Of a DNA stretch of 47,749 nt, positions 1-47,749 are shown piece after piece. How positions within the stretch are numbered: position 1 is the stretch's first letter; each line of letters starts with the position of its first letter. The translations under genes were made by a program, and so were the position numbers. Source of the stretch: a virus. Below the pieces are notes generated by a model. It was not told the DNA's origin, made no database searches, and was given only the letters and a program-made list of their open reading frames with translations. The DNA is taken from IMG/VR virus record IMGVR_UViG_3300045988_059296; one strand, given 5' to 3'.

Positions 1-99
1 CGGCGGGCGAAATCGAATTGACGATGCACATTGAGATTTCCAACGCGGACGCTATCTCTTTTATCATCGACCCGAACGTAGTAACGGCAACAAAAAAAG
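1..99. repeat. Terminal direct repeat, copy 1, identical to 47651-47749. The contig closes into a 47650-bp circle or is terminally redundant.
   Basis: Read directly: the first 99 nt (cggcgggcgaaatcgaattg...gtaacggcaacaaaaaaag) recur exactly as the last 99 nt. Confidence 0.97.
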
Positions 100-521
100 A
101 CATTGAAGACCACGACGCATCGAAGACGGCACACGCCGCAGAGTTTGAGAAAAAAGCAGACGTTACCGACCTAAACGCACACGCGAATAATACGGATATT
201 CATGTAAACCCGTCTACGATGGGAAATTACGACACGGCAATTTCGGGGCTGATCGAACATAAGGAAGATACGAAAATTCATGTGACGGCGGAAGAAAAAG
301 CATCGTGGACGGAGGGTGCAGAGCAGGCGGCGGCGGACGCGAACAGAGTAACCGAAGCGCTTAACGCCATTGCAGGAATTGAAAGCCGCGTTTCTCGCGT
401 GGAAGACGGCCTGTTCAACAACATCACAGGGAACCCGTTTCTTGCGTCCTTTGATTCCCTTGACGGCATCACGCTTGTTAAGGGTATCTGGAACGAAGAA
501 AGAAAGCGCATCGAATGTTGA
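1..521 (+). CDS. Tail fibre protein, C-terminal part. It continues the ORF that starts at 47296 and crosses the contig junction; the joined length is 876 nt, 291 aa.
   Basis: The frame of track ORF 18-521 stays open back to base 3. It is in phase with 47296-47650 once the 99-nt overlap is removed. Repeated SKTAH / NTDIHV / DTKIHV motifs and a coiled C-terminus fit a fibre shaft. Confidence 0.75.
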   Translation, partial: AGEIELTMHIEISNADAISFIIDPNVVTATKKDIEDHDASKTAHAAEFEKKADVTDLNAHANNTDIHVNPSTMGNYDTAISGLIEHKEDTKIHVTAEEKASWTEGAEQAAADANRVTEALNAIAGIESRVSRVEDGLFNNITGNPFLASFDSLDGITLVKGIWNEERKRIEC

Positions 522-745
522 CGGAATATGCCTGCCCGCGGCGGGAACTGTCCTGCATCGTCGGAAACCTGTTCGTCGAACTGGAACCACCCTGCGACCA
601 TTGCGCCGCCGGGGACAGCCTGACGATATGCGGAACGACATACGCCGGGACACGGGCAACGCTGACCGTCACCGAATACGGATTTACCTTTGACGGACCG
701 CCGGAGGAAGTCGAACAAATCCGGGAAAGGCGGTGTCTAAAATAG
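515..745 (+). CDS. Small Cys-rich protein (76 aa) directly after the tail fibre gene. Possibly a fibre assembly factor; function unknown.
   Basis: The ATG overlaps the fibre stop codon (ATGTTGA). It occupies the slot of P2 G-type chaperones. No recognisable motif. Confidence 0.4.
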   Translation: MLTEYACPRRELSCIVGNLFVELEPPCDHCAAGDSLTICGTTYAGTRATLTVTEYGFTFDGPPEEVEQIRERRCLK

Positions 746-1182
746 ACCAGCGACAAACCGAACAAAAGCCCGCACAAGAATTTGCAATCATCACGAAAGC
801 GAAAGATTTAGTCAAGCACACGTTTATGATGACAAGCGAACGGAGATTTCCGAAGAAGTACCGCTTCACCATCGTAAACCGCTTGCACGATTTGACGCTT
901 GACATTTTCCAGCACATACAGGAAGCGAACGAACTTGACCTTACAGACCCGCAGGAATACCGCGAACGGCGCTACGAACAGAAAAAGGCGCTGACAGAGT
1001 GCAAGACGGTTCTTTTCCTGATCGAACTTTCCTTTGAAAAGGAACTTATCTCTTCCGAACAATGCGCGGAATGGACCCGGCACGTTATGAACGTGAAGAA
1101 CATGACGGCAAAGTGGAGGAAGCAGGATAGAGAGCGGTTCGCCGCACTACAACAGAATAGAGGAATCACGCCGCGGCGGTAA
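733..1182 (+). CDS. avd: DGR accessory variability determinant (Avd), a four-helix-bundle protein.
   Basis: 149-aa basic helical protein. The stretch FPKKYRFTIVNRLHDLTLDIFQHIQEAN resembles the Avd / 23S-IVS four-helix-bundle family. It lies immediately 5' of the TR and RT and has a GTG start. Confidence 0.8.
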   Translation: MSKIDQRQTEQKPAQEFAIITKAKDLVKHTFMMTSERRFPKKYRFTIVNRLHDLTLDIFQHIQEANELDLTDPQEYRERRYEQKKALTECKTVLFLIELSFEKELISSEQCAEWTRHVMNVKNMTAKWRKQDRERFAALQQNRGITPRR

Positions 1183-1214
1183 CGCACGGCGTTTTTCTTG
1201 GGGTGCGGCTTGTA

Positions 1215-1309
1215 GCGTCCAACTCTTACAACGTCCGCAACGTCAATTCCTCTGGCGCGATGAACTGGAACAACGCTTACAACGGCAACAACGGCGTTCG
1301 CCCGCTTTG
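1215..1309 (+). repeat. DGR template repeat (TR).
   Basis: A non-coding 95-nt segment between avd and the RT. It is collinear with 3321-3415 and, from 1221, with 16406-16494. It holds 23 adenines and 9 AAC triplets in the VR reading frame. Its 3' end is the A-free GC-rich cggcgttcgcccgctttg. Confidence 0.93.
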
Positions 1310-1413
1310 GTGGAAACCGCGATTGAGTAGGCCGAAAGGCTGAAAACAGAGGACCACTATCAAAGGAAGCCGCATCCCTCCGCCGTGGTGACAGCACGAC
1401 GGTAAATACAAGA

Positions 1414-2673
1414 TTGGTGAAGCAAGGTCCACGGAAACCAGCTTCCGCCCGCCGCGGACGCGCGGCGCGGTCCGATGATGACGCGTTGCGTGCGGCGGGA
1501 GCCGCAGACGCGCAAGGCCGATTCTATACACGGCAAGGAGTTTTTTATACGCAAGGCGCAGAATTCGAGCAGGTATATGATTTCGGGAACCTATACGCGG
1601 GGTTCCTGAAAGCACGCAGGGGCAAGCGACACAAACCCAGCGTTGCAAAATTTGAAGCAAATCTTCTTGAAACCCTATGCCTACTTTCGGAAATGCTGAA
1701 AACCAAAACATACCGACCGTCAGATTATTTCGTTTTCAAGGTCTATGAACCGAAAGAACGAATCGTTATGACGAACGCATTCAAAGACAAGGTGGTTCAA
1801 CATTCCCTATGCGACAACATACTTGAACCCGCGTTTTCAAAAGCCTTTATCCGGGACAACTACGCATCGCAGAGCGGGCGCGGAACACATGACGGGTTAT
1901 ACCGCCTTGAAGAATTCATGCGGTCCTACTACTTCACACGCAAGGCGAACGCCGAGCGGGAGCGGCGGGCCGCGGGATTGCCGCCGCCCGGCCCGGAGGA
2001 AGTGCGGCACTATTCGGACGGCTGGGTTTTGAAATGCGACATATCGAAGTATTTCTATTCAATCCAGCATGAACCGTTAAAGCAGATGACGCGGAAGTAC
2101 ATCAAAGACCCGGATATTCTGTGGTTAGTTGACCTTATCGTTGACAGCACGGAAAATCCGGGAATTCCTATCGGCAACCAGACTTCACAATGGTTCGCCG
2201 TCATGTATCTTTCAGGCATGGACCATTTCATAAAAGAAAAGCTGGGTATTCGCTATTATGGGCGGTACATGGACGATTTCTATTTGATACATGAGGACAA
2301 GGCATATTTGCAATACTGCCGGGGCGAGATCGAACAATACGTTGCCCGGCTGGGCCTGCGGATGAACAAGAAAACAAATATTTTCCCGTTGCGGAACGGT
2401 ATTGATTTCTTGGGCTTCCACACCTACTTGACCGAATCGGGCAAAATCATTCGCAAAGTCCGGCGGTCAAGCAAATGTAACGCACAACGCAAATTGAAGA
2501 AACAGCGCGGTCTACTGGACCGGGAGAAAATCAGCCTTTCAGACATTGAACAGTCATACGGAAGTTGGCGGAGCCACGCCGTAAAGGGAAACTGCTATCA
2601 CCTGATACAGAAAACCGACAGTCTGTTTCAAAATCTATTCAAGGAGAGTGAAAAACAATGGCCCAAAGTTTGA
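1414..2673 (+). CDS. DGR-type reverse transcriptase.
   Basis: PIGNQTSQWFAVMYLSGMDHF (the DGR-typical IGxxxSQ motif), a YMDD catalytic box and SQSGRGTHDG. The start is uncertain: there is no in-frame ATG before the conserved core, so TTG 1414 or GTG 1417 are candidates. Confidence 0.9.
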   Translation: MVKQGPRKPASARRGRAARSDDDALRAAGAADAQGRFYTRQGVFYTQGAEFEQVYDFGNLYAGFLKARRGKRHKPSVAKFEANLLETLCLLSEMLKTKTYRPSDYFVFKVYEPKERIVMTNAFKDKVVQHSLCDNILEPAFSKAFIRDNYASQSGRGTHDGLYRLEEFMRSYYFTRKANAERERRAAGLPPPGPEEVRHYSDGWVLKCDISKYFYSIQHEPLKQMTRKYIKDPDILWLVDLIVDSTENPGIPIGNQTSQWFAVMYLSGMDHFIKEKLGIRYYGRYMDDFYLIHEDKAYLQYCRGEIEQYVARLGLRMNKKTNIFPLRNGIDFLGFHTYLTESGKIIRKVRRSSKCNAQRKLKKQRGLLDREKISLSDIEQSYGSWRSHAVKGNCYHLIQKTDSLFQNLFKESEKQWPKV

Positions 2674-4376
2674 ATGCGCTTGCCGTCGGTGCGCTTGTCA
2701 AAGATACAGGCACGCTTTACAACGGTAAGCCGATCATTTGGAAAATCGCCGACAAGGGACACACGGGCTACCCGTCCGGCGCTGTGACCCTGATTACGGA
2801 GCGCATTATTTCGCTGAAATGCTTTGACGCTATCGAATCCGGCAACAGCGACGGCAACCGCCGCAGTTACGGCAATAACCGTTGGACCCTTTCTAACGTG
2901 CGGCAATGGCTGAACAGTCAGGCCGCCGCCGGGAAGTGGTACAGCGCCCAGCATGGCGCAGACGCGGCCCCGACGAATGCGAACGTATGGAGCAACTACA
3001 ACGAATACGACGCGGAAGCGGGCTTTCTTGCGGGCTTCTCCGCGAACTTCATTGCGGCCCTGCTGACTACGACCCACACCGTAGGCAAGGCGACCGTAGA
3101 CGGCGGCGGTACGGAGAGTTGCGCCGACAAAATCTTCCTTGCGACCTGTACGGAAGTCGGCTTGTCCGGCGACGTGACCGCGGGAAGCAAGCTGGCCTTG
3201 TTCAGCGACGACAATTCCCGTCTTGCCTACCCCACGGCGGAAGCCGTGAGCAAGAGCGAATACACGAACGGCAGTTTCAACGTAAATTCGCCGCGGTATT
3301 GGTGGCTTGCCGACGCTTACGCGTCCAGCTCTTACATCGTCCGCCACGTCAATTCCTCTGGCGCGGTGATCTGGAGCGACGCTTACATCGGCTACCTCGG
3401 CGTTCGCCCGCTTTGTAATTTGTCCTCTGGAATCTTGGTATCTGATAGCCCGGATTCCGACGGAGCATACACGATCATTTGGAACCGCGCCCCCTCGAAG
3501 CCCTCTTCCATCACGGTTCCGTCCAGCGTGCGCGGCGGCGAAAGCCTGTCTATCAGTTGGGGGGCTTCCACGGACGAAGACGGCAATCTTTCCGGCTATA
3601 TCCTCGAACGGCAGGTCAACGGCGGCGCATGGGCGCAGGTATACAAGGGCATCAACCGCAGTTACACAGACGCAATCACGTTCGGCTGGACCTCTGTTGC
3701 GTACCGCGTCAAGGCGTATGACAGCGCGGGCGCGGAATCGGCGTATCAGACCAGCGCGACGCGGACGGTGGTAAACAACCATGCGCCCGTTATCAGCGGC
3801 ACAGATTCCAACTTGGGAACGAAGACCGCCGCGTTCGCGCAGAGTTACAGCGTAACGGACGAAGACAGCGGGCAGACCTTGACCGTGACAGAGTACATCG
3901 ACGGCACGCAGAAGCGTTCCTACACCGCGACAAGCGGACAGACCTATTCATTCAACATCACCGCCGCAGAGTGGGTGAAGCTGTTGAACGGGTCCCATAC
4001 GCTGAAAATCGTTGCGGCGGACAACTACGGCGGAAGCGCGACCCGGACGTATACGTTCACGAAAAATGAAACGGAAATCGAACTTACGCTTGCTACCCCG
4101 CTTACTGCCGACGATATGGTGACAAAGGGTATCATGTCTGTCGTGCGTCAAATTCCAGCAGGTGCAAAATTCACCGTGGAAGTCTGCAACAACGGCAACG
4201 ACGCTTCCCCGACGTGGGAGGACGTGACGCAGAACGTCGTAAGCGGAAGTAAGTTCTTCCTTTCCAACACAACCAAAACGGCGAGCGCTTGGGGCTACAA
4301 TTTCCGCATCAAGGTAAAGCGCGGAACGGCAACGGGCGATTGCTTCATTACGTCTGCGGGAGGTAACTTTGAATGA
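2658..4376 (+). CDS. DGR target protein 1 (572 aa). It has an N-terminal variable ligand-binding domain (YWWL...GVRPLC, C-type-lectin-like / DUF6273-like), an FN3 domain, an Ig-like domain and a C-terminal beta domain. Probably a receptor-binding tail protein.
   Basis: Contains VR1. The FN3-like segment is PSKPSSITVP...WGASTDEDGNLSGYILERQVNGGAW...YRVKAYDSAG. RBS AAGGAG precedes the start. The gene sits between the tail fibre and the lysis cassette. Confidence 0.8.
   Translation: MAQSLNALAVGALVKDTGTLYNGKPIIWKIADKGHTGYPSGAVTLITERIISLKCFDAIESGNSDGNRRSYGNNRWTLSNVRQWLNSQAAAGKWYSAQHGADAAPTNANVWSNYNEYDAEAGFLAGFSANFIAALLTTTHTVGKATVDGGGTESCADKIFLATCTEVGLSGDVTAGSKLALFSDDNSRLAYPTAEAVSKSEYTNGSFNVNSPRYWWLADAYASSSYIVRHVNSSGAVIWSDAYIGYLGVRPLCNLSSGILVSDSPDSDGAYTIIWNRAPSKPSSITVPSSVRGGESLSISWGASTDEDGNLSGYILERQVNGGAWAQVYKGINRSYTDAITFGWTSVAYRVKAYDSAGAESAYQTSATRTVVNNHAPVISGTDSNLGTKTAAFAQSYSVTDEDSGQTLTVTEYIDGTQKRSYTATSGQTYSFNITAAEWVKLLNGSHTLKIVAADNYGGSATRTYTFTKNETEIELTLATPLTADDMVTKGIMSVVRQIPAGAKFTVEVCNNGNDASPTWEDVTQNVVSGSKFFLSNTTKTASAWGYNFRIKVKRGTATGDCFITSAGGNFE
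3321..3415 (+). repeat. DGR variable repeat VR1.
   Basis: 95/95 collinear with the TR and differs at 11 positions, all adenines in the TR. Encodes ASSSYIVRHVNSSGAVIWSDAYIGYLGVRPLC. Confidence 0.93.
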
Positions 4377-4858
4377 GCATTCAGCACAGAGAAGACAGCA
4401 TTCGTGATATGAAGTTGGAGCGGCTGGGCGTGACCCCGCCGCAGGACTGGAACGACGTTGAGCAGGTCCGCACGGCAAAGAAAGCCGAAATCGGCCTTGC
4501 GTGTTCCGCGGCTATCTACGCCGGAATCGACGTGGGCGGCGCACATTACAGCCTGACCGAACACGACCAAACCGAACTTATGGCGCAGTTCCAGACGGTC
4601 AAGGAGGGCGCGGAGGAAGTGCCGTACCACGCCGACGGTGAACTTTGCCGTATGTATACCGCGGAGGAATTCACCGCGCTTACACAGGCCGCGACCGCCC
4701 ACGTCTTCTATCACCGCACCTACTGCAACCACCTGAACGCGTGGATTAAACGGGCCGGGCTTGATGAAATCCCGGCTATCGTGTACGGCGCGGACCTGCC
4801 CGCCGACCTTGCGGCAAGCATGGCGGCGCTGATTGAGAAAGCAGGTGGCGACGCGTGA
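4373..4858 (+). CDS. Hypothetical protein (161 aa) in the position of a tail-fibre-associated XkdW/DUF4376-like gene.
   Basis: ATGA start/stop overlap with target 1. No diagnostic motif recognised. Confidence 0.6.
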   Translation: MSIQHREDSIRDMKLERLGVTPPQDWNDVEQVRTAKKAEIGLACSAAIYAGIDVGGAHYSLTEHDQTELMAQFQTVKEGAEEVPYHADGELCRMYTAEEFTALTQAATAHVFYHRTYCNHLNAWIKRAGLDEIPAIVYGADLPADLAASMAALIEKAGGDA

Positions 4859-5331
4859 AACGTATCTTGACGATTTGGGCCACGCTGGGCGCGGCTTACG
4901 TCGTATTTGAAACGCTTTTCCGCGGGTACTCCCACCCGTCTATGTTCGTTGTAGGCGGGCTGTGCGGTGTTCTGGTTGGTGCTATCAATCAGAACCCGCG
5001 CTTTTACCGCGCCCCGGTCATCGTGCAATCGGTCATCGGGGCCGTTATCGTGCTTGCGGTAGAGTTTATTTCCGGGTGTGTACTGAACCTGTGGTTAGGG
5101 CTGGGCGTTTGGGATTACAGCAATCAGCCGGGAAACGTGCTGGGTCAAATCTGCCCGGCTTTCGGCCTGCTGTGGTTCTTCATTATGCCGCTTGCTATTT
5201 GGGCGGAGGACACAACGCGTTATTTGATTTGGGCGTATGACTGCGCGGTTTATCACTCGCAGGAAGCACCGCCCACAATCGCCCCGTATTCGCTGAAAAG
5301 CGTTTACGGGGACTTCATTTGCGGGAGGTAA
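4855..5331 (+). CDS. Integral membrane protein with about 4 TM helices, associated with the lysis cassette.
   Basis: Four hydrophobic segments (ILTIWATLGAAYVVF, MFVVGGLCGVLVGAI, VIVQSVIGAVIVLAVEF, ICPAFGLLWFFIMPLAIW). The GTG start overlaps the upstream stop. Confidence 0.6.
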   Translation: MKRILTIWATLGAAYVVFETLFRGYSHPSMFVVGGLCGVLVGAINQNPRFYRAPVIVQSVIGAVIVLAVEFISGCVLNLWLGLGVWDYSNQPGNVLGQICPAFGLLWFFIMPLAIWAEDTTRYLIWAYDCAVYHSQEAPPTIAPYSLKSVYGDFICGR

Positions 5332-5336
5332 AGAAC

Positions 5337-5642
5337 ATGAATGAAGTGCTTGCAGGTTTGAGCGTCGTTAGTACGATTTGCGCTATCGTGTTCGGCTACG
5401 TTGCCTTTGCCCGGAATGGGAAAAGGGACGTTGCCGACGAAGCGAAGAGCGACGCGACCGTTCTTACCGAAATCGGCTATATCAAGGCCAACACGGACGA
5501 AATCAAGGCGGAGCAAAAGGAACAGCGCAAGACGAACGTTGAAGTCGTTACGCGCCTGACCGCCGTTGAAGCGTCCGCGAAACAGGCGCACAAGCGACTT
5601 GACGCGTTCGAGAGCCGGGAGCGGCGCGAACACGAAGAGTAA
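5337..5642 (+). CDS. Membrane-anchored coiled-coil protein, possibly an XhlA-like lysis accessory protein.
   Basis: GGGAGG lies 8 nt upstream of ATG 5337. The protein has an N-terminal TM segment (LAGLSVVSTICAIVFGYVAF) followed by a charged heptad-rich tail. Confidence 0.55.
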   Translation: MNEVLAGLSVVSTICAIVFGYVAFARNGKRDVADEAKSDATVLTEIGYIKANTDEIKAEQKEQRKTNVEVVTRLTAVEASAKQAHKRLDAFESRERREHEE

Positions 5643-5657
5643 GAAAGGCGGCGCGGC

Positions 5658-6023
5658 ATGATTTATCTTTTCAGCGTTGCCGCCGGGTTGGTTGGCGGGT
5701 TCGCCGCCGTCCTGCTGTTGAGCGGACGACGGCCCCGCCGACGAAGAGAGGGCAAGCAGAACCGCCGGAAGACAGAGTGTTCAAAGCTGGTTCTTTGGGC
5801 GGTCCTCTGTACCTATTTCGCTGGGTTCGGCGTGGGCGTGTGGGCCGTCGTCCTCGACGCTTCACAGCTTGGCGTTTTCCTTGCCTACGTTGGAACACCA
5901 ACGGCAACGGTCATCGGCTTTTATTCGTGGAAAGCAAAGGCGGAAAACGTTGTGAAAATCAAAAAGGCGAACCCGGAGGAAACGGAGGGAATGCCCGTTG
6001 ACCTGAACAACGTTCAGCCGTAA
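5658..6023 (+). CDS. Putative holin with three hydrophobic segments and a charged C-terminus.
   Basis: 121 aa with three TM-like stretches. It lies directly upstream of the endolysin. Confidence 0.5.
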   Translation: MIYLFSVAAGLVGGFAAVLLLSGRRPRRRREGKQNRRKTECSKLVLWAVLCTYFAGFGVGVWAVVLDASQLGVFLAYVGTPTATVIGFYSWKAKAENVVKIKKANPEETEGMPVDLNNVQP

Positions 6024-6036
6024 CGGAGGAATACAC

Positions 6037-7617
6037 ATGACACAGGAACAAAAGAAATTCATCGAGCGGGTGGGCGCACTTGCCGCGGCGGATATGCAGA
6101 AAAGCGGGGTCCTCGCGTCCATGACGATAGCGCAAGCAATCCTTGAAAGCGGTTGGGGCAAATCCGGCTTGACGGTCAAGGGAAACGCCCTGTTCGGCAT
6201 CAAGGCCGGGACAAGCTGGACCGGGGCCGTTTACAGCGGCAAAACGCAAGAGTGCTACGACGGCGTGACCTTTACGACCGTGACGGGCCTTTTCCGGGCC
6301 TATGGCAGTTGGGCGGAAAGCGTCGCCGATCATTCCGACTTGCTTTCGTGCAATGCCCGCTATAAAGCGGTCATCGGGGAGCGGGACTATAAAGCCGCGT
6401 GCCGGGCAATCGCCGCGGCGGGCTATGCGACCGACCCGAAGTATGCCGACAAACTGGTTCAAATCATCGAAGCATACGCCCTGACCGCCTACGACGGCGC
6501 AGGAAGCGCCGCAAAGCCCGGCGGTTCAAATACCACGGCGGGGGTCACAAGCCCCGCAGACGCGAAAGGAGCAGGCAAAATGAAAGCGTCTGAATTTATC
6601 AACAAATTGCAAAACATTGTGGACAACTATAAAACGCTGTACGTCATGGGCTGTTTCGGCGCACCACTGACGGGCGCGAACGTGTCCCGCTATTGCACAA
6701 ATCACAGGTACAACAAGCAGGCCGCGCGAACGGCGATGATTCGGGCGGCGGCGGATAAGAACCCGCCCGTCTACGGGTTCGACTGCGTATGCCTTATCAA
6801 AGGCGTTCTTTGGGGTTGGAGCGGAAACGCCGCGAAGCCATACGGCGGCGCGGCCTATGCTTCTAACGGCATTCCCGATCTTGGGGCCGACACCATGATT
6901 ACGAAGTGTTCCGGCGTGTCCGCTGATTTCAGCGGCATTGTTCCGGGTGAAGCTGTCTGGTTGCCCGGTCATATCGGCGTATACATCGGCGGCGGAAAGG
7001 TCATCGAATGTTCGCCCGCTTTCAAGAACTGCGTGCAGGTGACGGCGTGCCTGAACATTGGCACTATTTCCGGCATGAACGGGCGCAAGTGGACGAAGCA
7101 CGGGAAGTTGCCGTACATCACCTACGACACCGCAGGCGGCGCACAGGACGGCGCAGGAAGCACAACAAAGCCCAGCGGCACAACTACCACCCCGGCGACG
7201 CTTGCGTTCGCTGTGGGCGACGTGGTGCGCTTTACGGGCAACACCCATTACACCAACGCGGCGGCGGCAAGCGGCGCGGCCTGCAAGCCGGGAACGGCAA
7301 AGGTAACGGCGCTTGCAAAAGGCGCAAAGCACCCCTACCACCTTATCAAACAGCCCGGCGGCGGTTCTACCGTTTACGGCTGGGTCAATGCGGCGGACGT
7401 GCAGGCCGTCGGGAGCGGTACGACCGCGCCGAAAATGCGCGTCGGTGCAAAGGTGAAGTATTCCGGCCCGCTGTACCGTGACAGCAACGGCGGCGGACAG
7501 GGTAAGACTGTGAACGGAACGTACACAGTGAAGTATTACTATCCGGGCCGCAAGTGCGGCGTACACATCGACGGTTTGGGCTGGGTCCCTGAATCCGGCT
7601 GTACCGTCATTGGCTGA
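6037..7617 (+). CDS. Endolysin made of a GH73 N-acetylglucosaminidase domain, an NlpC/P60-like cysteine peptidase domain and two SH3-like cell-wall-binding repeats.
   Basis: GH73-type: TIAQAILESGWGKSGL...ALFGIK...YATDPKYADKL. Cys/His peptidase-like: GFDCVCLIKG...GHIGVYIGGGKVIE. Two C-terminal repeats of about 60 aa end in GWV. Confidence 0.85.
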   Translation: MTQEQKKFIERVGALAAADMQKSGVLASMTIAQAILESGWGKSGLTVKGNALFGIKAGTSWTGAVYSGKTQECYDGVTFTTVTGLFRAYGSWAESVADHSDLLSCNARYKAVIGERDYKAACRAIAAAGYATDPKYADKLVQIIEAYALTAYDGAGSAAKPGGSNTTAGVTSPADAKGAGKMKASEFINKLQNIVDNYKTLYVMGCFGAPLTGANVSRYCTNHRYNKQAARTAMIRAAADKNPPVYGFDCVCLIKGVLWGWSGNAAKPYGGAAYASNGIPDLGADTMITKCSGVSADFSGIVPGEAVWLPGHIGVYIGGGKVIECSPAFKNCVQVTACLNIGTISGMNGRKWTKHGKLPYITYDTAGGAQDGAGSTTKPSGTTTTPATLAFAVGDVVRFTGNTHYTNAAAASGAACKPGTAKVTALAKGAKHPYHLIKQPGGGSTVYGWVNAADVQAVGSGTTAPKMRVGAKVKYSGPLYRDSNGGGQGKTVNGTYTVKYYYPGRKCGVHIDGLGWVPESGCTVIG

Positions 7618-7639
7618 CAGATAGAAAGGAGAAACAGAA

Positions 7640-8041
7640 ATGAACGTTCTTACATTCCTTGCGAAGAATTGGGACAGCGTGCTTGTCGTCGTCGCTTTCC
7701 TCGCGCTGGTTGTCGTGCTTATCAAGCGCGGCGAAACAAAGATTTTGAAGCAAATCCTTTTCAACCTTGTAACGCAGGCCGAAAAGCAGTTCGGAAGCGG
7801 TACGGGTTCCCTGAAATATGCCGCCGTCGCGGACTGGATTTATCAGCGAATCCCGGCGGTGCTGAAACTGCTTTTCACGTCCAGCGATATTGAAAAAATG
7901 ATCGAAGCCGCTTTGGAGGAAGCGAAGAAAGCATGGGGCGCGAATGAGAATTTGAAAGGCTACATCGACACCCCATCCGTGGAAAGCCTGCTTGTCGGCA
8001 TCGAAGAACAGGCCGTCCAGACCGAACCCGCAGAAAACTAA
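7640..8041 (+). CDS. Holin-like protein of the LL-H type with a single N-terminal TM segment.
   Basis: 133 aa. TM segment VLVVVAFLALVVVLI followed by a helical soluble part. RBS GAAAGGAG. Last gene of the lysis cassette. Confidence 0.45.
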   Translation: MNVLTFLAKNWDSVLVVVAFLALVVVLIKRGETKILKQILFNLVTQAEKQFGSGTGSLKYAAVADWIYQRIPAVLKLLFTSSDIEKMIEAALEEAKKAWGANENLKGYIDTPSVESLLVGIEEQAVQTEPAEN

Positions 8042-8062
8042 ACACGTCCGATTCGGACAAAA
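8041..8062. repeat. 22-bp repeat aacacgtccgattcggacaaaa containing the 13-bp palindrome GTCCGATTCGGAC (8046-8058). It is identical to 39615-39636.
   Basis: Read directly. The palindrome also occurs at 24578-24590, and with one mismatch at 37446-37458. Confidence 0.9.
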
Positions 8063-8065
8063 ACG

Positions 8066-8103
8066 AAAGCCCGTCGGGGGTCATTCCCCGCCGGGCTTTT
8101 TTT
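8066..8103. terminator. Bidirectional rho-independent terminator between the lysis cassette (+) and the minus-strand gene 8081-8347.
   Basis: aaagcccgtcggggg-tcatt-ccccgccgggcttttttt: a GC stem with one mismatch, flanked by an A-run and a T-run. Confidence 0.75.
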
Positions 8104-8347
8104 CGCGCTTTTCGATAAAATATTGTTGTGAAGTTTCATTCCAGCCCGCGGTTCCGATTATTCGCGGTTCGGCGGTTTGGGTCCCGTCAAGACGCTTGCG
8201 AATGGCGTTCTTTGCGTCCGACAATGCCCTATAAATGGGAATGCCGCCCACTTTCCCGGAACAACTTTCGGATTCCAGAAACCAGCCGGATTCAAAAGGA
8301 AGAATCCATTCGCCCCGATATATGTAGCAATCAACAATCTTTTTCAT
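8081..8347 (-). CDS. Hypothetical protein (88 aa).
   Basis: An internal ATG (MKKIVDCYIYRGEW...) of track ORF 8081-8539 is taken as the start. No recognisable motif. Confidence 0.5.
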   Translation of the reverse strand: MKKIVDCYIYRGEWILPFESGWFLESESCSGKVGGIPIYRALSDAKNAIRKRLDGTQTAEPRIIGTAGWNETSQQYFIEKREKKPGGE

Positions 8348-8405
8348 AAACAACCAACACATTCTACCACAGGACGGGCGGCGGCTTGCGCCGCCCGCCT
8401 TTATC

Positions 8406-8825
8406 TTATGCGCTGACCGTGGACACGTCAAGCCGGAACGCGAGGTCAAGGACCTTTGCGCGGGTTGCGGCGTTGTGCTGAACGGCCTTTTCCAACGTGG
8501 CCCGGACCCCAGCGGGAGCAAGGGACAGACCGTAAGCAATCAAGCTATCTTCCGACGCTTTCAGGACGGAACGGGCGGCGTTCAGTTCTTCTTCAAGCCC
8601 GGCGGAAACAATCAGCGCGGCGCATTCGTCGTTCGCCTTTTCAAAGGCCGCGTCATCCTCCATGCAGTAAAGGAATTCGGGAACGGAGCCGTCGGGATTG
8701 ACAATGCCTTTGTCGGCAATGAACTTCTTTTCGATGGCTTCTTGCTGGGATTCGACTTCCTGCACGCGGGCTTTGGCGACCATATAGGCCCACTGGAACT
8801 TGTTTGCAGTTCTTTTCATGTTCAT
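8406..8825 (-). CDS. Hypothetical helical protein (139 aa).
   Basis: Track ORF with amino-acid composition typical of a coding region. Its start overlaps the stop of the upstream mini-ORF (ATGA). Confidence 0.7.
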   Translation of the reverse strand: MNMKRTANKFQWAYMVAKARVQEVESQQEAIEKKFIADKGIVNPDGSVPEFLYCMEDDAAFEKANDECAALIVSAGLEEELNAARSVLKASEDSLIAYGLSLAPAGVRATLEKAVQHNAATRAKVLDLAFRLDVSTVSA

Positions 8826-8917
8826 TCCCCTTTCTTGCGGCGGTAATGGACCGCGGCGGCGATAATCAGCTTCACAACGGCAACAGCGATCAGGAAGATT
8901 CCGAGTTTTTCAAGCAT
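8822..8917 (-). CDS. Possible 31-aa single-TM peptide (MLEKLGIFLIAVAVVKLIIAAAVHYRRKKGE).
   Basis: Translated by hand; it is below the ORF-track length cut-off. Its TGA overlaps the ATG of 8406-8825. No clear RBS. Confidence 0.3.
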   Translation of the reverse strand: MLEKLGIFLIAVAVVKLIIAAAVHYRRKKGE

Positions 8918-8941
8918 GGTTGACAGTTCAGAAGAAAAAGT

Positions 8942-8980
8942 GTATTCTATGGGTGGGCGGTGAACCCGCCCATAGAATAC
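8942..8980 (-). terminator. Strong hairpin terminator downstream of the small peptide gene 8992-9111.
   Basis: gtattctatgggtggg-cggtgaa-cccgcccatagaatac forms a 16-bp stem (one G-U pair). On the minus strand it is followed by actttttcttct. Confidence 0.7.
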
Positions 8981-8991
8981 GGGGTTTCGGC

Positions 8992-9111
8992 TTACGTCAG
9001 CTTATCAATTATCAGTAACGCAAGCCCTACCAGAAAGTCCACGATTGCGGTTATTACGATGGTCCGAACATCGACCCGCGATTTCGTGGGCTTTTTCTTT
9101 TTCTTCTTCAC
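8992..9111 (-). CDS. Small Lys-rich membrane peptide, 39 aa (VKKKKKKPTKSRVDVRTIVITAIVDFLVGLALLIIDKLT).
   Basis: GTG start 5 nt after AAGGGGGTG. It lies about 20 nt downstream of a near-consensus promoter and has a C-terminal TM segment. Confidence 0.55.
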   Translation of the reverse strand: MKKKKKKPTKSRVDVRTIVITAIVDFLVGLALLIIDKLT

Positions 9112-9138
9112 CTTGTCACCCCCTTTCTTTATGCTCTT

Positions 9139-9167
9139 ATTATATACTAACGTTAGTATAAAGTCAA
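9139..9167 (-). promoter_or_regulatory. Leftward promoter TTGACT-N17-TATAAT whose spacer holds the perfect 18-bp palindrome TATACTAACGTTAGTATA (9143-9160).
   Basis: The minus strand reads ttgact ttatactaacgttagta tataat. Confidence 0.7.
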
Positions 9168-9263
9168 TAGGGAAAATGCGAAAAAGCAGAAAAATTTTGC
9201 GCCGTTGCGGTAGATACAGCGGCGCGAAAAGGGAGCGGCGGAAACCGCCGCCCCGGTAAAGCG

Positions 9264-9806
9264 TCAGGCGACAAACACACCCAACGGAGAACCGCCGGGA
9301 GAGCGCCACCCGCGGCGGTGAATGTCGGACAGGCGGACACGTTCAGGAGCCTTTGCGCCGTCATACAGGACCATAGCGAAAACGCCGCCGTGGAAGAAAC
9401 GGGTATCAGGCAGGCTAACAAAGCCGATGACGGTTCCGCCCTGCGGAGGATAGCAAGCACCGCAGACACGTTCGACGCGCTGACCCACCATAACAACAAC
9501 GGTGTTCACGTCGGCGGGCTGGGCGATTTCAACGCCGCAGGACGTTTCGGCGGCGGCTTCCTCGACGCTGGGTTCCTCTTCCGGCTGAACCTCGTTTTCA
9601 GCACGGAAGACCGGGGCCATAGAATAACGTTCGGGAATGATATATTCGCCGCGTTCATCGAAGAACAGCTTTGCGCGGCGGGTCTTGCCGTTACGCTCGA
9701 ACGTCACCGTCTTTTCGGTGCGCTTGATAATCTTGATGGTGAAAATGCAATCGTGATTGCAGGCGCTACGGTCAAAATATTCCTTGCCGATCTCGAACTT
9801 TTTCAT
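9264..9806 (-). CDS. Hypothetical two-domain protein (180 aa).
   Basis: ATG 9806 is preceded by GGGGGT. An internal acidic linker (EEEPSVEEAAAE) separates two domains. No recognisable motif. Confidence 0.7.
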   Translation of the reverse strand: MKKFEIGKEYFDRSACNHDCIFTIKIIKRTEKTVTFERNGKTRRAKLFFDERGEYIIPERYSMAPVFRAENEVQPEEEPSVEEAAAETSCGVEIAQPADVNTVVVMVGQRVERVCGACYPPQGGTVIGFVSLPDTRFFHGGVFAMVLYDGAKAPERVRLSDIHRRGWRSPGGSPLGVFVA

Positions 9807-9952
9807 ATTGATTACCCCCATATATAAAACCAGAAGTTGAAGTGTCATTGTACGCCGTGTCGGTTCCCTTTTCGTGTCAGCCCGTAAGGTTGGCTGTTGT
9901 CGAACTCTACGCCCCGACAACCGGGCGGCTTTGGTTTCCCTTTCTGATTATG

Positions 9953-9981
9953 ATTATATACTAACGTTAGTATAAATGCAA
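9953..9981 (-). promoter_or_regulatory. Leftward promoter TTGCAT-N17-TATAAT with the same 18-bp palindrome in its spacer (9957-9974).
   Basis: The minus strand reads ttgcat ttatactaacgttagta tataat. The 24 bp attatatactaacgttagtataaa are shared with the 9139 promoter. Confidence 0.7.
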
Positions 9982-10020
9982 GTTGGAATGATGCACAAAT
10001 ATACTAACGATAGATTGTAC

Positions 10021-10060
10021 GTTTTTTATACTTGCGTTAGTATAAACAGCGTGATAAAAT
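10021..10060 (+). promoter_or_regulatory. Rightward promoter TTGCGT-N17-TGaTAAAAT overlapped by the imperfect palindrome TATACTTGCGTTAGTATA (10027-10044). The 26 bp 10021-10046 are identical to 11505-11530.
   Basis: Read directly. A half-site, tatactaacgatag, lies at 10000-10013. Confidence 0.65.
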
Positions 10061-10083
10061 GGACAAGTAAAGGAGTGGTGACA

Positions 10084-10356
10084 ATGGCAAGCAAATATGG
10101 AAACCCACGCGGGAAAGCCGCGACAGACGCGAAGCGGAAATACAACAGCAAAAACTATGACAGGATTTACCCGTATGTAAAGAAAGGCAAGAAGTCCGTA
10201 TATCAGAGAGCGGCAAAGGCAAGCGGGTTTGATAGCATAAACGATATGATCGAATCGCTGATGGACGAACGGGCGGCGGCGGTGTTGGGACTGTCGCCGG
10301 AGCAGTTCGCGGCAGAGGTTCAGGCCGCGGCAGACGCGGAACATGAAAAGGCATAA
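10084..10356 (+). CDS. Ribbon-helix-helix (CopG/Arc-like) DNA-binding protein, 90 aa.
   Basis: RBS AAAGGAG. The stretch KRKYNSKNYDRIYPYVKKGKKSVYQRAAKASGFDSINDMIESLMDE follows the beta-strand + two-helix pattern of RHH proteins. Confidence 0.6.
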   Translation: MASKYGNPRGKAATDAKRKYNSKNYDRIYPYVKKGKKSVYQRAAKASGFDSINDMIESLMDERAAAVLGLSPEQFAAEVQAAADAEHEKA

Positions 10357-10360
10357 AGAA

Positions 10361-10388
10361 AGCGGCGGGCGTTGCGCCCGTCGCTTTT
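10361..10388. terminator. Bidirectional terminator between the RHH gene (+) and the lipoprotein gene (-).
   Basis: agcggcgggc-gttgc-gcccgtcgct followed by tttgcttt. Confidence 0.65.
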
Positions 10389-10401
10389 GCTTTCCTGCTG
10401 T

Positions 10402-11094
10402 TCAGAACTGTTCGTATGTATAGCCGCCGTTTTCGTCCAGCGTGATAGCGCCGTAATCTTCAAGAATAGAACCGTCGGTATCTTGCTTCCCGTATGTACC
10501 GACATAGTACATAGAACCGGGGAAACAAATACCCGTGCCGTCATCACAAAGAATTGCAACCCAGTTGTAGCCGCTGTCCTTGACGACGGTTTCAACGAAT
10601 TCTTTGTAGTTTTCTTCCGTAATGGATTGAAGCTGTGCTTTCGTAATGCGGATATAGGCGTATTCACCGATTTTGTCGCCGGAACCAGTTTTCACGTCCT
10701 TTACAGTTAAGTCATAGTCCATCAAGACGTTGTGTTTGTGATATTCAGGGTACAGCATATCACGCCCAGAATAGACGGTTTCAACCGCACCGTCAGAAAG
10801 TGTAACGTCGAGGGATGAACCGCCGTAATAGACGGTATACGCGCCCTTGCTTTCGGAAATGCTTGTAATCTTACTATCAAGGCCGCAGGAAGTCAGAACG
10901 ATAAAGACTTCATCGGCCTGTTCGGGAGTGATTTTCATATCCGCCCGAATGGTGTTCATGGCATCGGGGTAAAAATCATACTGCGCCGTCAGTTCCTCCG
11001 ATTTGGGCGTGTCCAAATCGACAAGAGCGCCGCCGCAGGCGGAGAGGGACGCGGCAAGCACCGCCGCAAGGACAAGAGATAGAACCTTTTTCAT
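10402..11094 (-). CDS. Secreted lipoprotein (230 aa), a candidate superinfection-exclusion or surface-modifying factor.
   Basis: Signal peptide MKKVLSLVLAAVLAASLSAC with lipobox LSAC. RBS GGAGGA. Own promoter. Located in the lysogeny region. Confidence 0.8.
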   Translation of the reverse strand: MKKVLSLVLAAVLAASLSACGGALVDLDTPKSEELTAQYDFYPDAMNTIRADMKITPEQADEVFIVLTSCGLDSKITSISESKGAYTVYYGGSSLDVTLSDGAVETVYSGRDMLYPEYHKHNVLMDYDLTVKDVKTGSGDKIGEYAYIRITKAQLQSITEENYKEFVETVVKDSGYNWVAILCDDGTGICFPGSMYYVGTYGKQDTDGSILEDYGAITLDENGGYTYEQF

Positions 11095-11177
11095 GTGAAA
11101 TCCTCCGTTCTGCCGCCCAGTGTCCGGGCGGCTTGCGTTATTTTCAAAGGCCGGGACCATTGCTTTTTCTGGATTCT

Positions 11178-11243
11178 GACCTTTAACACAATTATCAATG
11201 CTTATTGTGCTAAAGTCAAGAAAAATGCAGACCTTTAACACAA
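11178..11243. promoter_or_regulatory. Overlapping divergent promoters with operator-like repeats.
   Basis: Leftward promoter TTGACT (11219-11214) N17 GATAAT (11196-11191). Rightward extended -10 TGcTAAAGT (11208-11216). Direct repeats gacctttaacacaa at 11178-11191 and 11230-11243. Inverted partner attgtgctaaag at 11204-11215. Confidence 0.55.
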
Positions 11244-11259
11244 AAGGAGGAATCGGCGG

Positions 11260-11505
11260 TTGAAGATATACGACTACAAGGGACGAAAGAACCTTTGCGG
11301 AAATCGCGTCAAAGAAGCACGCGCCCGGCTGAATATCACGCAAACAGACCTTGCGGCGCGTCTGCAAGTTGCAGGAATTACAATGGAGCGGGACAGCGTA
11401 AGCAGAATTGAAATCGGGACCCGCTTTGTGACTGATTATGAACTTGCGGTGCTTGCGAAGATACTTGGCGTATCTATGGAATGGCTGACAGAAAATGAGC
11501 AATAG
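11260..11505 (+). CDS. XRE-family helix-turn-helix transcriptional regulator (81 aa), a Cro/CI-type switch protein.
   Basis: RVKEARARLNITQTDLAARLQVAGITMERDSVSRIEIGTR is a classic HTH_3 pattern. TTG start 9 nt after AAAGGAGG. Confidence 0.85.
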   Translation: MKIYDYKGRKNLCGNRVKEARARLNITQTDLAARLQVAGITMERDSVSRIEIGTRFVTDYELAVLAKILGVSMEWLTENEQ

Positions 11506-11544
11506 TTTTTTATACTTGCGTTAGTATAAAAATATTGTTATAAT
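11505..11544 (+). promoter_or_regulatory. Rightward promoter TTGCGT-N17-TGtTATAAT overlapped by the palindrome TATACTTGCGTTAGTATA (11511-11528). It lies upstream of the transposase gene.
   Basis: -35 at 11516-11521 and -10 at 11539-11544 with an extended TG. A 26-bp identity with 10021-10046. Confidence 0.65.
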
Positions 11545-11576
11545 CTTTTTGCGGCGACCCGCTGAAAAGAGGAACA

Positions 11577-11609
11577 AAACCCGCCCGGCTTGATAGCTTG
11601 GGCGGGTTT
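11577..11609 (+). terminator. Leader hairpin, a possible attenuator, between the promoter and the transposase RBS.
   Basis: aaacccgccc-N13-gggcgggttt forms a perfect 10-bp stem, followed by cgcatttt and then GGGAGG. Confidence 0.45.
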
Positions 11610-11630
11610 CGCATTTTGGGAGGTTATAGC

Positions 11631-12680
11631 ATGGGGCATTGTTTCAGTCATTTACAGCTCACAGATCGGCGGAAAATCGAATACGGTTTGAACCGCGGCG
11701 ATACACCGAAGCAGATCGCGGCGGAACTTCATGTTCATGTCAGCACGATTTATAGAGAAATCAAACGCGCCCGTTGGGAGCATCTGGACGGCGATACATG
11801 GATTATGGAAGACCGCTATAACCCGGACGGAGCAGAAAAAAGATACCGTGAAAATCTCGCGGCGAAAGGTGCGCCGTTGAAAATCGGAAACGACCATGAA
11901 CTTGCTGACTATTTGGAACGAAAGGTCATCGAAGAAGACCGTTCGCCTGCCGCGGCCCTTGCTGACATAACGATAGAGGGCCGGACATTCAAAACATCTA
12001 TTTGTGTCAGCACTTTTTACGGTTACATTGAAAAGGGTGTGTTTCTGAACCTGACGAATAAAGACTTACCAGAAAAGCCGAAGCGGAAGCGTCCATATCA
12101 CAAAGTTAAAACGACGAAACGCGCACCGCGCGGAGAGAGCATAGAAAAACGCCCGGAAGTGATTAACCAGAGAATCACTTTCGGGCATTGGGAAATGGAT
12201 ACTGTATATTCTGGCAAGGACGGTTCGTGCGCCCTGTTGGTGCTGACGGAACGCCTATCACGAAAAGAAATTATAGAGAAAATGCGCGACAGAACCGCAA
12301 TCAGCACCGTTCGCGCCTTGAACCGTATTGAACGGAGGTTCGGGGCGCTGTTTCCGCGCGTGTTCCAGACAATCACCGTAGACAACGGCGGGGAGTTCTC
12401 CGACGTGAAGAGCCTTGAACGGTCTATCCTACGGAAAGGCAGACGAACCAAAATGTATTATTGCCACCCGTACACAAGTTGCGAACGCGGGTCAAATGAG
12501 TGTGCAAACAAAATGATTCGGCGGAAATTCCCGAAAGGGACTGATTTCAATAAGGTCAGTCGAGCGGAAGTAAAGAAAGCCGAAGAATGGATGAACAACT
12601 ATCCGCGTGAAATATTGGGCTGGAAAACTGCTGAAATCGTGTTTGCGGAATGCCTTGAAGAATTGGCGCGGGAAGCCTGA
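11631..12680 (+). CDS. IS30-family DDE transposase/integrase (349 aa).
   Basis: N-terminal HTH (IAAELHVHVSTIYREIKR) and DDE core (GHWEMDTV, ITVDNGGEF, ERGSNECANKMIRR). RBS GGGAGG. No flanking terminal inverted repeats found. Confidence 0.9.
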   Translation: MGHCFSHLQLTDRRKIEYGLNRGDTPKQIAAELHVHVSTIYREIKRARWEHLDGDTWIMEDRYNPDGAEKRYRENLAAKGAPLKIGNDHELADYLERKVIEEDRSPAAALADITIEGRTFKTSICVSTFYGYIEKGVFLNLTNKDLPEKPKRKRPYHKVKTTKRAPRGESIEKRPEVINQRITFGHWEMDTVYSGKDGSCALLVLTERLSRKEIIEKMRDRTAISTVRALNRIERRFGALFPRVFQTITVDNGGEFSDVKSLERSILRKGRRTKMYYCHPYTSCERGSNECANKMIRRKFPKGTDFNKVSRAEVKKAEEWMNNYPREILGWKTAEIVFAECLEELAREA

Positions 12681-12713
12681 TTATATTTTTTTATATTTTT
12701 TTCGCATTTACTA

Positions 12714-12742
12714 TTGACATTTCCGCGGGCGGCTTGTAATAT
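12714..12742 (+). promoter_or_regulatory. Candidate early rightward promoter TTGACA-N17-TAATAT.
   Basis: -35 at 12714-12719 and -10 at 12737-12742. It sits inside the inverted repeat tcgcattta (12702-12710) / taaatgcga (12743-12751) and about 100 nt upstream of the first early gene. Confidence 0.55.
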
Positions 12743-12843
12743 TAAATGCGAAAGAACAAATACCACGTCGAATGACGGGTACGCGTTCTATCGCATTTAT
12801 TTTTTTACCATAAAAAGCCCGAAAGCACAAGGAGGACGCGAAA

Positions 12844-13674
12844 ATGAAGCACGTTTCTTTTGAAGAGTACGAAGCCGCGAAAGCTGAAATCATCGGTGGA
12901 GTTCACTACATCGAGAAATCCACGATGGAAAACGACGTGATTCACAAGACCTATTCCACCGAAGAGAACGGCACGTTCTACGAGGTGAACGACAAAGGCC
13001 GCGTCGAGTTTTGGAGCGACAAGCATTCCGAAAGCCGGATTTACGACGAAAACGAGCGGGCCACCGAAACGGACAAAAAGGCGGGGCCGGGCTACGGCGA
13101 TTTGCTGGCGGAGAGAATCAGAGCGAACGCCGACGCGTCGAAGCTGACCGACTTTGAAAAGTTCGTCCTTGACCGCGGCTATATGTTCGCAACGGAAGCC
13201 GACTTGAAAGCCGGGTACGACCGCAAATGGAAAGCGAACCACGGAATCGCCCTAACGCTGGAAGAGTTCACGGCGGAAGCGGAATGCAGGGGCCGCAAGC
13301 TGGACACCTTGCAGGAGGTTTACCGGGTCATTTCGGAACACATCAAGGCCGGGCGGCTGACTGCGGGTGCGCTGATGGACTATGCGTATTACGCATGGTG
13401 TCTGAGAAAGCCGGAAGCAATCATCGCATATCAGATCGGAACGGGAAAAGACACGCCGGTTCACCAGAAATGGGCGGTCAATAACTGTTCGCAGGAAATC
13501 ACGGAAGCGGAAGCCCGCGTTGCAGTTTGCGAAGAATTCGGGTTCGAGGTTAGCCGGGTCCGCATCATCGGGACCCCGTACTACGACGCGACCGACTGGA
13601 ATTTCATTCGGTTTGACTGCGCCGGGCGGTGCTGGTTGATGAAAAATGCTTCCCTCTATCCCGTCTACGAATAA
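12844..13674 (+). CDS. Hypothetical protein (276 aa), first gene of the early operon.
   Basis: RBS AAGGAGG. No recognisable motif. Confidence 0.75.
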   Translation: MKHVSFEEYEAAKAEIIGGVHYIEKSTMENDVIHKTYSTEENGTFYEVNDKGRVEFWSDKHSESRIYDENERATETDKKAGPGYGDLLAERIRANADASKLTDFEKFVLDRGYMFATEADLKAGYDRKWKANHGIALTLEEFTAEAECRGRKLDTLQEVYRVISEHIKAGRLTAGALMDYAYYAWCLRKPEAIIAYQIGTGKDTPVHQKWAVNNCSQEITEAEARVAVCEEFGFEVSRVRIIGTPYYDATDWNFIRFDCAGRCWLMKNASLYPVYE

Positions 13675-13680
13675 AAAAGC

Positions 13681-13710
13681 GGAGGGGCGGCGAAAGCCTG
13701 CCGCCCCTCC
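13681..13710. other. GC-rich hairpin with an 11-bp perfect stem. There is no T-run on the + strand; an A-run lies upstream.
   Basis: ggaggggcggc-gaaagcct-gccgcccctcc. Confidence 0.6.
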
Positions 13711-13727
13711 CGGAAAGGTGGTAAGGA

Positions 13728-14141
13728 ATGGGCTGTATTTTTAGGCCGGAAGCGCTTTCGTGGGAGGACATCGACGGCGGGCGCGGCGAAATGACGATGG
13801 AAGCAATCAGGAACTTCATAAGCGAATATTGCTATCCTGACGAATACGCCGACTATGGCGACGATGAAGAACTACCAAACGAACTTGTTTTCTTTGCGGA
13901 AATGTGGGAAAGGCTGGACGGTTACTACACGCCGATTTCAGACAGTTTCCAAACGGCGGCGGTTCTTTCGCTGATTGACGGCGCATTTTTCGACAGCATG
14001 GCGGCGGGCAGAATTGCCGAAAAGCTGACAAAATCGGCAACAAAGCCGGATTTGGTGCGGATTATTACGCACGTCGCAAGCGCCTATTGCTGGTATGTGT
14101 CGCTGAAAGCGCGTGTCGAAAAAGCAAAAGGCGAAGAATAA
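13728..14141 (+). CDS. Hypothetical acidic protein (137 aa).
   Basis: RBS AAAGGTGG. Track ORF. Confidence 0.65.
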   Translation: MGCIFRPEALSWEDIDGGRGEMTMEAIRNFISEYCYPDEYADYGDDEELPNELVFFAEMWERLDGYYTPISDSFQTAAVLSLIDGAFFDSMAAGRIAEKLTKSATKPDLVRIITHVASAYCWYVSLKARVEKAKGEE

Positions 14142-14170
14142 GCCGCAACGGTGAAAAGAAACGGGGTGAA

Positions 14171-14422
14171 ATGGTGCGGCAGTACAGATATATAGACTTT
14201 CAGGACCGCAAGGAGATTTCCACGCGATACCTGAACGGCGACCGGGTGGCGGACATTGCCGACGGGCTGGGCGTGACAACGGCTACCGTCTACCGGGAGT
14301 TGAAACGTGGCGAAACGGGCGGGCTTGACCGCAACCAGCGGAGAGCATACAACCCCGTTCTTGCACAACAGCGCGTGCAAGAGAACTTCAAACGCCGCGG
14401 CAAAACCGCGGTCAATTCGTAA
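14171..14422 (+). CDS. Stand-alone IS30-type N-terminal HTH protein (83 aa), a paralogue of the N-terminus of the transposase at 11631.
   Basis: DRKEISTRYLNGDRVADIADGLGVTTATVYRELKRG...YNPVLAQQRVQEN aligns by eye with DRRKIEYGLNRGDTPKQIAAELHVHVSTIYREIKRA...YNPDGAEKRYREN. Confidence 0.65.
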   Translation: MVRQYRYIDFQDRKEISTRYLNGDRVADIADGLGVTTATVYRELKRGETGGLDRNQRRAYNPVLAQQRVQENFKRRGKTAVNS

Positions 14423-14435
14423 AGGAGGTTTCGCG

Positions 14436-14660
14436 GTGAACAATTTTGAAGAAATCACGAAGAACCCGGAAACGCTGGGCGCTTTCTTACGGGGCCTGCC
14501 CGTCATTGAAGCGCCGTGGGACGAAGAATTCCAGCGGAAGTATTGCGCCGGGTGCGGGAAAGTCAGTTGTGACGATGGTAGCCCTTGCCCGTATGAGGAC
14601 AAGCGAAACAATCCGCTTTGGTGGCTGTCGCAGGAGAGCGGAAAGGCGGCGGAGGTATGA
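14436..14660 (+). CDS. Hypothetical small Cys-containing protein (74 aa).
   Basis: GTG start 7 nt after AAAGGAGG. Confidence 0.55.
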   Translation: MNNFEEITKNPETLGAFLRGLPVIEAPWDEEFQRKYCAGCGKVSCDDGSPCPYEDKRNNPLWWLSQESGKAAEV

Positions 14661-15034
14661 GCCGAAAGGAACAGCAACACGGCGGGGTCAAGCTGACGGC
14701 GAAGACGGCCCGCACCCTCGCAATGCAGGAATTCGGGACCGCCCGCGGTCTGACGAAAAGTACGTCATTCGTCGGCGCGTACTTCATGGAGTTTGGAAAC
14801 CTGCGTATCGAAATTTGCGCGGACGCGGCTTGTATTGCTGTTCGCGTGGTTCTGGCCCACGGTACGGGTTCCAGCGTGAAATACTTTGACCCGGACACCC
14901 TGCAAGAGAACTTCAAGGCTATCGACAAACACCGTGAAGACGAAGACCGCGCCATTATCAGTGATTGGGTCAACCTGAACGGCCCGGAATATTGCCGGAA
15001 GCAGGTTGAAGCGATTTGGAAACAAGGAGGTTGA
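14657..15034 (+). CDS. Hypothetical protein (125 aa).
   Basis: ATGA start/stop overlap. RBS GGAGG. Confidence 0.65.
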   Translation: MSRKEQQHGGVKLTAKTARTLAMQEFGTARGLTKSTSFVGAYFMEFGNLRIEICADAACIAVRVVLAHGTGSSVKYFDPDTLQENFKAIDKHREDEDRAIISDWVNLNGPEYCRKQVEAIWKQGG

Positions 15035-15038
15035 AAAC

Positions 15039-15326
15039 GTGGAGAGAAACGGGAAGCACATCGCAAAAGAAGCAACAAACGGAATTATTTACGACAGCGC
15101 CGGACAGATCGTACACAATGGGCTGTTGGAGATTTGCCCGTTCTGCGGCGAAATGAACAACCATTTTGGAAGCGGCGGAAGCGTGAACATTTGGACGGTT
15201 GGCGCGATTGAACGCAGGGAGTGTACGAAGTGCCGAAAGCAGTTCCACAAAATCAGCCTGACGGTTCCGCCCGATGAAACACCGGAAGCGTTCTATTTGC
15301 GGGTCATAAAGGCGGTGACAGCATGA
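15039..15326 (+). CDS. Hypothetical zinc-ribbon protein (95 aa).
   Basis: GTG start after AAGGAGG. CPFC...CTKC motif. Confidence 0.55.
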   Translation: MERNGKHIAKEATNGIIYDSAGQIVHNGLLEICPFCGEMNNHFGSGGSVNIWTVGAIERRECTKCRKQFHKISLTVPPDETPEAFYLRVIKAVTA

Positions 15327-15502
15327 AACGTCAATTCTGCTTGCCCTGCTTCCTCGAAATCAAGAAAGCCGGGAAACACGATATTGAGCGTGTCCGCGGC
15401 GGCGTGAATATGAAAATCACCTGTTGGCGGTGCAAGCGCCGTCGTTTCGGGGCCGAATACGAGATTTCAAGGAAAGGCGGTGTGTCCCGTGACAACGGCT
15501 GA
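15323..15502 (+). CDS. Hypothetical 59-aa zinc-ribbon protein; below the ORF-track cut-off.
   Basis: Hand translation: MKRQFCLPCFLEIKK...KITCWRCKRRRFG. ATGA coupling to the upstream gene. Confidence 0.45.
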   Translation: MKRQFCLPCFLEIKKAGKHDIERVRGGVNMKITCWRCKRRRFGAEYEISRKGGVSRDNG

Positions 15503-15695
15503 TTTGAAGCGGGCTTTCATGGACGAACGCCCGGTACGGTACAACGGCATCACCTACCAGCGAGTAACAGCGGTGATTTACCGCAAGACCCCGGACAAAA
15601 CCGGGTTGCTGGTACAAGGTGAACTGCTGGACAAGAACGGACGTGCCGTTATGATCGCGGCGGCGGAGCGAATCAAAGTGGAGGAACCGAAATGA
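15480..15695 (+). CDS. Hypothetical protein (about 70 aa). The start is GTG 15480 or GTG 15489.
   Basis: Track ORF that fills a gap in a tightly packed operon. Confidence 0.55.
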   Translation: MCPVTTADLKRAFMDERPVRYNGITYQRVTAVIYRKTPDKTGLLVQGELLDKNGRAVMIAAAERIKVEEPK

Positions 15696-16003
15696 CACAA
15701 GAGATTATCACAATCACCGTTGAAGCCGGGCAAATGACCGCCCGGCGGAAGTCCCGGAAAATCGCCCAGCGCCGCCCGGTCCCCGTGTGGGCTATCGTGA
15801 AGTATGCGGCCCTGACGATTGCCGGAATTATGCTGTTTCGTGAGGGCGCGGCCCGTGCGCTGGCCTACCGGGGCTATTTCGCCGTCGGCGGAGAGGTTTT
15901 CGCCCTCTTCCTCCCGGTTTTCTATTACTGCCTTTCACGGACGGTCCGGGACCTTATCACGGACATTAAGAACGGCTTCAAGCCGGAATATGAGGAGGAC
16001 TAA
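15692..16003 (+). CDS. Small membrane protein (103 aa, 2 TM segments) directly upstream of DGR target 2.
   Basis: VWAIVKYAALTIAGIMLF and VFALFLPVFYYCL segments. ATGA coupling upstream, and 3 nt from the next start. Confidence 0.65.
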   Translation: MTQEIITITVEAGQMTARRKSRKIAQRRPVPVWAIVKYAALTIAGIMLFREGAARALAYRGYFAVGGEVFALFLPVFYYCLSRTVRDLITDIKNGFKPEYEED

Positions 16004-16006
16004 ACC

Positions 16007-16744
16007 ATGAAGAAAATTTCGCAGATCGAAACGGGCGGGCGCTTCCTGTATGGCGGAATTGAGTGGGTCAAGCTGTACGCAGGCGACGGAACCGTTGCGA
16101 TTTCCGCCGAACCCGTCTTTGAACGCGCTTTCGACGAAAACAACAAGAACGATTGGCGTTCTTCTTCCATGCGCCGCGAACTGAACGGCGCGTTCCTCGA
16201 CGCGCTGGTTGCAGAGGGCGCGGACCGGGCGGCGTTCCTCGATTGGGAAAGCGACCTGACCGCCGATGACGGCATGACCGACTACGGGACCGCCACCGAC
16301 AAAATCGCTTTGCTGTCGGACAAACTGTATAGAATGTTCCGCGGCATTATCCCGCGCGTGGACGCGTGGTGCTGGAACCTGACCCCGTGGACGTGCGACC
16401 CCGAATACTCTTACAGCGTCCGCTACGTACATTCCTCTGGCGCGATGGACTGGGGCTACGCTTACAGCGGCTACCTCGGCGTTCGCCCGCTTTGCTATCT
16501 GAAATCCGAAATCTTGGTATCTGTCCCCGGAGAGGACGACGAAGAGAAAAACGTTGAAGTCGCCGAAGAGGACCGCGCACAGCTTGTTCTTATCGCAAGC
16601 GACAGAATTTTGAATGCACTGAATGAATACCCCGTGGAAGTTTGGGGCGAAGCGCTGGGCGCGGCTGTGGCTTCTCTGTTCACGTCGAAGCAGGACGCGG
16701 CGCAGATCGCGCAGGAAGACAAAGACAAAGCGGCGGAGGTCTGA
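16007..16744 (+). CDS. DGR target protein 2 (245 aa). It has the same WWL/GVRP-type variable domain as target 1, followed by an acidic C-terminal tail, and is encoded in the early/non-structural region.
   Basis: Contains VR2. It shares domain landmarks with target 1 (W..S.MRRELNGAFL, ...HSSGAMDWGYAYSGYLGVRPLCYL). RBS GAGGAGG. No signal peptide. Confidence 0.8.
   Translation: MKKISQIETGGRFLYGGIEWVKLYAGDGTVAISAEPVFERAFDENNKNDWRSSSMRRELNGAFLDALVAEGADRAAFLDWESDLTADDGMTDYGTATDKIALLSDKLYRMFRGIIPRVDAWCWNLTPWTCDPEYSYSVRYVHSSGAMDWGYAYSGYLGVRPLCYLKSEILVSVPGEDDEEKNVEVAEEDRAQLVLIASDRILNALNEYPVEVWGEALGAAVASLFTSKQDAAQIAQEDKDKAAEV
16406..16494 (+). repeat. DGR variable repeat VR2, remote from the DGR cassette.
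   Basis: 89 nt collinear with TR 1221-1309. 12 substitutions fall at TR adenines and there is one C-to-A change (TR 1244). Confidence 0.9.
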
Positions 16745-16784
16745 ACCCCCGCCGTCGTGAAAACTGGATAAAGAAAAACCGCCC

Positions 16785-16810
16785 CGCGTTTGCTTGGGAG
16801 AGCAGACGCG
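16785..16810 (+). other. Hairpin in the 340-nt non-coding region upstream of the Rep-like gene.
   Basis: cgcgtttgct-tgggag-agcagacgcg. The same region holds an operator half-site cgttagtata (16853-16862) and the inverted repeat ttgtca-cgca-tgacaa (16952-16967). Confidence 0.5.
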
Positions 16811-17083
16811 AAGCGGGTTCCGCCGATGAAAATATATCAGCTATCAACCTACCGTTAGTATATCAAAAACGGCGGAAAAAGTCAACAAATAACGCCGTTT
16901 TTGCGCGGCGTGGCGGGCTTGTAATGGGTATTAACGTTCCTGCGATTAGCCTTGTCACGCATGACAACAGGACCGGGAAGAAAGACACGTCCTATCTGGT
17001 GTTCTTCCCACCTGCATAGACAACTACACACGCCGGAAGTAAAGCCCCGCCCGCTTCCTCTACCCGCAAAAGGAGTGAAGCAA

Positions 17084-17905
17084 GTGCGAAGTTTTATGAG
17101 AGAAAAGAAAATCTACTGCGGAAAGCATTATCGGGAGGTAGATATATACCCCTACACCGCCGCGCAACTGACAGCATCTACGCGCGGGAAGAGGTCAAAG
17201 AAAATCAAGGAAACGGAGCCGAAGCAAAAGAACCTGAATGACAAGAACGCCAGCCGCTACTTCACGCAGACGGCGAACCTGAATTTCGGTTCTGACCCGG
17301 AAGCCCTGCACGTTACAGCTACATACAGCGGAAAATATCTGCCCGACACGGTGGAACAGGCCGAACAGGAAGCAACAAACTTCCTACGCCGGGTCCAGTA
17401 CCGCCGGAAGAAAGAGGGCTTGCCGCCGCTAAAGTACATGATCGTTACCGCCTACACCACGAAGCGAAACAGCGAAGCCCCCGTTCGTATTCATCACCAC
17501 ATCATTATGAACGGCGGGCTTGACCGTGACGTTGTGGAAGACCTGTGGAGAAAACGCAGGCGCAAGGGACAGAAAAAGGGCGACAAAATCGGCTTTTGTA
17601 ATGCTGACCGCCTGCAAGCCGATGAAAACGGCATAGCCGCCCTTTGCACCTACCTTGTGAAGCAGGGGTGCGGGAAAAAGCGGTGGAATTCCTCGCATAA
17701 CCTCGAAAGGCCGTACAGCCGGACGAACGACGGCAAGTACAATCGCCGTCAGATTGAGAAGTGGGCGAAAGAACACCCGCCCCGTGAGTTTTGGGAAAAG
17801 AAATATCCCGGCTGGACCCTGACAGACGATGACTACGGCGTTCAGTACGAATACAACGACTTCACGGGCTGGGCGGTCTACCTGAAATTGCGAAAGAAAG
17901 AGTAA
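17084..17905 (+). CDS. HUH-superfamily rolling-circle Rep-like initiator (about 273 aa).
   Basis: Motif order LHVTATYS (motif I-like), VRIHHHIIMNGG (HUH), ALCTYLVKQG (YxxK). GTG 17084 lies 8 nt after AAAGGAG; the alternative start is ATG 17096. Confidence 0.6.
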   Translation: MRSFMREKKIYCGKHYREVDIYPYTAAQLTASTRGKRSKKIKETEPKQKNLNDKNASRYFTQTANLNFGSDPEALHVTATYSGKYLPDTVEQAEQEATNFLRRVQYRRKKEGLPPLKYMIVTAYTTKRNSEAPVRIHHHIIMNGGLDRDVVEDLWRKRRRKGQKKGDKIGFCNADRLQADENGIAALCTYLVKQGCGKKRWNSSHNLERPYSRTNDGKYNRRQIEKWAKEHPPREFWEKKYPGWTLTDDDYGVQYEYNDFTGWAVYLKLRKKE

Positions 17906-17923
17906 AGAAAGGGGCTGTTCAAT

Positions 17924-18289
17924 ATGGCAAGGCCGTTCAAAATCTGCCCGGACTGCGGCGCACACCTCGACGCTTCCGAACCCTGCGACTGCAAGGACGC
18001 AATCGAGCGGGAGCCGCCGAAGCCGCGGGAGCGGTTGAAACTGCTTGCCGTCTGCCGGGAGGTAGACAAGGAAAGCGGGCGCGTCAGCGTTTACCCGCTT
18101 GACCTCGAAATCACAAGTGAAATCCTTGCAAGCCTGAAAATGCGGGCGCAGTTCAACCCGGAATTGCGCTACTTCACGACCACGACGGCACGTTGGGACC
18201 GCTACGGCGAAGTCATGGCGGGTATCCTGAAACGCCGCACGGTGAGCCGGGCCGATTTGGACAATATCGGGGGTATCTGCGAGATATGA
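17924..18289 (+). CDS. Hypothetical protein (121 aa) with an N-terminal zinc-ribbon-like CPDC...CDC motif.
   Basis: Track ORF. Confidence 0.65.
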   Translation: MARPFKICPDCGAHLDASEPCDCKDAIEREPPKPRERLKLLAVCREVDKESGRVSVYPLDLEITSEILASLKMRAQFNPELRYFTTTTARWDRYGEVMAGILKRRTVSRADLDNIGGICEI

Positions 18290-18450
18290 GAAGAAATGAG
18301 CCGACCCCGGAAGAACAGGAAGTCGAAGAAATGAAGCAGGCCGCGCGGGTCATCAAGAAAATTTGCGACCGCAGGACGGCGGACGACGCTTGTTCGTTCT
18401 GCCCGTTCTGCGATATGTGCCGCACGGAACCTTACACATGGGAGGTGTGA
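18286..18450 (+). CDS. Hypothetical 54-aa Cys-rich protein.
   Basis: ATGA coupling. CSFCPFCDMC motif. Confidence 0.5.
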   Translation: MRRNEPTPEEQEVEEMKQAARVIKKICDRRTADDACSFCPFCDMCRTEPYTWEV

Positions 18451-18452
18451 CA

Positions 18453-18998
18453 ATGACGGAGCGGGAACGCCTGTTAGAGAAGATACGCAAGGTTCAAGCC
18501 CTTGCAAACCGCGGCGCAGACGGCGAAAAGCAGTCAGCCGCCGCCCTGCTTGATAGGCTGATGACGCAATACGGCATCGACGAAGCCGAAATAGCGGAAG
18601 AGCGTTTGGAAGAGTGCTTCTTCCGTTACAAGACCCCGTATGAAAGAAAACTGCTGGTTCAAGTGGTCTACACAGTGACCGGGAAGATTCCGTTTAAGTG
18701 CGTCGGGAAGTATTCGGGCCGCGCACGAAAGCAAGTCGGAATTGACTGCACCGCGGCGGAACGGCTGGAAATCGAATTCAGCTATGAGTTTTATAAAGCC
18801 GCGCTGGAAGAGGAAATGGAACGGTTCTATTCGGCGTTCCTGATGAAGAACGACATCTTCCCGCCTGCTTCCAAAAAGGCCGAAGAAATCCCGGCGGCGG
18901 AAATCAGCAGAAGCGAAGCCCTTAAACTTCAAGCGCTTATGGCGGGCATGGGCGACCACACGCGCCGCCCTGTATTGGGAAGCGGGGTGGAACCGTGA
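18453..18998 (+). CDS. DUF2786-like protein (181 aa).
   Basis: The N-terminus ERLLEKIRKVQALANRGADGEKQSAAALLDRLMTQYGI matches the pattern I recall for DUF2786 in phage and plasmid replication regions. RBS GGGAGG. Confidence 0.55.
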   Translation: MTERERLLEKIRKVQALANRGADGEKQSAAALLDRLMTQYGIDEAEIAEERLEECFFRYKTPYERKLLVQVVYTVTGKIPFKCVGKYSGRARKQVGIDCTAAERLEIEFSYEFYKAALEEEMERFYSAFLMKNDIFPPASKKAEEIPAAEISRSEALKLQALMAGMGDHTRRPVLGSGVEP

Positions 18999-19528
18999 TA
19001 GACAACCAACGCGCCGCCATGCGGTATCAAAACAAGGTCAACAACGCACAGGGCCACTTTTTCGAGAGTGCCATAAAAGCCGCCTGCGCCCTCTATTCTG
19101 ACCGGGAGCGGGCCGACGTAGACAAAACCCCTGAACCGTTCCGCGTTCTGGAAAAGAGCCGCGACGGAAAGTTCAAGGGCCGCTTTACCGCCCGCGCACA
19201 GCCGGACTTTCAAGGAACGCTTGACGGCGGGCGCTCCATAGTCTTTGAAGCGAAGTACACAACGACAGATCGTTTGAAGTGGGACGTTCTGACACAGGAA
19301 CAGCGGGACACGCTGGAACGCCACGCCCGGCGGGGTGCGCTTGCCGCAGTCTGCGGCGGGATTGGAAACGAATTCTTCTTTGTTCCGTGGACGGTGTGGC
19401 GGGACATGAAAGAGCATTTCGGCAGAAAGTACGTTACCGCGGCGGACCTCGAACAATGGCGGGTCCGCTTCAATGGGGCGGTGCTATTCCTCGATTACGT
19501 CCACCACGAAAGGAGCGGGACACCATGA
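18995..19528 (+). CDS. recU: RecU-like Holliday junction resolvase.
   Basis: G.FFE....KTPEP....DFQGTLDGGRSIVFEAKYT...LTQEQRDTL follows the RecU catalytic pattern (D...EAK). Confidence 0.65.
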   Translation: MIDNQRAAMRYQNKVNNAQGHFFESAIKAACALYSDRERADVDKTPEPFRVLEKSRDGKFKGRFTARAQPDFQGTLDGGRSIVFEAKYTTTDRLKWDVLTQEQRDTLERHARRGALAAVCGGIGNEFFFVPWTVWRDMKEHFGRKYVTAADLEQWRVRFNGAVLFLDYVHHERSGTP

Positions 19529-19704
19529 AAAAACAGCACACACAGAAAATGACGGTCCGCGTCACGGCACAGACGGCCTACAACCTCGAACGCCTTATGC
19601 TTATGAGCGGGCAGAAAACGCCGGGCCGCGTCGTCGATAAGCTGGTTCGTGAAAAAATGCTTGCCCTGCGGGGCCGAAACATCGAAACGGAGGAAACGAA
19701 ATGA
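19525..19704 (+). CDS. Small RHH-like protein (59 aa).
   Basis: MTVRVTAQTAYNLERLMLMSGQKTPGRVVDKLVRE fits a beta-strand + helix pattern. Confidence 0.5.
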   Translation: MKKQHTQKMTVRVTAQTAYNLERLMLMSGQKTPGRVVDKLVREKMLALRGRNIETEETK

Positions 19705-19820
19705 AGTATGACTGCATGAAGCCTGAATGGGCCGACAATGAGCCTTGCCCGCTCGACACGGGCGAACTGGAAAACTGCGCCGAATGCGTGTGGGCGCATG
19801 AACGGGAAACGGAGGACTGA
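19701..19820 (+). CDS. Possible 39-aa Cys-containing peptide.
   Basis: Hand translation: MKYDCMKPEWADNEPCPLDTGELENCAECVWAHERETED. ATGA coupling. Confidence 0.35.
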   Translation: MKYDCMKPEWADNEPCPLDTGELENCAECVWAHERETED

Positions 19821-19822
19821 CA

Positions 19823-20119
19823 ATGCGTGCCGGAATTCTGCTGATCGTTCTTTATTGGGCGCTGTTCACCATTCGAGCGGGTTTGCAACCGAAAGTGGCG
19901 GCGGAGGTCAAAGCGGCGACCTACGACATGAAACGGGCATCGGGCCTTGAAAAGCTGGAACACACCCGCCGCCTGCAATGTTGGACCGTGGCAAAGTGGG
20001 CCTTGCGCGTCTGCGGCTGGGCTGAAAACGTCCTGTTGGGCGTGGTTATCCTGTGGGTTGCTTTCCTGCTGGGCGCAGTCCTGACAGGAACCGTCATTGT
20101 ATTTGGCTACCCGGTGTAA
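19823..20119 (+). CDS. Membrane protein (98 aa, 2-3 TM segments).
   Basis: RBS GGAGG. Hydrophobic N- and C-terminal segments. Confidence 0.6.
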   Translation: MRAGILLIVLYWALFTIRAGLQPKVAAEVKAATYDMKRASGLEKLEHTRRLQCWTVAKWALRVCGWAENVLLGVVILWVAFLLGAVLTGTVIVFGYPV

Positions 20120-20132
20120 AGGAGCGTTATCT

Positions 20133-20360
20133 ATGAAGCTGACGAAGTGTGAGCAATGCGGCGGACCGACGGCGGAGGGCCTGCCCCTCTGCCCTGACTG
20201 CATGAGAGCAACGGGCGCGGCGGCGGACCAAATCGCCGCGGCGGAGGAACTGCGGGACATTGCACGGGTCCTGTCCATCACGGCGAACACGGACGCAAAC
20301 ATTCGTGAAGCAATCGTCGGAATTTTGAATATCGCCGAAAGGCTGGAAAGAGGGAAATAA
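20133..20360 (+). CDS. Hypothetical zinc-ribbon protein (75 aa).
   Basis: RBS AAAGGAG. CEQC...CPDC motif. Confidence 0.55.
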   Translation: MKLTKCEQCGGPTAEGLPLCPDCMRATGAAADQIAAAEELRDIARVLSITANTDANIREAIVGILNIAERLERGK

Positions 20361-20361
20361 A

Positions 20362-20598
20362 ATGGAACTTCTGCAATTCGTGTTTTCAAGTTTTTGGGTT
20401 TGGCTGGGCTGTGTGGTCCTGATTGTCGCGGCGGGTGAAGCTGTGGCGACCGCGGCGGCGGGTTTTCGTCAGAAGCGCAAAGTTTCCGTGTACCACGTCG
20501 GCGACGTGACGCGGGTTGAAGTGGAGAACGCGGGCCGCGCCGACATTCCGGCGGCGGTAAAGGCGTTGAACGAGCGGGCGGCGGAGGTAGACGAATGA
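20362..20598 (+). CDS. Small membrane protein (78 aa).
   Basis: N-terminal TM segment FVFSSFWVWLGCVVLIVAAG. Confidence 0.55.
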   Translation: MELLQFVFSSFWVWLGCVVLIVAAGEAVATAAAGFRQKRKVSVYHVGDVTRVEVENAGRADIPAAVKALNERAAEVDE

Positions 20599-21239
20599 AG
20601 CTGAAAAAGGTTCTTTCTATCTGCAAGACGAACGGGCTTTATTACCTGTATGACCGTATCGACAGATCGGGAGAAATCACACAATGGTTGGGCGACGGCT
20701 ACGCCCTCTATCCTCTGGACGGCCTGCCTATTCTGGACGAAGAAAGTTTCTGCGCCGTGTTCGATATTACCGGGAAGCAACGCGAAAAAATTCTTTTCCG
20801 GCATGAGCGCTTGCCGGAACACCTGAACGTCGAGGACGTGGCGGCGGGCGACAAACTGGTTCGGGAGTACGAAACGACCTTTATCAATGGCGGGTTGCGC
20901 TTGAAGCCGCTGAAAACGAACAACGGCGTTACATTCATTCGGAGCCTGTACCTTTCGCCGCTGGAAGACGTTATCGACATGGTGCAATTCTACGAGCGGA
21001 CCACGCCGCAGGGCGGTTCGTACATCGTCGCAAAGGCGGGGTTCCTGACGGCGGCGGTCATCATGCCTTATGTCATTAGTAAGAAATTCGCCGACGAACT
21101 GGAAGAACTGTCCTATCAATGCCGCCACTTCCTGAACACCCGGAGCGCATTCACCACCCCGGCGGCGGAGGACGAAGAAGAGCCGGACGAAAACCAGACG
21201 ACCACGTTTGACACGGAAGCGGCGGAGGTTCAAGAATGA
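20595..21239 (+). CDS. Hypothetical protein (214 aa).
   Basis: ATGA coupling. Track ORF. Confidence 0.7.
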   Translation: MKLKKVLSICKTNGLYYLYDRIDRSGEITQWLGDGYALYPLDGLPILDEESFCAVFDITGKQREKILFRHERLPEHLNVEDVAAGDKLVREYETTFINGGLRLKPLKTNNGVTFIRSLYLSPLEDVIDMVQFYERTTPQGGSYIVAKAGFLTAAVIMPYVISKKFADELEELSYQCRHFLNTRSAFTTPAAEDEEEPDENQTTTFDTEAAEVQE

Positions 21240-21694
21240 ACGCGGCGCTTTTGAGCAGTAAAAAGATGGACTATTGCACCCCGCAAGACTTTTTCGACCG
21301 CCTGAACGAAGAGTTTCATTTTACGCTTGACGCGGCGGCGACCGACAAAAGCGCAAAATGCCCGGCGTACTACACCCCGGAAACCGACGGACTGAAAAGC
21401 CCGTGGAATCTTGCGGGGGGGGGGCCTGTATTCTGCAACCCTCCATACGGGCGCGAGGTTGGGAAATGGGTTCGCAAAGCCTACGAGGAAGCCAAGCGCG
21501 GCGCAACCGTCGTTCTTCTGATTCCGGCCCGGACTGACACGACATACTTTCACGACTACATATATGGGCGGGCGGAAATCCGCTTTGTACGCGGGCGGTT
21601 ACGCTTCACCGATGAAGAGGGCAAAGCATACGCCGCGGCCCCGTTCCCGTCTATGGTGGTCATCTACAACGGAAACAAGGAGGTTCAGGAATGA
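21236..21694 (+). CDS. dam: Phage-type DNA N6-adenine methyltransferase (Dam family).
   Basis: DYCTPQDFFDRLNEEFHFTLDAAA...VFCNPPYG (NPPY catalytic motif)...LIPARTDT. Confidence 0.85.
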   Translation: MNAALLSSKKMDYCTPQDFFDRLNEEFHFTLDAAATDKSAKCPAYYTPETDGLKSPWNLAGGGPVFCNPPYGREVGKWVRKAYEEAKRGATVVLLIPARTDTTYFHDYIYGRAEIRFVRGRLRFTDEEGKAYAAAPFPSMVVIYNGNKEVQE

Positions 21695-22101
21695 AAGCAT
21701 TTACCGTGTATCAGCCCTACGCACACGCAATCGTAGCAGGGGTCAAGCATTATGAAACCCGCCCGCGGCGGACGCATATTCGGGGCCGCGTCGCTGTCCA
21801 CGCCGGGCGGCTGGACGAAGTGCAAGCGACAAAGCATCTGACGAACGGTGAGTTTTGGGCCGTACTGGAAGCCGCAGGCGGCGGCGGAAACCTGCCGCGG
21901 GGCGCAGTCATCGGAACCGTTGAAATCGTCGATTGCGTGCCTGTGGAAGAACTTGTGGACAGTTTGGATAACCGGGAACGCCTGTTAGGTGATTATTCGC
22001 CGGGGCGGTTCGCGTGGGTGCTTCAAAACCCGGTCATGTTCAAAACGCCCATTCCCGCCTGTGGGAAACAAGGGTGGTGGAATTGGGAGGAACCGACATG
22101 A
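21691..22101 (+). CDS. ASCH (PUA-like) domain protein.
   Basis: MKAFTVYQPYAHAIVAGVKHYETRPRRT...RVAVHAG...GAVIGTVEIVDC is a typical ASCH pattern. Confidence 0.7.
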   Translation: MKAFTVYQPYAHAIVAGVKHYETRPRRTHIRGRVAVHAGRLDEVQATKHLTNGEFWAVLEAAGGGGNLPRGAVIGTVEIVDCVPVEELVDSLDNRERLLGDYSPGRFAWVLQNPVMFKTPIPACGKQGWWNWEEPT

Positions 22102-22298
22102 AGTGCCGCGAATGTGAATTTGCATCGGTCCACACATACCCGCGCAATGGAAACAGCAACAGCGCCCACGTCGGGCATTTTGGGCAGGAAGCGTCTTTCT
22201 GCAATCACCCGCAATGCCCGCCGCCGGGTCCGCTACTGTTCTACGGGAAGACGGCCCCGCGCTACTGTCCATTGAGAAAGAAAGGTGAAAATACATGA
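22098..22298 (+). CDS. Hypothetical Cys-rich protein (66 aa).
   Basis: RBS GGGAGG. CRECEF...C..PQC motif. Confidence 0.5.
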   Translation: MKCRECEFASVHTYPRNGNSNSAHVGHFGQEASFCNHPQCPPPGPLLFYGKTAPRYCPLRKKGENT

Positions 22299-22759
22299 AC
22301 TATCGACCGAAAGTTGTTCGTTGCCGCCTGAAAACGGGCGGCAAGAGCATTCCACAAATCCGGGAGGAATGCAGAGGGCAAGGCTTGACCTACCGGGACT
22401 TTGAGAATATCCAGAGATCGAACGAAGAGTTCGACGGGCTGGTTGTTCTGCTTTCCTTGTGGGCCTACGACAACCACGCAAGCTATCACCTGCATAATTG
22501 GGACCCGGCGGACGACGAAAGAATGATGATGGCGATTTACTACGCCGAACAGGTACACCCGTTCCCGCGCTACAAAAACGACCTTGTGAAATTCAAGGCG
22601 GATTGGGCGGCGCAGGCATACGACCCCGGCGGCGCGTCCCTGACGTTCGCCCCGGCGGACGTGGAGGAACTGGAAGTTCTCTGCGAGGAAGCGACGGAGC
22701 CGGAACCGCCCGCCCCTCCCGCTCCAAAGCGGAAAAAGCATAAGCGGCGGCGGAAGTGA
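22295..22759 (+). CDS. Hypothetical protein (154 aa) with a Pro-rich, basic C-terminus.
   Basis: Track ORF. ATGA-type coupling. Confidence 0.65.
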   Translation: MNYRPKVVRCRLKTGGKSIPQIREECRGQGLTYRDFENIQRSNEEFDGLVVLLSLWAYDNHASYHLHNWDPADDERMMMAIYYAEQVHPFPRYKNDLVKFKADWAAQAYDPGGASLTFAPADVEELEVLCEEATEPEPPAPPAPKRKKHKRRRK

Positions 22760-22768
22760 ACGGCGGGA

Positions 22769-23335
22769 ATGAAAACCGAAGAAACAAAGCGGCTTGAACG
22801 GGCTATCTGGAAAGCGACGAACAAACAAGGCGTTTTCGGGTGCTTTGAAGTAACGATAGGTTGGTTCGGGAAAGAACGCGTCGATTACATGACCTACGAT
22901 ACAAAGGGCGTTTTCCGTTGCTATGAAATCAAGGTCACAAAGACGGATTTTCATTCGCACTGTCATAATTCGTTTGTCGGCGACCTGAATTATTATGTTC
23001 TTCCGGCTGACCTATACGAAGAGGTCAAAGAAGAAATCCCGGATTTTGTCGGTGCGTATATCGAGCGGGACGGGATAGTATATAGCATTCGCCGGGCGCG
23101 TCGCCGCATGGTTGAAGACCCGGACACGCTGAAAAATTCGATGATACGTTCCCTTTGCCGAGAAGTTACAAAGCAAATCAGGAGCGGCGACACACTCTAC
23201 ATCGAAGCAACAAACCGGGAGATTTCGCAGTTAAAGCGGGAATGCGACAATTTAAGGCGTAAATATTGGGACCTGCTACGCGAAGTTCAAGAACTGTATG
23301 GAACACGTTGGAATAAAGGAGGAAACCGAAAATGA
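22769..23335 (+). CDS. PD-(D/E)xK-type nuclease-like protein (MmcB-like), 188 aa.
   Basis: VDYMTYDTKGVFRCYEIKVTKTDF fits a D...E-x-K core. The C-terminus is coiled-coil. Confidence 0.45.
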   Translation: MKTEETKRLERAIWKATNKQGVFGCFEVTIGWFGKERVDYMTYDTKGVFRCYEIKVTKTDFHSHCHNSFVGDLNYYVLPADLYEEVKEEIPDFVGAYIERDGIVYSIRRARRRMVEDPDTLKNSMIRSLCREVTKQIRSGDTLYIEATNREISQLKRECDNLRRKYWDLLREVQELYGTRWNKGGNRK

Positions 23336-23547
23336 AACTTGCGGCATTCAACGCCGTTTGCCCCTTTGAGATTGGCGACAAAATCGGCATGAGGAAGAAC
23401 GCCTGCGCGGTGGGCGGCAGAACGCTTGACGTTATCGTTGAACGGACTATCACCGACATTGTGTGTATGCACTCCGTCAAAGCCGGAACGGTGAAGTTCC
23501 TGTACGAACTGGACAACGACGGGCGTTTGGTAGAAATCGTTCGTTGA
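23332..23547 (+). CDS. Hypothetical protein (71 aa).
   Basis: Track ORF. ATGA coupling. Confidence 0.55.
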   Translation: MKLAAFNAVCPFEIGDKIGMRKNACAVGGRTLDVIVERTITDIVCMHSVKAGTVKFLYELDNDGRLVEIVR

Positions 23548-23588
23548 CCCGCTTTCGAGCGGGAGAACCACAAAAGGAGGTTTAGACG

Positions 23589-24365
23589 GTGAAGACCATA
23601 TCAATTATCAACCTAAAAGGCGGCGTTGCAAAGACGCTGACCGCTGACAGCATGGCCCACGTCCTCGCAACGTTCCACAACAAGCGTGTTTTGCTTGTGG
23701 ACAACGACAAGCAGGGCAACACGTCAAAGGCATTCGGGGTCCATTCCTACGATGACAAGAGCATTTCGGACGTGCTGACTGCCCGGCGGCTGGACCCGCG
23801 GGAGGTCATCAAGAAGACCCGGTTCGAGAATATCGACGTAATGCCTGCGAACATGACCTTGATTCGGGCGAACATGGAAGTCCTGATGGACAGCACCCGC
23901 CCCCAACAAACGCGCCTGCGGTCCGCCCTGAACGCGATTGCGGAAGAAAACTTTTATGATTTCTGCATCATCGACAACGCCCCGGACATCAACATTTCAA
24001 CGATAAATGCCCTTGTCGCGTCCGACGACGTGATTATTCCCATAAAGATTGACAAGTACGCCTTTGACGGGCTGGAAGAACTGAAAGAACAAATCGAGGA
24101 CACACGGGACGACCTGAACCCGCGCTTGCGCCTTGCCGGGTGCTTGATTACCTGCTTTATCCGCGCCGACGCAGAGAAGCAGGGCGAAGCGTGGTTGCGG
24201 TCCCGCCCGGAATACCCCGTCTTTGACACCCGCATTCGATATTCGGATAAAGTCACCGAAAGCACCTTTTCGGAAATCCCTATCGTGGAGTACAGCCGCC
24301 GGAGCGGAACCGCGATGGACTATATCGCATTCGTTCAGGAATACTTACGGAGGGGTAAACAATGA
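23589..24365 (+). CDS. parA: ParA/Soj-type partition ATPase.
   Basis: Deviant Walker A in NLKGGVAKTLTA, plus LLVDNDKQGN. GTG start after AAAGGAGG. Confidence 0.9.
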   Translation: MKTISIINLKGGVAKTLTADSMAHVLATFHNKRVLLVDNDKQGNTSKAFGVHSYDDKSISDVLTARRLDPREVIKKTRFENIDVMPANMTLIRANMEVLMDSTRPQQTRLRSALNAIAEENFYDFCIIDNAPDINISTINALVASDDVIIPIKIDKYAFDGLEELKEQIEDTRDDLNPRLRLAGCLITCFIRADAEKQGEAWLRSRPEYPVFDTRIRYSDKVTESTFSEIPIVEYSRRSGTAMDYIAFVQEYLRRGKQ

Positions 24366-24574
24366 CGGAGAAAACGGCGGTCCCGGAATACTGCCGGGGC
24401 GGGAAGAAAATCCGCGCGTATCAATGCGGGATTTGCGACCGACTGGACGTTGACGACATTTCCGACAAGCGGTTCTGCCGCGCCGGGTATTGGCCCGGTT
24501 GCGGCGACCCCGACGGTTGCCGGGAAGCATTCAAACCGATAACAGGCCGCGGGCGCATCGGCGTTCACCGCTAA
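24362..24574 (+). CDS. Hypothetical Cys-rich protein (70 aa) between parA and parB.
   Basis: ATGA coupling with parA. Confidence 0.55.
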   Translation: MTEKTAVPEYCRGGKKIRAYQCGICDRLDVDDISDKRFCRAGYWPGCGDPDGCREAFKPITGRGRIGVHR

Positions 24575-24577
24575 AAT

Positions 24578-24590
24578 GTCCGATTCGGAC
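24578..24590. promoter_or_regulatory. Palindrome GTCCGATTCGGAC immediately upstream of parB, a candidate centromere/parS-like or operator site.
   Basis: Read directly. It is the same 13-mer as at 8046-8058 and 39620-39632. Confidence 0.5.
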
Positions 24591-24605
24591 GGAAAGGGGC
24601 TATCT

Positions 24606-25787
24606 ATGGGAAGATTTAATTTGAACCAGATTTTGAGTGACACGTCAAAGGCGGCGGCGGGCGGCGGGGGTGCAAAGCCCCGCCCCTCTGAAAGCCGCTA
24701 TGAGAAATTGAGCGTCTTTGACCTTGTACCGTCGGAGGACAATTTCTATTCCATGCGGGAAATCGGGGAACTGAAAGCGGCAATCGAAATCGCCGGGAAA
24801 GTTCTTCAAAACCTTGTCGTCGTTCCGCTGGGCGACGGCAAGTACAAGGTCATTGCCGGGCATCGCCGCCGCCTTGCTTCTATCGAACTTGTGAACGATG
24901 GGAAGCCAGAATACGAATTCGTTCCATGCGTCATCGAACCGACAGAGGAAGCGGCGGACGAACAGGAAATACGCGACGGGCTGGACCTGATCGTTACCAA
25001 CTCGCAGAGAGAAAAGACCGCATGGGACAAAATCGAAGAGGTTCGCTATCTGCGGGAGGTTTTGGAGAAAGCGAAAACAAAGCCCCGGTTCGTCGAACTG
25101 TTGCGCCGCATCGTCGAAAAGACGTTTGAAGACGGAGAGTTACAGACGGACGGGACCCGCGATTTTATCGCAAAGGTGCTTCATACCAGCACAACGCAGA
25201 TTGGACGATATGACACCATCATTCGCCATTTGTCCCCGGAATTCACGGAGGAACTGAAAGCGGACCGCATCAACCTTTCGACCGCCTACGAATTGGCGGG
25301 CCTGCCTGCGGAGAACCAGAACGCCGCCTTTAAGGAATATCACCTGACCGGGGCAATTTCTATCAAGGCCGCGCGGGAATGGAAACGTCCTGCCCTGCCT
25401 GCACCGCCCGCAGAGGACACCGCCACACCTACGCAGGCAGAACGCCCACAGAAAGAGCGGGAACCCGTAGTCGAGCGGGACAAAGTGCCGGACACGCAGG
25501 CCACGCCGCCGTATAGCGCCGCTGTGGAGCGGGACACCGCAGACGGGACGCAGGACACGAAGCCGACCGAAAGCACCCAGCAGAGCGCACCACGCCGCCC
25601 GCAGGCTACCAGAAGTAGCGAATGCGGGATTTGCCCGTATTGCGGGGCGAAGTTTGACGCGGCAAAAGTTATCGAATACAACATTCGCGGCGCGGCGGAG
25701 GGAAAGCCGCACACCTGCCAACATTGCGGACAGCGGGTGAAAATCTTTTGTTCGGTTTCTTATTTCTGTTCCCCGGCGGAAGAGTGA
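24606..25787 (+). CDS. parB: ParB-like partition/nuclease-domain protein with a C-terminal zinc ribbon.
   Basis: LQNLVVVPLGDGKYKVIAGHRRRLAS is a ParB N-terminal box. C-terminal CGICPYC...CQHC. ATG 24606 follows GGAAAGGGG; the alternative start is 24576. Confidence 0.85.
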   Translation: MGRFNLNQILSDTSKAAAGGGGAKPRPSESRYEKLSVFDLVPSEDNFYSMREIGELKAAIEIAGKVLQNLVVVPLGDGKYKVIAGHRRRLASIELVNDGKPEYEFVPCVIEPTEEAADEQEIRDGLDLIVTNSQREKTAWDKIEEVRYLREVLEKAKTKPRFVELLRRIVEKTFEDGELQTDGTRDFIAKVLHTSTTQIGRYDTIIRHLSPEFTEELKADRINLSTAYELAGLPAENQNAAFKEYHLTGAISIKAAREWKRPALPAPPAEDTATPTQAERPQKEREPVVERDKVPDTQATPPYSAAVERDTADGTQDTKPTESTQQSAPRRPQATRSSECGICPYCGAKFDAAKVIEYNIRGAAEGKPHTCQHCGQRVKIFCSVSYFCSPAEE

Positions 25788-25796
25788 GGGGCGCAG

Positions 25797-26153
25797 ATGG
25801 ACGAATACACGACCGATTATCTGGAAGCCGCGGCGGAGGAAGCAGAGCGTTTCCGTGAAGCCGCGATGATACTTGCGGAGCAGGCGGGCGTATCAGCGGA
25901 AGAAGCCATATACCGCATTCGAGAAGCGTTGCAGGTCATACGGGACGTAATCACGTCCATTACGGACACACCGACAAACGCAGTTGAAAAACTCATCACG
26001 CAAGTTGAAGAAGCCGTAGCACAGGCAGAGCCGAAGCACAGCCGCAGGAAACAGCGGAGGGAGCGGGCCGCGCTGATTGAACGGCGGTACATGGTCCAAA
26101 TCAGACATTACGAGCGGGCGCACCCTTTCCGCAGGGTATATAAGCCGCCTTGA
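25797..26153 (+). CDS. Hypothetical helical protein (118 aa).
   Basis: Track ORF. Confidence 0.65.
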   Translation: MDEYTTDYLEAAAEEAERFREAAMILAEQAGVSAEEAIYRIREALQVIRDVITSITDTPTNAVEKLITQVEEAVAQAEPKHSRRKQRRERAALIERRYMVQIRHYERAHPFRRVYKPP

Positions 26154-26181
26154 TAGAGCAGGAACAGGAGGAAACGGAGCA

Positions 26182-26655
26182 ATGAAGCAAGAAAGAGTTA
26201 TTGCTATTCTGGATTTTTACCGGGATATAGATAAAACAGTCACCATGAACGAGCGAGTTATTCGGAACCTTGAAGATCAATACTATTCCACGTTGGGCGC
26301 GGTGAATTCCGACGGTATGCCACACGGGAAAGGCGGGGTTTCAAACCCTGTCGAACGCGTCGTGCTGAATATCCCGCAGTCCGTTTCCGACACTATCGCA
26401 AATATGCGCCGGGAAAACGAAAGGCTGACCGCGATAAAGGGCGAAATTCTTTCGGAGTTGAACGCCCTGAACTACCGCGAAAAAGCGGTGATTTACGGCT
26501 TTTACATAGACGGGCTTCAATGGGAACGTCTTTCGCAACGCGTAAATTACAGCCCGCGGCAATGCCGGAATATCCGAAACATTGCGTTGGATAGATTGGC
26601 AAAGCGCTTTGAGCAGAACAAGCGGATTTCCCGCTACGTCTTCCCGGAAAAATAA
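26182..26655 (+). CDS. Sigma-70 region-4-like late transcription regulator (RinA/ArpU/ECF-like), 157 aa.
   Basis: The C-terminus LNYREKAVIYGFYIDGLQWERLSQRVNYSPRQCRNIRNIALDRLAKRF resembles a region 4 HTH. RBS AGGAGG. It lies directly upstream of the packaging genes. Confidence 0.6.
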   Translation: MKQERVIAILDFYRDIDKTVTMNERVIRNLEDQYYSTLGAVNSDGMPHGKGGVSNPVERVVLNIPQSVSDTIANMRRENERLTAIKGEILSELNALNYREKAVIYGFYIDGLQWERLSQRVNYSPRQCRNIRNIALDRLAKRFEQNKRISRYVFPEK

Positions 26656-26682
26656 GATTGCCACCTATTGCCCGTTTTTCCT

Positions 26683-26691
26683 GCTATAATT
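26683..26691 (+). promoter_or_regulatory. Extended -10 promoter element TGcTATAAT upstream of the packaging/late operon.
   Basis: Read directly. No good -35 box at 17 nt. Confidence 0.5.
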
Positions 26692-26760
26692 GGCATTGTG
26701 AAAAGTGAACACAACGATACGGGCGGCGCATTCCTCCACGCCGCCGGAAGCCTGAAAACG

Positions 26761-26790
26761 GACCATGTTTTGAACATGGCCCGTTTTTTA
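26761..26790 (+). terminator. Rho-independent terminator inside the late-operon leader.
   Basis: ggaccatgtt-ttg-aacatggccc followed by gtttttt. It is preceded by a second hairpin (ggcggcg 26723-26729 / cgccgcc 26741-26747). Confidence 0.65.
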
Positions 26791-26855
26791 CGCACTTCCG
26801 CGGCAACGCCCAGAACGAAAAATGAAAAACAAACGAAAGGGGGCGCGGCGGACGC

Positions 26856-27794
26856 ATGGCAAGAGAGCGAAACCCGGAACGTGACAAAGCCCGGCGGATA
26901 TGGCTTGATTCTGGCGGAACGCTGACGGCCCGACAGGTTGCGGAGCAAGTCGGCGTAAAGCCTGAACAGGTCCGCAAATGGAAAAGCCTTGATAGCTGGG
27001 CGGCGGAACTTGAAGCGCAGAAACCACCGCGGAAGCGCGGCGGACAACCCGGCAATAAGAACGCCGCAGGTGCGGGCGCTCCACACGGGAACCGAAACGC
27101 GGAAACCCACGGCGCATATTCAACGGTTCGCCTTGCGGACCTCCCGGACGAACAGCGCGAATACATCGAAAGTATCACGCTTGACACGGGAACGAATATG
27201 CTTTCTGAATTGCAACTTCTGATTGCAAAGGAAGCCGACCTGCAAAGCAAGATTACAAAGATAGAGAACGGCGACCCGGACGCGCTGTATATTGACCGCG
27301 TTGTTGAAATGTGTGCGCCAAAGAGTACGGAGCGTTTGGAGCAACAGCAAGAGAAACTGGAAACCCTGCGCCGTAAGCGTGATGACCTGACGTGGGAGAT
27401 TGACAGCGGCCCGGATGGTAAGCCGCCGTCAAAGGCAAAGCAAAAGCAACTGGACGCATTACAACGCGAAATAGCCGCGCTGGAAGATACCACGGCAGAC
27501 CGTCAAATGGAGTTGGAGAAATCCAGTTACAAAGTCAATATGCAAACAGTCATCAAGGCAAGCGCGTTTGATCGCGCTATGAAACTGGAAGCCGAACTGA
27601 ACAAGATACACGGGCGTATCATCAAGCTACTTGATTCTATCAAGGGTTATGAGATGGAAAGCCGCCGCCTGCGCCTTGAAGAGCGCAAATATAATCTTGC
27701 GAAGCAAAAACTATCAGGAGCGTTCGACGTTGACCCTGAAACGGGCGAAATCATCGACGAAGTGGACGACCCGTGCGGCGACCCGGAAATTTGA
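26856..27794 (+). CDS. Terminase small-subunit-like HTH protein with a long coiled-coil C-terminus (312 aa).
   Basis: N-terminal HTH (LTARQVAEQVGVKPEQVRKWKSLDSW) followed by GGQPGNKNAAGAGAPHGNRNAETHG. I recall this pattern from Firmicutes phage TerS proteins. Confidence 0.5.
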   Translation: MARERNPERDKARRIWLDSGGTLTARQVAEQVGVKPEQVRKWKSLDSWAAELEAQKPPRKRGGQPGNKNAAGAGAPHGNRNAETHGAYSTVRLADLPDEQREYIESITLDTGTNMLSELQLLIAKEADLQSKITKIENGDPDALYIDRVVEMCAPKSTERLEQQQEKLETLRRKRDDLTWEIDSGPDGKPPSKAKQKQLDALQREIAALEDTTADRQMELEKSSYKVNMQTVIKASAFDRAMKLEAELNKIHGRIIKLLDSIKGYEMESRRLRLEERKYNLAKQKLSGAFDVDPETGEIIDEVDDPCGDPEI

Positions 27795-27845
27795 AATAGG
27801 TTCTTTCGGCGGAGCCTACGGCCTGCGGGTCCGCGACGCCCGGCG

Positions 27846-27916
27846 TTTTTTTAGCCACGAAATTTTTTTGAACGCTTCCGGGCCGTGCCGATTTTTTCAG
27901 TATGGGGGTGTTTTTT
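27846..27916. other. Cluster of four T6-7 tracts (27846, 27864, 27892, 27911) after a GC-rich block. A candidate bent DNA / cos-pac recognition region upstream of the Nu1-like gene.
   Basis: Read directly. By analogy, lambda cos lies immediately upstream of Nu1. Confidence 0.3.
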
Positions 27917-27949
27917 CGAGAAATAAGGGCTTGGGAGGGGTGAAAAACC

Positions 27950-28444
27950 GTGAAACTTTACGACGTGCGGGCGATTGCCCGGTTTCTGGACGTGTCAGAA
28001 CGGCGTGTCCGGCAGTTGCGCGACGAAAAAGTGATAGCGGAGGTTCGCCCCGGCCTGTATGACCTGATCGACACGAACCACCGCTATATTAACTACCTCC
28101 GAAAGCGAAACCCGGAGGGCGACGAAACCATAGATTACAACACGGAGCGGGCGAAGCTGGTTCGGGCGAAGCGCAAAAACGAAGAGTACGAATTGCAGTT
28201 GAAAGAAAATCAGCTTCACGCGGCGGAGGACATCGAAGCCGTTATGACTGATATGTTGGTAAACTTCAAATCCCGGCTTATGGCGATTCCCTCGAAGCTG
28301 GCCCCGGTCCTTTGTAAAAAGACGGACAAGGCGGAAATTTTCGCCCTGCTGAAAGACCACATCGACGAAGCGTTGATGGAACTTTCGGACTTCAAAGCAA
28401 CATTCGGGGAAAGGGTGAAAGAAGATGAAAAAAGCGACGGTTGA
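27950..28444 (+). CDS. terS: Terminase small subunit, Nu1-like.
   Basis: N-terminal winged HTH (IARFLDVSERRVRQLRDEKVI) followed by coiled-coil. GTG start after GGGAGGGGTG. It overlaps the start of the GpA-type large subunit. Confidence 0.6.
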   Translation: MKLYDVRAIARFLDVSERRVRQLRDEKVIAEVRPGLYDLIDTNHRYINYLRKRNPEGDETIDYNTERAKLVRAKRKNEEYELQLKENQLHAAEDIEAVMTDMLVNFKSRLMAIPSKLAPVLCKKTDKAEIFALLKDHIDEALMELSDFKATFGERVKEDEKSDG

Positions 28445-30245
28445 CCTGTTCACCCGCATTTTCTCCGTTCTGGCCCCGCCCCCCAACATGACCGTTTCAC
28501 AATGGGCGGACAAATACCGCCGCTTGTCCTCCGAATCATCGGCAGAGCCGGGGCGATGGCGCACGTCAAAGGCCCCGTATCAACGCGAAATCATGGACGC
28601 AGTATGCGACATGAGGGTTCAGAAAGTCGTTATCATGTCCGCGGCGCAGATCGGTAAAACCGACGCGCTTATATTAAATCCTATCGGCTACTATATGCAC
28701 TACGACCCGTCACCGATTATGGTTATGCAACCAACTATTCAGATGGCGGAAACATTCAGCAAAGACCGTCTTTCACCTATGTTGCGCGATACCCCGGTTC
28801 TGCGCGACAAGGTGAACGACAAAAGCCGGAACAGCGGCAACACCATTTTGCAAAAAATCTTTCCGGGCGGTCATGTAACGATGGTAGGCGCAAATTCGCC
28901 GTCGTCCCTTGCGTCCCGCCCTATCCGTATTCTGCTTGCGGACGAAATCGACCGATACCCGGCGACGGCGGGCAACGAGGGCGACCCTCTGTTACTTGCC
29001 GGAAAGCGTCTTGCGACGTTTTGGAATAAAAAAGAAGTCTGCGTTTCGACCCCTACCAACAAGGAAACGTCCCGCATCGCTGTTGAATTTGAACACAGCA
29101 CGCAAGAAGAATGGAACGTACCTTGTCCGGCCTGCGGAGCATTCACGCCCCTATTGTGGGCGAACATCGTATTTGACCGGGACAAGCTGGACGAAATCGG
29201 CTGTACCTGCCCGGCCTGCGGCGTGGTTTCCAGCGAAACGGAGTGGAAAGAACAGTACATCAACGGAAAATTCGTTGCGGCCCACCCGGAACGAAAGGTC
29301 CGGGGCTTCCACCTAAACGCCCTTGCTTCCCTGTTCGTGGATTGGCGGGAAATCGTTGAAAAGTTCCTGACTGCGAACGAAGAGAAGAAAAAAGGCAACA
29401 TCGAACTTCTGAAAGTCTGGACAAATACCGAAATGGGCGAAACGTGGGAAGAGGACGGAGAACAGATCGAAACGGACGACCTCTACAAGCGCCGCGAAAA
29501 GTATAATTGCGAAGTGCCGGAAGAAGTTCTTGTGCTGACGGCGGGCGTTGACGTTCAGGACGACCGTTTTGAAGCGGAAGTCGTCGGCTGGGGCGTGGAC
29601 AAGGAAAGTTGGGGCATCAAGTATCAAGTCATTTACGGCGATTTGAAGCTAAAGCCCGTATGGGACGAACTGGACCGCTTTCTTTCACAGACGTTCACAA
29701 CGGCAGACGGAAGACACCTGAAAATCATTTGCGCCTGCGTCGATTCCGGCGGACACTTCACGACGCAGGTTTACCGCTTCTGCAAGGAGCGGACAGCCCG
29801 CCGCGTGTTTGCAATCAAGGGCAAGGGCGGCGCGGAAGTCCCGTACTTCAACCGACCGTCAACGGCAAACAACATCAAAACCCCGCTTTTTACCGTGGGC
29901 GTTGATACAGGCAAGGCGCTTTTATATCAGCGTTTGGCGGTGCAGGAAGAGGGGCCGAATTACTGCCACTTCCCGCGGGAGAAAGACCGGGGATATACGC
30001 AGGAATACTTCAAGGGCCTAACCGCCGAAAAAATGGTTATCAGCTACAAGCGGGGCAAAGCACAATACGTCTGGACCCTGAAAGACGGCGGCTACAAGCG
30101 AAACGAGCCGTTGGACATTCGGAACTATGCGACCGTCGCGCTGGAAATCGCAAACCCGATTTTGAAGCCGCCGGAGCATGACACCACCGCACCCGCCCCG
30201 CGGCGGCGCGGCAGGCGTTCACGGACGAACGGAGGAATTCTATAA
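28425..30245 (+). CDS. terL: Terminase large subunit, lambda GpA family.
   Basis: 606 aa. VSQWADKYRRLSSESSAEPGRWRTSKAPYQREIMDA, a Walker-A-like AAQIGKTD, and Zn-finger-like CPACG...CPACG. Confidence 0.9.
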   Translation: MKKATVDLFTRIFSVLAPPPNMTVSQWADKYRRLSSESSAEPGRWRTSKAPYQREIMDAVCDMRVQKVVIMSAAQIGKTDALILNPIGYYMHYDPSPIMVMQPTIQMAETFSKDRLSPMLRDTPVLRDKVNDKSRNSGNTILQKIFPGGHVTMVGANSPSSLASRPIRILLADEIDRYPATAGNEGDPLLLAGKRLATFWNKKEVCVSTPTNKETSRIAVEFEHSTQEEWNVPCPACGAFTPLLWANIVFDRDKLDEIGCTCPACGVVSSETEWKEQYINGKFVAAHPERKVRGFHLNALASLFVDWREIVEKFLTANEEKKKGNIELLKVWTNTEMGETWEEDGEQIETDDLYKRREKYNCEVPEEVLVLTAGVDVQDDRFEAEVVGWGVDKESWGIKYQVIYGDLKLKPVWDELDRFLSQTFTTADGRHLKIICACVDSGGHFTTQVYRFCKERTARRVFAIKGKGGAEVPYFNRPSTANNIKTPLFTVGVDTGKALLYQRLAVQEEGPNYCHFPREKDRGYTQEYFKGLTAEKMVISYKRGKAQYVWTLKDGGYKRNEPLDIRNYATVALEIANPILKPPEHDTTAPAPRRRGRRSRTNGGIL

Positions 30246-30491
30246 ATGGCTACATCACAGAAAGCGCGGCTTGAAATCGCGCGAAAACACCTTGAAGCGT
30301 GGCTTGCCGCCGAATTGGAGGTAACAACGCATCAAAGCTATACCATCGGTTCGCGGAGCTTGACGAAAGCCGACCTTTCCGAAATCGGCGAACGCATCAA
30401 GTATTGGACGAATGAGGTTTCCCGGCTGGAAAACATCGAAGCCCGCGGCGGAAGAAACCGCGTGTTCCGGGTAGTGCCGCGGGACCTGTGA
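30246..30491 (+). CDS. Head-tail joining protein, lambda gpW-like.
   Basis: 81 aa between the GpA-type terminase and a lambda-family portal, which is the conserved synteny. Confidence 0.5.
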   Translation: MATSQKARLEIARKHLEAWLAAELEVTTHQSYTIGSRSLTKADLSEIGERIKYWTNEVSRLENIEARGGRNRVFRVVPRDL

Positions 30492-30510
30492 GAAAGGACG
30501 GTGAAGCGGT

Positions 30511-32055
30511 TTGAACGCATTAGACCGGGTGATTGCCGCCGTGTCCCCGCAAACGGCGGTAAAACGCGCCGCCGCCCGCCGGAAGCTGGATATTCTGGAT
30601 AGCGGGTATGGAAACTACGGCGCATCACACACGAAGAAATCGCTTGCGGGCTGGCTGTATGGCGGCGGGTCCGCAAAGGAAGATATTCAGGACAATTTAT
30701 CGACCCTGCGGCAACGTTGCCGCGACCTCTACATGGGCGTTCCGTTGGCGACGGGTGCGCTGAAAACCTGCCGAACAAACGTCATCGGGTCCGGCCTGCG
30801 GCTGAAAAGTCAAATCGACTATGAAGCGTTGGGAATGGACGAAGAAGCCGCCCGCGACCTTGAACGCAAAATCGAGCGGGAATTTTCACTGTGGGCCGAT
30901 TCGACCGCCTGCGACCTTGAACGGCTTGACAACTTCTACGAACTGCAACAACTCGCGTTTCTGAACTGGCTTATGAGCGGTGACGTTATCGCAACATTGC
31001 CCGTGACAAAGCGGGCAAATATGCCTTACGACCTGCGAATTTGTCTGATCGAAGCGGACAGGTTGAGCAATCCGAACGGGATTGTTGACCCGCATATCAT
31101 CGGCGGCGTTGAAACCAACGACGCGGGCGAAGTCGTGGCCTACCATATCAGCAAGCACCACCCTCTTTCGTATGACATGACGGAAACCGGGTGGACGCGC
31201 GTTGAAGCGTGGGGCGCAAAGACCGGGCGGCGGAACGTGCTTCACATTATGAACCGGGAGCGCATCGGACAGCGCCGCGGCGTGCCGTTTCTTGCCCCGG
31301 TCATTGAAGCGCTGAAACAGCTTGGGCGATATACAGACGCGGAACTTGTCGCCGCCGTGGTTTCTGGTATGTTCACGGTGTTTATCGAAAAAGAATCCGC
31401 GTCCAGCGACGGCGGGTTCGGTGAAATCATTCCAGAGGACGCACAAGTAGACGCAGGCGACGACAGCACGATTGAACTTGCCCCCGGCGCAATCGTGGAT
31501 TTGAACGAGGGCGAAAAAGCACACGACATGAACCCCGGCAGACCGAACACGGCTTTTGACGGGTTCGTTGTGGCTATCTGCCGTCAGATCGGCGCGGCCC
31601 TTGAAATCCCCTATGAACTGTTGGTAAAGAACTTCAACGCGTCTTACAGCGCGTCCCGCGGGGCGCTTCTGGAAGCATGGAAAATGTTCCGTATGTATCG
31701 GACGTGGCTTGCAAATGATTTTTGCCAACCAGTCTATGAAGAATGGTTCGCCGAAGCCGTGGCAAAGGGCCGCATTCCCGCACCCGGATTTTTCTCTGAC
31801 CCGCTGATACGCAAGGCGTACACGGGCGCAGAGTGGAACGGCCCGGCGCAGGGCCTTTTGAACCCGGTACAGGAAGTCACCGCGGCGGAAAAGCGCGTGC
31901 AGAACGGTTTTTCCACACGCGACCGCGAAGCTATGGAAATGAACGGTTCAGACTTCTACCGAAACGCCGCGCAGTTGAAACGCGAAGAAAAAATGTTAAG
32001 GGAGGTAAAAGAAAATGGAGAAAACGGCAACGCCGCAGGCAAAACCGAAGAATAA
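30511..32055 (+). CDS. Portal protein, lambda family.
   Basis: 514 aa. The N-terminus MNALDRVIAAVSPQTAVKRAAARRKL is typical of lambda gpB-like portals. TTG start. Confidence 0.85.
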   Translation: MNALDRVIAAVSPQTAVKRAAARRKLDILDSGYGNYGASHTKKSLAGWLYGGGSAKEDIQDNLSTLRQRCRDLYMGVPLATGALKTCRTNVIGSGLRLKSQIDYEALGMDEEAARDLERKIEREFSLWADSTACDLERLDNFYELQQLAFLNWLMSGDVIATLPVTKRANMPYDLRICLIEADRLSNPNGIVDPHIIGGVETNDAGEVVAYHISKHHPLSYDMTETGWTRVEAWGAKTGRRNVLHIMNRERIGQRRGVPFLAPVIEALKQLGRYTDAELVAAVVSGMFTVFIEKESASSDGGFGEIIPEDAQVDAGDDSTIELAPGAIVDLNEGEKAHDMNPGRPNTAFDGFVVAICRQIGAALEIPYELLVKNFNASYSASRGALLEAWKMFRMYRTWLANDFCQPVYEEWFAEAVAKGRIPAPGFFSDPLIRKAYTGAEWNGPAQGLLNPVQEVTAAEKRVQNGFSTRDREAMEMNGSDFYRNAAQLKREEKMLREVKENGENGNAAGKTEE

Positions 32056-33154
32056 ACACTTTTGGAACTTCCAACCAGCAAGCGGGGACAATCCCCCGGA
32101 ACTCATTCTTTACGGCGACATCGCTTCCGAAACATGGTGGGGCGATGAAGTGACCCCGCGGCAGTTCACGGAGGAACTGGACGCGCTGGGCGCTGTGCCT
32201 GAAATCGTGGTACGCATCAACAGCGGCGGCGGTGACGTGTTCGCCGCAAATGCCATTTACACCCGCCTGAAAGACAACGCGGCGAAAATCACCGTGAAAA
32301 TCGACGGTTGGGCCGCGTCTGCGGCGACGATTATTGCAATGGCGGGCGACAGCATCGAAATCCCCGGAAACGGCGTTTTCATGGTGCATGACCCGGCGTT
32401 GGGGCTGTTGGGCTACTTCAACGAAACGGAACTTGCGAAAATGACCGATGAACTAAAGGTCATCAAGCAGTCTATCGTGAACGCCTATACCCTGAAAACG
32501 GGAAAGGACGCGGCGGACGTTGCCGCAATCATGGCGGCTGAAACGTGGTACGACGGCAAACAGGCCGTTGACGCGGGTTTCTGCGACAAACTTATGTTTG
32601 AGGACGCGGAAACGACCGTGGAAAATGCGGCGAAAGTCGTTGTGAACAGCGTTTCCCTCGACCTGACGCGCTTTCCGAATATGCCTGTATCGTTGTTAAA
32701 CCGCATGACGGCCCGCACGCCCGGCGGTTTTTCAAATAAAACCAACCATAAAAATACCGAAAAGGAGCGAAACACAATGGACGGAATCGAAAAAATCACT
32801 ACGGTTGACGGCCTGAAAGCGGCTTTCCCCGACCTGACGCGTCAGATCGAGGACGCGGCGACAACCGCGGAGCGCAAGCGCATTCAGGACATTGAAGACG
32901 TGGCGCTTGCGGGCTATGAGAGCATCGTAAACGACGCGAAGTTCAACAACCCCATTGCGGCGGGTGACGTGGCAAAAGCTATCGTTGCCGCGCAGAAGAA
33001 GCAGGGCGGAACTTACATCAAGAACCGCGACGACGACGCGCAGAAGAGCGGTGCGGGCGACGTTGGAGCGGGCGCACATGAGGGCGCAGGCGATGACGGC
33101 GGCGACAATGACGTTGACAAGGCCATTGACAAGCTGTTCCCTGCGACGAAGTAA
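32015..33154 (+). CDS. Head maturation protease (ClpP/S49-like) fused to a scaffold-like C-terminal domain.
   Basis: VVRINSGGGDVFAANAIYTRL...IDGWAASAATIIAMAGD...VFMVHDP carries serine protease motifs. The C-terminal half is helical and acidic. Confidence 0.8.
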   Translation: MEKTATPQAKPKNKHFWNFQPASGDNPPELILYGDIASETWWGDEVTPRQFTEELDALGAVPEIVVRINSGGGDVFAANAIYTRLKDNAAKITVKIDGWAASAATIIAMAGDSIEIPGNGVFMVHDPALGLLGYFNETELAKMTDELKVIKQSIVNAYTLKTGKDAADVAAIMAAETWYDGKQAVDAGFCDKLMFEDAETTVENAAKVVVNSVSLDLTRFPNMPVSLLNRMTARTPGGFSNKTNHKNTEKERNTMDGIEKITTVDGLKAAFPDLTRQIEDAATTAERKRIQDIEDVALAGYESIVNDAKFNNPIAAGDVAKAIVAAQKKQGGTYIKNRDDDAQKSGAGDVGAGAHEGAGDDGGDNDVDKAIDKLFPATK

Positions 33155-33167
33155 AGGAGGAAACACC

Positions 33168-33551
33168 ATGTACGAAATCCAGAAAGACCAGAGCGTACCC
33201 GTGAAGTTTTTCGCCGGAGAATACCCCGTCGTTACGGCGGTCAAGGCTGTTGCCGCCGGAAAGAGCGTCAAGCAGTACGAACCCGTCAAGCTGACGGACA
33301 ACGGCATTGAACCCGTTGTAAAAGTCGCCGCAAGCGAAGCCGTGAGCGGCACAAGCACCCCGGCGAAGTCCGAGTATGAGAACACCACGGCGGGCATTTA
33401 CGGCATCGCCGCGACCGCCGCACAAGCCGCGGAAGAAGTCGTCGTCTACCTGACGGGCGAATTTTTCGCGGACGCTATCACCTTGCCGGAGGGCGTGACC
33501 GCCGATACGCTGGCAAAGGCGTTCCGCAATATCGGAATCTTTTTGAAGTAA
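33168..33551 (+). CDS. Head decoration protein, lambda gpD-like.
   Basis: 127 aa between the protease and the gpE-type capsid gene. RBS AAGGAGG. Motif GIAATAAQAAEEVVVYLTGEF. Confidence 0.6.
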   Translation: MYEIQKDQSVPVKFFAGEYPVVTAVKAVAAGKSVKQYEPVKLTDNGIEPVVKVAASEAVSGTSTPAKSEYENTTAGIYGIAATAAQAAEEVVVYLTGEFFADAITLPEGVTADTLAKAFRNIGIFLK

Positions 33552-33566
33552 AGGAGCGAAGAGAAA

Positions 33567-34622
33567 ATGGCTATCGAAACAACTATTTACACCACGCGCA
33601 CGCTGGGTAAGCTGATTACCAGAATGCCCCCCGTGCATACCTTTTTCCGCGATACCCTGTTCAAGAACCGCCGCACTTTCCCCACGAAGAGCGTTGACGT
33701 TGACTTCAAGAAAGGAAGTCGCGCCCTCGCACCGTTCGTTCACCCGAAAGTCGGTGGCAAGGTGGTTCCGAACAGCGGCTATCAGACGAAGACTTACACC
33801 CCCGTTCTGCTGGCCCCTGACAAAATCACCACCGTTGACGACCTGCTGAACCGTTCTGCGGGTGAAAACCCGTACAGCGGCAGGACCCCCGCGGAGCGTG
33901 CCGTTGAGAAGCTGGCGGACGACCTGCGCGAACTGAACGAAATGATCGTGCGCCGCGAAGAGTGGATGGCGGCTACCGCCATTTTCACCGGGCAGATTCC
34001 CATTATCGGCGAGGGCCTGAACGAAGTCATCGACTTTGACTTCACCAACAAGGAAACCATCGTCAGCGCCGAAAAGAAGTGGAACGCCGATACTTCCGAC
34101 CCGCTGGGCGATTTGGAGCGCTGGCGCGAAGCCGTCCAGAAAGAGGGCTTTGTGAACTGCAATATCTGCATCATGGCAAAGGACGTTGCGAACGCCTTTG
34201 TGAACAATGCAAAGGTCAAGTCCGTTTTGGACGTTCGCGCCTATGATTTGGCAGTTATCAAGCCCCGCGAACTGCCGAACGGCCTTACTTACATCGGAAC
34301 TATCCATAAGCTGGGCCTTGACATCTACCAGTACAACGAGTGGTATCTGGACAACTGGACCAACCCCAACGCCCCGACGCAGAAGCCGCTTGTTCCTGAC
34401 GGCACGCTTGCCCTGCTGTCTACCGAAGCGGAGTATTCCATCTACTACGGCGCAATCACCATGATTCCCGAAGAGGGTAAGACGTTTGTTACCGTGGAGG
34501 GCGACCGCGTGCCGCAGACGTGGGTTGAGCGCCGCCCGGACCGCCGCTTCCTGCAAGTCAACAGTAAGCCGCTGACCGTTCCCCATGAGGTCAATAGCTG
34601 GTACGTTGCAAAGGTCCTGTAA
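33567..34622 (+). CDS. Major capsid protein, lambda gpE family.
   Basis: 351 aa. TRTLGKLITRMPPVHTFFRDTLF...SVDVDFKKGSRALAPFVHP is characteristic of the gpE-like N-terminus. Confidence 0.85.
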   Translation: MAIETTIYTTRTLGKLITRMPPVHTFFRDTLFKNRRTFPTKSVDVDFKKGSRALAPFVHPKVGGKVVPNSGYQTKTYTPVLLAPDKITTVDDLLNRSAGENPYSGRTPAERAVEKLADDLRELNEMIVRREEWMAATAIFTGQIPIIGEGLNEVIDFDFTNKETIVSAEKKWNADTSDPLGDLERWREAVQKEGFVNCNICIMAKDVANAFVNNAKVKSVLDVRAYDLAVIKPRELPNGLTYIGTIHKLGLDIYQYNEWYLDNWTNPNAPTQKPLVPDGTLALLSTEAEYSIYYGAITMIPEEGKTFVTVEGDRVPQTWVERRPDRRFLQVNSKPLTVPHEVNSWYVAKVL

Positions 34623-34957
34623 TGAACTTCAAAGCGCAGGTTGAACGGGACCTTACAGCTGTATTCCATAACGCCCGCGAACACGCCGACGTTATGGAAT
34701 TCTGGATTGACGGGGTGCGCTACAAAGGCCCTGTCATCATTGATGACGGCGGCGCACAGGACAGGAAAAAGCCGTCTACGGACCATGTAGACGGCTTGGT
34801 TCTTGTTGACCTTGTTGTATATGTCCCGCTATCCCTGTTGAAGACAATTCCACAAAAGGGCCTGAATATGGAAATCGGCGACCACATTTACCAAATCACA
34901 AAGGTTCACCCGGAAGCCGGGGAAATCGTTCTTTATTTGGAGATGCTGACCGAATGA
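34622..34957 (+). CDS. Putative head-tail connector protein (111 aa).
   Basis: Position only. Confidence 0.45.
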   Translation: MNFKAQVERDLTAVFHNAREHADVMEFWIDGVRYKGPVIIDDGGAQDRKKPSTDHVDGLVLVDLVVYVPLSLLKTIPQKGLNMEIGDHIYQITKVHPEAGEIVLYLEMLTE

Positions 34958-35520
34958 TTACTATTACAGCCGAACAGATCGAGCGGGTCAACCTGATTTT
35001 ATCGGGTGTTCCCGGCGGCATAGAAAAGGCGCTGTCAAGCACTATCCGCCGGGCGAACAACACTGTTCGTTCTGAAACCCTAAAGGGCATCACGACCGTT
35101 TATGCAATCACGCGGCAGAACGTCCGGGCAGAAACGACAATCAAGGTCCGCACACAGTCCAGCGACGGCGGAATTGTTGGAACTGTTCTGTTTGCGGGCC
35201 ACAAGATACCTCTATACCGCTTCAACGTATCGCCGACAATTCCTATCCAACGGGCTACCGTGTCGGCGGCGGTGCTTGCCGGAAACGGGCGCACGCCGTT
35301 TCAAGACGCGTTCATTGCGAGAATGCAAAGCGGACATACAGGTATGTTCGAGCGCGACGGTTCAAAGCGCCTGCCTATCAGCGAGTTCATGGGGCCGTCT
35401 ACGGCACAGATGGCGGGAAACAGTATCGTTCTTGCCGACGTGGAGGAAAAGGCACAAGAGGTCATCAACAAGCGCGTTGAACACGAAATCACCCGCATTC
35501 TGAACGGGTACGGAGGTTGA
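34954..35520 (+). CDS. Putative head-tail joining / tail completion protein (188 aa).
   Basis: Position between the capsid and sheath genes. ATGA coupling. Confidence 0.45.
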   Translation: MITITAEQIERVNLILSGVPGGIEKALSSTIRRANNTVRSETLKGITTVYAITRQNVRAETTIKVRTQSSDGGIVGTVLFAGHKIPLYRFNVSPTIPIQRATVSAAVLAGNGRTPFQDAFIARMQSGHTGMFERDGSKRLPISEFMGPSTAQMAGNSIVLADVEEKAQEVINKRVEHEITRILNGYGG

Positions 35521-35524
35521 ACGC

Positions 35525-36013
35525 ATGACACCTTTACAACTGCTTGACGCGCTGGAAGCGTTTGTGAAGCAAGAAACAAAAGACATTCTTTTACCCGTCC
35601 GGGTGGACCGCAAGAGCGGAGAGAACAAGGAACGCGCGGCGGAGGTCTACAAAATGCGCCTGCCGAACAAAACCGCGCAAACGGAGCGGGTCCCTTACCT
35701 GCTGTTGCAGTACATCAAAAGCACCGACACGCAGGAACAGGGACAGGAGCCGGAAAGCGAATGCACCGTGCGTATCGTCGCCGCCACCTATTCGGAGGAC
35801 GAAAGCGAGGGCGCAATGTGCGTCTTGAACCTGCTGACGCGAATTCGTGTCGCCCTGCTGAAAGATGGCGTTGTCGGCGGGCAGTTCGTCTTGAAATCTC
35901 CACTTGAAATGATTGTGTACCCGGACAGCACAGCCCCTTACTATTTGGGCGAAATGATGACGACATGGACCATGCCGATTATCGAAAGTGAGGTTCAACA
36001 GATATGGCAGTAG
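35525..36013 (+). CDS. Putative neck/tail completion protein (162 aa).
   Basis: Position only. Confidence 0.45.
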   Translation: MTPLQLLDALEAFVKQETKDILLPVRVDRKSGENKERAAEVYKMRLPNKTAQTERVPYLLLQYIKSTDTQEQGQEPESECTVRIVAATYSEDESEGAMCVLNLLTRIRVALLKDGVVGGQFVLKSPLEMIVYPDSTAPYYLGEMMTTWTMPIIESEVQQIWQ

Positions 36014-36558
36014 AATTCAAGTCCAGCATGAGCAAAAACGAACTGCTGGAAATTGCCGCGGAACACGGCATCGAAGCCGACGACAGCATGAAGAAAAACG
36101 ACATTCTAAAACTGCTGGAACAGGCACGCGCCGAAGAGGGCGCACAGGAGCCGCAGGACGGCGCAGAAACGCCCCCGGAGGGTAACGACCCGGCGGAGGG
36201 CGACGAAGCGACACAGGAGCCGCAGGACGGCGAGGAAAGCACTACCGGGGACAGCGACACAGAGCCGCCCGCAGAGGACGCGCAGGAAGCCGCCCCGGAG
36301 GGCTACGGCCTGTTCGTGTATGCCGGTCCCTCCCTCCCGCACGGACGCTTGAAAGAACACGCCGTATTCAACGGTACGTTCGAGGACGTGAAAGCCTACC
36401 TTGCGGACGTGCTGGAAGACTACCCGCAGGCGGAATGTCTGATCGTTCCCGTGGAGCGGCTTTCCGCGTTTGCCGCAAAGGTCAAGACCCCCGGCAATAT
36501 CGCGCACAAGTATTACAACGACATTGTTTCGACAATGCGAGGAAACAAGGAGGTATAA
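36004..36558 (+). CDS. Hypothetical protein (184 aa) with a Rho_N/SAP-like N-terminal motif and an acidic repeat linker.
   Basis: SKNELLEIAAEHGIEADDSMKKNDILKLLE. The QEPQDG repeat is encoded by a 21-nt direct repeat (36143-36163 and 36212-36232). Confidence 0.6.
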   Translation: MAVEFKSSMSKNELLEIAAEHGIEADDSMKKNDILKLLEQARAEEGAQEPQDGAETPPEGNDPAEGDEATQEPQDGEESTTGDSDTEPPAEDAQEAAPEGYGLFVYAGPSLPHGRLKEHAVFNGTFEDVKAYLADVLEDYPQAECLIVPVERLSAFAAKVKTPGNIAHKYYNDIVSTMRGNKEV

Positions 36559-36561
36559 ACG

Positions 36562-37992
36562 ATGGCAAACTATTTTCACGGCGTTTCGACGCGTCAGAAC
36601 GACACGTCGATTTCTACCCCTGTAACCGCTGATTCTGGTATTGCGTTCGTCGTCGGCGCGGCCCCAGGTCATACCGTGGGCGGCGCACCGAACGACCCTA
36701 TCATGTGTCAGTCTTACGCGGAAGCCGTCGCCGCTTTGGGGTATAGCGACGATTGGGAGAAGTACCCAATCTGTGAAGCTATCTATTCGCAGTTCAAGCT
36801 GTACGGCGTGGCCCCTGTGGTGTTCGTGAACGTGCTTGACCCTGCGAAGCACAAGAAGAGCGTCGCAGAACAGAACTACCCCGTCGCAGACGGAAAAGTT
36901 CTGCTTCCCCTCGAAGCCCTGAAAAACACGGTCAAGGTGACAAGCTACACCGCCGGGACCGACTATGAACTTTTCTATGAGGGTGAAAACCTGATTCTTG
37001 AAGTTCTGGACGGCGGCAGTATTTCCGCTGAAACGGGAGAACTGACAATCACGTTCGACGCGGTGGACCCCTCCAAAATCAACGAAAACGACATTATCGG
37101 CGGTTTCGATACCAGCACGAAGAAGTATTCCGGTCTTGAACTGATCGACAAGGTTTTTCCGAAATACGGCATCGTCCCCGACCTTATCGTTGCCCCCGGC
37201 TGGTCCGACAAGTCCAATGTCGCGGCGGTTATGACCGCAAAGGCGGATGCAATCAACACCGTGTTCACGGGTGCAAAAGCCCTGATCGACGCGGACACAA
37301 ACACCGTTCGCCACTACGCGGACGTTCCCGCATGGAAGAAAGCACAGAACATGAACAGCAAGGCGGAAATTCTCTGCTGGCCTATGTTCGGGCTGGGCGA
37401 CCGTGCGTTTCATGCGTCCGTCCACGCCGCGGGCCTGATGGGAAAGACCGATTCGGACAACGGCGGTTGCCCGGCGGAAAGCCCGTCGAACAAGTCATTG
37501 CAGATCGACCGCGCTATGCTTGCGGACGGAACGACTGTGCTTCTCGATCTCGCGCAGGCAAACTACCTGAACAGTAACGGTATCGTTACGGCGCTGAACT
37601 TCATTGGAAGCTATGTGCTGTGGGGCGATGAAACCGCCTGCTTCCCCGCCGATACGGACGTGAAGAACTACTTCATTTCCGTTTCCCGTATGTTCGGTTG
37701 GGTTGCCCGTTCTGTCATTCTTACTTATTGGAGCAAGATCGACAAGAAAATGACGCGCCGCCTTATCGACAGCATCGTTGATTCCGTAAACATTTGGCTG
37801 AACGGCCTTGTTTCGGAAGAAAAGCTGTTGGGCGCACGCGTGGAGTTTCTGGACGAAGAGAACAGCACGACCGCGCTTATGGCGGGCAAGGCTGTTTTCC
37901 ATATCTACATGACCCCCGCAAGCCCCATGAGGGAATGCGAATTCGTCCTTGAATACGACGCGGACTATGTGACTGCGGCGCTGTCGGCGTAA
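36562..37992 (+). CDS. Contractile tail sheath protein.
   Basis: 476 aa. N-terminus YFHGVSTRQNDTSISTPVTADSGIAFVVG. RBS AAGGAGG. Followed by the tube gene. Confidence 0.85.
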   Translation: MANYFHGVSTRQNDTSISTPVTADSGIAFVVGAAPGHTVGGAPNDPIMCQSYAEAVAALGYSDDWEKYPICEAIYSQFKLYGVAPVVFVNVLDPAKHKKSVAEQNYPVADGKVLLPLEALKNTVKVTSYTAGTDYELFYEGENLILEVLDGGSISAETGELTITFDAVDPSKINENDIIGGFDTSTKKYSGLELIDKVFPKYGIVPDLIVAPGWSDKSNVAAVMTAKADAINTVFTGAKALIDADTNTVRHYADVPAWKKAQNMNSKAEILCWPMFGLGDRAFHASVHAAGLMGKTDSDNGGCPAESPSNKSLQIDRAMLADGTTVLLDLAQANYLNSNGIVTALNFIGSYVLWGDETACFPADTDVKNYFISVSRMFGWVARSVILTYWSKIDKKMTRRLIDSIVDSVNIWLNGLVSEEKLLGARVEFLDEENSTTALMAGKAVFHIYMTPASPMRECEFVLEYDADYVTAALSA

Positions 37993-38006
37993 GGAGGTAA
38001 AGAACA

Positions 38007-38522
38007 ATGAAAATTGAAAACGGCGTAACCAACTTTGCCGTATATGAGGACGCGACCGAATATTACGGCATGGCAGAAGTCACACTTCCTGAAATCACGC
38101 AGATTTCGGAAGAGGTCAAGGGCGCGGGCATCGCAGGTACGTTCGACGGAACGTTTGTCGGACACCTTGAAGCTATGTCCCTGACCCTGAATTTCCGTTC
38201 CGTCACTACGGACGCTATCAAGCTGGCAGAGCCGCGCAAGCACCAGCTTGATTTGCGGGCGGCCCAGCAGTCTTGGGATAACAGCACGGGCCGCTATGTC
38301 CAGCAGGCCGTGAAGCACGTCCTTGTCGTCAATCCGAAAAAGTTTGCCCCTGGCAAGCTGGCCCCGGCATCTTCCGCGGAAGCGTCCGGCGAATATCCCG
38401 TGACCTACTACGCAACGTACATCGACGGTAAAAAGGTTCTGGAAATCGACATTCTGAACTTTATCTACTACGTCAACGGCGTTGATTACCTCGAAGACGT
38501 GCGAAAGGCACTTGGCAAGTAA
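38007..38522 (+). CDS. Tail tube protein (P2 FII-like).
   Basis: 171 aa. NFAVYEDATEYYGMAEVTLPEI... Synteny sheath-tube-chaperone-tape measure. Confidence 0.8.
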   Translation: MKIENGVTNFAVYEDATEYYGMAEVTLPEITQISEEVKGAGIAGTFDGTFVGHLEAMSLTLNFRSVTTDAIKLAEPRKHQLDLRAAQQSWDNSTGRYVQQAVKHVLVVNPKKFAPGKLAPASSAEASGEYPVTYYATYIDGKKVLEIDILNFIYYVNGVDYLEDVRKALGK

Positions 38523-38551
38523 AACCCGGCGGGGCTTCCCGCTGGGTTTTA
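38522..38551 (+). terminator. Hairpin / partial terminator after the tube gene.
   Basis: aaacccggcggg-gctt-cccgctgggtttt. Confidence 0.6.
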
Positions 38552-38605
38552 TTATGCCCTTTTCTGCATCTGAAAATATGAATTTCTAAATCGGAGGAAT
38601 TGACA

Positions 38606-39016
38606 ATGAGTGAGAACATCAAAAACACCGCCGCAGAGAGCGCACAGAACGCCGCAGGCGCGGCGGAAGCTGTCACCCATGATATGACCGCGGAAGCCGT
38701 AAACGAACCCGTACAGGCTGACGCAGGCGTTTATACGCACACGTTCAAGAAGCCTTTCGAGTACGCAGGCGAAACCTATACGACCCTGACGTTCGATTTC
38801 GAGAAAATGACGGGCCGCGACATGGTTTCTATCGAAACCGAAATGCAGATGAACAATGAATACTGCCTTGCGCCGGAAGTGTCCCGGAGTTTTCAGGCGA
38901 AAATGGCGGCAAAGGCCGCGGGCATTGGTAGCGACGTTCTCGACGCTATGCCTATCAAGGACTTTAACCGCATCACCAACGCGGCAAGGAGTTTTTTAAT
39001 CGACACGGGCTATTAA
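38606..39016 (+). CDS. Tail assembly chaperone (P2 gpE / Mu gp41-like), zero-frame product.
   Basis: RBS GGAGGA 7 nt upstream. Position between the tube and the tape measure. Ends shortly after a slippery heptamer. Confidence 0.7.
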   Translation: MSENIKNTAAESAQNAAGAAEAVTHDMTAEAVNEPVQADAGVYTHTFKKPFEYAGETYTTLTFDFEKMTGRDMVSIETEMQMNNEYCLAPEVSRSFQAKMAAKAAGIGSDVLDAMPIKDFNRITNAARSFLIDTGY

Positions 39017-39168
39017 AAAGCCCGGCGAAGTGGTGGCGGCGGGAGTGCTTCAAGCTGGCGCAGGCAACGTATACGCCCGTCCCGTTCTGGCTTGATATGA
39101 ACATGACGGAAATTACGGCGTGGATTGAGGACATAAACGCCGCCACAAGAGAAAATCGGAGCAAATAA
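38606..39168 (+). CDS. Tail assembly chaperone frameshift product (E+E'-like), made by a -1 slip at 38992-38998.
   Basis: The -1 frame stays open from 38998 to TAA 39166-39168. The 56-aa extension NRHGLLKSPAKWW...LDMNMTEITAWIEDINAATRENRSK resembles gpE' tails. Confidence 0.6.
38992..38998 (+). other. Slippery heptamer T_TTT_TTA for a programmed -1 ribosomal frameshift.
   Basis: It is in the X_XXY_YYZ phase relative to the chaperone frame (agt ttt tta). Confidence 0.6.
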
Positions 39169-39208
39169 AAGCGGGACCGTTTAAGCGGCCCCGCACGTTG
39201 GGTTGATT

Positions 39209-39790
39209 TTATACAGTGGCATCAAGCATCGAATAGAATTCTTCTTCCGAAATAATTTGAACAGGCTTGCCCTTTTTCTGCAATTCTGCGGCTTTCTGTA
39301 CCTTACGGGAAGCAATACCGCCGTTCATTTCGGACCATTCCTGACTTCCCAAAACAAGATAATTCATCGTGTTTACGGGACTGTCCGACGTTAGACCGCC
39401 ACGCTTGCGAATCTCGAAAAGTGCTTCCGCCCGTTCCATTCGGGACAAGTCGCCCGTAATAACAAACATTTTGTTGCGGAGCGGGCTTTTTTGAAGTGCC
39501 TGCAATCTTGCGGCGACACCATCGGGCAACGGGGCAAGTTTCTTTGCACGCTTATATGCGGCAAAAGCACAGCGCCCGGAGCCAATACTCCAAAAGAAGT
39601 CACCCAACGTCAAGAACACGTCCGATTCGGACAAAACGGTTTCGCTAAAAGCGTTTGCAAGTGCGGCGATTTCGATTTCAAGTTGTCCGTCGCTGGAATT
39701 GGCGTTGAACATGGACGAAAAGGTGTTGGCGGGCTTACATATTCCAGTCCCCGGAACCTCTTCTTTCCAGTAAGAAACATCGTTGAACAT
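39209..39790 (-). CDS. BRCT-domain protein (193 aa). A reverse-strand accessory gene (moron) inserted between the tail chaperone and tape measure genes.
   Basis: The C-terminus KMFVITGDLSRMERAEALFEIRKRGGLTSDSPVNTMNYLVLGSQ...SRKVQKAAELQKKGKPVQIISEEEFYSML matches the LigA-type BRCT pattern. ATG 39790 lies 7 nt after GGAGG. The gene has its own promoter and terminator. Confidence 0.7.
   Translation of the reverse strand: MFNDVSYWKEEVPGTGICKPANTFSSMFNANSSDGQLEIEIAALANAFSETVLSESDVFLTLGDFFWSIGSGRCAFAAYKRAKKLAPLPDGVAARLQALQKSPLRNKMFVITGDLSRMERAEALFEIRKRGGLTSDSPVNTMNYLVLGSQEWSEMNGGIASRKVQKAAELQKKGKPVQIISEEEFYSMLDATV
39615..39636. repeat. Second copy of the 22-bp repeat with palindrome GTCCGATTCGGAC (39620-39632), inside the BRCT gene.
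   Basis: Identical to 8041-8062. Confidence 0.9.
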
Positions 39791-39811
39791 TACATAACCT
39801 CCATTCATTTT

Positions 39812-39883
39812 TGTGTTAATGTTCAGAGAAATTCTTATCTTTAACACACCATCAATTAAAGTATAAAAAATGCGAAAAGTCAA
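39812..39883 (-). promoter_or_regulatory. Promoter of the BRCT gene, TTGACT (39883-39878) N17 TTTAAT (39860-39855), with TTAACACA-type operator half-sites at 39841-39848 and 39812-39819.
   Basis: Read directly. It has the same 10-mer ctttaacaca as at 11181-11190 and 11231-11240. Confidence 0.5.
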
Positions 39884-39902
39884 GGGAGGGAGGTAATGCG
39901 GC

Positions 39903-42900
39903 ATGGCTGGACGAAAAGAATATGAACTGCTTTTCAAACTGCAAGCGGCTTTGGGCGGCAACTTCAACACGGTTTTTCAAAGCGCGTTGAACACCACGAA
40001 GCAAATGCAGAACAGCCTAACGAAGCTAAATTCCATCACCGGGAAAATCGACGCTTACAAAAAACAGGAAGCCGCCCTTGAATCGAACCGTCAAAAGCTG
40101 GAACGCCTGACCGCAGAGCATGACAAACTCCAACGGGAAATGAGCGAAACCGCCGCCCCGTCGGAAGAACTGCGGCAGAAGATGGCGAAGAATGAAAAGC
40201 AGATCGCCGCGACAACTGCGAAAATCGAAGCGCAGGAACAGCGGTTGCAGACGCTTGGTTCCGAACTGTCCGCCGCAGGCGTGAACACGGCGAATTTGAG
40301 CGCGGAGAATGAACGGCTTGCAAAAACCTATGACAAGGTAAAGAAAAGTCAAGAGGAAATCGCAAAGGTCAATACCGCGTTAGAGCAGAACAATACTTCT
40401 ATCAGCAACACCAAAACACAGCTTGCCGGGGTGATAGGAACCGCGGCGGCGTTGGGTGCGGCAATTTACGCCGGACCTGTTAAAAAGTCGCGCGAACTTG
40501 AAGCACAAATGTCCACCGTGAAAGCAATTTCAAACGCAACAACGGAGGACATGACACGCCTAACCGATATGGCTAAACACATGGGCGCGACAACGCAGTT
40601 CACCGCCGTTGAAGCCGGAAAAGCCCTTGAATATATGGCTATGGCAGGTTGGAAGACCGACCAAATGTTGGGCGGCTTGCCCGGCATTATGAACCTTGCC
40701 GCCGCGTCCGGCGAAGACTTGGGGCAGGTTTCCGACATTGTAACGGACGCGCTGACAGCGTTCAACATGACGGCGGACCAGTCCGGGCGCTTTGCGGACG
40801 TACTCGCGCAGGCATCCTCCAACGCGAACACCAACGTTTCCATGATGGGCGCGACGTTCCAGAAAGTAGCGCCCGTGGCGGGCACGTTGGGCTACTCTGT
40901 GGAAGATATGTCGCTTGGTATCGGTTTGATGGCGAATGCGTCTGTTAAAGCAGAAACCGCAGGCACAAGCCTAAAGACGGCCCTTGCGAATATGGCGAAG
41001 CCAACAAAGCAAATGCAAGCCTACATGGACAAGTACGGAATCAGCCTGACGAATGCGGACGGAAGCATGAAGACGTTCCGCGAGGTCATCGACAATCTGC
41101 GGTCCAGTTTGGGCGGGCTTTCCAAAACTGAAAAGACCGCGGCGGCTACCGCCATTTTCGGCAAAGAATCTTTCGCGGGTATGCTTGCTATCGTAAACGC
41201 AAGCGACGCTGATTTCAAAAAAGTGTCCGATGCGGTCAACAACGCCGCAGGCGCGGCGGAGCGTATGGCGGCAATCAAGCTGGATAATTTGGAGGGCGAC
41301 GTAACACTATTAAAGTCTGCGACAGACGGATTGCAAACGGCTATCGGTGACGCACTACTCCCGACGTTTCGCGCTGGAACACAACAACTTACAAAGTTTG
41401 TTTCAAACTTGACGGAATTTATCAACGCAAACCCGGAACTTGTGCGGACCATCGTAAAGGTGACGGCGGGCCTGTTGGCATTCAAGGCCGCGGCCCTGAC
41501 CGCAAAGCTGGGCTTTCTTGAACTGAAAGGCGGCGTGCTGACTATTCAAAAGGTCATGGCGCTTTTCAAGGGAAAGACAGCGCTTGCGGGCGTGGAAGCC
41601 GTCGGGTTCGCAGGAAAGGTCAAGGGCGTTGCAAAGAGCGTGACCGGGTATTTCAGCGGCATTGGGTCCGCGGCGGGCGGTGTAGGCCGTGCGTTCGGGC
41701 AAATGTTCAGCGGAACAAAAATCGGCGGCGCGTTCTCCAAAATCGGCGGCGCGGCGGGCGGCGTATTCTCGAAGCTGTTTTCGGGGATGGGCGGCGTTGC
41801 GACGCGGGCATTCACGGGCGTTGCCGGGACAATCACCAACATATTAGGCAAGGCCGGGACCGCTGTTACGGCGGGTCCGCTGGGTAAAATCGGTTCCGTT
41901 ATCGGAAAGGGTTTCGGGAAAATAGGAACCCTGATTGCCCCGCTTCAAAAGCTGGGCGGCGCTATCTTGGGGCCGTTCAGCGGCATTCTTGGCAAGGTGC
42001 TTCCCGTGGTGGGCGTTATTTCGCTGATCGTTGCCGCGGTCCAAATCCTACGGGACAATCTGGACAAGGTGCGCGAAGTCGTCGAACGAGTATTTGGCAA
42101 AGCCGGGCTTGATGTGTTCAACGGAATTGTTGACGCAATAACCAACATCGGCGATACGATACGCAACATCTTCACGGACGGCAATTTGGGCGGCGCACGG
42201 CAATTCCTGATAAACCTGTTCGGAGAGGAAGCAACGGGCGTTATCGACGGGGCCATTACGATTTTACAAACCGTCTGGAATATCCTTTCCGGGTTCATCG
42301 AGTTTGTGAACACCTATGTTCGCCCCATTGTGGAGCAAATCTTTTCTTTCATCGTCGGGACCGTGCTTCCGCAGATCGCGCAGGCGTTCGCGGAGTGGGC
42401 GCCGACTATCGCTTCTATCCTGCAAGGACTTGCGGAAGTGGTTTCCACCATTGCAACGGCAATCATGGCAGTTATTCAATTCCTTATGCCGACGATACAA
42501 AGCATCATCGGCGTTGCGCTTGAAACCATCAAGGGCGTTGTATCTGGTGCGCTGACCGCGATAAAGGGCCTTGTAGACGTTTTCGCAGGCATCTTCACGG
42601 GAGATTGGACCCGTGTTTGGGAGGGCGTGAAAAGCATATTCAGCGGCGTTTGGAATTCTCTAAAGAGCATTGCAAGCGGCGTACTGAACGGCATTATCGG
42701 GCTTGTAAACAATGTGATTTCCGGTCTAAATAATTTGAAAGTCCCTGATTGGGTCCCCGGCATCGGCGGAAAGAGCATCAACATTCCGTTAATACCGCGG
42801 TTTGCAACAGGTACAGACAGCACGCCGAACACGTTCATAGCTGGTGAGCAGGGCGCGGAACTTATCACCAACGCAAAGAACCGAAGCGTATTCACCGCGG

Positions 42901-43202
42901 CGCAGACGGGAAGCATCTTCCGCAATCTTGCGGACACGGTGAACGCTATTCGCACCGCAGGGGCCGCGCCGTATCAACTGGCCTACGCGGGAGCGCCCAG
43001 CGTTGCCGCACCGACCCTGAACGCAGGCGGCGGCAGAACGTCCGTCGTCATTCACAGCGCACCCGTGTTCCACGTCGGCAACGACGCGCAGGCACAGGAC
43101 ATTGAAGAAATGCTACGCCGCCACGACGAAGAGTTGTTGGACGAAATCGACGAGCGGGAGCGGCAAAGACAGGACGACGAAAGGCGGCGGAACTATGACT
43201 AA
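39903..43202 (+). CDS. Tail tape measure protein.
   Basis: 1099 aa with an N-terminal coiled-coil, a central Ala/Gly-rich TM-like region, and a position after the chaperone. RBS GGGAGGGAGG. Confidence 0.9.
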   Translation: MAGRKEYELLFKLQAALGGNFNTVFQSALNTTKQMQNSLTKLNSITGKIDAYKKQEAALESNRQKLERLTAEHDKLQREMSETAAPSEELRQKMAKNEKQIAATTAKIEAQEQRLQTLGSELSAAGVNTANLSAENERLAKTYDKVKKSQEEIAKVNTALEQNNTSISNTKTQLAGVIGTAAALGAAIYAGPVKKSRELEAQMSTVKAISNATTEDMTRLTDMAKHMGATTQFTAVEAGKALEYMAMAGWKTDQMLGGLPGIMNLAAASGEDLGQVSDIVTDALTAFNMTADQSGRFADVLAQASSNANTNVSMMGATFQKVAPVAGTLGYSVEDMSLGIGLMANASVKAETAGTSLKTALANMAKPTKQMQAYMDKYGISLTNADGSMKTFREVIDNLRSSLGGLSKTEKTAAATAIFGKESFAGMLAIVNASDADFKKVSDAVNNAAGAAERMAAIKLDNLEGDVTLLKSATDGLQTAIGDALLPTFRAGTQQLTKFVSNLTEFINANPELVRTIVKVTAGLLAFKAAALTAKLGFLELKGGVLTIQKVMALFKGKTALAGVEAVGFAGKVKGVAKSVTGYFSGIGSAAGGVGRAFGQMFSGTKIGGAFSKIGGAAGGVFSKLFSGMGGVATRAFTGVAGTITNILGKAGTAVTAGPLGKIGSVIGKGFGKIGTLIAPLQKLGGAILGPFSGILGKVLPVVGVISLIVAAVQILRDNLDKVREVVERVFGKAGLDVFNGIVDAITNIGDTIRNIFTDGNLGGARQFLINLFGEEATGVIDGAITILQTVWNILSGFIEFVNTYVRPIVEQIFSFIVGTVLPQIAQAFAEWAPTIASILQGLAEVVSTIATAIMAVIQFLMPTIQSIIGVALETIKGVVSGALTAIKGLVDVFAGIFTGDWTRVWEGVKSIFSGVWNSLKSIASGVLNGIIGLVNNVISGLNNLKVPDWVPGIGGKSINIPLIPRFATGTDSTPNTFIAGEQGAELITNAKNRSVFTAAQTGSIFRNLADTVNAIRTAGAAPYQLAYAGAPSVAAPTLNAGGGRTSVVIHSAPVFHVGNDAQAQDIEEMLRRHDEELLDEIDERERQRQDDERRRNYD

Positions 43203-43407
43203 ATACACCACAATAGCCGGGGATATGTGGGACGGCATCGCCTATAAGACATTGGGCGACGAAGCCTACACAGACCGGCTTATGAAGTTGAACCCGCAGT
43301 ACCGCCGCACTTTCGTTTTTCCCGCCGGAATCACACTGACAGTTCCAGAGCCGGAAACGCGGGTTTCCTCTGACCTGCCGCCGTGGAAGCGAGGGACTGC
43401 CGAATGA
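43195..43407 (+). CDS. Tail protein X (P2 gpX-like, LysM-like).
   Basis: YTTIAGDMWDGIAYKTLGDEAYTDRLMKLNP...AGITLTVPE. It overlaps the tape measure stop codon. Confidence 0.7.
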   Translation: MTKYTTIAGDMWDGIAYKTLGDEAYTDRLMKLNPQYRRTFVFPAGITLTVPEPETRVSSDLPPWKRGTAE

Positions 43408-44438
43408 ATGCACGAAGAACCGCTGTCCGCCTGACCTTTGCGGGGGTGGACATTTCGACCGACATAAACAAGCATCTTCTTTCACTGACCTACACGGACA
43501 ACGAAGAGGATAAAACGGACGACCTGCAACTATCGCTTGATGACCGCGAGGGCGTGTGGCTGGGAAACTGGCTGAACACACCCGGCGCGTCAAAGGGCGT
43601 GGAAATCTCCGCCGTCATCGTTCAAAAGAATTGGGAATCCAACGGGAAAGACCGTGTGCTTGACTGTGGCGTTTTTGAAATCGACACCGTGGACGGGAGC
43701 GGCCCGCCCCCAAAAGTGACCATCAAGGCCGGGTCCATTCCCTACAAGTCCACCGTGCGGACGCAGAAGAAAACGAAAGCATGGGAGAACTACACGCTTT
43801 CCAGCATCGCAAAGGAAATTGCGGGCAAAAACGGGCTTACCTGTATGTTTGAATCCGCGTTCGACCCTCTGTATACCCGGAAAGAGCAGATACAGGAATC
43901 GGACATCACCTTTCTTCAACGGCTTTGCAAGGCCGCGGGAATCAGCCTGAAAGTTACCGCAAAAATCATCGTTCTTTTCGACGCGGCGGCTTATGAGCAG
44001 AAAGACGCGGTGCGCGTCATCAAGCGCGGGACGGCGGACGTTAGTTCGTGGTCCTTTTCAACCAGCTTGCACGACGCGTCATATAGCAAGTGCCACGTTT
44101 CCTATACCGACCCAACGACGGGAAAGACCATCGAATACACCTACACCCCGCGAAACGCGGATAAGGACGGTCAAGTTCTGGAAGTGAACGAAAAGGTTTC
44201 CAACAGAGAGGAAGCCCGGCAACTGGCAATGAAGCGCCTGCGGCAGAAGAACAAGGGCGAATTCAAGGCATCGTTCAAACTGACCGGGGACGCGCGGCTT
44301 GTGGCTGGCATCACGGTTCAGGTATCGGGCTACGGCGTGTTCGACGGGAAATACATCATCGAAACGGCGACGCATTCCGTGTCAAAGAGCGGCTATAAAA
44401 CCGATTTGACGCTACGCCGGGTATTGGAGGGGTATTGA
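43404..44438 (+). CDS. Tail/baseplate hub protein D (P2 gpD-like).
   Basis: About 344 aa. LLSLTYTDNEEDKTDDLQLSLDDREGVW... Synteny X-D-V. The alternative start is 43383. Confidence 0.75.
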   Translation: MNARRTAVRLTFAGVDISTDINKHLLSLTYTDNEEDKTDDLQLSLDDREGVWLGNWLNTPGASKGVEISAVIVQKNWESNGKDRVLDCGVFEIDTVDGSGPPPKVTIKAGSIPYKSTVRTQKKTKAWENYTLSSIAKEIAGKNGLTCMFESAFDPLYTRKEQIQESDITFLQRLCKAAGISLKVTAKIIVLFDAAAYEQKDAVRVIKRGTADVSSWSFSTSLHDASYSKCHVSYTDPTTGKTIEYTYTPRNADKDGQVLEVNEKVSNREEARQLAMKRLRQKNKGEFKASFKLTGDARLVAGITVQVSGYGVFDGKYIIETATHSVSKSGYKTDLTLRRVLEGY

Positions 44439-44773
44439 TGGCCGATCTATCAGTTTTGAAAAATATCGTGAGGACGGGCCGGGTTTCATCGGTCAACGCC
44501 GGGAACCGCACCGCCCGCGTCACGTTCGAGGACAAGGGGCAATCGCCGCTTGTGTCGGGAGAACTAAAGGTCATCAAGAACCCGCCGTTCATTCCGGCAA
44601 AGGGAGCGGCGCAGAGGACGGAAAGCGAAAGCGGCGGAAGCGGTGAAGCCGCCTTTGCCGCCCATTCGCACGCCGTCAAAATAGCCCCGTGGTTGCCGTC
44701 GCCGGGCGACTATGTTTTATGCCTGTATATCCCGACGGACGACGGCGACGGGTTCGTGATTGGAGGGATATAA
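44435..44773 (+). CDS. Baseplate spike/assembly protein V-like.
   Basis: GRVSSVNAGNRTARVTFEDKGQ...SGELKV and C-terminus PSPGDYVLCLYIPTDDGDGFVIG. Confidence 0.65.
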   Translation: MMADLSVLKNIVRTGRVSSVNAGNRTARVTFEDKGQSPLVSGELKVIKNPPFIPAKGAAQRTESESGGSGEAAFAAHSHAVKIAPWLPSPGDYVLCLYIPTDDGDGFVIGGI

Positions 44774-44776
44774 ACA

Positions 44777-45178
44777 ATGGCGCTTATCGGGAATTGGGGT
44801 GACTTCACGTTCTACGTTTCCGCAGACCAAATCAAGACGTTCGACAGTCTGAAATGGGACAGCGCGGCGAAGTATTCCACCCACGACCGACACTTACGGG
44901 AACCCCTGTTGGAATTCACCGGGACAGACGTTGAAACGATAACGTTTACCATGTTCTTTTCCGTGTTCTTGGGGGTAAACCCTATCAAAGAAATTGCAAG
45001 CCTGCTTCAAGCTATGCGGCGGGGCGAAGTAAACCGACTTGTCATCGGGCCGAAAGCCTACGGCACGAACAAATGGGTCATTACGAAACTGTCAAATTCC
45101 TTGAAGCGGTTCGACCGATGGGGCAACCTGCTTGTCGCGTCGGTGAATGTTACGATGCAGTCTTACGCAGTCAGATAA
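44777..45178 (+). CDS. Tail protein U-like (P2 gpU family).
   Basis: 133 aa. FDSLKWDSAAKYSTHDRHLREPLLEFTGTDVETITF... Confidence 0.6.
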   Translation: MALIGNWGDFTFYVSADQIKTFDSLKWDSAAKYSTHDRHLREPLLEFTGTDVETITFTMFFSVFLGVNPIKEIASLLQAMRRGEVNRLVIGPKAYGTNKWVITKLSNSLKRFDRWGNLLVASVNVTMQSYAVR

Positions 45179-45190
45179 GGAGGGCGGGAA

Positions 45191-45514
45191 ATGGCATATA
45201 TCGTGAAAGCCTTTACGCCCGGCAAACTCAATCTTGCGCCGGAAACGCTGGAAGAGGAAGTTTTGCAGAACGTCGCTATCATCGTGTCAACGCCGAAATT
45301 CTCTGTCCCACTCGATAGGGGGCTTGGGTTGGCGCAACGGTTCATCGACAAGCCGATACAGGTTGCACAATCTATCTTGATTTCGGAGGTTCTGGACGCG
45401 GTAGAAGAGTATGAACCGCGGGCAGAGGTAACAAACGTCACGTTTGAAGCGGGCGAAACGCCGGGCCTGCTGGTCCCCGTATTGGAGGTGAATATCGTTG
45501 ACAACGAAGAGTAG
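45191..45514 (+). CDS. Baseplate wedge protein W (gp25-like).
   Basis: LEEEVLQNVAIIVSTPKFSVPLDRGLGL...EYEPRAEVTNVTF. Confidence 0.75.
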   Translation: MAYIVKAFTPGKLNLAPETLEEEVLQNVAIIVSTPKFSVPLDRGLGLAQRFIDKPIQVAQSILISEVLDAVEEYEPRAEVTNVTFEAGETPGLLVPVLEVNIVDNEE

Positions 45515-46625
45515 AACATACCCCGACATTTCCTACGTCGAAACCGACACGGAAACCATCGTGAACACGCTGATACAGGGGTACGAAAAAATCGCCGGGC
45601 GCACGCTGTACCCGGCGGACCCGGCACGACTGTTCATTCTGTGGGTTGCCGATATTATCGTTCAAGAGCGGGTGAACATCGACTTTTCCGCGAAACAGAA
45701 TATCCCACGGTATGCAGAGGGCGAATATCTGGATTCCCTCGCGGAACTGTTCAAGGGCGCGGAGCGGTTGGAGCCTGAAAAGGCCCGAACGACCCTGCAA
45801 TATACGCTTTCTATCCCGCTGGAAGTGGCAACGACCATTCCGGCAGGCACGCGGGCCACGCCTGACGGTGAAATCGTGTTCGCTACGCTGGAGGACCTGA
45901 CAATTCCTGCGGGACAGCGGACCGGGAGCGTGGAAGCGGAGTGCCAAATAGAGGGCGAAAACGGAAACGGATTTATCCCCGGACAAATCAACCAGCCGAT
46001 AGACGTTTTCCCCTACTACGAAAGCGTCGAGAACATAACGGAGAGCGCAGGGGGAGCAGACAGGGAAAGCGACGCGGCATTCTATGAGCGTATGCGTGAG
46101 AGTGCGGAAACCTATTCCACGGCGGGACCGCTGGGCGGGTATGAGTATTTCGCAAAATCCGCGTCGGCGCTGATCGCAGACGTGAAAGCAACGTCCCCGA
46201 AGCCGGGAGAAGTAGACGTGCGCGTTCTGCTGACAGGCGGCGAACTGCCGGGGGAAGAAATCTTGAAAGAGGTTTTGGACATTCTGAACGCCGACACGGT
46301 GCGCCCGCTGACGGACCATGTGACCGTCGCCGCGCCGCAGGCCGTTCCGTATAACATCAACGTGACCTACTACACGCAGGAGGGCGGCGCATTGAGCGCC
46401 GACACCATCGCGGCGGACGTTGCCGCGGCGGTGAAGTCTTTCCAGAAGTGGCAGGCCGAAAAGATGGGACGGGACGTGAACCCCTCCCAGCTTATCGCCT
46501 TGTTGATGCAAACGGGCGTGAAGCGTGTTGAAGTCCGTTCCCCTGTCTTTGCGGCTGTGGCAGACAACGCAGTTGCACAAGTCGGCACGGTTTCCGTCGT
46601 GAACGGAGGTGCGGAACGTGAATAA
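45498..46625 (+). CDS. Baseplate protein J.
   Basis: 375 aa. TTG start after GGAGGTGA. Synteny W-J-I-H. Confidence 0.8.
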   Translation: MTTKSRTYPDISYVETDTETIVNTLIQGYEKIAGRTLYPADPARLFILWVADIIVQERVNIDFSAKQNIPRYAEGEYLDSLAELFKGAERLEPEKARTTLQYTLSIPLEVATTIPAGTRATPDGEIVFATLEDLTIPAGQRTGSVEAECQIEGENGNGFIPGQINQPIDVFPYYESVENITESAGGADRESDAAFYERMRESAETYSTAGPLGGYEYFAKSASALIADVKATSPKPGEVDVRVLLTGGELPGEEILKEVLDILNADTVRPLTDHVTVAAPQAVPYNINVTYYTQEGGALSADTIAADVAAAVKSFQKWQAEKMGRDVNPSQLIALLMQTGVKRVEVRSPVFAAVADNAVAQVGTVSVVNGGAERE

Positions 46626-47277
46626 CGAAGACTTCTATTCGGCGGACTTCACGAATTCGCTTCCGCCTGCGCTGAAAAACGACCCTGACATGATGGCACT
46701 TGCACAGACCATTTCAGCGCAGTTACAGACGACCGCGGCGGAAGTCCGAAAGAACATCATTTACGCCCGTATCGACGAACTGGACGAAGCGACGTTGGAC
46801 GTGCTGGCTTACGACCTGCACGTTGACTGGTACGACTATTCCTACCCTATCGAGGTAAAGCGCCGGACCATTCGGGACAGCATACAGGTTCACCGCAGGT
46901 TGGGAACAAAGTATGCCGTTGAAAAGGCGTTGGGGGCTGTGTACCCCGGAACGAAAGTGGAAGAGTGGTTCGAGTACGGCGGCGACCCGTATAAATTCCG
47001 CGTCGTCATCGGCGCAACGGAAGCGGGCATCACCGCAGACCGTCAAGCGGCGGTCCTCGACCGTGTGCGGTTTTATAAAAACCTGCGGTCCCACCTTGAA
47101 GCAATCAGTTACCAAATCGAAAAGCGAACGGCGGTCAAGGTTGCCGCCGTCCACGCTATCGGGCAACGCGTCGAAGTCTACCCATACTTGGCGCGAAATA
47201 TGGAATCGCACGGCGGGTTCTACTGCGGCGGCTATATGCAGTACGGGCGGAAACTTGCAGTATTCCCGAATGAATAA
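46618..47277 (+). CDS. Tail protein I (P2 gpI-like).
   Basis: LPPALKNDPDMMALAQ...LDVLAYDLHVDWYD. GTG 46618 lies 8 nt after GGAGG; the track start is 46609. Confidence 0.75.
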   Translation: MNNEDFYSADFTNSLPPALKNDPDMMALAQTISAQLQTTAAEVRKNIIYARIDELDEATLDVLAYDLHVDWYDYSYPIEVKRRTIRDSIQVHRRLGTKYAVEKALGAVYPGTKVEEWFEYGGDPYKFRVVIGATEAGITADRQAAVLDRVRFYKNLRSHLEAISYQIEKRTAVKVAAVHAIGQRVEVYPYLARNMESHGGFYCGGYMQYGRKLAVFPNE

Positions 47278-47295
47278 CGAACGGAGGGTGAAGAA

Positions 47296-47749
47296 ATGGC
47301 AGATAAAACGTATGGAACCCTTGTGACCGACTGCGGAATACAACTGATTGCGGCGGCGGTCATGGAGGGAAAGAAAATCAATATTACGGGCCTTGCTGTG
47401 GGTGACGGCGGCGGAAGCTACTACAAGCCGAATTCTACCATGACCGCATTAAAGGGCGAAAAGTGGCGCGGAAAAGTAAACCGCGTAGAGATCAACGAGA
47501 AATCCCCAAACATGATTGACGTAGTAGCGGTGATTCCGTCCGATGTTGGCGGGTGGACAATCCGCGAAATGGGCGTTCTGGACGAAACAGAAACCCTTAT
47601 CGCGGTTTGCAATACCCCTGACACGGAAAAAGTCATCATTTCAAGCGGAGCGGCGGGCGAAATCGAATTGACGATGCACATTGAGATTTCCAACGCGGAC
47701 GCTATCTCTTTTATCATCGACCCGAACGTAGTAACGGCAACAAAAAAAG
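47296..47749 (+). CDS. Tail fibre protein, N-terminal part (P2 gpH-like collar domain). It is open at the window end and continues at 1-521.
   Basis: MADKTYGTLVTDCGIQLIAAAVMEGKKINITGLAVGDGGG...GGWTIREMGVLDETETLIAV. RBS GGAGGGTG. No stop codon before the window end. Confidence 0.85.
   Translation, partial: MADKTYGTLVTDCGIQLIAAAVMEGKKINITGLAVGDGGGSYYKPNSTMTALKGEKWRGKVNRVEINEKSPNMIDVVAVIPSDVGGWTIREMGVLDETETLIAVCNTPDTEKVIISSGAAGEIELTMHIEISNADAISFIIDPNVVTATKK
47651..47749. repeat. Terminal direct repeat, copy 2, identical to 1-99.
   Basis: Read directly. Confidence 0.97.

Follow-up and report, generated by a model that had tools for sequence, protein, structure and literature searches.

Evidence for a single-template, two-target diversity-generating retroelement in a phage genome

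The viral DNA analysed here (IMG/VR record IMGVR_UViG_3300045988_059296; 47,749 nucleotides, referred to below as the window) almost certainly carries a phage diversity-generating retroelement (DGR) in which one template repeat (TR) serves two recipients. This reading is supported by the DGR components themselves, by the adenine-specific pattern of differences between the repeats, by the invariance of the TR and the hypervariability of VR1 and VR2 across independent genomes, and by the structure of the spacer RNA. The contig is circular with a length of 47,650 bp, since bases 1-99 are equal to bases 47651-47749, and the DGR is located, as had been noted in the first-pass annotation, between a tail fibre gene that spans the circular junction and the lysis cassette, where a DUF4376 protein and membrane proteins are encoded in addition to the endolysin (Table 1). 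The same annotation had described a complete DGR at 733-4376; every testable component of it has been found, but a second target some 15 kb away had been overlooked, and with it VR2, a third copy of the repeat that lies outside those coordinates. It should be pointed out that the two-target type of DGR to which the element belongs has already been published for human-gut phages.

Table 1. Features of the DGR and its surroundings in the window.
Feature	Position	Strand	Remarks
Tail fibre gene	47296..47650 joined to 1..521		291 aa; spans the circular junction
avd (accessory variability determinant)	733..1182	+	149 aa; GTG start
GC-rich hairpin	1168..1199	+	GTAA loop holds the stop codon of avd; a T-run and an invariant TTGGGGT come next
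TR (template repeat)	1215..1309	+	95 nt in register with VR1; between avd and RT
TR part matching VR2	1223-1309	+	In register with VR2
Spacer (Sp) of DGR RNA	1310..1548	+	Structured, non-coding; terminal motif CTATACACGGCAAGGAG contains the Shine-Dalgarno site of the RT (1535-1540)
DGR reverse transcriptase (RT)	1549..2673	+	Start set by homology, giving 374 aa with ACG as codon 1; mechanical ORF reaches upstream to TTG 1414
Target 1	2658..4376	+	572 aa; N-terminal DUF6273, then FN3 and tail-fibre-like region (C-terminal part)
VR1	3321..3415	+	Residues 222-253 of target 1
Conserved 12-nt block ATCTTGGTATCT	3432..3443	+	Downstream of VR1, 16 nt past the end of TR homology
Glucosaminidase endolysin	6037..7617		526 aa; downstream of the DGR
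Target 2	16007..16744	+	Small DUF6273 protein of 245 aa; replication/early module
VR2	16408..16494	+	87 nt, corresponding to TR 1223-1309; within target 2
Conserved 12-nt block ATCTTGGTATCT	16511..16522	+	Downstream of VR2; same as after VR1
Replication initiation protein	16952..17905		Next gene after target 2

The repeats and their variation

Realignment of TR and VR1 returned the coordinates proposed earlier, with 95 nt on each side, no gaps and 11 mismatches, which fall on exactly the positions previously listed (TR 1222, 1231, 1239, 1260, 1264, 1270, 1272, 1282, 1287, 1290 and 1291) and at each of which the TR base is an A. Given 23 adenines in 95 positions, the hypergeometric probability of finding every one of the 11 mismatches at an A is 1.7e-8. 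A recount also reproduced these 23 adenines and the nine AAC triplets of the first-pass annotation; in the VR1 frame (frame 0 of the ORF at 2658..4376) the TR further contains one AAT, one ATG and two TAC codons. VR2 differs from the TR at 12 positions, 11 of which are TR adenines, the exception being C1244, which adjoins A1245. As the TR adenines are mostly in AAC codons, only about 13 codons of VR1 and 12 of VR2 are open to change, and no stop codon can arise; a codon-table calculation puts the number of possible protein variants at up to ~3e13 for VR1 and ~2e12 for VR2.

The first-pass annotation had proposed that polymorphism be examined at population level. When variability was compared between independent genome assemblies, no variation was found in the TR among those related loci in which it is covered, and VR1 varied in the related genomes at 21 of 23 A-templated positions versus 1 of 72 others (Fisher p 9e-18), with a similar picture for VR2 in 23 genomes (21/21 A positions versus 5/66 others; p 9e-16). 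In each of 50 related loci, some of which are prophages in Oscillospirales genomes, a VR was detected that differs from the TR at 6-19 positions, in nearly all cases ~2.1 kb downstream of the TR, and by our tally 559 of the 591 mismatches (~95%) are at TR adenines. Clearly, the lineage has been diversifying.

With regard to the ends of the repeats, the last 18 nt of the TR (CGGCGTTCGCCCGCTTTG) lack A, have a G+C content of 72% with five T, and are identical in TR, VR1 and VR2, the sequences diverging directly afterwards. The first-pass annotation had compared this end to an IMH element; its A-free, GC-rich and identical nature stands, but the likeness to the IMH of BPP-1 is only loose. Moreover, the 18-mer cannot mark the recipient because it is identical in the TR and the VRs. 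The BPP-1-type arrangement, consisting of a 3' IMH in the VR, a differing IMH* in the TR and a downstream DNA hairpin, was not observed, and a search for such a hairpin detected no inverted repeat of at least 7 bp within 40 nt downstream of VR1 or VR2; this combination defines the BPP-1 subtype and not DGRs in general. The 12-nt block ATCTTGGTATCT that follows both VRs is absent after the TR. Among 47 unique sequences, conservation at its third codon positions is 91-100%, and rare codons are retained throughout (GTA in 47/47). The block is a candidate determinant of the recipient site.

Avd, the structured spacer and the reverse transcriptase

The Avd-like ORF that had been noted beside the TR is indeed related to known Avd proteins, as it matches phrog_3206 ('Avd protein of DGR', E 8.9e-32) and, over the full profile length and below the curated cutoffs, NF033474 DivGenRetAVD (E 1.6e-8, profile 2-104 of 104) and PF22296 bAvd (E 1.2e-4); gene calls in related contigs likewise give a length of 149 aa. 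A terminator-like site was flagged at 1181-1193, within the hairpin that surrounds the avd stop codon. This hairpin folds at the same place in 20 of 20 relatives, with dG values of -17 to -24 kcal/mol in 19 of them and -12.7 in the remaining locus (L130), and its stem sequences differ between clades. It represents either an intrinsic terminator or attenuator, or a 5' boundary element of the DGR RNA.

For the spacer, an alignment of 29 sequences (A2) yielded 44 predicted pairs, with 98.1% of cells paired. Eleven of these pairs have changed on both sides, versus 3.8 +/- 1.2 in shuffled alignments (0 of 500 shuffles reach 11) and 2-4 pairs with two-sided changes in slid controls. These comparative data demonstrate a conserved RNA structure, as predicted from the aligned sequences. 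The candidate pairing between the TR end and the Shine-Dalgarno site exhibits one-sided changes only, and neither a priming adenosine nor a TR:Sp duplex was identified in the spacer analysis. Positions 1313-1427 match the Rfam motif RT-2 (RF03077) with 21.1 bits (E 0.0085), and the same spacer position is matched in two related loci (L110, 29.2 bits; L109, 24.7 bits), all below the gathering score of 40 that sets membership; the likeness is one of resemblance only. Like the spacer, RT-2 is found immediately upstream of an RT gene, and both contain a GNRA-capped hairpin (GAGUAGGCC-GAAA-GGCUGAAA), AAAGGA, UCCCU and a second hairpin followed by UAAA; on the other hand, the match bypasses 122 consecutive positions of the model, and the spacer adds 3' helices and a hairpin of variable length. 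A DGR function for RT-n motifs apart from RT-10 has been put forward as a speculation by Weinberg et al. (2017, PMC5737381).

The RT ORF contains the IGNQTSQ and YMDD motifs reported in the first-pass annotation, which fit [ILV]GxxxSQ and YxDD, and it matches phrog_1423 with an E value of 1e-132. A closer affinity to group II intron or retron RTs, named there as the outcome that would count against a DGR, was not found as judged by match scores: Bordetella bRT (PDB 8ub7), whose residue numbering agrees with the cryo-EM paper, scores 121.7 bits (E 3.3e-34), as compared to 40 bits for a group II RT and 39 bits for a retron-type RT (E ~1e-9 or worse).

The start codon of the RT bears on the present state of this particular copy. 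Codon 1549-1551 is ACG in this genome and ATG in 59/59 relatives; at position 1550, C is found here versus T in 10/10 near-identical loci, and the start is ATG in 49/49 IMG/VR relatives, in both sets with a conserved AAGGAG site 8 nt upstream. Since ACG replaces ATG, the DGR of this copy may at present be expressed at a low level or not at all. There is a substantial, if somewhat less than even, chance that this is a DGR by descent that is now off or strongly attenuated, in which the change from ATG to ACG would cut RT translation and leave VR1 and VR2 frozen. This possibility is compatible with the two-target DGR explanation and concerns its present state only. It is favoured by the fact that the C at 1550 is unique to this genome and that a second genome-unique change, an A at position 1186, weakens the conserved avd-stop hairpin (-18.1 versus -22.0 in L067); in addition, DGR-bearing Faecalibacterium phages without read-level activity have been published, as have related phages that kept both targets after loss of the DGR (PMC11792537; 10.1101/2024.10.15.618418). 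However, no other damage is seen in the RT ORF, which shares 98% identity with relatives that look active, and its frame stays open upstream as far as TTG 1414, GTG 1417 and TTG 1486 (no obvious Shine-Dalgarno site was seen by eye before these in-frame TTG/GTG codons). In addition, near-cognate initiation at ACG can occur at a low level when a strong Shine-Dalgarno site precedes it, DGRs need little RT, and the change is a single base in one assembly that could be a sequencing or consensus error.

The two target proteins

Target 1 matches PF19789 at residues 43-256 (E 9e-31), phrog_10993 over its full length (E 1e-244) and, among PDB entries, an FN3 domain at 272-366 and a 'Tail fiber protein' chain at 362-489. 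It therefore has the features of a tentaclin, namely an N-terminal DUF6273 that bears the VR, followed by Ig-like/Fn3 domain(s). An AlphaFold2 model of residues 1-270 (pLDDT 95) matches the solved DUF6273 domain 9qa6 in Foldseek (E 4e-15), and the weak tail of its matches includes the C-lec/FGE-fold proteins TvpA, FGE and CD23. In this model VR1 corresponds to strands 227-231 and 237-241 together with the surrounding loops, and the variable codons, predicted to be placed on these two beta-strands and loops at the C-terminal end of DUF6273, presumably make up a ligand-binding face.

Target 2 matches PF19789 at residues 128-167 (E 7e-7) and phrog_9958 (E 7e-64); its structure model has a pLDDT of 48 and is unusable. 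Its position in the replication module, with the replication initiator directly downstream, and the lack of structural-module neighbours raise the question of whether it is an early-expressed non-structural protein, diversified for a purpose other than adsorption, for example with a function within the infected or lysogenic cell or at the cell membrane, instead of a virion receptor-binding protein. A small ORF 3 nt upstream, membrane-protein-like by eye, and the failure to see a signal peptide on target 2, also by eye, point in the same direction, as does the finding that tgt2 of phage nd4, only 41% identical, likewise adjoins a replication gene. Nevertheless, such a role appears unlikely: gene position alone gives no expression timing, no matches of target 2 to defence or anti-defence families were found, the C-lec-type DGR targets characterized so far are surface or virion binding proteins, such as BPP-1 Mtd, and a receptor-binding role is favoured in the literature (PMC10743442; PMC11792537; 10.1101/2024.10.15.618418).

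Known systems and proposed mechanism

The closest arrangement among the systems compared is that of the gut myophages nd4 and nd12 (Baykov et al. 2023, PMC10743442; OR777945, OR777946), which share the contractile-tail background, the order avd, TR, RT and target 1, a tentaclin (569-579 aa; 572 here) whose N-terminal DUF6273/C-lec domain precedes Fn3/Ig domains and whose VR falls within the first half, and a small DUF6273-only second target of 234-294 aa (245 here) several kb away. In nd4, VR2 is also shorter than VR1 and covers 21 adenines, and target 2 adjoins a replication gene. Differences consist of a cassette DNA identity of only ~65-68%, target 1 identities of 58% (to nd4 tgt1, full length) and 50%, target 2 identities of 41-43%, 23 TR adenines as compared to 25 and 28, and the ACG start of the RT; PMC10743442 makes no mention of the spacer RNA structure, of a hairpin at the avd stop or of a 12-nt block after the VRs. 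The Faecalibacterium phages Lelie, CP11 and Toutatis also combine one TR with two VRs, one in a large and the other in a small DUF6273 protein, each where the DUF6273 domain ends C-terminally, and both VRs have been found to be hypervariable between cognate genomes, the second target being a core gene at some distance from the cassette, 17.5 kb in Toutatisvirus (PMC11792537; 10.1101/2024.10.15.618418). These phages are more distant (target 2 ~31% identical to the Lelie and Toutatis homologues; target 1 matched only in its C-terminal third, at ~39-40%), and the host differs, being Faecalibacterium in those phages and probably an Acutalibacter or Oscillibacter-type member of the Oscillospirales here.

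The prototype BPP-1 (mtd-avd-TR-brt) likewise has Avd and a bRT-type RT with I-G-x-x-x-S-Q and YMDD. In both systems the changes from TR to VR are adenine-specific and the template codons rich in AAC, a structured non-coding spacer separates TR and RT, and the target is a phage binding protein. In contrast, the target of BPP-1 lies upstream of avd (target 1 is downstream of the RT here), its single VR is at the extreme C-terminus of Mtd (an internal VR and a second, remote target are found here), and its spacer is 140 nt with an RT-10 motif (~239 nt and RT-2-like here); neither a G/C-only IMH nor a post-VR hairpin was seen in the window, and RT identity is low, at a match level of E 3e-34.

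The notion that the repeats are ordinary paralogous coding repeats or recombination/assembly artefacts, and that the RT belongs to an unlinked retroelement (group II intron, retron or defence RT), could draw on the true paralogy of targets 1 and 2, which have a DUF6273 C-terminal segment in common, and on NCBIfam, which lacks a DGR RT model and gives a group II intron RT/maturase as best match along with several DRT models, but it is extremely improbable and effectively refuted, given that these matches are far under the cutoffs (95.6 bits versus 300) and cover the palm region only, that bRT is much the best solved relative, that Rfam revealed neither intron RNA domains nor retron msr/msd, and that the TR copy between avd and RT is non-coding and invariant and the bias of mismatches towards adenines recurs in 50 related loci.

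According to the two-target DGR explanation, an RNA would be transcribed across the avd 3' end, the TR and the structured spacer, and the RT with Avd would copy the TR into cDNA, misincorporating opposite template adenines. The cDNA would then replace the homologous VR1 in the tentaclin-type protein encoded directly downstream of the RT, and also VR2 in the small DUF6273 protein 15 kb off in the replication module; cis-priming by the spacer, the Avd requirement and the homing step are inferred by analogy with Bordetella BPP-1. In conclusion, a DGR of this kind rewrites one short stretch of two binding proteins through error-prone reverse transcription.

Template repeat, variable repeats and retroelement proteins

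The first-pass annotation described a complete diversity-generating retroelement (DGR) with one target gene; the DGR stands, while the number of targets has to be raised to two, the second holding a further variable repeat. The template repeat (TR) and the variable repeat of target 1 (VR1) align without gaps over 95 nt, and their 11 mismatches, at TR positions 1222, 1231, 1239, 1260, 1264, 1270, 1272, 1282, 1287, 1290 and 1291, all fall on adenines of the TR, exactly as had been claimed; given 23 adenines in 95 positions, the chance of this distribution is 1.7e-8. When read in the frame of target 1, the TR contains nine AAC codons, as annotated, and also one AAT, one ATG and two TAC, and the final 18 nt of both repeats are A-free, identical and 72% G+C. 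A whole-window repeat search revealed a third copy, VR2, which corresponds to TR 1223-1309 and differs from it by 12 mismatches, 11 of them at adenines and the exception (C1244) adjoining the mutated A1245. VR1 and VR2 of the window carry the same substitutions at TR 1270, 1287, 1290 and 1291, so that both read GGC TAC CTC GGC; one shared cDNA behind the two repeats was considered and rejected, since identity at four of eight co-mutated sites, with 2.7 expected, is not significant.

DGR activity was judged by comparing independent assemblies. Among the window and six related loci, seven genomes of about 98% identity, VR1 is variable at 21 of 23 adenine-templated positions versus 1 of the other 72 (Fisher p 9e-18), and among 23 genomes VR2 is variable at 21/21 adenine versus 5/66 other positions (p 9e-16), with three or four bases seen at most of the former. 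The TR itself has no variable position among all related loci that include it. On a wider scale, a VR was found in 50 related loci, among them prophages of Acutalibacter, Oscillibacter, Dysosmobacter and 'Firmicutes bacterium CAG:124' genomes, nearly always about 2.1 kb 3' of the TR and with 6-19 mismatches to it; by our own tally over these loci, TR adenines account for 559 of 591 mismatches. The anticipated restriction of variation to A-templated VR positions is thus borne out between genomes, and an invariant TR together with adenine-directed VR variation indicates that both VRs have been repeatedly diversified from the TR in this lineage. In one related locus (L066), which encodes a 100% identical reverse transcriptase (RT), the TR is missing: a contig junction limits its similarity to the part of the window from 1489 on.

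Regarding the proteins, Avd covers the DivGenRetAVD and bAvd profiles in full, with scores under their curated cutoffs, and the closest solved relative of the RT is chain 8ub7_A (E 3.3e-34). This chain is identified as bRT, the RT of Bordetella phage BPP-1, because its numbering (D138, I181-G182, Q187 and D215-D216) is that of the bRT-Avd-RNA cryo-EM study. A group II intron, retron or defence RT was also considered, and the top NCBIfam match is indeed a group II RT/maturase (95.6 bits against a cutoff of 300), which is explained by NCBIfam having no model for DGR RTs. The NCBIfam and PADLOC matches are partial and far under cutoffs, Rfam returned no intron or retron RNA, and group II intron and retron RTs reach only E of about 1e-9 or worse against 3.3e-34 for bRT, by far the best match, so an affinity with either class, which would have spoken against a DGR, is not seen in these searches. 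With adenine-only TR/VR1 mismatches, a bRT-like RT and an Avd match in its support, we identify the element as a DGR with high confidence.

Features of the DGR and of the phage genome that carries it, with positions in the window
Feature	Position	Description
avd	733..1182	PHROG 3206 'Avd protein of DGR', E 9e-32
avd-stop hairpin	1168-1199	GC-rich; avd stop codon in GTAA loop
TR	1215-1309	template repeat
Spacer	1310-1548	non-coding RNA stretch between TR and RT
RT start codon (by homology)	1549-1551	ACG
Target 1	2658..4376	572-aa tentaclin-type protein
VR1	3321-3415	in target 1
ATCTTGGTATCT after VR1	3432-3443	12-nt block
Repeat family, four copies of ~36-40 nt	9137-9176, 9953-9988, 10021-10060, 11505-11544	palindrome-like core TATACTAACGTTAGTATAAA
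IS30-like DDE gene	11598-12680	HTH_38 + rve
103-aa ORF	15692..16003	
Target 2	16007..16744	245-aa small DUF6273 protein
VR2	16408-16494	in frame in target 2
ATCTTGGTATCT after VR2	16511-16522	12-nt block
Linker patch of target 2	16547-16636	acidic, with indels
Replication initiator	16952..17905	
Large terminase	28425..30245	
Major head protein	33567..34622	
Sheath	36562..37992	
Tape-measure protein	39903..43202	

The phage genome and its two target proteins

Bases 1-99 of the window are repeated at 47651-47749, which indicates a circular contig and a genome size of 47,650 bp (G+C 54.8%). Gene content is that of a phage with a contractile tail and P2-type baseplate genes, and the cassette is flanked, as annotated, by the tail fibre gene on one side and lysis genes on the other. 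The sole integrase-like gene seen encodes an IS30-like DDE protein whose position is kept in related contigs, and which could be a phage integrase or a resident insertion sequence; the four repeats of the TATACTAACGTTAGTATAAA family, near HTH and integrase genes, may be operators or regulator binding sites. A near-identical prophage for host assignment was not found among species-representative genomes, which contain only relatives with an RT identity of 76-83%, in Oscillospirales.

In target 1, an N-terminal DUF6273 domain (E 9e-31) precedes an FN3 domain and a region resembling tail fibres. Residues 1-270 (window 2658-3467) were modelled with AlphaFold2 (pLDDT 95, pTM 0.92), and the model matches the N-terminal DUF6273 domain of ThomasA, an IgA peptidase of Thomasclavelia ramosa (9qa6, E 4e-15, TM 0.72); this domain is not needed for IgA cleavage and is without known function. 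In this model VR1, which encodes residues 222-253, spans strands 227-231 and 237-241 and the surrounding loops.

The DUF6273 match of target 2 is limited to its VR-bearing end (E 7e-7), and the protein is a member of phrog_9958, of unknown function. A PDB profile search gave only a marginal match, to the same IgA peptidase (E 0.08), an exact-sequence look-up returned no match, and defence-system families matched neither target 2 nor its neighbours; an AlphaFold2 model was left unused (pLDDT 48, from a shallow alignment of 28 sequences). The gene stands among early genes, directly 5' of the replication initiator and with a Holliday-junction resolvase nearby. In phage nd4 (L135, 4001-5408) the homologous target 2 likewise lies directly 5' of a replication gene, and the protein is 41% identical to that of the window (43% for nd12). 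It is preceded, after a 3-nt gap, by the 103-aa ORF, whose sequence suggests a membrane protein. A second variable patch of target 2, the linker, carries a 12-residue duplication in one related protein (P0129); its changes are not targeted to adenines and bear no relation to the TR.

In two contigs, L134 and L017/L069 (IMGVR_UViG_3300029574_000041), target 2 lies only about 3-3.7 kb 5' of the RT; in the former (Logan SRR22463324_31368, 3979-5133) it is directly joined to Tail_P2_I and tail fibre genes at a junction where some 30 kb with replication and structural genes is missing. Both contigs are probably deletion derivatives or chimeric assemblies. The 'fusion' of target 2 to the baseplate domain Tail_P2_I in a related protein (P0130) was rejected as a clue to function, since that contig skips about 30 kb from target 2 into the tail genes, which points to a deletion derivative or a chimeric assembly that is uninformative in this respect. 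We consider it unlikely that target 2 is an early non-structural protein, expressed with the replication genes, rather than a virion receptor-binding protein. If this were true, one DGR would act on two kinds of protein, an adhesin of the virion and a factor working inside the cell or on the membrane side, and target 2 might counter variable host defences or mediate superinfection exclusion.

Spacer RNA, recipient sites and the RT start codon

An alignment of 29 spacers yielded a consensus structure of 44 pairs with 98% of cells paired, in addition to a hairpin that is variable in length and sequence. Eleven pairs have changed on both sides, versus 3.8 +/- 1.2 in shuffles (0/500) and 2-4 in slid controls. 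Rfam returned matches to the RT-2 motif (RF03077), all sub-threshold and always directly 3' of the TR, scoring 21 bits in the window (1313-1427), 29 in L110 (3343-3503) and 25 in L109 (3331-3491), the last two being distant relatives. It has been reported that RT-10 is located in the BPP-1 spacer, and the authors speculated that RT-n motifs apart from RT-10 function in further DGRs (Weinberg et al., PMC5737381). Since the sub-threshold matches lie directly after the TR, RT-2 RNAs may be spacers of DGRs.

Upstream of the TR, a U-run and an invariant TTGGGGT come after the avd-stop hairpin. This hairpin is present in 20/20 relatives tested, with folding energies of -17 to -24 kcal/mol in 19 of them and -12.7 in the remaining one (L130), while its stem sequences differ between clades; an A at 1186, unique to the window, weakens it from -22.0 to -18.1 kcal/mol. 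Since MAFFT moved the arm registers between clades, these hairpins were folded sequence by sequence and a column-wise covariation count was dropped. The hairpin could be a terminator or attenuator, or a counterpart of the BPP-1 'cPRT stop'.

No BPP-1-type hairpin or cruciform with arms of at least 7 bp was found within 40 nt after the VRs. The block ATCTTGGTATCT stands 16 nt past the end of homology of both VRs, and no copy of it follows the TR. Its synonymous sites are conserved, the rare codons being fixed among 47 unique related sequences (GTA 47/47, TCT 45/45, TTG 42/42) beside conserved residues with mixed codons. The DNA itself therefore seems to be under constraint, and the block is a candidate signal for the recipient site. 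Its pairing with an invariant spacer segment, AAAUACAAGAUUGG, was rejected, since shuffled sequences give duplexes just as stable (p 0.5-0.66) and a change in one relative goes uncompensated.

The mechanical start of the RT ORF is TTG 1414, and RTs of relatives that are 65-99% identical start 45 codons later, the closest opening with MQGAEFEQ. The start codon so defined is ATG in each of the 59 relatives examined but ACG in the window, position 1550 being T in 10/10 near-identical loci. A conserved AAGGAG site lies 8 nt 5' of it, and in all 49 IMG/VR relatives the ATG is preceded by the conserved motif CTATACACGGCAAGGAG. The window copy therefore probably makes little or no RT, and functional attenuation of its DGR is a tentative reading to which we give somewhat less than even weight. 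The ACG may represent a natural 'off' or 'low' DGR allele, or a sequencing error.

Relation to two-target DGRs of gut phages

Among deposited records, phages nd12 and nd4 come closest; their cassettes share 65-68% DNA identity with that of the window, and their tentaclins are 50% and 58% identical to target 1, respectively. It has been shown that in these phages one TR serves a VR in the N-terminal C-lec/DUF6273 domain of tentaclin and a shorter VR2 in a small DUF6273-only protein (Baykov et al. 2023, PMC10743442), and the two-VR design has also been described in Faecalibacterium phages Lelie and CP11 and in Toutatisvirus (PMC11792537; 10.1101/2024.10.15.618418). Since the nd4/nd12 system matches exactly, the DGR type of the window was already known, and the window adds one genome to a class described in 2023-2024, namely phages of gut Clostridia with one template and two DUF6273 targets. 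A term search of the papers on nd4/nd12, Lelie/CP11 and Toutatisvirus did not find the spacer RNA structure, its resemblance to RT-2, the avd-stop hairpin, the post-VR block or the ACG allele.

Knowledge of DGRs in general is unchanged, and the value of this element lies in its details. A link between the spacer and RT-2 would assign a function to an orphan Rfam motif, ATCTTGGTATCT provides a testable candidate recipient mark for DGRs that lack the BPP-1 homing element (IMH) and hairpin, and the ATG-to-ACG change, as a naturally occurring candidate 'off' or 'low' state, bears on the regulation or loss of DGR activity. In human-gut data the family is very common, with more than 15,000 member sequences in one target-2 cluster, and therefore offers a natural series for studying two targets served by one template.

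What the first reader, a model, noticed from the sequence alone, without database searches (positions are those of the whole stretch)
16007..16744. Second, remote DGR target in the early non-structural region (VR2 at 16406-16494)
VR2 aligns with TR 1221-1309 over 89 nt and has 12 substitutions at TR adenines. It shares the same A-free 3' block. It lies about 13 kb from the cassette, in a 245-aa protein whose N-terminal region shares landmarks with target 1 (W..S.MRRELN..F; HSSGAMDW...YLGVRPLC). The gene sits among early/replication genes, not virion genes. It is tightly coupled to a 2-TM membrane protein (15692-16003), lacks a signal peptide and ends in an acidic tail. A phage that diversifies a probably intracellular or membrane-associated early protein is unusual. 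Speculatively, the protein could be a hypervariable binder aimed at variable host factors. Examples would be a host defence or surface component, superinfection exclusion, or an adaptable counter-defence. It would then not be a receptor-binding protein.
Basis: partly seen in the sequence, partly recalled or inferred. Interest (0 to 1): 0.85.

Follow-up and report, generated by a model that had tools for sequence, protein, structure and literature searches.

The report
Second, remote phage DGR target gene
A gut phage's mutagenic retroelement rewrites a second small binding-protein gene that lies among its early/replication genes as well as a tail-region gene; the feature is real and active in nature, but the same two-target layout has already been published for related phages, and what the second protein does is still unknown.

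Summary
VR2 (16406-16494) matches TR (1221-1309) over 89 nt. There are 13 mismatches: 12 at TR adenines and one synonymous C>A. VR2 ends in the same 17-nt A-free block as TR and VR1.

VR2 is active, not decayed. In 22 near-identical IMG/VR genomes all 23 TR-adenine positions vary, against 4 of 66 other positions. TR is invariant in close relatives. In diverged lineages VR2 carries its own TR's lineage-specific non-A changes. The protein's 90% cluster holds 15,370 distinct sequences, whereas the neighbouring 2-TM protein's exact sequence recurs on at least 1000 contigs.

The 245-aa product is a DUF6273 domain followed by an acidic helical tail (AF2 pLDDT 93.6). It lies between early genes and the replication initiator of a complete 47.65-kb myovirus of Oscillospiraceae.

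It is not new in kind. It is homologous to the published "tgt2"/"small DGR target" of phages nd4, nd12, Lelie and Toutatis, which is paired with a "tentaclin" first target. A "non-structural" second DGR target was already proposed for Quimbyvirus.

Function is unresolved. The literature assumes a receptor binder. The early-module position in four lineages and N-terminal fusions (SaV-like DUF3310, DUF4406) make me lean towards a non-virion role, at about 45%.

The parts
733..1182 (+). Avd-like accessory gene of the DGR cassette (149 aa)
   Evidence: Weak Pfam hits to bAvd (1.2e-4) and 23S_rRNA_IVP (7.7e-4), both below the gathering score. It sits directly upstream of TR, as in canonical cassettes.
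1215..1309 (+). Template repeat (TR). Positions 1215-1309 pair with VR1 and 1221-1309 with VR2. There are 23 adenines in 1221-1309.
   Evidence: TR is 100% invariant in 12 close relatives, while VR1 and VR2 differ in every genome.
1293..1309 (+). A-free GC-rich 3' block of TR (GGCGTTCGCCCGCTTTG), identical in VR1 and VR2; IMH-like
   Evidence: exactly three copies in the window, at 1293, 3399 and 16478.
1414..2673 (+). DGR reverse transcriptase (the true start is probably downstream of the TTG at 1414)
   Evidence: Pfam RVT_1, 4.7e-13. The DGR-type motif IGNQTSQ and YMDD are present.
2658..4376 (+). Target 1 (572 aa), tentaclin-type: N-terminal DUF6273 domain plus a C-terminal extension
   Evidence: Pfam DUF6273, 9e-31. 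phrog_10993 'Hoc-like', 1.4e-244 over the full length.
3321..3415 (+). VR1
   Evidence: 11 mismatches to TR, all at adenines. It varies at 6-16 A positions in relatives.
3432..3444 (+). ATCTTGGTATCTG motif 17-29 nt downstream of VR1 (candidate cis element)
15692..16003 (+). 103-aa protein with two predicted TM segments, translationally adjacent to target 2
   Evidence: Hydrophobic segments at 30-48 and 63-81. It is found directly upstream of target 2 in nearly every clade locus that reaches far enough upstream, at 50-100% identity. It is absent in nd4, nd12 and Toutatis. No Pfam, PHROG or PADLOC hit.
16007..16744 (+). Target 2 (245 aa): DUF6273 globular domain (1-175), acidic linker, helical hairpin (186-244)
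   Evidence: phrog_9958, 7e-64, and Pfam DUF6273, 7e-7. AF2 model with mean pLDDT 93.6. Homologous to nd4 and nd12 tgt2 at 41-43% identity.
16406..16494 (+). VR2, encoding residues 134-163 (beta-hairpin 137-151 plus the following loop and strand)
16511..16523 (+). ATCTTGGTATCTG motif 17-29 nt downstream of VR2, at the same offset as behind VR1

Best explanation
Gene 16007-16744 is a genuine, currently active second ('trans') target of the phage's single DGR.

Diversification mechanism. This follows established DGR biology; only its sequence signatures are shown here. The TR-containing RNA (1215-1309 plus spacer) is reverse-transcribed by the RT (1414-2673), presumably with the Avd-like protein. 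Adenines are copied unfaithfully. The cDNA then replaces either VR1 in the tail-region 'tentaclin' gene or VR2, 13-15 kb away. Both VRs are marked by the same 17-nt A-free 3' block. Both are also followed, at the same offset, by a conserved ATCTTGGTATCTG motif that may help define a target.

Effect on the protein. Homing rewrites up to 13 codons (residues 134-157): 10 AAY, 2 TAC and 1 ATG. These lie on a surface beta-hairpin of a small DUF6273 (C-type-lectin-like) domain. No stop codon can be created. About 3e13 variants are possible, and the scaffold and C-terminal helical hairpin stay conserved.

Identity. The protein is a diversifiable ligand binder of the published 'tgt2 / small DGR target' type.

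Where it acts is inferred, not shown. I consider an off-virion role most likely, at about 45%. In that reading it is made from the early operon and acts in the infected cell or at the membrane, possibly with the co-translated 2-TM protein, on a variable host factor. The literature's view, a virion-borne or lysis-released receptor binder, I put at about 30%.
For: Adenine-specific TR/VR2 pattern:
- 12 of 13 mismatches fall at TR adenines, P = 8.8e-7, and the one exception is synonymous.
- TR is in frame with both VRs, and no stop codon can arise.

Activity in nature:
- In 23 aligned genomes (the window plus 22 IMG/VR relatives) all 23 TR-A columns of VR2 vary, against 4 of 66 non-A columns. The rest of the gene is about 95% conserved.
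- TR is identical in 12 close relatives, while VR1 differs in each.
- In two lineages with diverged TRs, VR2 carries that TR's lineage-specific non-A substitutions. In two others this holds over the 3' part only.
- The tgt2 cluster holds 15,370 distinct sequences and the target 1 cluster 18,891. The adjacent 2-TM protein's exact sequence is seen on at least 1000 contigs.
- The RT carries the DGR motif IGNQTSQ.

Fold and family:
- AF2 model with pLDDT 93.6.
- Foldseek matches the DUF6273 domain of 9qa6 at 4e-8, and 25 phage proteins at E <= 1e-3, many of them named DUF6273.
- Usage at the variable codons is Tyr 24%, Asn 17%, Gly 13%, Ser 12% and Asp 11%.
- Homology to the published tgt2 of nd4 and nd12 and to gp24 of Toutatis/Lelie.

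For an off-virion role:
- In four lineages the gene sits among DNA-metabolism and early genes: the window, nd4 (RNase_T exonuclease, LPD15), nd12 (Dam, MazG-like) and Toutatis (methylases, replication initiator).
- nd12_tgt2 carries an N-terminal DUF3310 domain (2.5e-16). This is the domain of lactococcal SaV, an early, toxic protein tied to AbiV abortive infection.
- Another family member is fused to DUF4406 (7.6e-25).
- No tail-attachment domain is present.
Against: - Nothing here measures expression timing, localisation or virion content.
- DUF6273 domains with known or inferred context are extracellular: the NTD of a secreted, sortase-anchored IgA peptidase, tentaclins, and BFVD hits named receptor-binding or tail proteins.
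- Almost all characterised phage DGR targets are receptor binders, and all three papers on this architecture favour that reading.
- The fusion proteins are few and could partly be gene-calling artefacts of adjacent genes.
- The 2-TM neighbour is clade-specific.
- No PADLOC or anti-defence signal.
- The Avd assignment is below the Pfam threshold.
- No hairpin or cruciform lies downstream of the VRs, so target recognition is not explained by the BPP-1 model.
Confidence: 0.85

Rival explanations
1. Target 2 is a virion-associated or lysis-released receptor-binding protein or adhesin, functionally like Bordetella phage Mtd. It happens to be encoded outside the structural module. Its C-terminal helical hairpin docks it onto the tail or baseplate, and the DGR widens host or environmental binding.
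For: - All three papers on the homologous proteins propose this.
- The same TR and the same hairpin are used in the tail-region target 1.
- DUF6273 occurs in extracellular proteins and in phage proteins named tail or receptor-binding.
- The binding-site-like Tyr/Ser/Gly/Asp usage fits, and the conserved C-terminal helices could be an anchor.
Against: - The gene sits in the early/replication module in four diverged lineages.
- It has no beta-prism, beta-sandwich or other known attachment domain, and Foldseek finds no Mtd.
- Family members are fused to cytoplasmic early-type domains, DUF3310/SaV and DUF4406.
- The C-terminal tail is not conserved in sequence between lineages.
Confidence: 0.3
2. 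Target 2 works with the co-translated 2-TM protein as a membrane-associated module, for example superinfection exclusion or control of the entry or exit of other phages. The variable face recognises changing competitor or host envelope components from the cytoplasmic side.
For: - A 3-nt gap or 4-nt overlap separates the two ORFs, and the Shine-Dalgarno sequence lies inside the upstream ORF.
- The pair is conserved in nearly every clade locus down to about 60% identity.
- nd12 has a 1-TM ORF immediately downstream of its tgt2.
Against: - The 2-TM gene is missing next to tgt2 in nd4 and Toutatis, so it is not required by the family.
- Neither protein has any family hit in PADLOC, Pfam or PHROGs that points to exclusion.
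- Synteny within one clade may simply be inherited.
Confidence: 0.1
3. VR2 is a decayed, inactive relic, or a paralogous duplication of the target-1 C-lec segment, and is no longer rewritten by the DGR.
For: One non-A mismatch is present, and the repeat is shorter at its 5' end than VR1 in this genome.
Against: - Every TR-A position varies between near-identical genomes, while non-A positions are conserved.
- VR2 follows lineage-specific TR changes.
- The cluster holds 15,370 distinct sequences.
- The non-A mismatch is synonymous and private to this genome.
Confidence: 0.01

Closest known systems
tgt2 of gut phages nd4 and nd12 (Baykov et al. 2023, PMC10743442); the same protein type as the 'small DGR target' of Faecalibacterium phages Lelie and CP11 (Gulyaeva et al. 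2024, PMC11792537) and as FP_Toutatis gp24 (Egorov et al. 2024, bioRxiv 10.1101/2024.10.15.618418)
   Same: - Sequence homology: 41-43% identity to nd4 and nd12, and 31% to Toutatis and Lelie.
- A small single DUF6273 domain with flanking helices.
- The VR lies at the C-terminal end of the domain and encodes a surface beta-hairpin.
- It is paired with a large tentaclin-type first target next to the RT.
- It lies kilobases from the cassette.
- Both VRs vary between related genomes.
   Different: - A different phage lineage: a 47.65-kb myovirus of Oscillospiraceae, with tgt2 identity of 43% or less to the published examples. CP11 is only about 36 kb.
- A clade-specific 2-TM gene is coupled upstream.
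- It has its own C-terminal helical hairpin, not alignable to those of nd4, nd12 or Toutatis.
- It lacks the DUF3310 N-terminal domain of nd12_tgt2.
Quimbyvirus second DGR target ORF 84 (Benler et al. 2021, PMC8008677)
   Same: A second C-lec DGR target distal to the structural module, among methyltransferase and nuclease genes.
   Different: It comes from a Bacteroides phage family and lies on the opposite strand. No sequence relationship was tested here.
Mtd of Bordetella phage BPP-1
   Same: A DGR-diversified C-lec-type binding surface at the C-terminal end, AAC-rich TR codons, and a GC-rich IMH-like block at the VR 3' end.
   Different: - Mtd is 381 aa, with an N-terminal beta-prism and beta-sandwich that trimerise and attach to the tail fibre. 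Target 2 has neither.
- Mtd is encoded next to the cassette and tail genes.
- Foldseek found no Mtd match.
- No downstream cruciform is present here.
DUF6273 N-terminal domain of Thomasclavelia ramosa IgA peptidase ThomasA (PDB 9qa6; PMC12402451)
   Same: The only solved structure with a significant match: Foldseek E 4.4e-8 and profile E 1e-7.
   Different: It is part of a secreted, sortase-anchored multidomain peptidase. It is not DGR-diversified, and sequence identity is 19%.
SaV (DUF3310) of lactococcal phages sk1/p2
   Same: Relevant only through the nd12 homologue, whose N-terminus is a DUF3310 domain. SaV is an early, toxic protein linked to AbiV abortive infection.
   Different: The window's protein has no DUF3310 domain.

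Membership tests
DGR variable repeat / target gene | The TR/VR pair differs (almost) only at TR adenines | tested here: met
   12 of 13 mismatches fall at A, P = 8.8e-7, and the exception is synonymous.
DGR variable repeat / target gene | Cognate DGR-type RT with the [I/L]GxxxSQ motif next to TR | tested here: met
   RVT_1 at 4.7e-13. IGNQTSQ at residue 253 and YMDD at residue 285. TR ends 104 nt upstream of the ORF.
DGR variable repeat / target gene | Accessory Avd protein | tested here: inconclusive
   The 149-aa ORF upstream of TR hits bAvd at 1.2e-4 with 22.9 bits, below the gathering score of 40.
DGR variable repeat / target gene | Conserved A-poor, GC-rich element (IMH-like) at the 3' end of VR, shared with TR | tested here: met
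   A 17-nt identical block is present in TR, VR1 and VR2.
DGR variable repeat / target gene | Hairpin or cruciform downstream of VR (BPP-1 type) | tested here: not met
   DNA folds of the 72 nt after each VR are no better than shuffles, z = -0.6 and +0.8. This feature is not universal among DGRs.
DGR variable repeat / target gene | Adenine-specific variability of VR with an invariant TR among related genomes | tested here: met
   23 of 23 A columns vary, against 4 of 66 non-A columns. TR is identical in 12 relatives. VR2 co-varies with its own TR across lineages.
DGR variable repeat / target gene | Experimental RT-dependent mutagenic homing | not testable with these tools
   This needs an induction or homing assay, or deep read data.
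tgt2 / small DGR target (Baykov 2023; Gulyaeva 2024) | Sequence homology to nd4_tgt2 and nd12_tgt2 | tested here: met
   tblastn gives 43% identity at 1e-34 (nd12) and 41% at 2e-31 (nd4), on the CDSs of 297 and 234 aa that the paper calls tgt2. phrog_9958 matches at 7e-64.
tgt2 / small DGR target (Baykov 2023; Gulyaeva 2024) | Single globular DUF6273 domain flanked by helices, with the VR forming a beta-hairpin | tested here: met
   AF2 pLDDT 93.6. Strands 137-141 and 147-151 lie within the VR-encoded residues 134-163. Helices span 186-205 and 210-244.
tgt2 / small DGR target (Baykov 2023; Gulyaeva 2024) | Co-occurrence with a tentaclin-type target 1 served by the same TR | tested here: met
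   Target 1 matches phrog_10993 over its full length at 1.4e-244 and has an N-terminal DUF6273 domain. VR1 and VR2 both match the one TR. The C-terminal Ig consensus of tentaclins was not checked.
C-type lectin fold | Structural similarity to canonical CTLDs or to DGR C-lec proteins (Mtd, TvpA) | tested here: inconclusive
Mtd-like tail-fibre receptor-binding protein | N-terminal trimerisation and attachment domains, and a gene in the tail module | tested here: not met
   No such domains appear in the model. The gene lies more than 10 kb from the nearest structural or packaging gene (terminase small subunit, from 26856) and next to the replication initiator.
Known anti-phage defence or counter-defence families (PADLOC) | Profile match | tested here: not met
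   No hit for target 2, the 2-TM protein or 7 of the 8 other neighbouring ORFs tested. One neighbour has a marginal mad1 hit at 0.0058.

The most novel reading that the evidence does not exclude
The tgt2 family is not a virion protein. It is an early-expressed, intracellular, DGR-diversified binder: in effect a phage 'antibody' aimed at variable host proteins such as abortive-infection or other defence components, or at host-takeover targets. The conserved C-terminal helices, or fused modules such as the SaV-like DUF3310 domain in nd12 and DUF4406 elsewhere, would supply the effector or docking function. If so, one retroelement adapts both the extracellular (tentaclin) and the intracellular interface of the phage with its host.
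Probability: 0.3. Interest if true: 0.85.

Novelty: new member of a known kind. Interest (0 to 1): 0.45.

Why it matters
DGRs are the only known natural machines for targeted protein hypermutation in prokaryotes. In phages they are understood almost entirely as host-range devices acting on tail proteins.

This very prevalent Oscillospiraceae phage clade keeps a second target in its early/replication module, and that target is diversified as intensely as the first. The neighbouring gene's exact product is on at least 1000 public contigs.

The published interpretation of this protein type as a receptor binder has never been tested. If the protein proves to be off-virion, targeted hypermutation would extend to intracellular phage-host conflict.

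The conserved ATCTTGGTATCTG motif behind both VRs is a concrete, testable candidate for how this DGR clade recognises a remote target.

Tried and rejected
- Hairpin or cruciform downstream of VR1 and VR2: DNA folding of 72-nt flanks was no better than shuffles. I make no claim of a BPP-1-type cruciform.
- PADLOC scan of target 2, the 2-TM protein and eight neighbours: nothing meaningful.
- First AF2 run with a shallow alignment of 28 sequences at 66% identity or more: pLDDT 48, unusable. It was replaced by a 106-sequence alignment of 50%-cluster representatives, which gave pLDDT 93.6.
- Foldseek against canonical C-type lectins or Mtd: no significant match. C-lec membership is left inconclusive.
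- Disulfide test for an extracellular role: Cys is frequent at variable positions 136 and 153, but the two do not co-occur (Fisher p = 0.23). Odd Cys counts are common. This is uninformative.
- P0010, a 384-aa 'tgt2 + Tail_P2_I' fusion, looked like a link to tail proteins. It is the junction of a roughly 30-kb deletion or mis-join in one contig, so it is not evidence of function.
- Promoter and terminator scans around the gene gave only consensus-level matches: a promoter-like site at 12714 and none specific to target 2. I draw no conclusion on timing.
- Identity with prophage CP11 of PMC11792537 was considered and rejected, because CP11 is only about 36 kb.
- A literature search for virion proteomics of these phages found none.
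Full report
1. THE OBSERVATION

An ungapped alignment places TR 1221-1309 against 16406-16494, 89 nt. There are 13 mismatches. Twelve fall on the 23 adenines of the TR, a binomial probability of 8.8e-7. The thirteenth, C1244 to A at 16429, is a synonymous GTC>GTA change private to this genome.

The 17-nt A-free block GGCGTTCGCCCGCTTTG occurs exactly three times in the window, at the 3' ends of TR, VR1 and VR2. TR is in frame with both VRs. It holds 10 AAY, 2 TAC and 1 ATG codon. No adenine substitution can create a stop codon, and about 3e13 protein variants are possible.

The cassette is Avd-like ORF (733-1182; weak, sub-threshold Pfam hit), TR, RT (1414-2673; RVT_1, with the motifs IGNQTSQ and YMDD), then target 1 (2658-4376).

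The ORF 16007-16744 encodes 245 aa and starts 3 nt after the stop of a 103-aa ORF. A GAGGAGG Shine-Dalgarno sequence lies inside that upstream ORF. The upstream product has two hydrophobic segments, and target 2 has none. The last 72 residues of target 2 have pI 4.05.

2. IS VR2 ALIVE?

I fetched 54 IMG/VR loci encoding relatives and aligned the gene from 22 of them, at 86-97% amino-acid identity, with the window.

- Variation is concentrated in VR2. All 23 TR-adenine columns vary, most with three or four bases. Only 4 of the 66 non-A columns vary, each in one or two genomes.
- From 70 RT loci, TR is 100% identical in 12 close relatives. VR1 differs from TR at 6-16 adenine positions in each, with at most one non-A difference.
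- I examined nine contigs that carry both the RT and target 2. Four of them have a diverged TR. In two of these, VR2 carries the lineage-specific non-A substitutions of its own TR. For example, in contig 3300029325_000188 VR2 matches all seven non-A differences of that TR, with one other mismatch. In the other two, 5'-end non-A mismatches remain. This shows continuing copying from TR into VR2.
- In the 15-billion-protein collection, target 2 belongs to a 90%-identity cluster of 15,370 distinct sequences, each seen on 1-3 contigs. Target 1's cluster has 18,891. The exact sequence of the adjacent 2-TM protein was seen on at least 1000 contigs.

VR2 is as hypervariable in nature as VR1.

3. THE GENOME AND THE NEIGHBOURHOOD

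The window is a complete circular genome with a 99-nt terminal overlap, so 47,650 bp are unique. The map from PHROG and Pfam:

| Coordinates | Feature |
|---|---|
| 26856 | terminase small subunit |
| 28425 | terminase large subunit |
| 30511 | portal |
| 33567 | major head protein |
| 36562 | tail sheath |
| 39903 | tape measure |
| 43383-47277 | baseplate |
| across the window ends | tail fibre |
| 733-4376 | DGR cassette |
| 4373 | tail-fibre-like gene |
| 6037 | endolysin |
| 7640 | holin-like gene |
| 10402-11502 | the only minus-strand gene among those annotated here |
| 11598 | transposase-like gene |
| 12844-15695 | small unannotated ORFs |
| 15692 | 2-TM ORF |
| 16007 | target 2 |
| 16952 | replication initiator (phrog_3584, 1.3e-78) |
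| 18995 | RecU-like gene |
| 21236 | methyltransferase |
| 23589-25787 | ParA/ParB-like genes |

Target 2 therefore lies in the early/replication module, more than 10 kb from the nearest structural or packaging gene. Prophage relatives occur in Oscillospiraceae and allied Clostridia: Acutalibacter, Oscillibacter, Dysosmobacter and Neglectibacter.

4. THE PROTEIN

Pfam detects only the C-terminal part of DUF6273 (7e-7). PHROGs matches phrog_9958, of unknown function, nearly end to end (7e-64).

An HMM search of 1.84 billion cluster representatives found 1,568 related clusters at E <= 1e-3. Most of the 150 best hits listed are 170-300 aa. Of 106 members scanned, 93 hit DUF6273.

With that diverse alignment AF2 gives a confident model, mean pLDDT 93.6. 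It shows a globular alpha/beta domain at 1-175, an acidic linker, and a helical hairpin at 186-244. The VR-encoded residues 134-163 include the beta-hairpin 137-151.

At the ten Asn-templated codons the 121 close homologues use Tyr 24%, Asn 17%, Gly 13%, Ser 12% and Asp 11%. Thr, Ala and Pro are almost absent. This fits both a binding surface and the known scarcity of A>C at the second adenine of AAC codons. Outside the VR the scaffold is about 89-90% conserved.

5. WHAT IS ALREADY KNOWN

A tblastn search of GenBank phages hit ten records. The annotated CDSs under the hits are exactly the proteins published as second DGR targets.

- nd4_tgt2 (234 aa) and nd12_tgt2 (about 294 aa) were described by Baykov et al. 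2023. Those authors named the large first target 'tentaclin' and described tgt2 as a single C-lec domain flanked by helices, with a VR-encoded hairpin.
- Gulyaeva et al. [quoted passage not shown] Both VRs of CP11 vary among cognate genomes.
- Egorov et al. [quoted passage not shown]
- All three papers favour a receptor-binding role, without experiment.
- Benler et al. 2021 described in Quimbyvirus a second C-lec target distal to the structural module. [quoted passage not shown]

The window's phage is a different lineage. Its tgt2 is at most 43% identical to the published ones, and CP11 is only about 36 kb. This is a new member of a known kind.

6. WHERE DOES THE PROTEIN ACT?

Nothing here measures this, so what follows is inference.

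For a virion or extracellular role:
- DUF6273 is found in tentaclins, in a secreted peptidase and in phage proteins named tail or receptor-binding.
- Phage DGR targets are typically receptor binders.
- The same TR-encoded hairpin serves target 1.

For an off-virion role:
- The gene lies in the early/DNA-metabolism module in four lineages whose tgt2 proteins share only 24-43% identity (nd4 and nd12 genomes are 31% identical at the nucleotide level per PMC10743442). These are the window, nd4 (between an LPD15 protein and an RNase_T exonuclease), nd12 (after Dam and a MazG-like gene) and Toutatis (after methylases and before the replication initiator).
- The model has no tail-attachment domain.
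- nd12_tgt2 carries an N-terminal DUF3310 domain (2.5e-16). That is the domain of lactococcal SaV, an early, toxic protein that determines sensitivity to the AbiV abortive-infection system.
- Another family representative is fused to DUF4406 (7.6e-25), and one to a MazG-like segment.
- None of the N-terminal extensions I inspected looks like a signal peptide or a tail-fibre module.

Points that do not help:
- The 2-TM neighbour is conserved in nearly every locus of this clade but absent in the other lineages. It cannot be a general partner.
- A Cys co-variation test for disulfides was uninformative.

My estimates are: off-virion about 45% (of which membrane-associated with the 2-TM protein about 10%), virion-borne or released receptor binder about 30%, and other or unknown for the remainder.

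7. A SIDE OBSERVATION ON MECHANISM

The sequence ATCTTGGTATCTG lies 17-29 nt downstream of both VR1 (3432-3444) and VR2 (16511-16523), and not downstream of TR. It encodes I-L-V-S, the last strand of the domain, but uses uncommon codons: TTG is 20% of Leu codons, GTA 11% of Val and TCT 12% of Ser. The joint probability given ILVS is about 0.0016.

The motif is almost invariant at the DNA level in 20 distinct VR1 flanks and 16 distinct VR2 flanks. These come from lineages whose RTs are 58-99% identical, plus nd12, while adjacent synonymous sites vary. No hairpin is predicted there. It is a candidate cis element for recognising a target, or alternatively a trace of gene conversion between the two targets. 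I did not test either possibility.

8. VERDICT

The DGR-target interpretation is correct. The claim of unusualness is overstated in view of the 2021-2024 literature. The functional speculation remains open, with some new indirect support.

Interest is 0.45. The most novel reading not excluded, an intracellular hypervariable binder, has a probability of about 0.3 and would deserve an interest of about 0.85 if true.

Noticed in passing
window 3432-3444 and 16511-16523; also L003 and the VR1/VR2 flanks of the IMG/VR and genome-derived loci matched: The motif ATCTTGGTATCTG lies at the same offset (17-29 nt) behind both VRs but not behind TR. It uses uncommon codons for I-L-V-S (joint P about 0.0016). 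It is nearly invariant at the DNA level across lineages with 58-99% RT identity, while neighbouring synonymous sites vary. It may be a cis element for DGR target recognition. Exceptions are ATTTCGGTATCT (L027, L030; L042 has ATTTCGGTACCT) and ATCTTTGTATCT (the Acutalibacter-type group, e.g. L131-L133, L136-L138, L039, L041, L043).
   Followed up: partly
L058 (Logan SRR22463324) and L010/L060 (IMGVR_UViG_3300029574_000041): Two contigs from different samples join the early region directly to the tail and DGR region, skipping about 30 kb of replication, head and tail genes. The junctions differ: window 16723->46834 and 17635->47157. In L058 this creates a 384-aa 'target 2 + Tail_P2_I' fusion ORF (P0010). 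These may be deletion derivatives that keep the DGR and both targets, or they may be assembly chimeras.
   Followed up: partly
window 1-99 and 47651-47749: The first and last 99 nt are identical. The window is therefore a circularly closed assembly of a complete genome of about 47,650 bp, and the tail-fibre gene runs across the ends.
   Followed up: yes
window 16400-16406 versus L005, L007, L009-L015 and others: The 5' boundary of VR2 is polymorphic. In 18 of 23 genomes the homology to TR extends 6 nt further (GCGTCCA). The window and four others (L004, L006, L008, L016) have CCCGAAT there instead.
   Followed up: partly
L003:7725-8618 (nd12_tgt2); P0205, P0214, P0129, P0139, P0186: Family members carry varied additions. 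They include N-terminal DUF3310 (SaV-like), DUF4406, a MazG-like segment, Zn-ribbon-like extensions and a tandem duplication of the domain (P0129, 411 aa). There is also a C-terminal Ig domain (P0186) and one 6,979-aa protein with 19 matching stretches (P0139).
   Followed up: partly
window 11598-12680 and 23589-25787: No tyrosine or serine integrase was seen among the ORFs annotated. A transposase-like protein (phrog_4646, 4.8e-131) sits where an integrase would be expected; nd12 has an IS30-family transposase in a similar place. ParA-like and ParB-like genes are also present. IMG/VR contigs of 68-89 kb suggest that relatives are integrated prophages.
   Followed up: no
VR-encoded residues 134-157 in 121 homologues (P0001-P0120 plus the window): Thr, Ala and Pro, which need A>C at the second codon position of AAC, are almost absent (0.1-0.3% against a neutral 6%). 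Tyr reaches 24%. Cys replaces the templated Tyr at residues 136 and 153 in about 18% of sequences each, without co-variation.
   Followed up: partly
window 15692-16003: The exact 103-aa 2-TM protein sequence occurs on at least 1000 public contigs and is annotated 'MULTISPECIES: hypothetical protein [Oscillospiraceae]' (WP_373223005.1). This shows that the phage clade is very widespread in gut datasets.
   Followed up: no

What the first reader, a model, noticed from the sequence alone, without database searches (positions are those of the whole stretch)
39209..39883. Reverse-strand BRCT-domain gene wedged between the tail chaperone and the tape measure gene
In tailed phages the chaperone genes normally abut the tape measure gene. 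Here a 193-aa minus-strand gene interrupts them. It has its own TTGACT-type promoter, an RBS and a terminator hairpin shared with the chaperone gene at about 39170-39196. Its C-terminal 85 or so residues match the LigA-type BRCT pattern. The N-terminal half matches no family I recognise and includes a TPR-like helix pair. BRCT domains bind phosphoproteins, nucleic-acid ends or nucleotide-derived ligands, and I do not recognise a phage moron of this type. The promoter carries the same TTAACACA operator as the lysogeny switch. The coding sequence contains one copy of the GTCCGATTCGGAC palindrome. Possible roles are a lysogen-expressed defence or counter-defence factor, or a factor linked to DNA repair or NAD metabolism.
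Basis: partly seen in the sequence, partly recalled or inferred. Interest (0 to 1): 0.7.

Follow-up and report, generated by a model that had tools for sequence, protein, structure and literature searches.

The report
Mobile BRCT-domain accessory gene in phage tail module
A small, optional gene cassette inserted backwards between two tail-assembly genes of a gut-bacterium phage encodes a protein with a DNA-end-reading (BRCT) domain and shares a control site with the phage's membrane-protein cargo gene. This makes it a good but untested candidate for a new phage conflict or DNA-damage-sensing factor.

Summary
Window 39209..39790 (-) is a real 193-aa gene under purifying selection (dN/dS 0.10-0.20). 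Residues ~101-193 are a BRCT domain of the RFC1/LigA class, with the T-G and Arg phosphate-pocket residues conserved. Residues 1-100 are a family-specific beta-hairpin plus a TPR-like helical bundle.

The gene lies in a ~760-bp, low-GC cassette (39145..39903) that has its own promoter, operator and minus-strand terminator. Fourteen IMG/VR phages with 97-100% identical chaperones lack the cassette. In them the chaperone frameshift product sits 14 nt from the tape measure gene. One relative carries a lipoprotein gene in the same slot, and another carries the BRCT gene in a different slot.

The promoter's operator box (TGTGTTAAAGRTMAGAAT) recurs at the window's XRE/lipoprotein divergent promoter. 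In 103 of 115 IMG/VR loci with enough upstream sequence, the box lies next to a homologue of that XRE regulator.

The BRCT module is repeatedly fused to, adjacent to, or co-resident with a Cys-rich domain of unknown fold, which this window lacks. Its closest BRCT relatives sit on DEDDh exonucleases in prophage lysogeny modules.

Function is untested. The best guess is an XRE-controlled accessory protein that reads 5'-phosphate DNA ends or nicks and acts in exclusion or defence. The rivals are end protection, DNA-damage sensing and ligase mimicry. It is a new member of the moron class, and interest is moderate.

The parts
39209..39790 (-). Coding sequence of the 193-aa TPR-like/BRCT protein (stop codon 39209-39211).
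   Evidence: ORF and start context. 34 homologue clusters. dN/dS 0.10-0.20 with dS saturated.
39212..39490 (-). BRCT domain, residues ~101-193. Putative phosphate-pocket residues are T112, G113, R120 and K163.
   Evidence: sequence profiles. (AF2 b-a-b-b-a-b-a topology, pLDDT 84-94). (Foldseek RFC1 and LigA BRCT). (residue conservation). This part has pI 9.1.
39491..39790 (-). N-terminal domain, residues 1-100. It has a low-confidence beta-hairpin (3-26) followed by four helices (34-100) that include one TPR-like motif (LGDFFWSIGSGRCAFAAYKRAKKLAPLP).
   Evidence: AF2 model. Weak TPR_CcmH_CycH match, E 0.14. No Pfam or PHROG family. Homologous helices in P0055. Acidic, pI 4.7.
39798..39802 (-). 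Ribosome-binding site GGAGG, 7 nt before the ATG.
   Evidence: Sequence. Conserved in relatives.
39855..39883 (-). Sigma-A-type promoter TTGACT-N17-TTTAAT (-35 at 39878-39883, -10 at 39855-39860).
   Evidence: Unique 29-mer in the window. Near-identical in all homologous cassettes, including those in another slot and those driving a different cargo gene, although synonymous sites are saturated.
39812..39848 (-). Operator. The box TGTGTTAAAGATAAGAAT (39848..39831) and the inverted half-site TTAACACA (39819..39812) lie just downstream of the -10 hexamer.
   Evidence: The perfect palindromic form TGTGTTAAAGATAAGA-T-TCTTATCTTTAACACA occurs in L175 and in L035, with near-perfect forms in L052 and L100. 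103 of 115 box-bearing IMG/VR loci with enough upstream sequence have the XRE homologue alongside.
39161..39194 (-). Intrinsic terminator of the BRCT gene: hairpin 39194..39171 followed by TTTTATTT.
   Evidence: Non-homologous hairpins followed by a T-run sit at the same place in L005 and L006, and a hairpin in L001.
39145..39903 (.). The whole inserted cassette (~760 bp, GC 46.5% against ~55% in the flanks). It also supplies a new RBS (GGGAGGGAGG) and an ATG for the tape measure gene, which starts with TTG in empty-site phages.
   Evidence: Junction comparison with L139. Gap statistics. GC content.
39620..39632 (.). Palindrome GTCCGATTCGGAC inside the coding sequence (codons for S-E-S-D). Role unknown.
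   Evidence: Kept with the same Ser codons in the genes of L001, L011 and L014.
38600..39168 (+). Tail assembly chaperone (38600..39016) and its -1 frameshift extension (slippery T_TTT_TTA at 38992-38998, stop codon 39166-39168). This is the left neighbour of the cassette.
   Evidence: Phage_TAC_7 E 4.1e-10. Frame translations.
39903..43202 (+). Tape measure protein gene, the right neighbour of the cassette.
   Evidence: Synteny with PhageMin_Tail genes in L001-L004.
11260..11505 (+). 81-aa XRE-family HTH regulator, the candidate trans-acting binder of the operator.
   Evidence: HTH_3 E 7.5e-8. Homologues (57-99% identity) lie divergently next to the operator box in 103 of 115 loci.
11172..11248 (-). 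Promoter and operator of the lipoprotein cargo gene: TTGACT-N17-GATAAT followed by TGTGTTAAAGGTCAGAAT, with a second box copy over the XRE gene's RBS region.
10402..11097 (-). 231-aa lipoprotein (lipobox LSAC), a co-regulated cargo gene. A homologue occupies the chaperone/tape-measure slot in L175.

Best explanation
SHOWN. The feature is a self-contained, horizontally shuffled accessory cassette (a moron) made of a promoter, an operator, a gene and a one-way terminator. It is inserted backwards at the chaperone/tape-measure junction of a cos-type myovirus-like phage of Oscillospiraceae. It encodes a cytoplasmic 193-aa two-module protein with an acidic TPR-like helical N-terminus and a basic RFC1/LigA-class BRCT C-terminus. 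The phage does not need it: near-identical phages lack it.

INFERRED FROM SEQUENCE LOGIC. Transcription starts from a strong sigma-A promoter. It is controlled in trans by the phage's 81-aa XRE regulator through the TGTGTTAAAGRTMAGAAT operator, which sits at about +1. The gene therefore belongs to the same regulon as the variable membrane or lipoprotein cargo gene next to the XRE gene. The regulator can switch it off, for example during late growth when tail-gene transcription must cross it in the opposite direction.

INFERRED, LEAST CERTAIN. The BRCT pocket (T112-G113, R120, K163) binds a phosphate group, most likely the 5'-phosphate at a nick or recessed DNA end, as the isolated RFC1 BRCT does. 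The TPR-like module holds a protein partner. In relatives that partner is probably the Cys-rich protein that is fused to, adjacent to or co-resident with this BRCT module. In the cell, the protein would mark or occupy DNA ends and nicks on incoming or replicating foreign DNA, such as the annealed cos ends of a superinfecting phage before ligation. That would give the lysogen exclusion or defence.
For: Real gene:
- dN/dS is 0.10-0.20.
- 34 clusters show full-length conservation.

BRCT domain:
- T112, G113 and R120 align with RFC1 T-G and R in the HMMER alignment.
- R120 and K163 are invariant, and T112 and G113 are at least 90% conserved.
- The isolated RFC1 BRCT binds recessed 5'-P DNA with a Kd of about 10 nM (PMC9293004, read).
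- The BRCT half is basic, pI 9.1.

Cassette or moron status:
- 46 of 49 related IMG/VR loci have the chaperone end 8-81 nt from the tape measure start. These include 14 loci with 97-100% identical chaperones.
- The BRCT gene is present only in L142, L164 and L166.
- A lipoprotein gene fills the same slot in L175.
- The same gene and promoter sit in another slot in L007.
- Cassette GC is 46.5% against 55% in the flanks.

Regulon:
- The same operator and promoter architecture is found at the lipoprotein/XRE region.
- At least 120 IMG/VR hits carry the box.
- In 103 of 115 box-bearing loci with enough upstream sequence, an XRE homologue lies divergently alongside.
- The cargo genes downstream are almost all membrane or lipoproteins.

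Partner link:
- The Cys-rich domain is fused to this BRCT in P0037, P0038 and P0049.
- It is adjacent in L137 and L138.
- It is co-resident with the same promoter in L010 and L006.

Lysogeny-side placement of the BRCT subfamily:
- IPP43 has an exonuclease-BRCT between the CI operon and the integrase.
- CJIE4 has one in the CI operon beside a KAP NTPase.
- P0038 lies between a CI-like gene and a serine integrase, alongside DUF4258 and Uma2.
Against: - There are no expression, binding or phenotype data.
- No PADLOC defence model matches.
- The operator position implies repression by XRE. If XRE is the repressor that is active in lysogens, the gene would be off there.
- This window has no Cys-rich partner, so the protein must act alone or with a host factor.
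- Pfam BRCT is just below its cut-off.
- K163 is equated with RFC1 K458 by my own manual alignment and by residue numbers recalled from Kobayashi et al. 2006/2010, which I could not read.
- In whole RFC, 5'-P and 5'-OH DNA bound equally well (PMC9293004), so the 5'-P preference of this BRCT class depends on context.
- BRCT pockets can also bind phosphopeptides or ADP-ribose/NAD-type ligands.
Confidence: 0.4

Rival explanations
1. Counter-defence or self-protection. The protein is made early from the constitutive promoter. It caps the phage's own DNA ends or nicks (cos ends, rolling-circle tails). In doing so it out-competes host or prophage nucleases that find DNA through the same BRCT subtype, or AddAB-type exonucleases, in the manner of a Gam-like end protector.
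For: - The BRCT is closest to the BRCT of DEDDh exonuclease-BRCT proteins (PRK06195 E 2.8e-16, against LigA ~3e-7).
- Those exonuclease-BRCT proteins are carried by other prophages in lysogeny modules, so a nuclease-free copy could act as a competitor.
- The phage has a GpA-type cos terminase and a G2P-like Rep, so it produces 5'-P ends.
- The promoter needs no phage factor.
Against: - The gene shares its operator with membrane or lipoprotein cargo genes typical of lysogen-expressed exclusion functions.
- Relatives of the BRCT module sit on the CI/integrase side of prophages rather than among early lytic genes.
- Its antisense position inside the tail operon is awkward for a gene needed during lytic growth.
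Confidence: 0.2
2. DNA-damage sensor or regulator. The BRCT reads nicks or gaps that appear after DNA damage. The TPR-like module then binds and inactivates a small HTH repressor that lacks a self-cleaving domain, such as the 81-aa XRE. This would tune induction or derepress the cargo regulon, as an antirepressor would.
For: - The gene is wired to the XRE operator.
- The XRE protein has only an HTH domain.
- The Cys-rich-BRCT fusion P0038 lies directly downstream of a 110-aa CI-like HTH gene.
- The Cys-rich and TPR-BRCT pair in L137 follows a small 100-aa gene on the same strand, divergent from a block of small genes and RepA_N.
- A 2026 preprint reports BRCT-containing modules replacing quorum-sensing lysis-lysogeny modules in Roseobacter prophages and suggests that they sense DNA damage (10.64898/2026.07.02.736140).
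Against: - Fourteen near-identical phages lack the cassette but keep the XRE/operator module. For example, L064 and L141 come from one contig. The protein therefore cannot be the core induction sensor.
- There is no evidence for a TPR-XRE contact.
- The preprint's BRCT proteins were not compared with this family.
Confidence: 0.15
3. Host-ligase or replication modulator. As a free LigA-like BRCT, the protein competes with or recruits host NAD-dependent ligase at nicks, or binds NAD/ADP-ribose-type ligands. This would alter sealing or repair in the host's or the phage's favour.
For: - Matches to LigA BRCT segments: TIGR00575 2.8e-7 and PRK07956 2.9e-7, and 1l7b 0.0023.
- BFVD Foldseek hits include phage 'NAD-dependent DNA ligase subunit B' and other small BRCT proteins.
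- The PDB hit 9hu3 is a heterodimeric phage ligase.
Against: - No HhH, OB or adenylation domains are present, and the scores are far below the ligase cut-offs.
- None of the window ORFs I profile-scanned is a ligase catalytic subunit; the window was not annotated exhaustively.
- The BRCT is closer to exonuclease-linked BRCTs than to LigA.
- The repeated link is to a Cys-rich domain, not to ligase parts.
Confidence: 0.1
4. Not a functional gene: a chance ORF or a decaying remnant in an intergenic spacer.
For: It is absent from most close relatives. Two database relatives look frameshifted or truncated (P0033 and P0019-type fragments).
Against: - dN/dS is 0.1-0.2 across eight sequences with saturated dS.
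- The reading frame is intact in 3 isolate or MAG genomes and in many metagenome contigs.
- The AF2 model is confident.
- The promoter, RBS and terminator are conserved.
- The P0001 cluster has 314 member sequences.
Confidence: 0.02

Closest known systems
BRCT region of RFC1 (human p140; PDB 2ebu, 2k6g/2k7f) and the C-terminal BRCT of bacterial NAD-dependent ligase LigA (1l7b)
   Same: Same fold: rmsd 2.2 A over 90 columns at 30% identity. Same T-G and Arg pocket residues in the alignment, plus a conserved Lys. A helix precedes strand b1. This class binds DNA with a 5'-phosphate (PMC9293004).
   Different: The phage protein is a stand-alone 193-aa protein joined to a TPR-like module, not part of a clamp loader or a ligase. 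It has a 10-residue insertion (EWSEMNGGIA) before helix a2. It is encoded on a mobile phage cassette.
DEDDh exonuclease-BRCT proteins (NCBIfam PRK06195, usually annotated 'DNA polymerase III subunit epsilon' or 'exonuclease'), including those of Streptococcus phage IPP43 and Campylobacter prophage CJIE4
   Same: This is the closest BRCT subfamily: E 2.8e-16 and 32-40% identity over residues ~92-190 by tblastn. These proteins are also carried by temperate phages as non-essential genes on the repressor/integrase side.
   Different: The phage protein has no exonuclease domain. A TPR-like helical module takes its place. The gene sits in the tail module rather than the lysogeny module.
Phage morons, as defined for lambdoid phages (Hendrix/Juhala): extra genes with their own promoter and terminator between genes that are adjacent in relatives, e.g. 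lambda bor/lom or P2 fun(Z) (from my own knowledge)
   Same: It has its own promoter and terminator, a deviant GC content and presence/absence polymorphism between near-identical phages. The slot is used by different cargo genes.
   Different: The cassette is oriented against the late operon. It is wired in trans to an XRE regulator through a long palindromic operator. The cargo is a cytoplasmic BRCT protein rather than a membrane or surface protein. The cassette also replaces the start codon and RBS of the tape measure gene.
Small BRCT subunit of heterodimeric NAD-dependent ligases of T5-like and PR1 phages (PDB 9hu3; BFVD 'ligase subunit B')
   Same: Both are phage-encoded small proteins that consist largely of a LigA-type BRCT (phrog_2561 E 3.9e-4).
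   Different: I found no ligase catalytic subunit in the window and no HhH domain in the protein. The match is weak. The gene is accessory rather than part of a replication module.
PHROG 3989 (296-aa phage proteins, function unknown)
   Same: The BRCT region matches its C-terminal 90 positions, E 2.4e-11. The Cys-rich-BRCT fusions match it too.
   Different: Only the BRCT part matches. The PHROG carries no functional annotation.

Membership tests
BRCT domain (Pfam PF00533; RFC1/LigA DNA-binding class) | b1-a1-b2-b3-a2-b4-a3 fold of ~90 residues | tested here: met
   AF2 elements are E108-112, H120-129, E133-135, E144-147, H149-155/H162-172, E178-181 and H182-191, with block pLDDT mostly 84-94. 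Foldseek to 2ebu and 2k7f gives prob 1.00, TM (target) 0.60 and rmsd 2.2 A.
BRCT domain (Pfam PF00533; RFC1/LigA DNA-binding class) | Profile match above the curated threshold | tested here: inconclusive
   Pfam BRCT scores 19.2 bits against a cut-off of 21.3, E 0.0015. However, the BRCT segments of NCBIfam PRK06195 (2.8e-16) and the LigA models (~3e-7) match, as does phrog_3989 at 2.4e-11. The family profile finds 1557 BRCT-bearing proteins.
BRCT domain (Pfam PF00533; RFC1/LigA DNA-binding class) | Phosphate-binding pocket: T/S-G after b1, Arg in a1, Lys at the start of a2 | tested here: met
   T112-G113 and R120 align with RFC1 'ITG' and 'IER'. R120 and K163 are invariant, and T112 and G113 are at least 90% conserved, in 26 sequences. 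Equating K163 with RFC1 K458 rests on my manual alignment and on recalled residue numbers.
BRCT domain (Pfam PF00533; RFC1/LigA DNA-binding class) | Binds 5'-phosphorylated DNA ends or nicks | not testable with these tools
   This needs EMSA or fluorescence polarisation with 5'-P and 5'-OH substrates.
NAD-dependent DNA ligase LigA | Adenylation, OB, Zn-finger and HhH domains upstream of the BRCT | tested here: not met
   Only model positions 578-652 of 652 match, at 29 bits against a cut-off of 444. The N-terminal 100 residues match nothing.
DEDDh exonuclease-BRCT (NCBIfam PRK06195) | N-terminal RNase_T/DEDDh exonuclease domain | tested here: not met
   The match covers only positions 212-307 of 309, at 59.8 bits against a cut-off of 373. 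There is no RNase_T hit, whereas true members have one.
Phage moron | Lies between genes that are adjacent in close relatives | tested here: met
   In 46 of 49 related loci the chaperone end lies 8-81 nt from the tape measure start. These include 14 loci with 97-100% identical chaperones.
Phage moron | Own promoter and terminator; composition differs from the flanks | tested here: met
   Promoter, terminator and GC of 46.5% against ~55%. This is sequence-level evidence only, and transcription was not measured.
Phage moron | Expressed from the prophage | not testable with these tools
   This needs RNA-seq or 5'-RACE on a lysogen.
Known anti-phage defence systems (PADLOC-DB v2) | Match to any defence-protein model | tested here: not met
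   There are no families at E<=1 for the protein and none for the Cys-rich relatives. Exonuclease-BRCT relatives hit only the DEDDh and PDC-S48 exonuclease parts.
TPR repeat proteins | Significant TPR profile match, or at least 3 tandem helix-turn-helix repeats | tested here: inconclusive
   The only hit is TPR_CcmH_CycH at E 0.14 over residues 60-93. AF2 shows four helices, and one 34-residue stretch fits the TPR consensus by eye.

The most novel reading that the evidence does not exclude
The TPR-like/BRCT protein and the Cys-rich protein (five invariant Cys, confidently predicted structure with no match in the PDB search) are the two parts of an undescribed prophage accessory system. The parts are sometimes fused, sometimes adjacent and sometimes split between two tail-module slots. 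Both are driven by one XRE-controlled promoter-operator cassette. In this system a bacterial BRCT domain acts as the sensor of DNA ends or nicks. The system would be either a new kind of DNA-end-triggered exclusion or defence, or an SOS-independent DNA-damage input to prophage decisions.
Probability: 0.3. Interest if true: 0.75.

Novelty: new member of a known kind. Interest (0 to 1): 0.5.

Why it matters
BRCT domains are central phosphate and DNA-end readers in eukaryotic damage signalling. In bacteria they are known almost only as appendages of LigA and of a poorly studied exonuclease.

This locus shows a free BRCT module that moves as a self-contained promoter-operator-gene-terminator cassette among gut Oscillospiraceae phages. 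It is wired to a widespread XRE-controlled cargo regulon and is repeatedly coupled to an unknown Cys-rich domain.

Natural phage variants with and without the cassette exist, which gives a clean test of what a bacterial BRCT reader does in phage-host or phage-phage conflict. The XRE/operator/cargo module (at least 120 IMG/VR hits) is also a practical handle for finding further accessory genes in these uncultured phages.

If the protein turns out to be an ordinary DNA-binding helper, the result is still a well-delimited example of moron exchange at two tail-module hotspots.

Tried and rejected
- Megablast of 38000-41000 against INPHARED phages found no match, so no annotated close relative exists there.
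- PADLOC gave nothing for the protein, for the Cys-rich proteins or for the lipoprotein.
- Pfam at E<=10 and PHROGs gave nothing for the N-terminal 105 residues or for the Cys-rich domain.
- Foldseek of the full model against PDB and BFVD returned only BRCT matches and nothing for the N-terminal bundle.
- The AF2 model of the Cys-rich-BRCT fusion P0037 (pLDDT 86) also returned only BRCT matches in PDB, and a PDB sequence search agreed. The partner domain therefore stays unidentified.
- Rfam on 38900-40100 gave only a sub-threshold L20-leader hit (25.9 bits against 58.7), which I treated as chance.
- I considered reading the inverted repeat TGTGTTAA-N21-TTAACACA as a 5'-UTR RNA hairpin and rejected it. 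At the lipoprotein promoter the same repeat spans the -35 hexamer, and a further half-site follows the -10. In more than 100 loci a half-site pair brackets the -10 hexamer, so part of the repeat lies upstream of the transcription start. In other loci the element is a perfect 33-bp DNA palindrome.
- Strict covariation between each phage's BRCT-promoter box and its XRE-side box was not found. L012 has TGTGCTAAAGATTAGAAT while L040, on the same contig, has TGTGTTAAAGGTCAGAAT.
- I considered the GTCCGATTCGGAC palindrome as a parS-like site, because one copy overlaps the start of the ParB-like gene. I could not test this. In 1.48 Mb of related loci it occurs only in the BRCT gene and at one conserved intergenic site.
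- Literature searches for BRCT with prophage, anti-phage, defence system, moron or superinfection exclusion found no characterised phage BRCT moron. One hit was a false match to the term 'BRiCs'.
- Kobayashi et al. 2010 (RFC1 BRCT-DNA) is not held, so the RFC1 residue numbers are from memory.
Full report
**Observation.** The minus strand of 39209..39790 carries an open frame. Its likely start is ATG 39790, preceded by GGAGG at 39802..39798, giving 193 aa.

- Upstream lies TTGACT-N17-TTTAAT (39883..39855). This 29-mer is unique in the window, with 0 matches expected.
- The generic promoter scan missed it only because of its rule for position 2 of the -10 hexamer.
- Downstream, the hairpin 39194..39171 (9 pairs, 8 G-C) is followed by TTTTATTT on the minus strand. 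On the plus strand no T-run follows it, so it should let late transcription pass. I read it as a one-way terminator, not a shared one.
- The left neighbour 38600..39016 is a Phage_TAC_7 chaperone. It has a classic -1 slippery site T_TTT_TTA at 38992-38998, and the frameshift product ends at 39168.
- The right neighbour 39903..43202 is the tape measure gene.

**It is a real gene.**

- A sequence search found 34 clusters (57-99% identity, mostly full length) that align over the whole protein.
- Pairwise dN/dS among eight genes is 0.10-0.20 with synonymous sites saturated. The BRCT half (0.05-0.11 in the closer pairs) is more constrained than the N-terminal half (0.12-0.21).
- Isolate or MAG genomes with the gene belong to Oscillibacter valericigenes, Dysosmobacter and Acutalibacter intestini.

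**Domains.**

- Residues ~101-193 match the BRCT segment of NCBIfam PRK06195 (DEDDh exonuclease-BRCT, E 2.8e-16) and of LigA models (~3e-7).
- They also match phrog_3989 (2.4e-11) and the RFC1 and ligase BRCT chains in PDB.
- Pfam BRCT itself scores just under its cut-off (19.2 against 21.3 bits).
- An AlphaFold2 model (pLDDT 84, pTM 0.77) shows the BRCT topology. Foldseek superposes it on the RFC1 BRCT at 2.2 A over 90 columns. BFVD hits are phage ligase or BRCT proteins.
- T112-G113 and R120 align with the RFC1 'ITG' and 'IER' residues. R120 and K163 are invariant in the family, and T112 and G113 are at least 90% conserved.
- From my recollection of Kobayashi et al. 2006/2010, these correspond to the 5'-phosphate-contacting T415, G416, R423 and K458. 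I could not read those papers.
- A held paper confirms that the isolated RFC1 BRCT binds recessed 5'-P DNA at about 10 nM. It also reports that whole RFC does not distinguish 5'-P from 5'-OH (PMC9293004).
- The BRCT half is basic (pI 9.1) and the N-terminal half acidic (pI 4.7).
- Residues 1-100 form a low-confidence beta-hairpin plus four helices. One 34-residue stretch fits the TPR consensus, but the only profile hit is E 0.14.
- No Pfam, PHROG, PADLOC or fold match exists for this half.
- An exhaustive profile search of 1.84 billion representatives found the N-terminal half only in this small family and a few short TPR-like/BRCT proteins (P0043, P0052, P0055). The BRCT part alone reaches 1557 proteins.

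**The gene sits on a mobile, dispensable cassette.**

- In L001-L004 (72% identical protein) it occupies the same chaperone/tape-measure slot.
- In Acutalibacter (L007, 58% identity) the same gene with the same promoter sits in a different slot, between the Minor_tail_Z-like gene and the next head-tail gene.
- Among 52 IMG/VR loci with a related chaperone, 49 have a resolvable junction. In 46 of these the frameshift product ends 8-81 nt before the tape measure start. They include 14 loci whose chaperone is 97-100% identical to the window's.
- Only L142, L164 and L166 carry the BRCT gene.
- L175 carries, in the same slot but on the forward strand, a 233-aa lipoprotein homologous to window 10402..11097.
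- Comparison with an empty site (L139) delimits the insert as 39145..39903. It replaces about 34 nt and brings a new RBS and an ATG for the tape measure gene, which starts with TTG in empty sites.
- Cassette GC is 46.5% against ~55% in the flanks.
It shows that the gene is accessory.

**Regulation.**

- The promoter 29-mer is nearly identical in all cassettes although synonymous sites are saturated.
- Directly after the -10 hexamer lies TGTGTTAAAGATAAGAAT, with an inverted TTAACACA 21 nt from its TGTGTTAA half-site.
- The same arrangement, TGTGYTAA-N21-TTAACACA, occurs only once more in the window, at 11206-11242 (0 expected).
- There, on the minus strand, TTGACT-N17-GATAAT-TGTGTTAAAGGTCAGAAT drives a lipoprotein gene (10402..11097). 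A second box overlaps the RBS region of a divergent 81-aa XRE gene (11260..11505).
- Scanning IMG/VR for the 18-mer box gave at least 120 hits. More than 100 of them show the same promoter-box layout.
- In 103 of 115 loci with enough upstream sequence, a homologue (57-99% identity) of this XRE protein is encoded divergently within 700 nt.
- The downstream cargo genes are almost all membrane proteins or lipoproteins.
- In several loci the operator is a perfect or near-perfect 33-bp palindrome.
- I therefore infer that the XRE protein controls the BRCT gene in trans, together with the variable membrane-protein cargo. The operator's position at about +1 argues for repression.
- Whether XRE is active in lysogens, or acts as a Cro-like shut-off during lytic growth, cannot be decided here.
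- A different operator family (TATACTAACGTTAGTATA, sitting in or next to the cores of four promoters at ~9150, ~9975, ~10045 and ~11515) probably belongs to the main immunity circuit.

**Functional links.**

- The most similar BRCT domains outside the family (E about 1e-40) belong to ~410-aa proteins with a Cys-rich N-terminal domain. That domain has the motif CCSRYxxCS...C...CxYR and five invariant Cys.
- That domain is linked to this BRCT module in four ways:
  1. It is fused to it in either order (P0037, P0038, P0049).
  2. It is encoded immediately upstream of a TPR-like/BRCT gene in L137 and L138.
  3. In the L010 phage it is present as a second reverse-strand cassette in the other slot, with the same promoter, alongside the 189-aa BRCT gene.
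  4. In the Dysosmobacter prophage L006 it is present without a BRCT in that second slot, again with the same promoter, alongside the 188-aa BRCT gene.
- L016 shows the same promoter driving a Cys-rich protein alone.
- The window itself has no Cys-rich homologue.
- The fusion's AF2 model is confident (pLDDT 86), but only its BRCT part matches anything in PDB.
- Elsewhere this BRCT subtype sits on DEDDh exonucleases in prophage lysogeny modules. Streptococcus phage IPP43 has one between the CI operon and the integrase. Campylobacter CJIE4 has one in the CI operon beside a KAP NTPase.
- P0038 lies between a CI-like gene and a serine integrase, next to DUF4258 and Uma2 genes.

**Mechanism.**

- Shown: the locus is an optional, self-contained cassette encoding a TPR-like/BRCT protein.
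- Inferred from sequence logic: it is controlled by the XRE regulator as part of a cargo regulon.
- Inferred with least certainty: the BRCT reads 5'-phosphate nicks or ends, and the TPR-like module holds a partner (the Cys-rich protein in relatives, or a host factor here). This would give exclusion or defence against incoming DNA, such as cos ends awaiting ligation (confidence 0.4).
- Rivals:
  - End protection or competition with BRCT-guided nucleases (0.2).
  - A DNA-damage sensor or antirepressor acting on small HTH repressors (0.15). A 2026 preprint suggests BRCT-based regulator modules in Roseobacter prophages.
  - A LigA mimic or NAD-type ligand binder (0.1).
  - A non-functional ORF (0.02), which contradicts.

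**Comparison and novelty.**

- The protein is a member of the BRCT superfamily. The fold and pocket tests were met, and the Pfam threshold was narrowly missed.
- It is not a ligase and not an exonuclease-BRCT, because their defining domains were tested and are absent.
- It meets the sequence-level criteria of a moron.
- No PADLOC model, PHROG annotation or paper in the held library describes a phage BRCT moron.
- I file it as a new member of a known kind (a moron with a new cargo family), with moderate interest.
- The more novel reading is a two-part BRCT/Cys-rich system that senses DNA ends. The evidence does not exclude it.

Noticed in passing
window 11172-11248, and >=120 IMG/VR hits (L019-L135): A widespread module in uncultured gut phages. 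A small XRE gene lies divergent from a promoter whose -10 hexamer is bracketed by the TTAACACA/TGTGTTAAAGGTCAGAAT operator. That promoter drives highly variable membrane, lipoprotein or zinc-ribbon cargo genes (101-aa MFVSFTKTLKKM..., 230-aa lipoprotein, 125-aa MKCQNCG..., and others). It looks like a hotspot for exchangeable cargo.
   Followed up: partly
L010 8001-9239; L006 10531-11247; L137 6112-6990; L016 3898-: A Cys-rich domain family (CCSRYxxCS...C...CxYR, five invariant Cys, about 34 clusters). Its AF2 model is confident but has no PDB fold match. It is repeatedly fused to, adjacent to or co-resident with the BRCT module and shares its promoter cassette.
   Followed up: partly
window 8046-8058, 24578-24590, 39620-39632 (and 37446-37458 with 1 mismatch): The palindrome GTCCGATTCGGAC has 3 exact copies against 0.12 expected. 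One copy overlaps the ATG of the ParB-like gene, and one lies between convergent genes. The copies at 8046 and 39620 share a 22-nt stretch. In BRCT genes of relatives the palindrome is kept with the same Ser codons although dS is saturated. It may be a parS-like or other protein-binding site.
   Followed up: partly
window ~9140-9165, ~9960-9985, ~10030-10055, ~11508-11530: A second palindromic operator family, TATACTAACGTTAGTATA (TATACTTGCGTTAGTATA in two of the four sites). At ~9150 it lies between consensus TTGACT and TATAAT hexamers. The other three sites sit in or next to promoter-like -10 elements. This is probably the main immunity circuit, separate from the XRE box.
   Followed up: no
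window 11598-12680: An IS30-type transposase (HTH_38 + rve) is inserted directly downstream of the XRE gene. In L062 the same XRE-IS30 arrangement is followed by a host-like glutamyl-tRNA synthetase gene. The IS may mark a prophage end or have disrupted the early operon.
   Followed up: no
window 1414-4376 (and 16007-16744): Diversity-generating retroelement. A reverse transcriptase (RVT_1, 1414..2673) is followed by a DUF6273 protein (2658..4376), and a second DUF6273-like gene lies at 16007. bAvd-like genes occur in relatives L001-L004. Template and variable repeats were not searched for.
   Followed up: no
window 16952-17905, 23589-25787: G2P-like rolling-circle Rep, ParA (AAA_31) and a weak ParB_N-like protein. 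No integrase was found among the ORFs I scanned, so the element may be maintained as a phage-plasmid.
   Followed up: no
window 39885-39905 compared with L139 3066-3083: The cassette changed the tape measure gene's translation start. Empty-site phages use AAAGGGGTGGTGAATTTG (TTG start), and the window uses GGGAGGGAGGTAATGCGGCATG (ATG start). The -35 hexamer of the BRCT promoter abuts this RBS on the opposite strand.
   Followed up: yes
L017 (Streptococcus phage IPP43) 2829-3752; L018 (Campylobacter CJIE4-2) 3260-4303: DEDDh exonuclease-BRCT genes annotated 'exonuclease', 'dnaQ' or 'DinG helicase' sit in the repressor/integrase modules of many streptococcal and Campylobacter prophages. Their exonuclease part hits the PADLOC candidate PDC-S48. 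They may form an unrecognised prophage defence family.
   Followed up: partly
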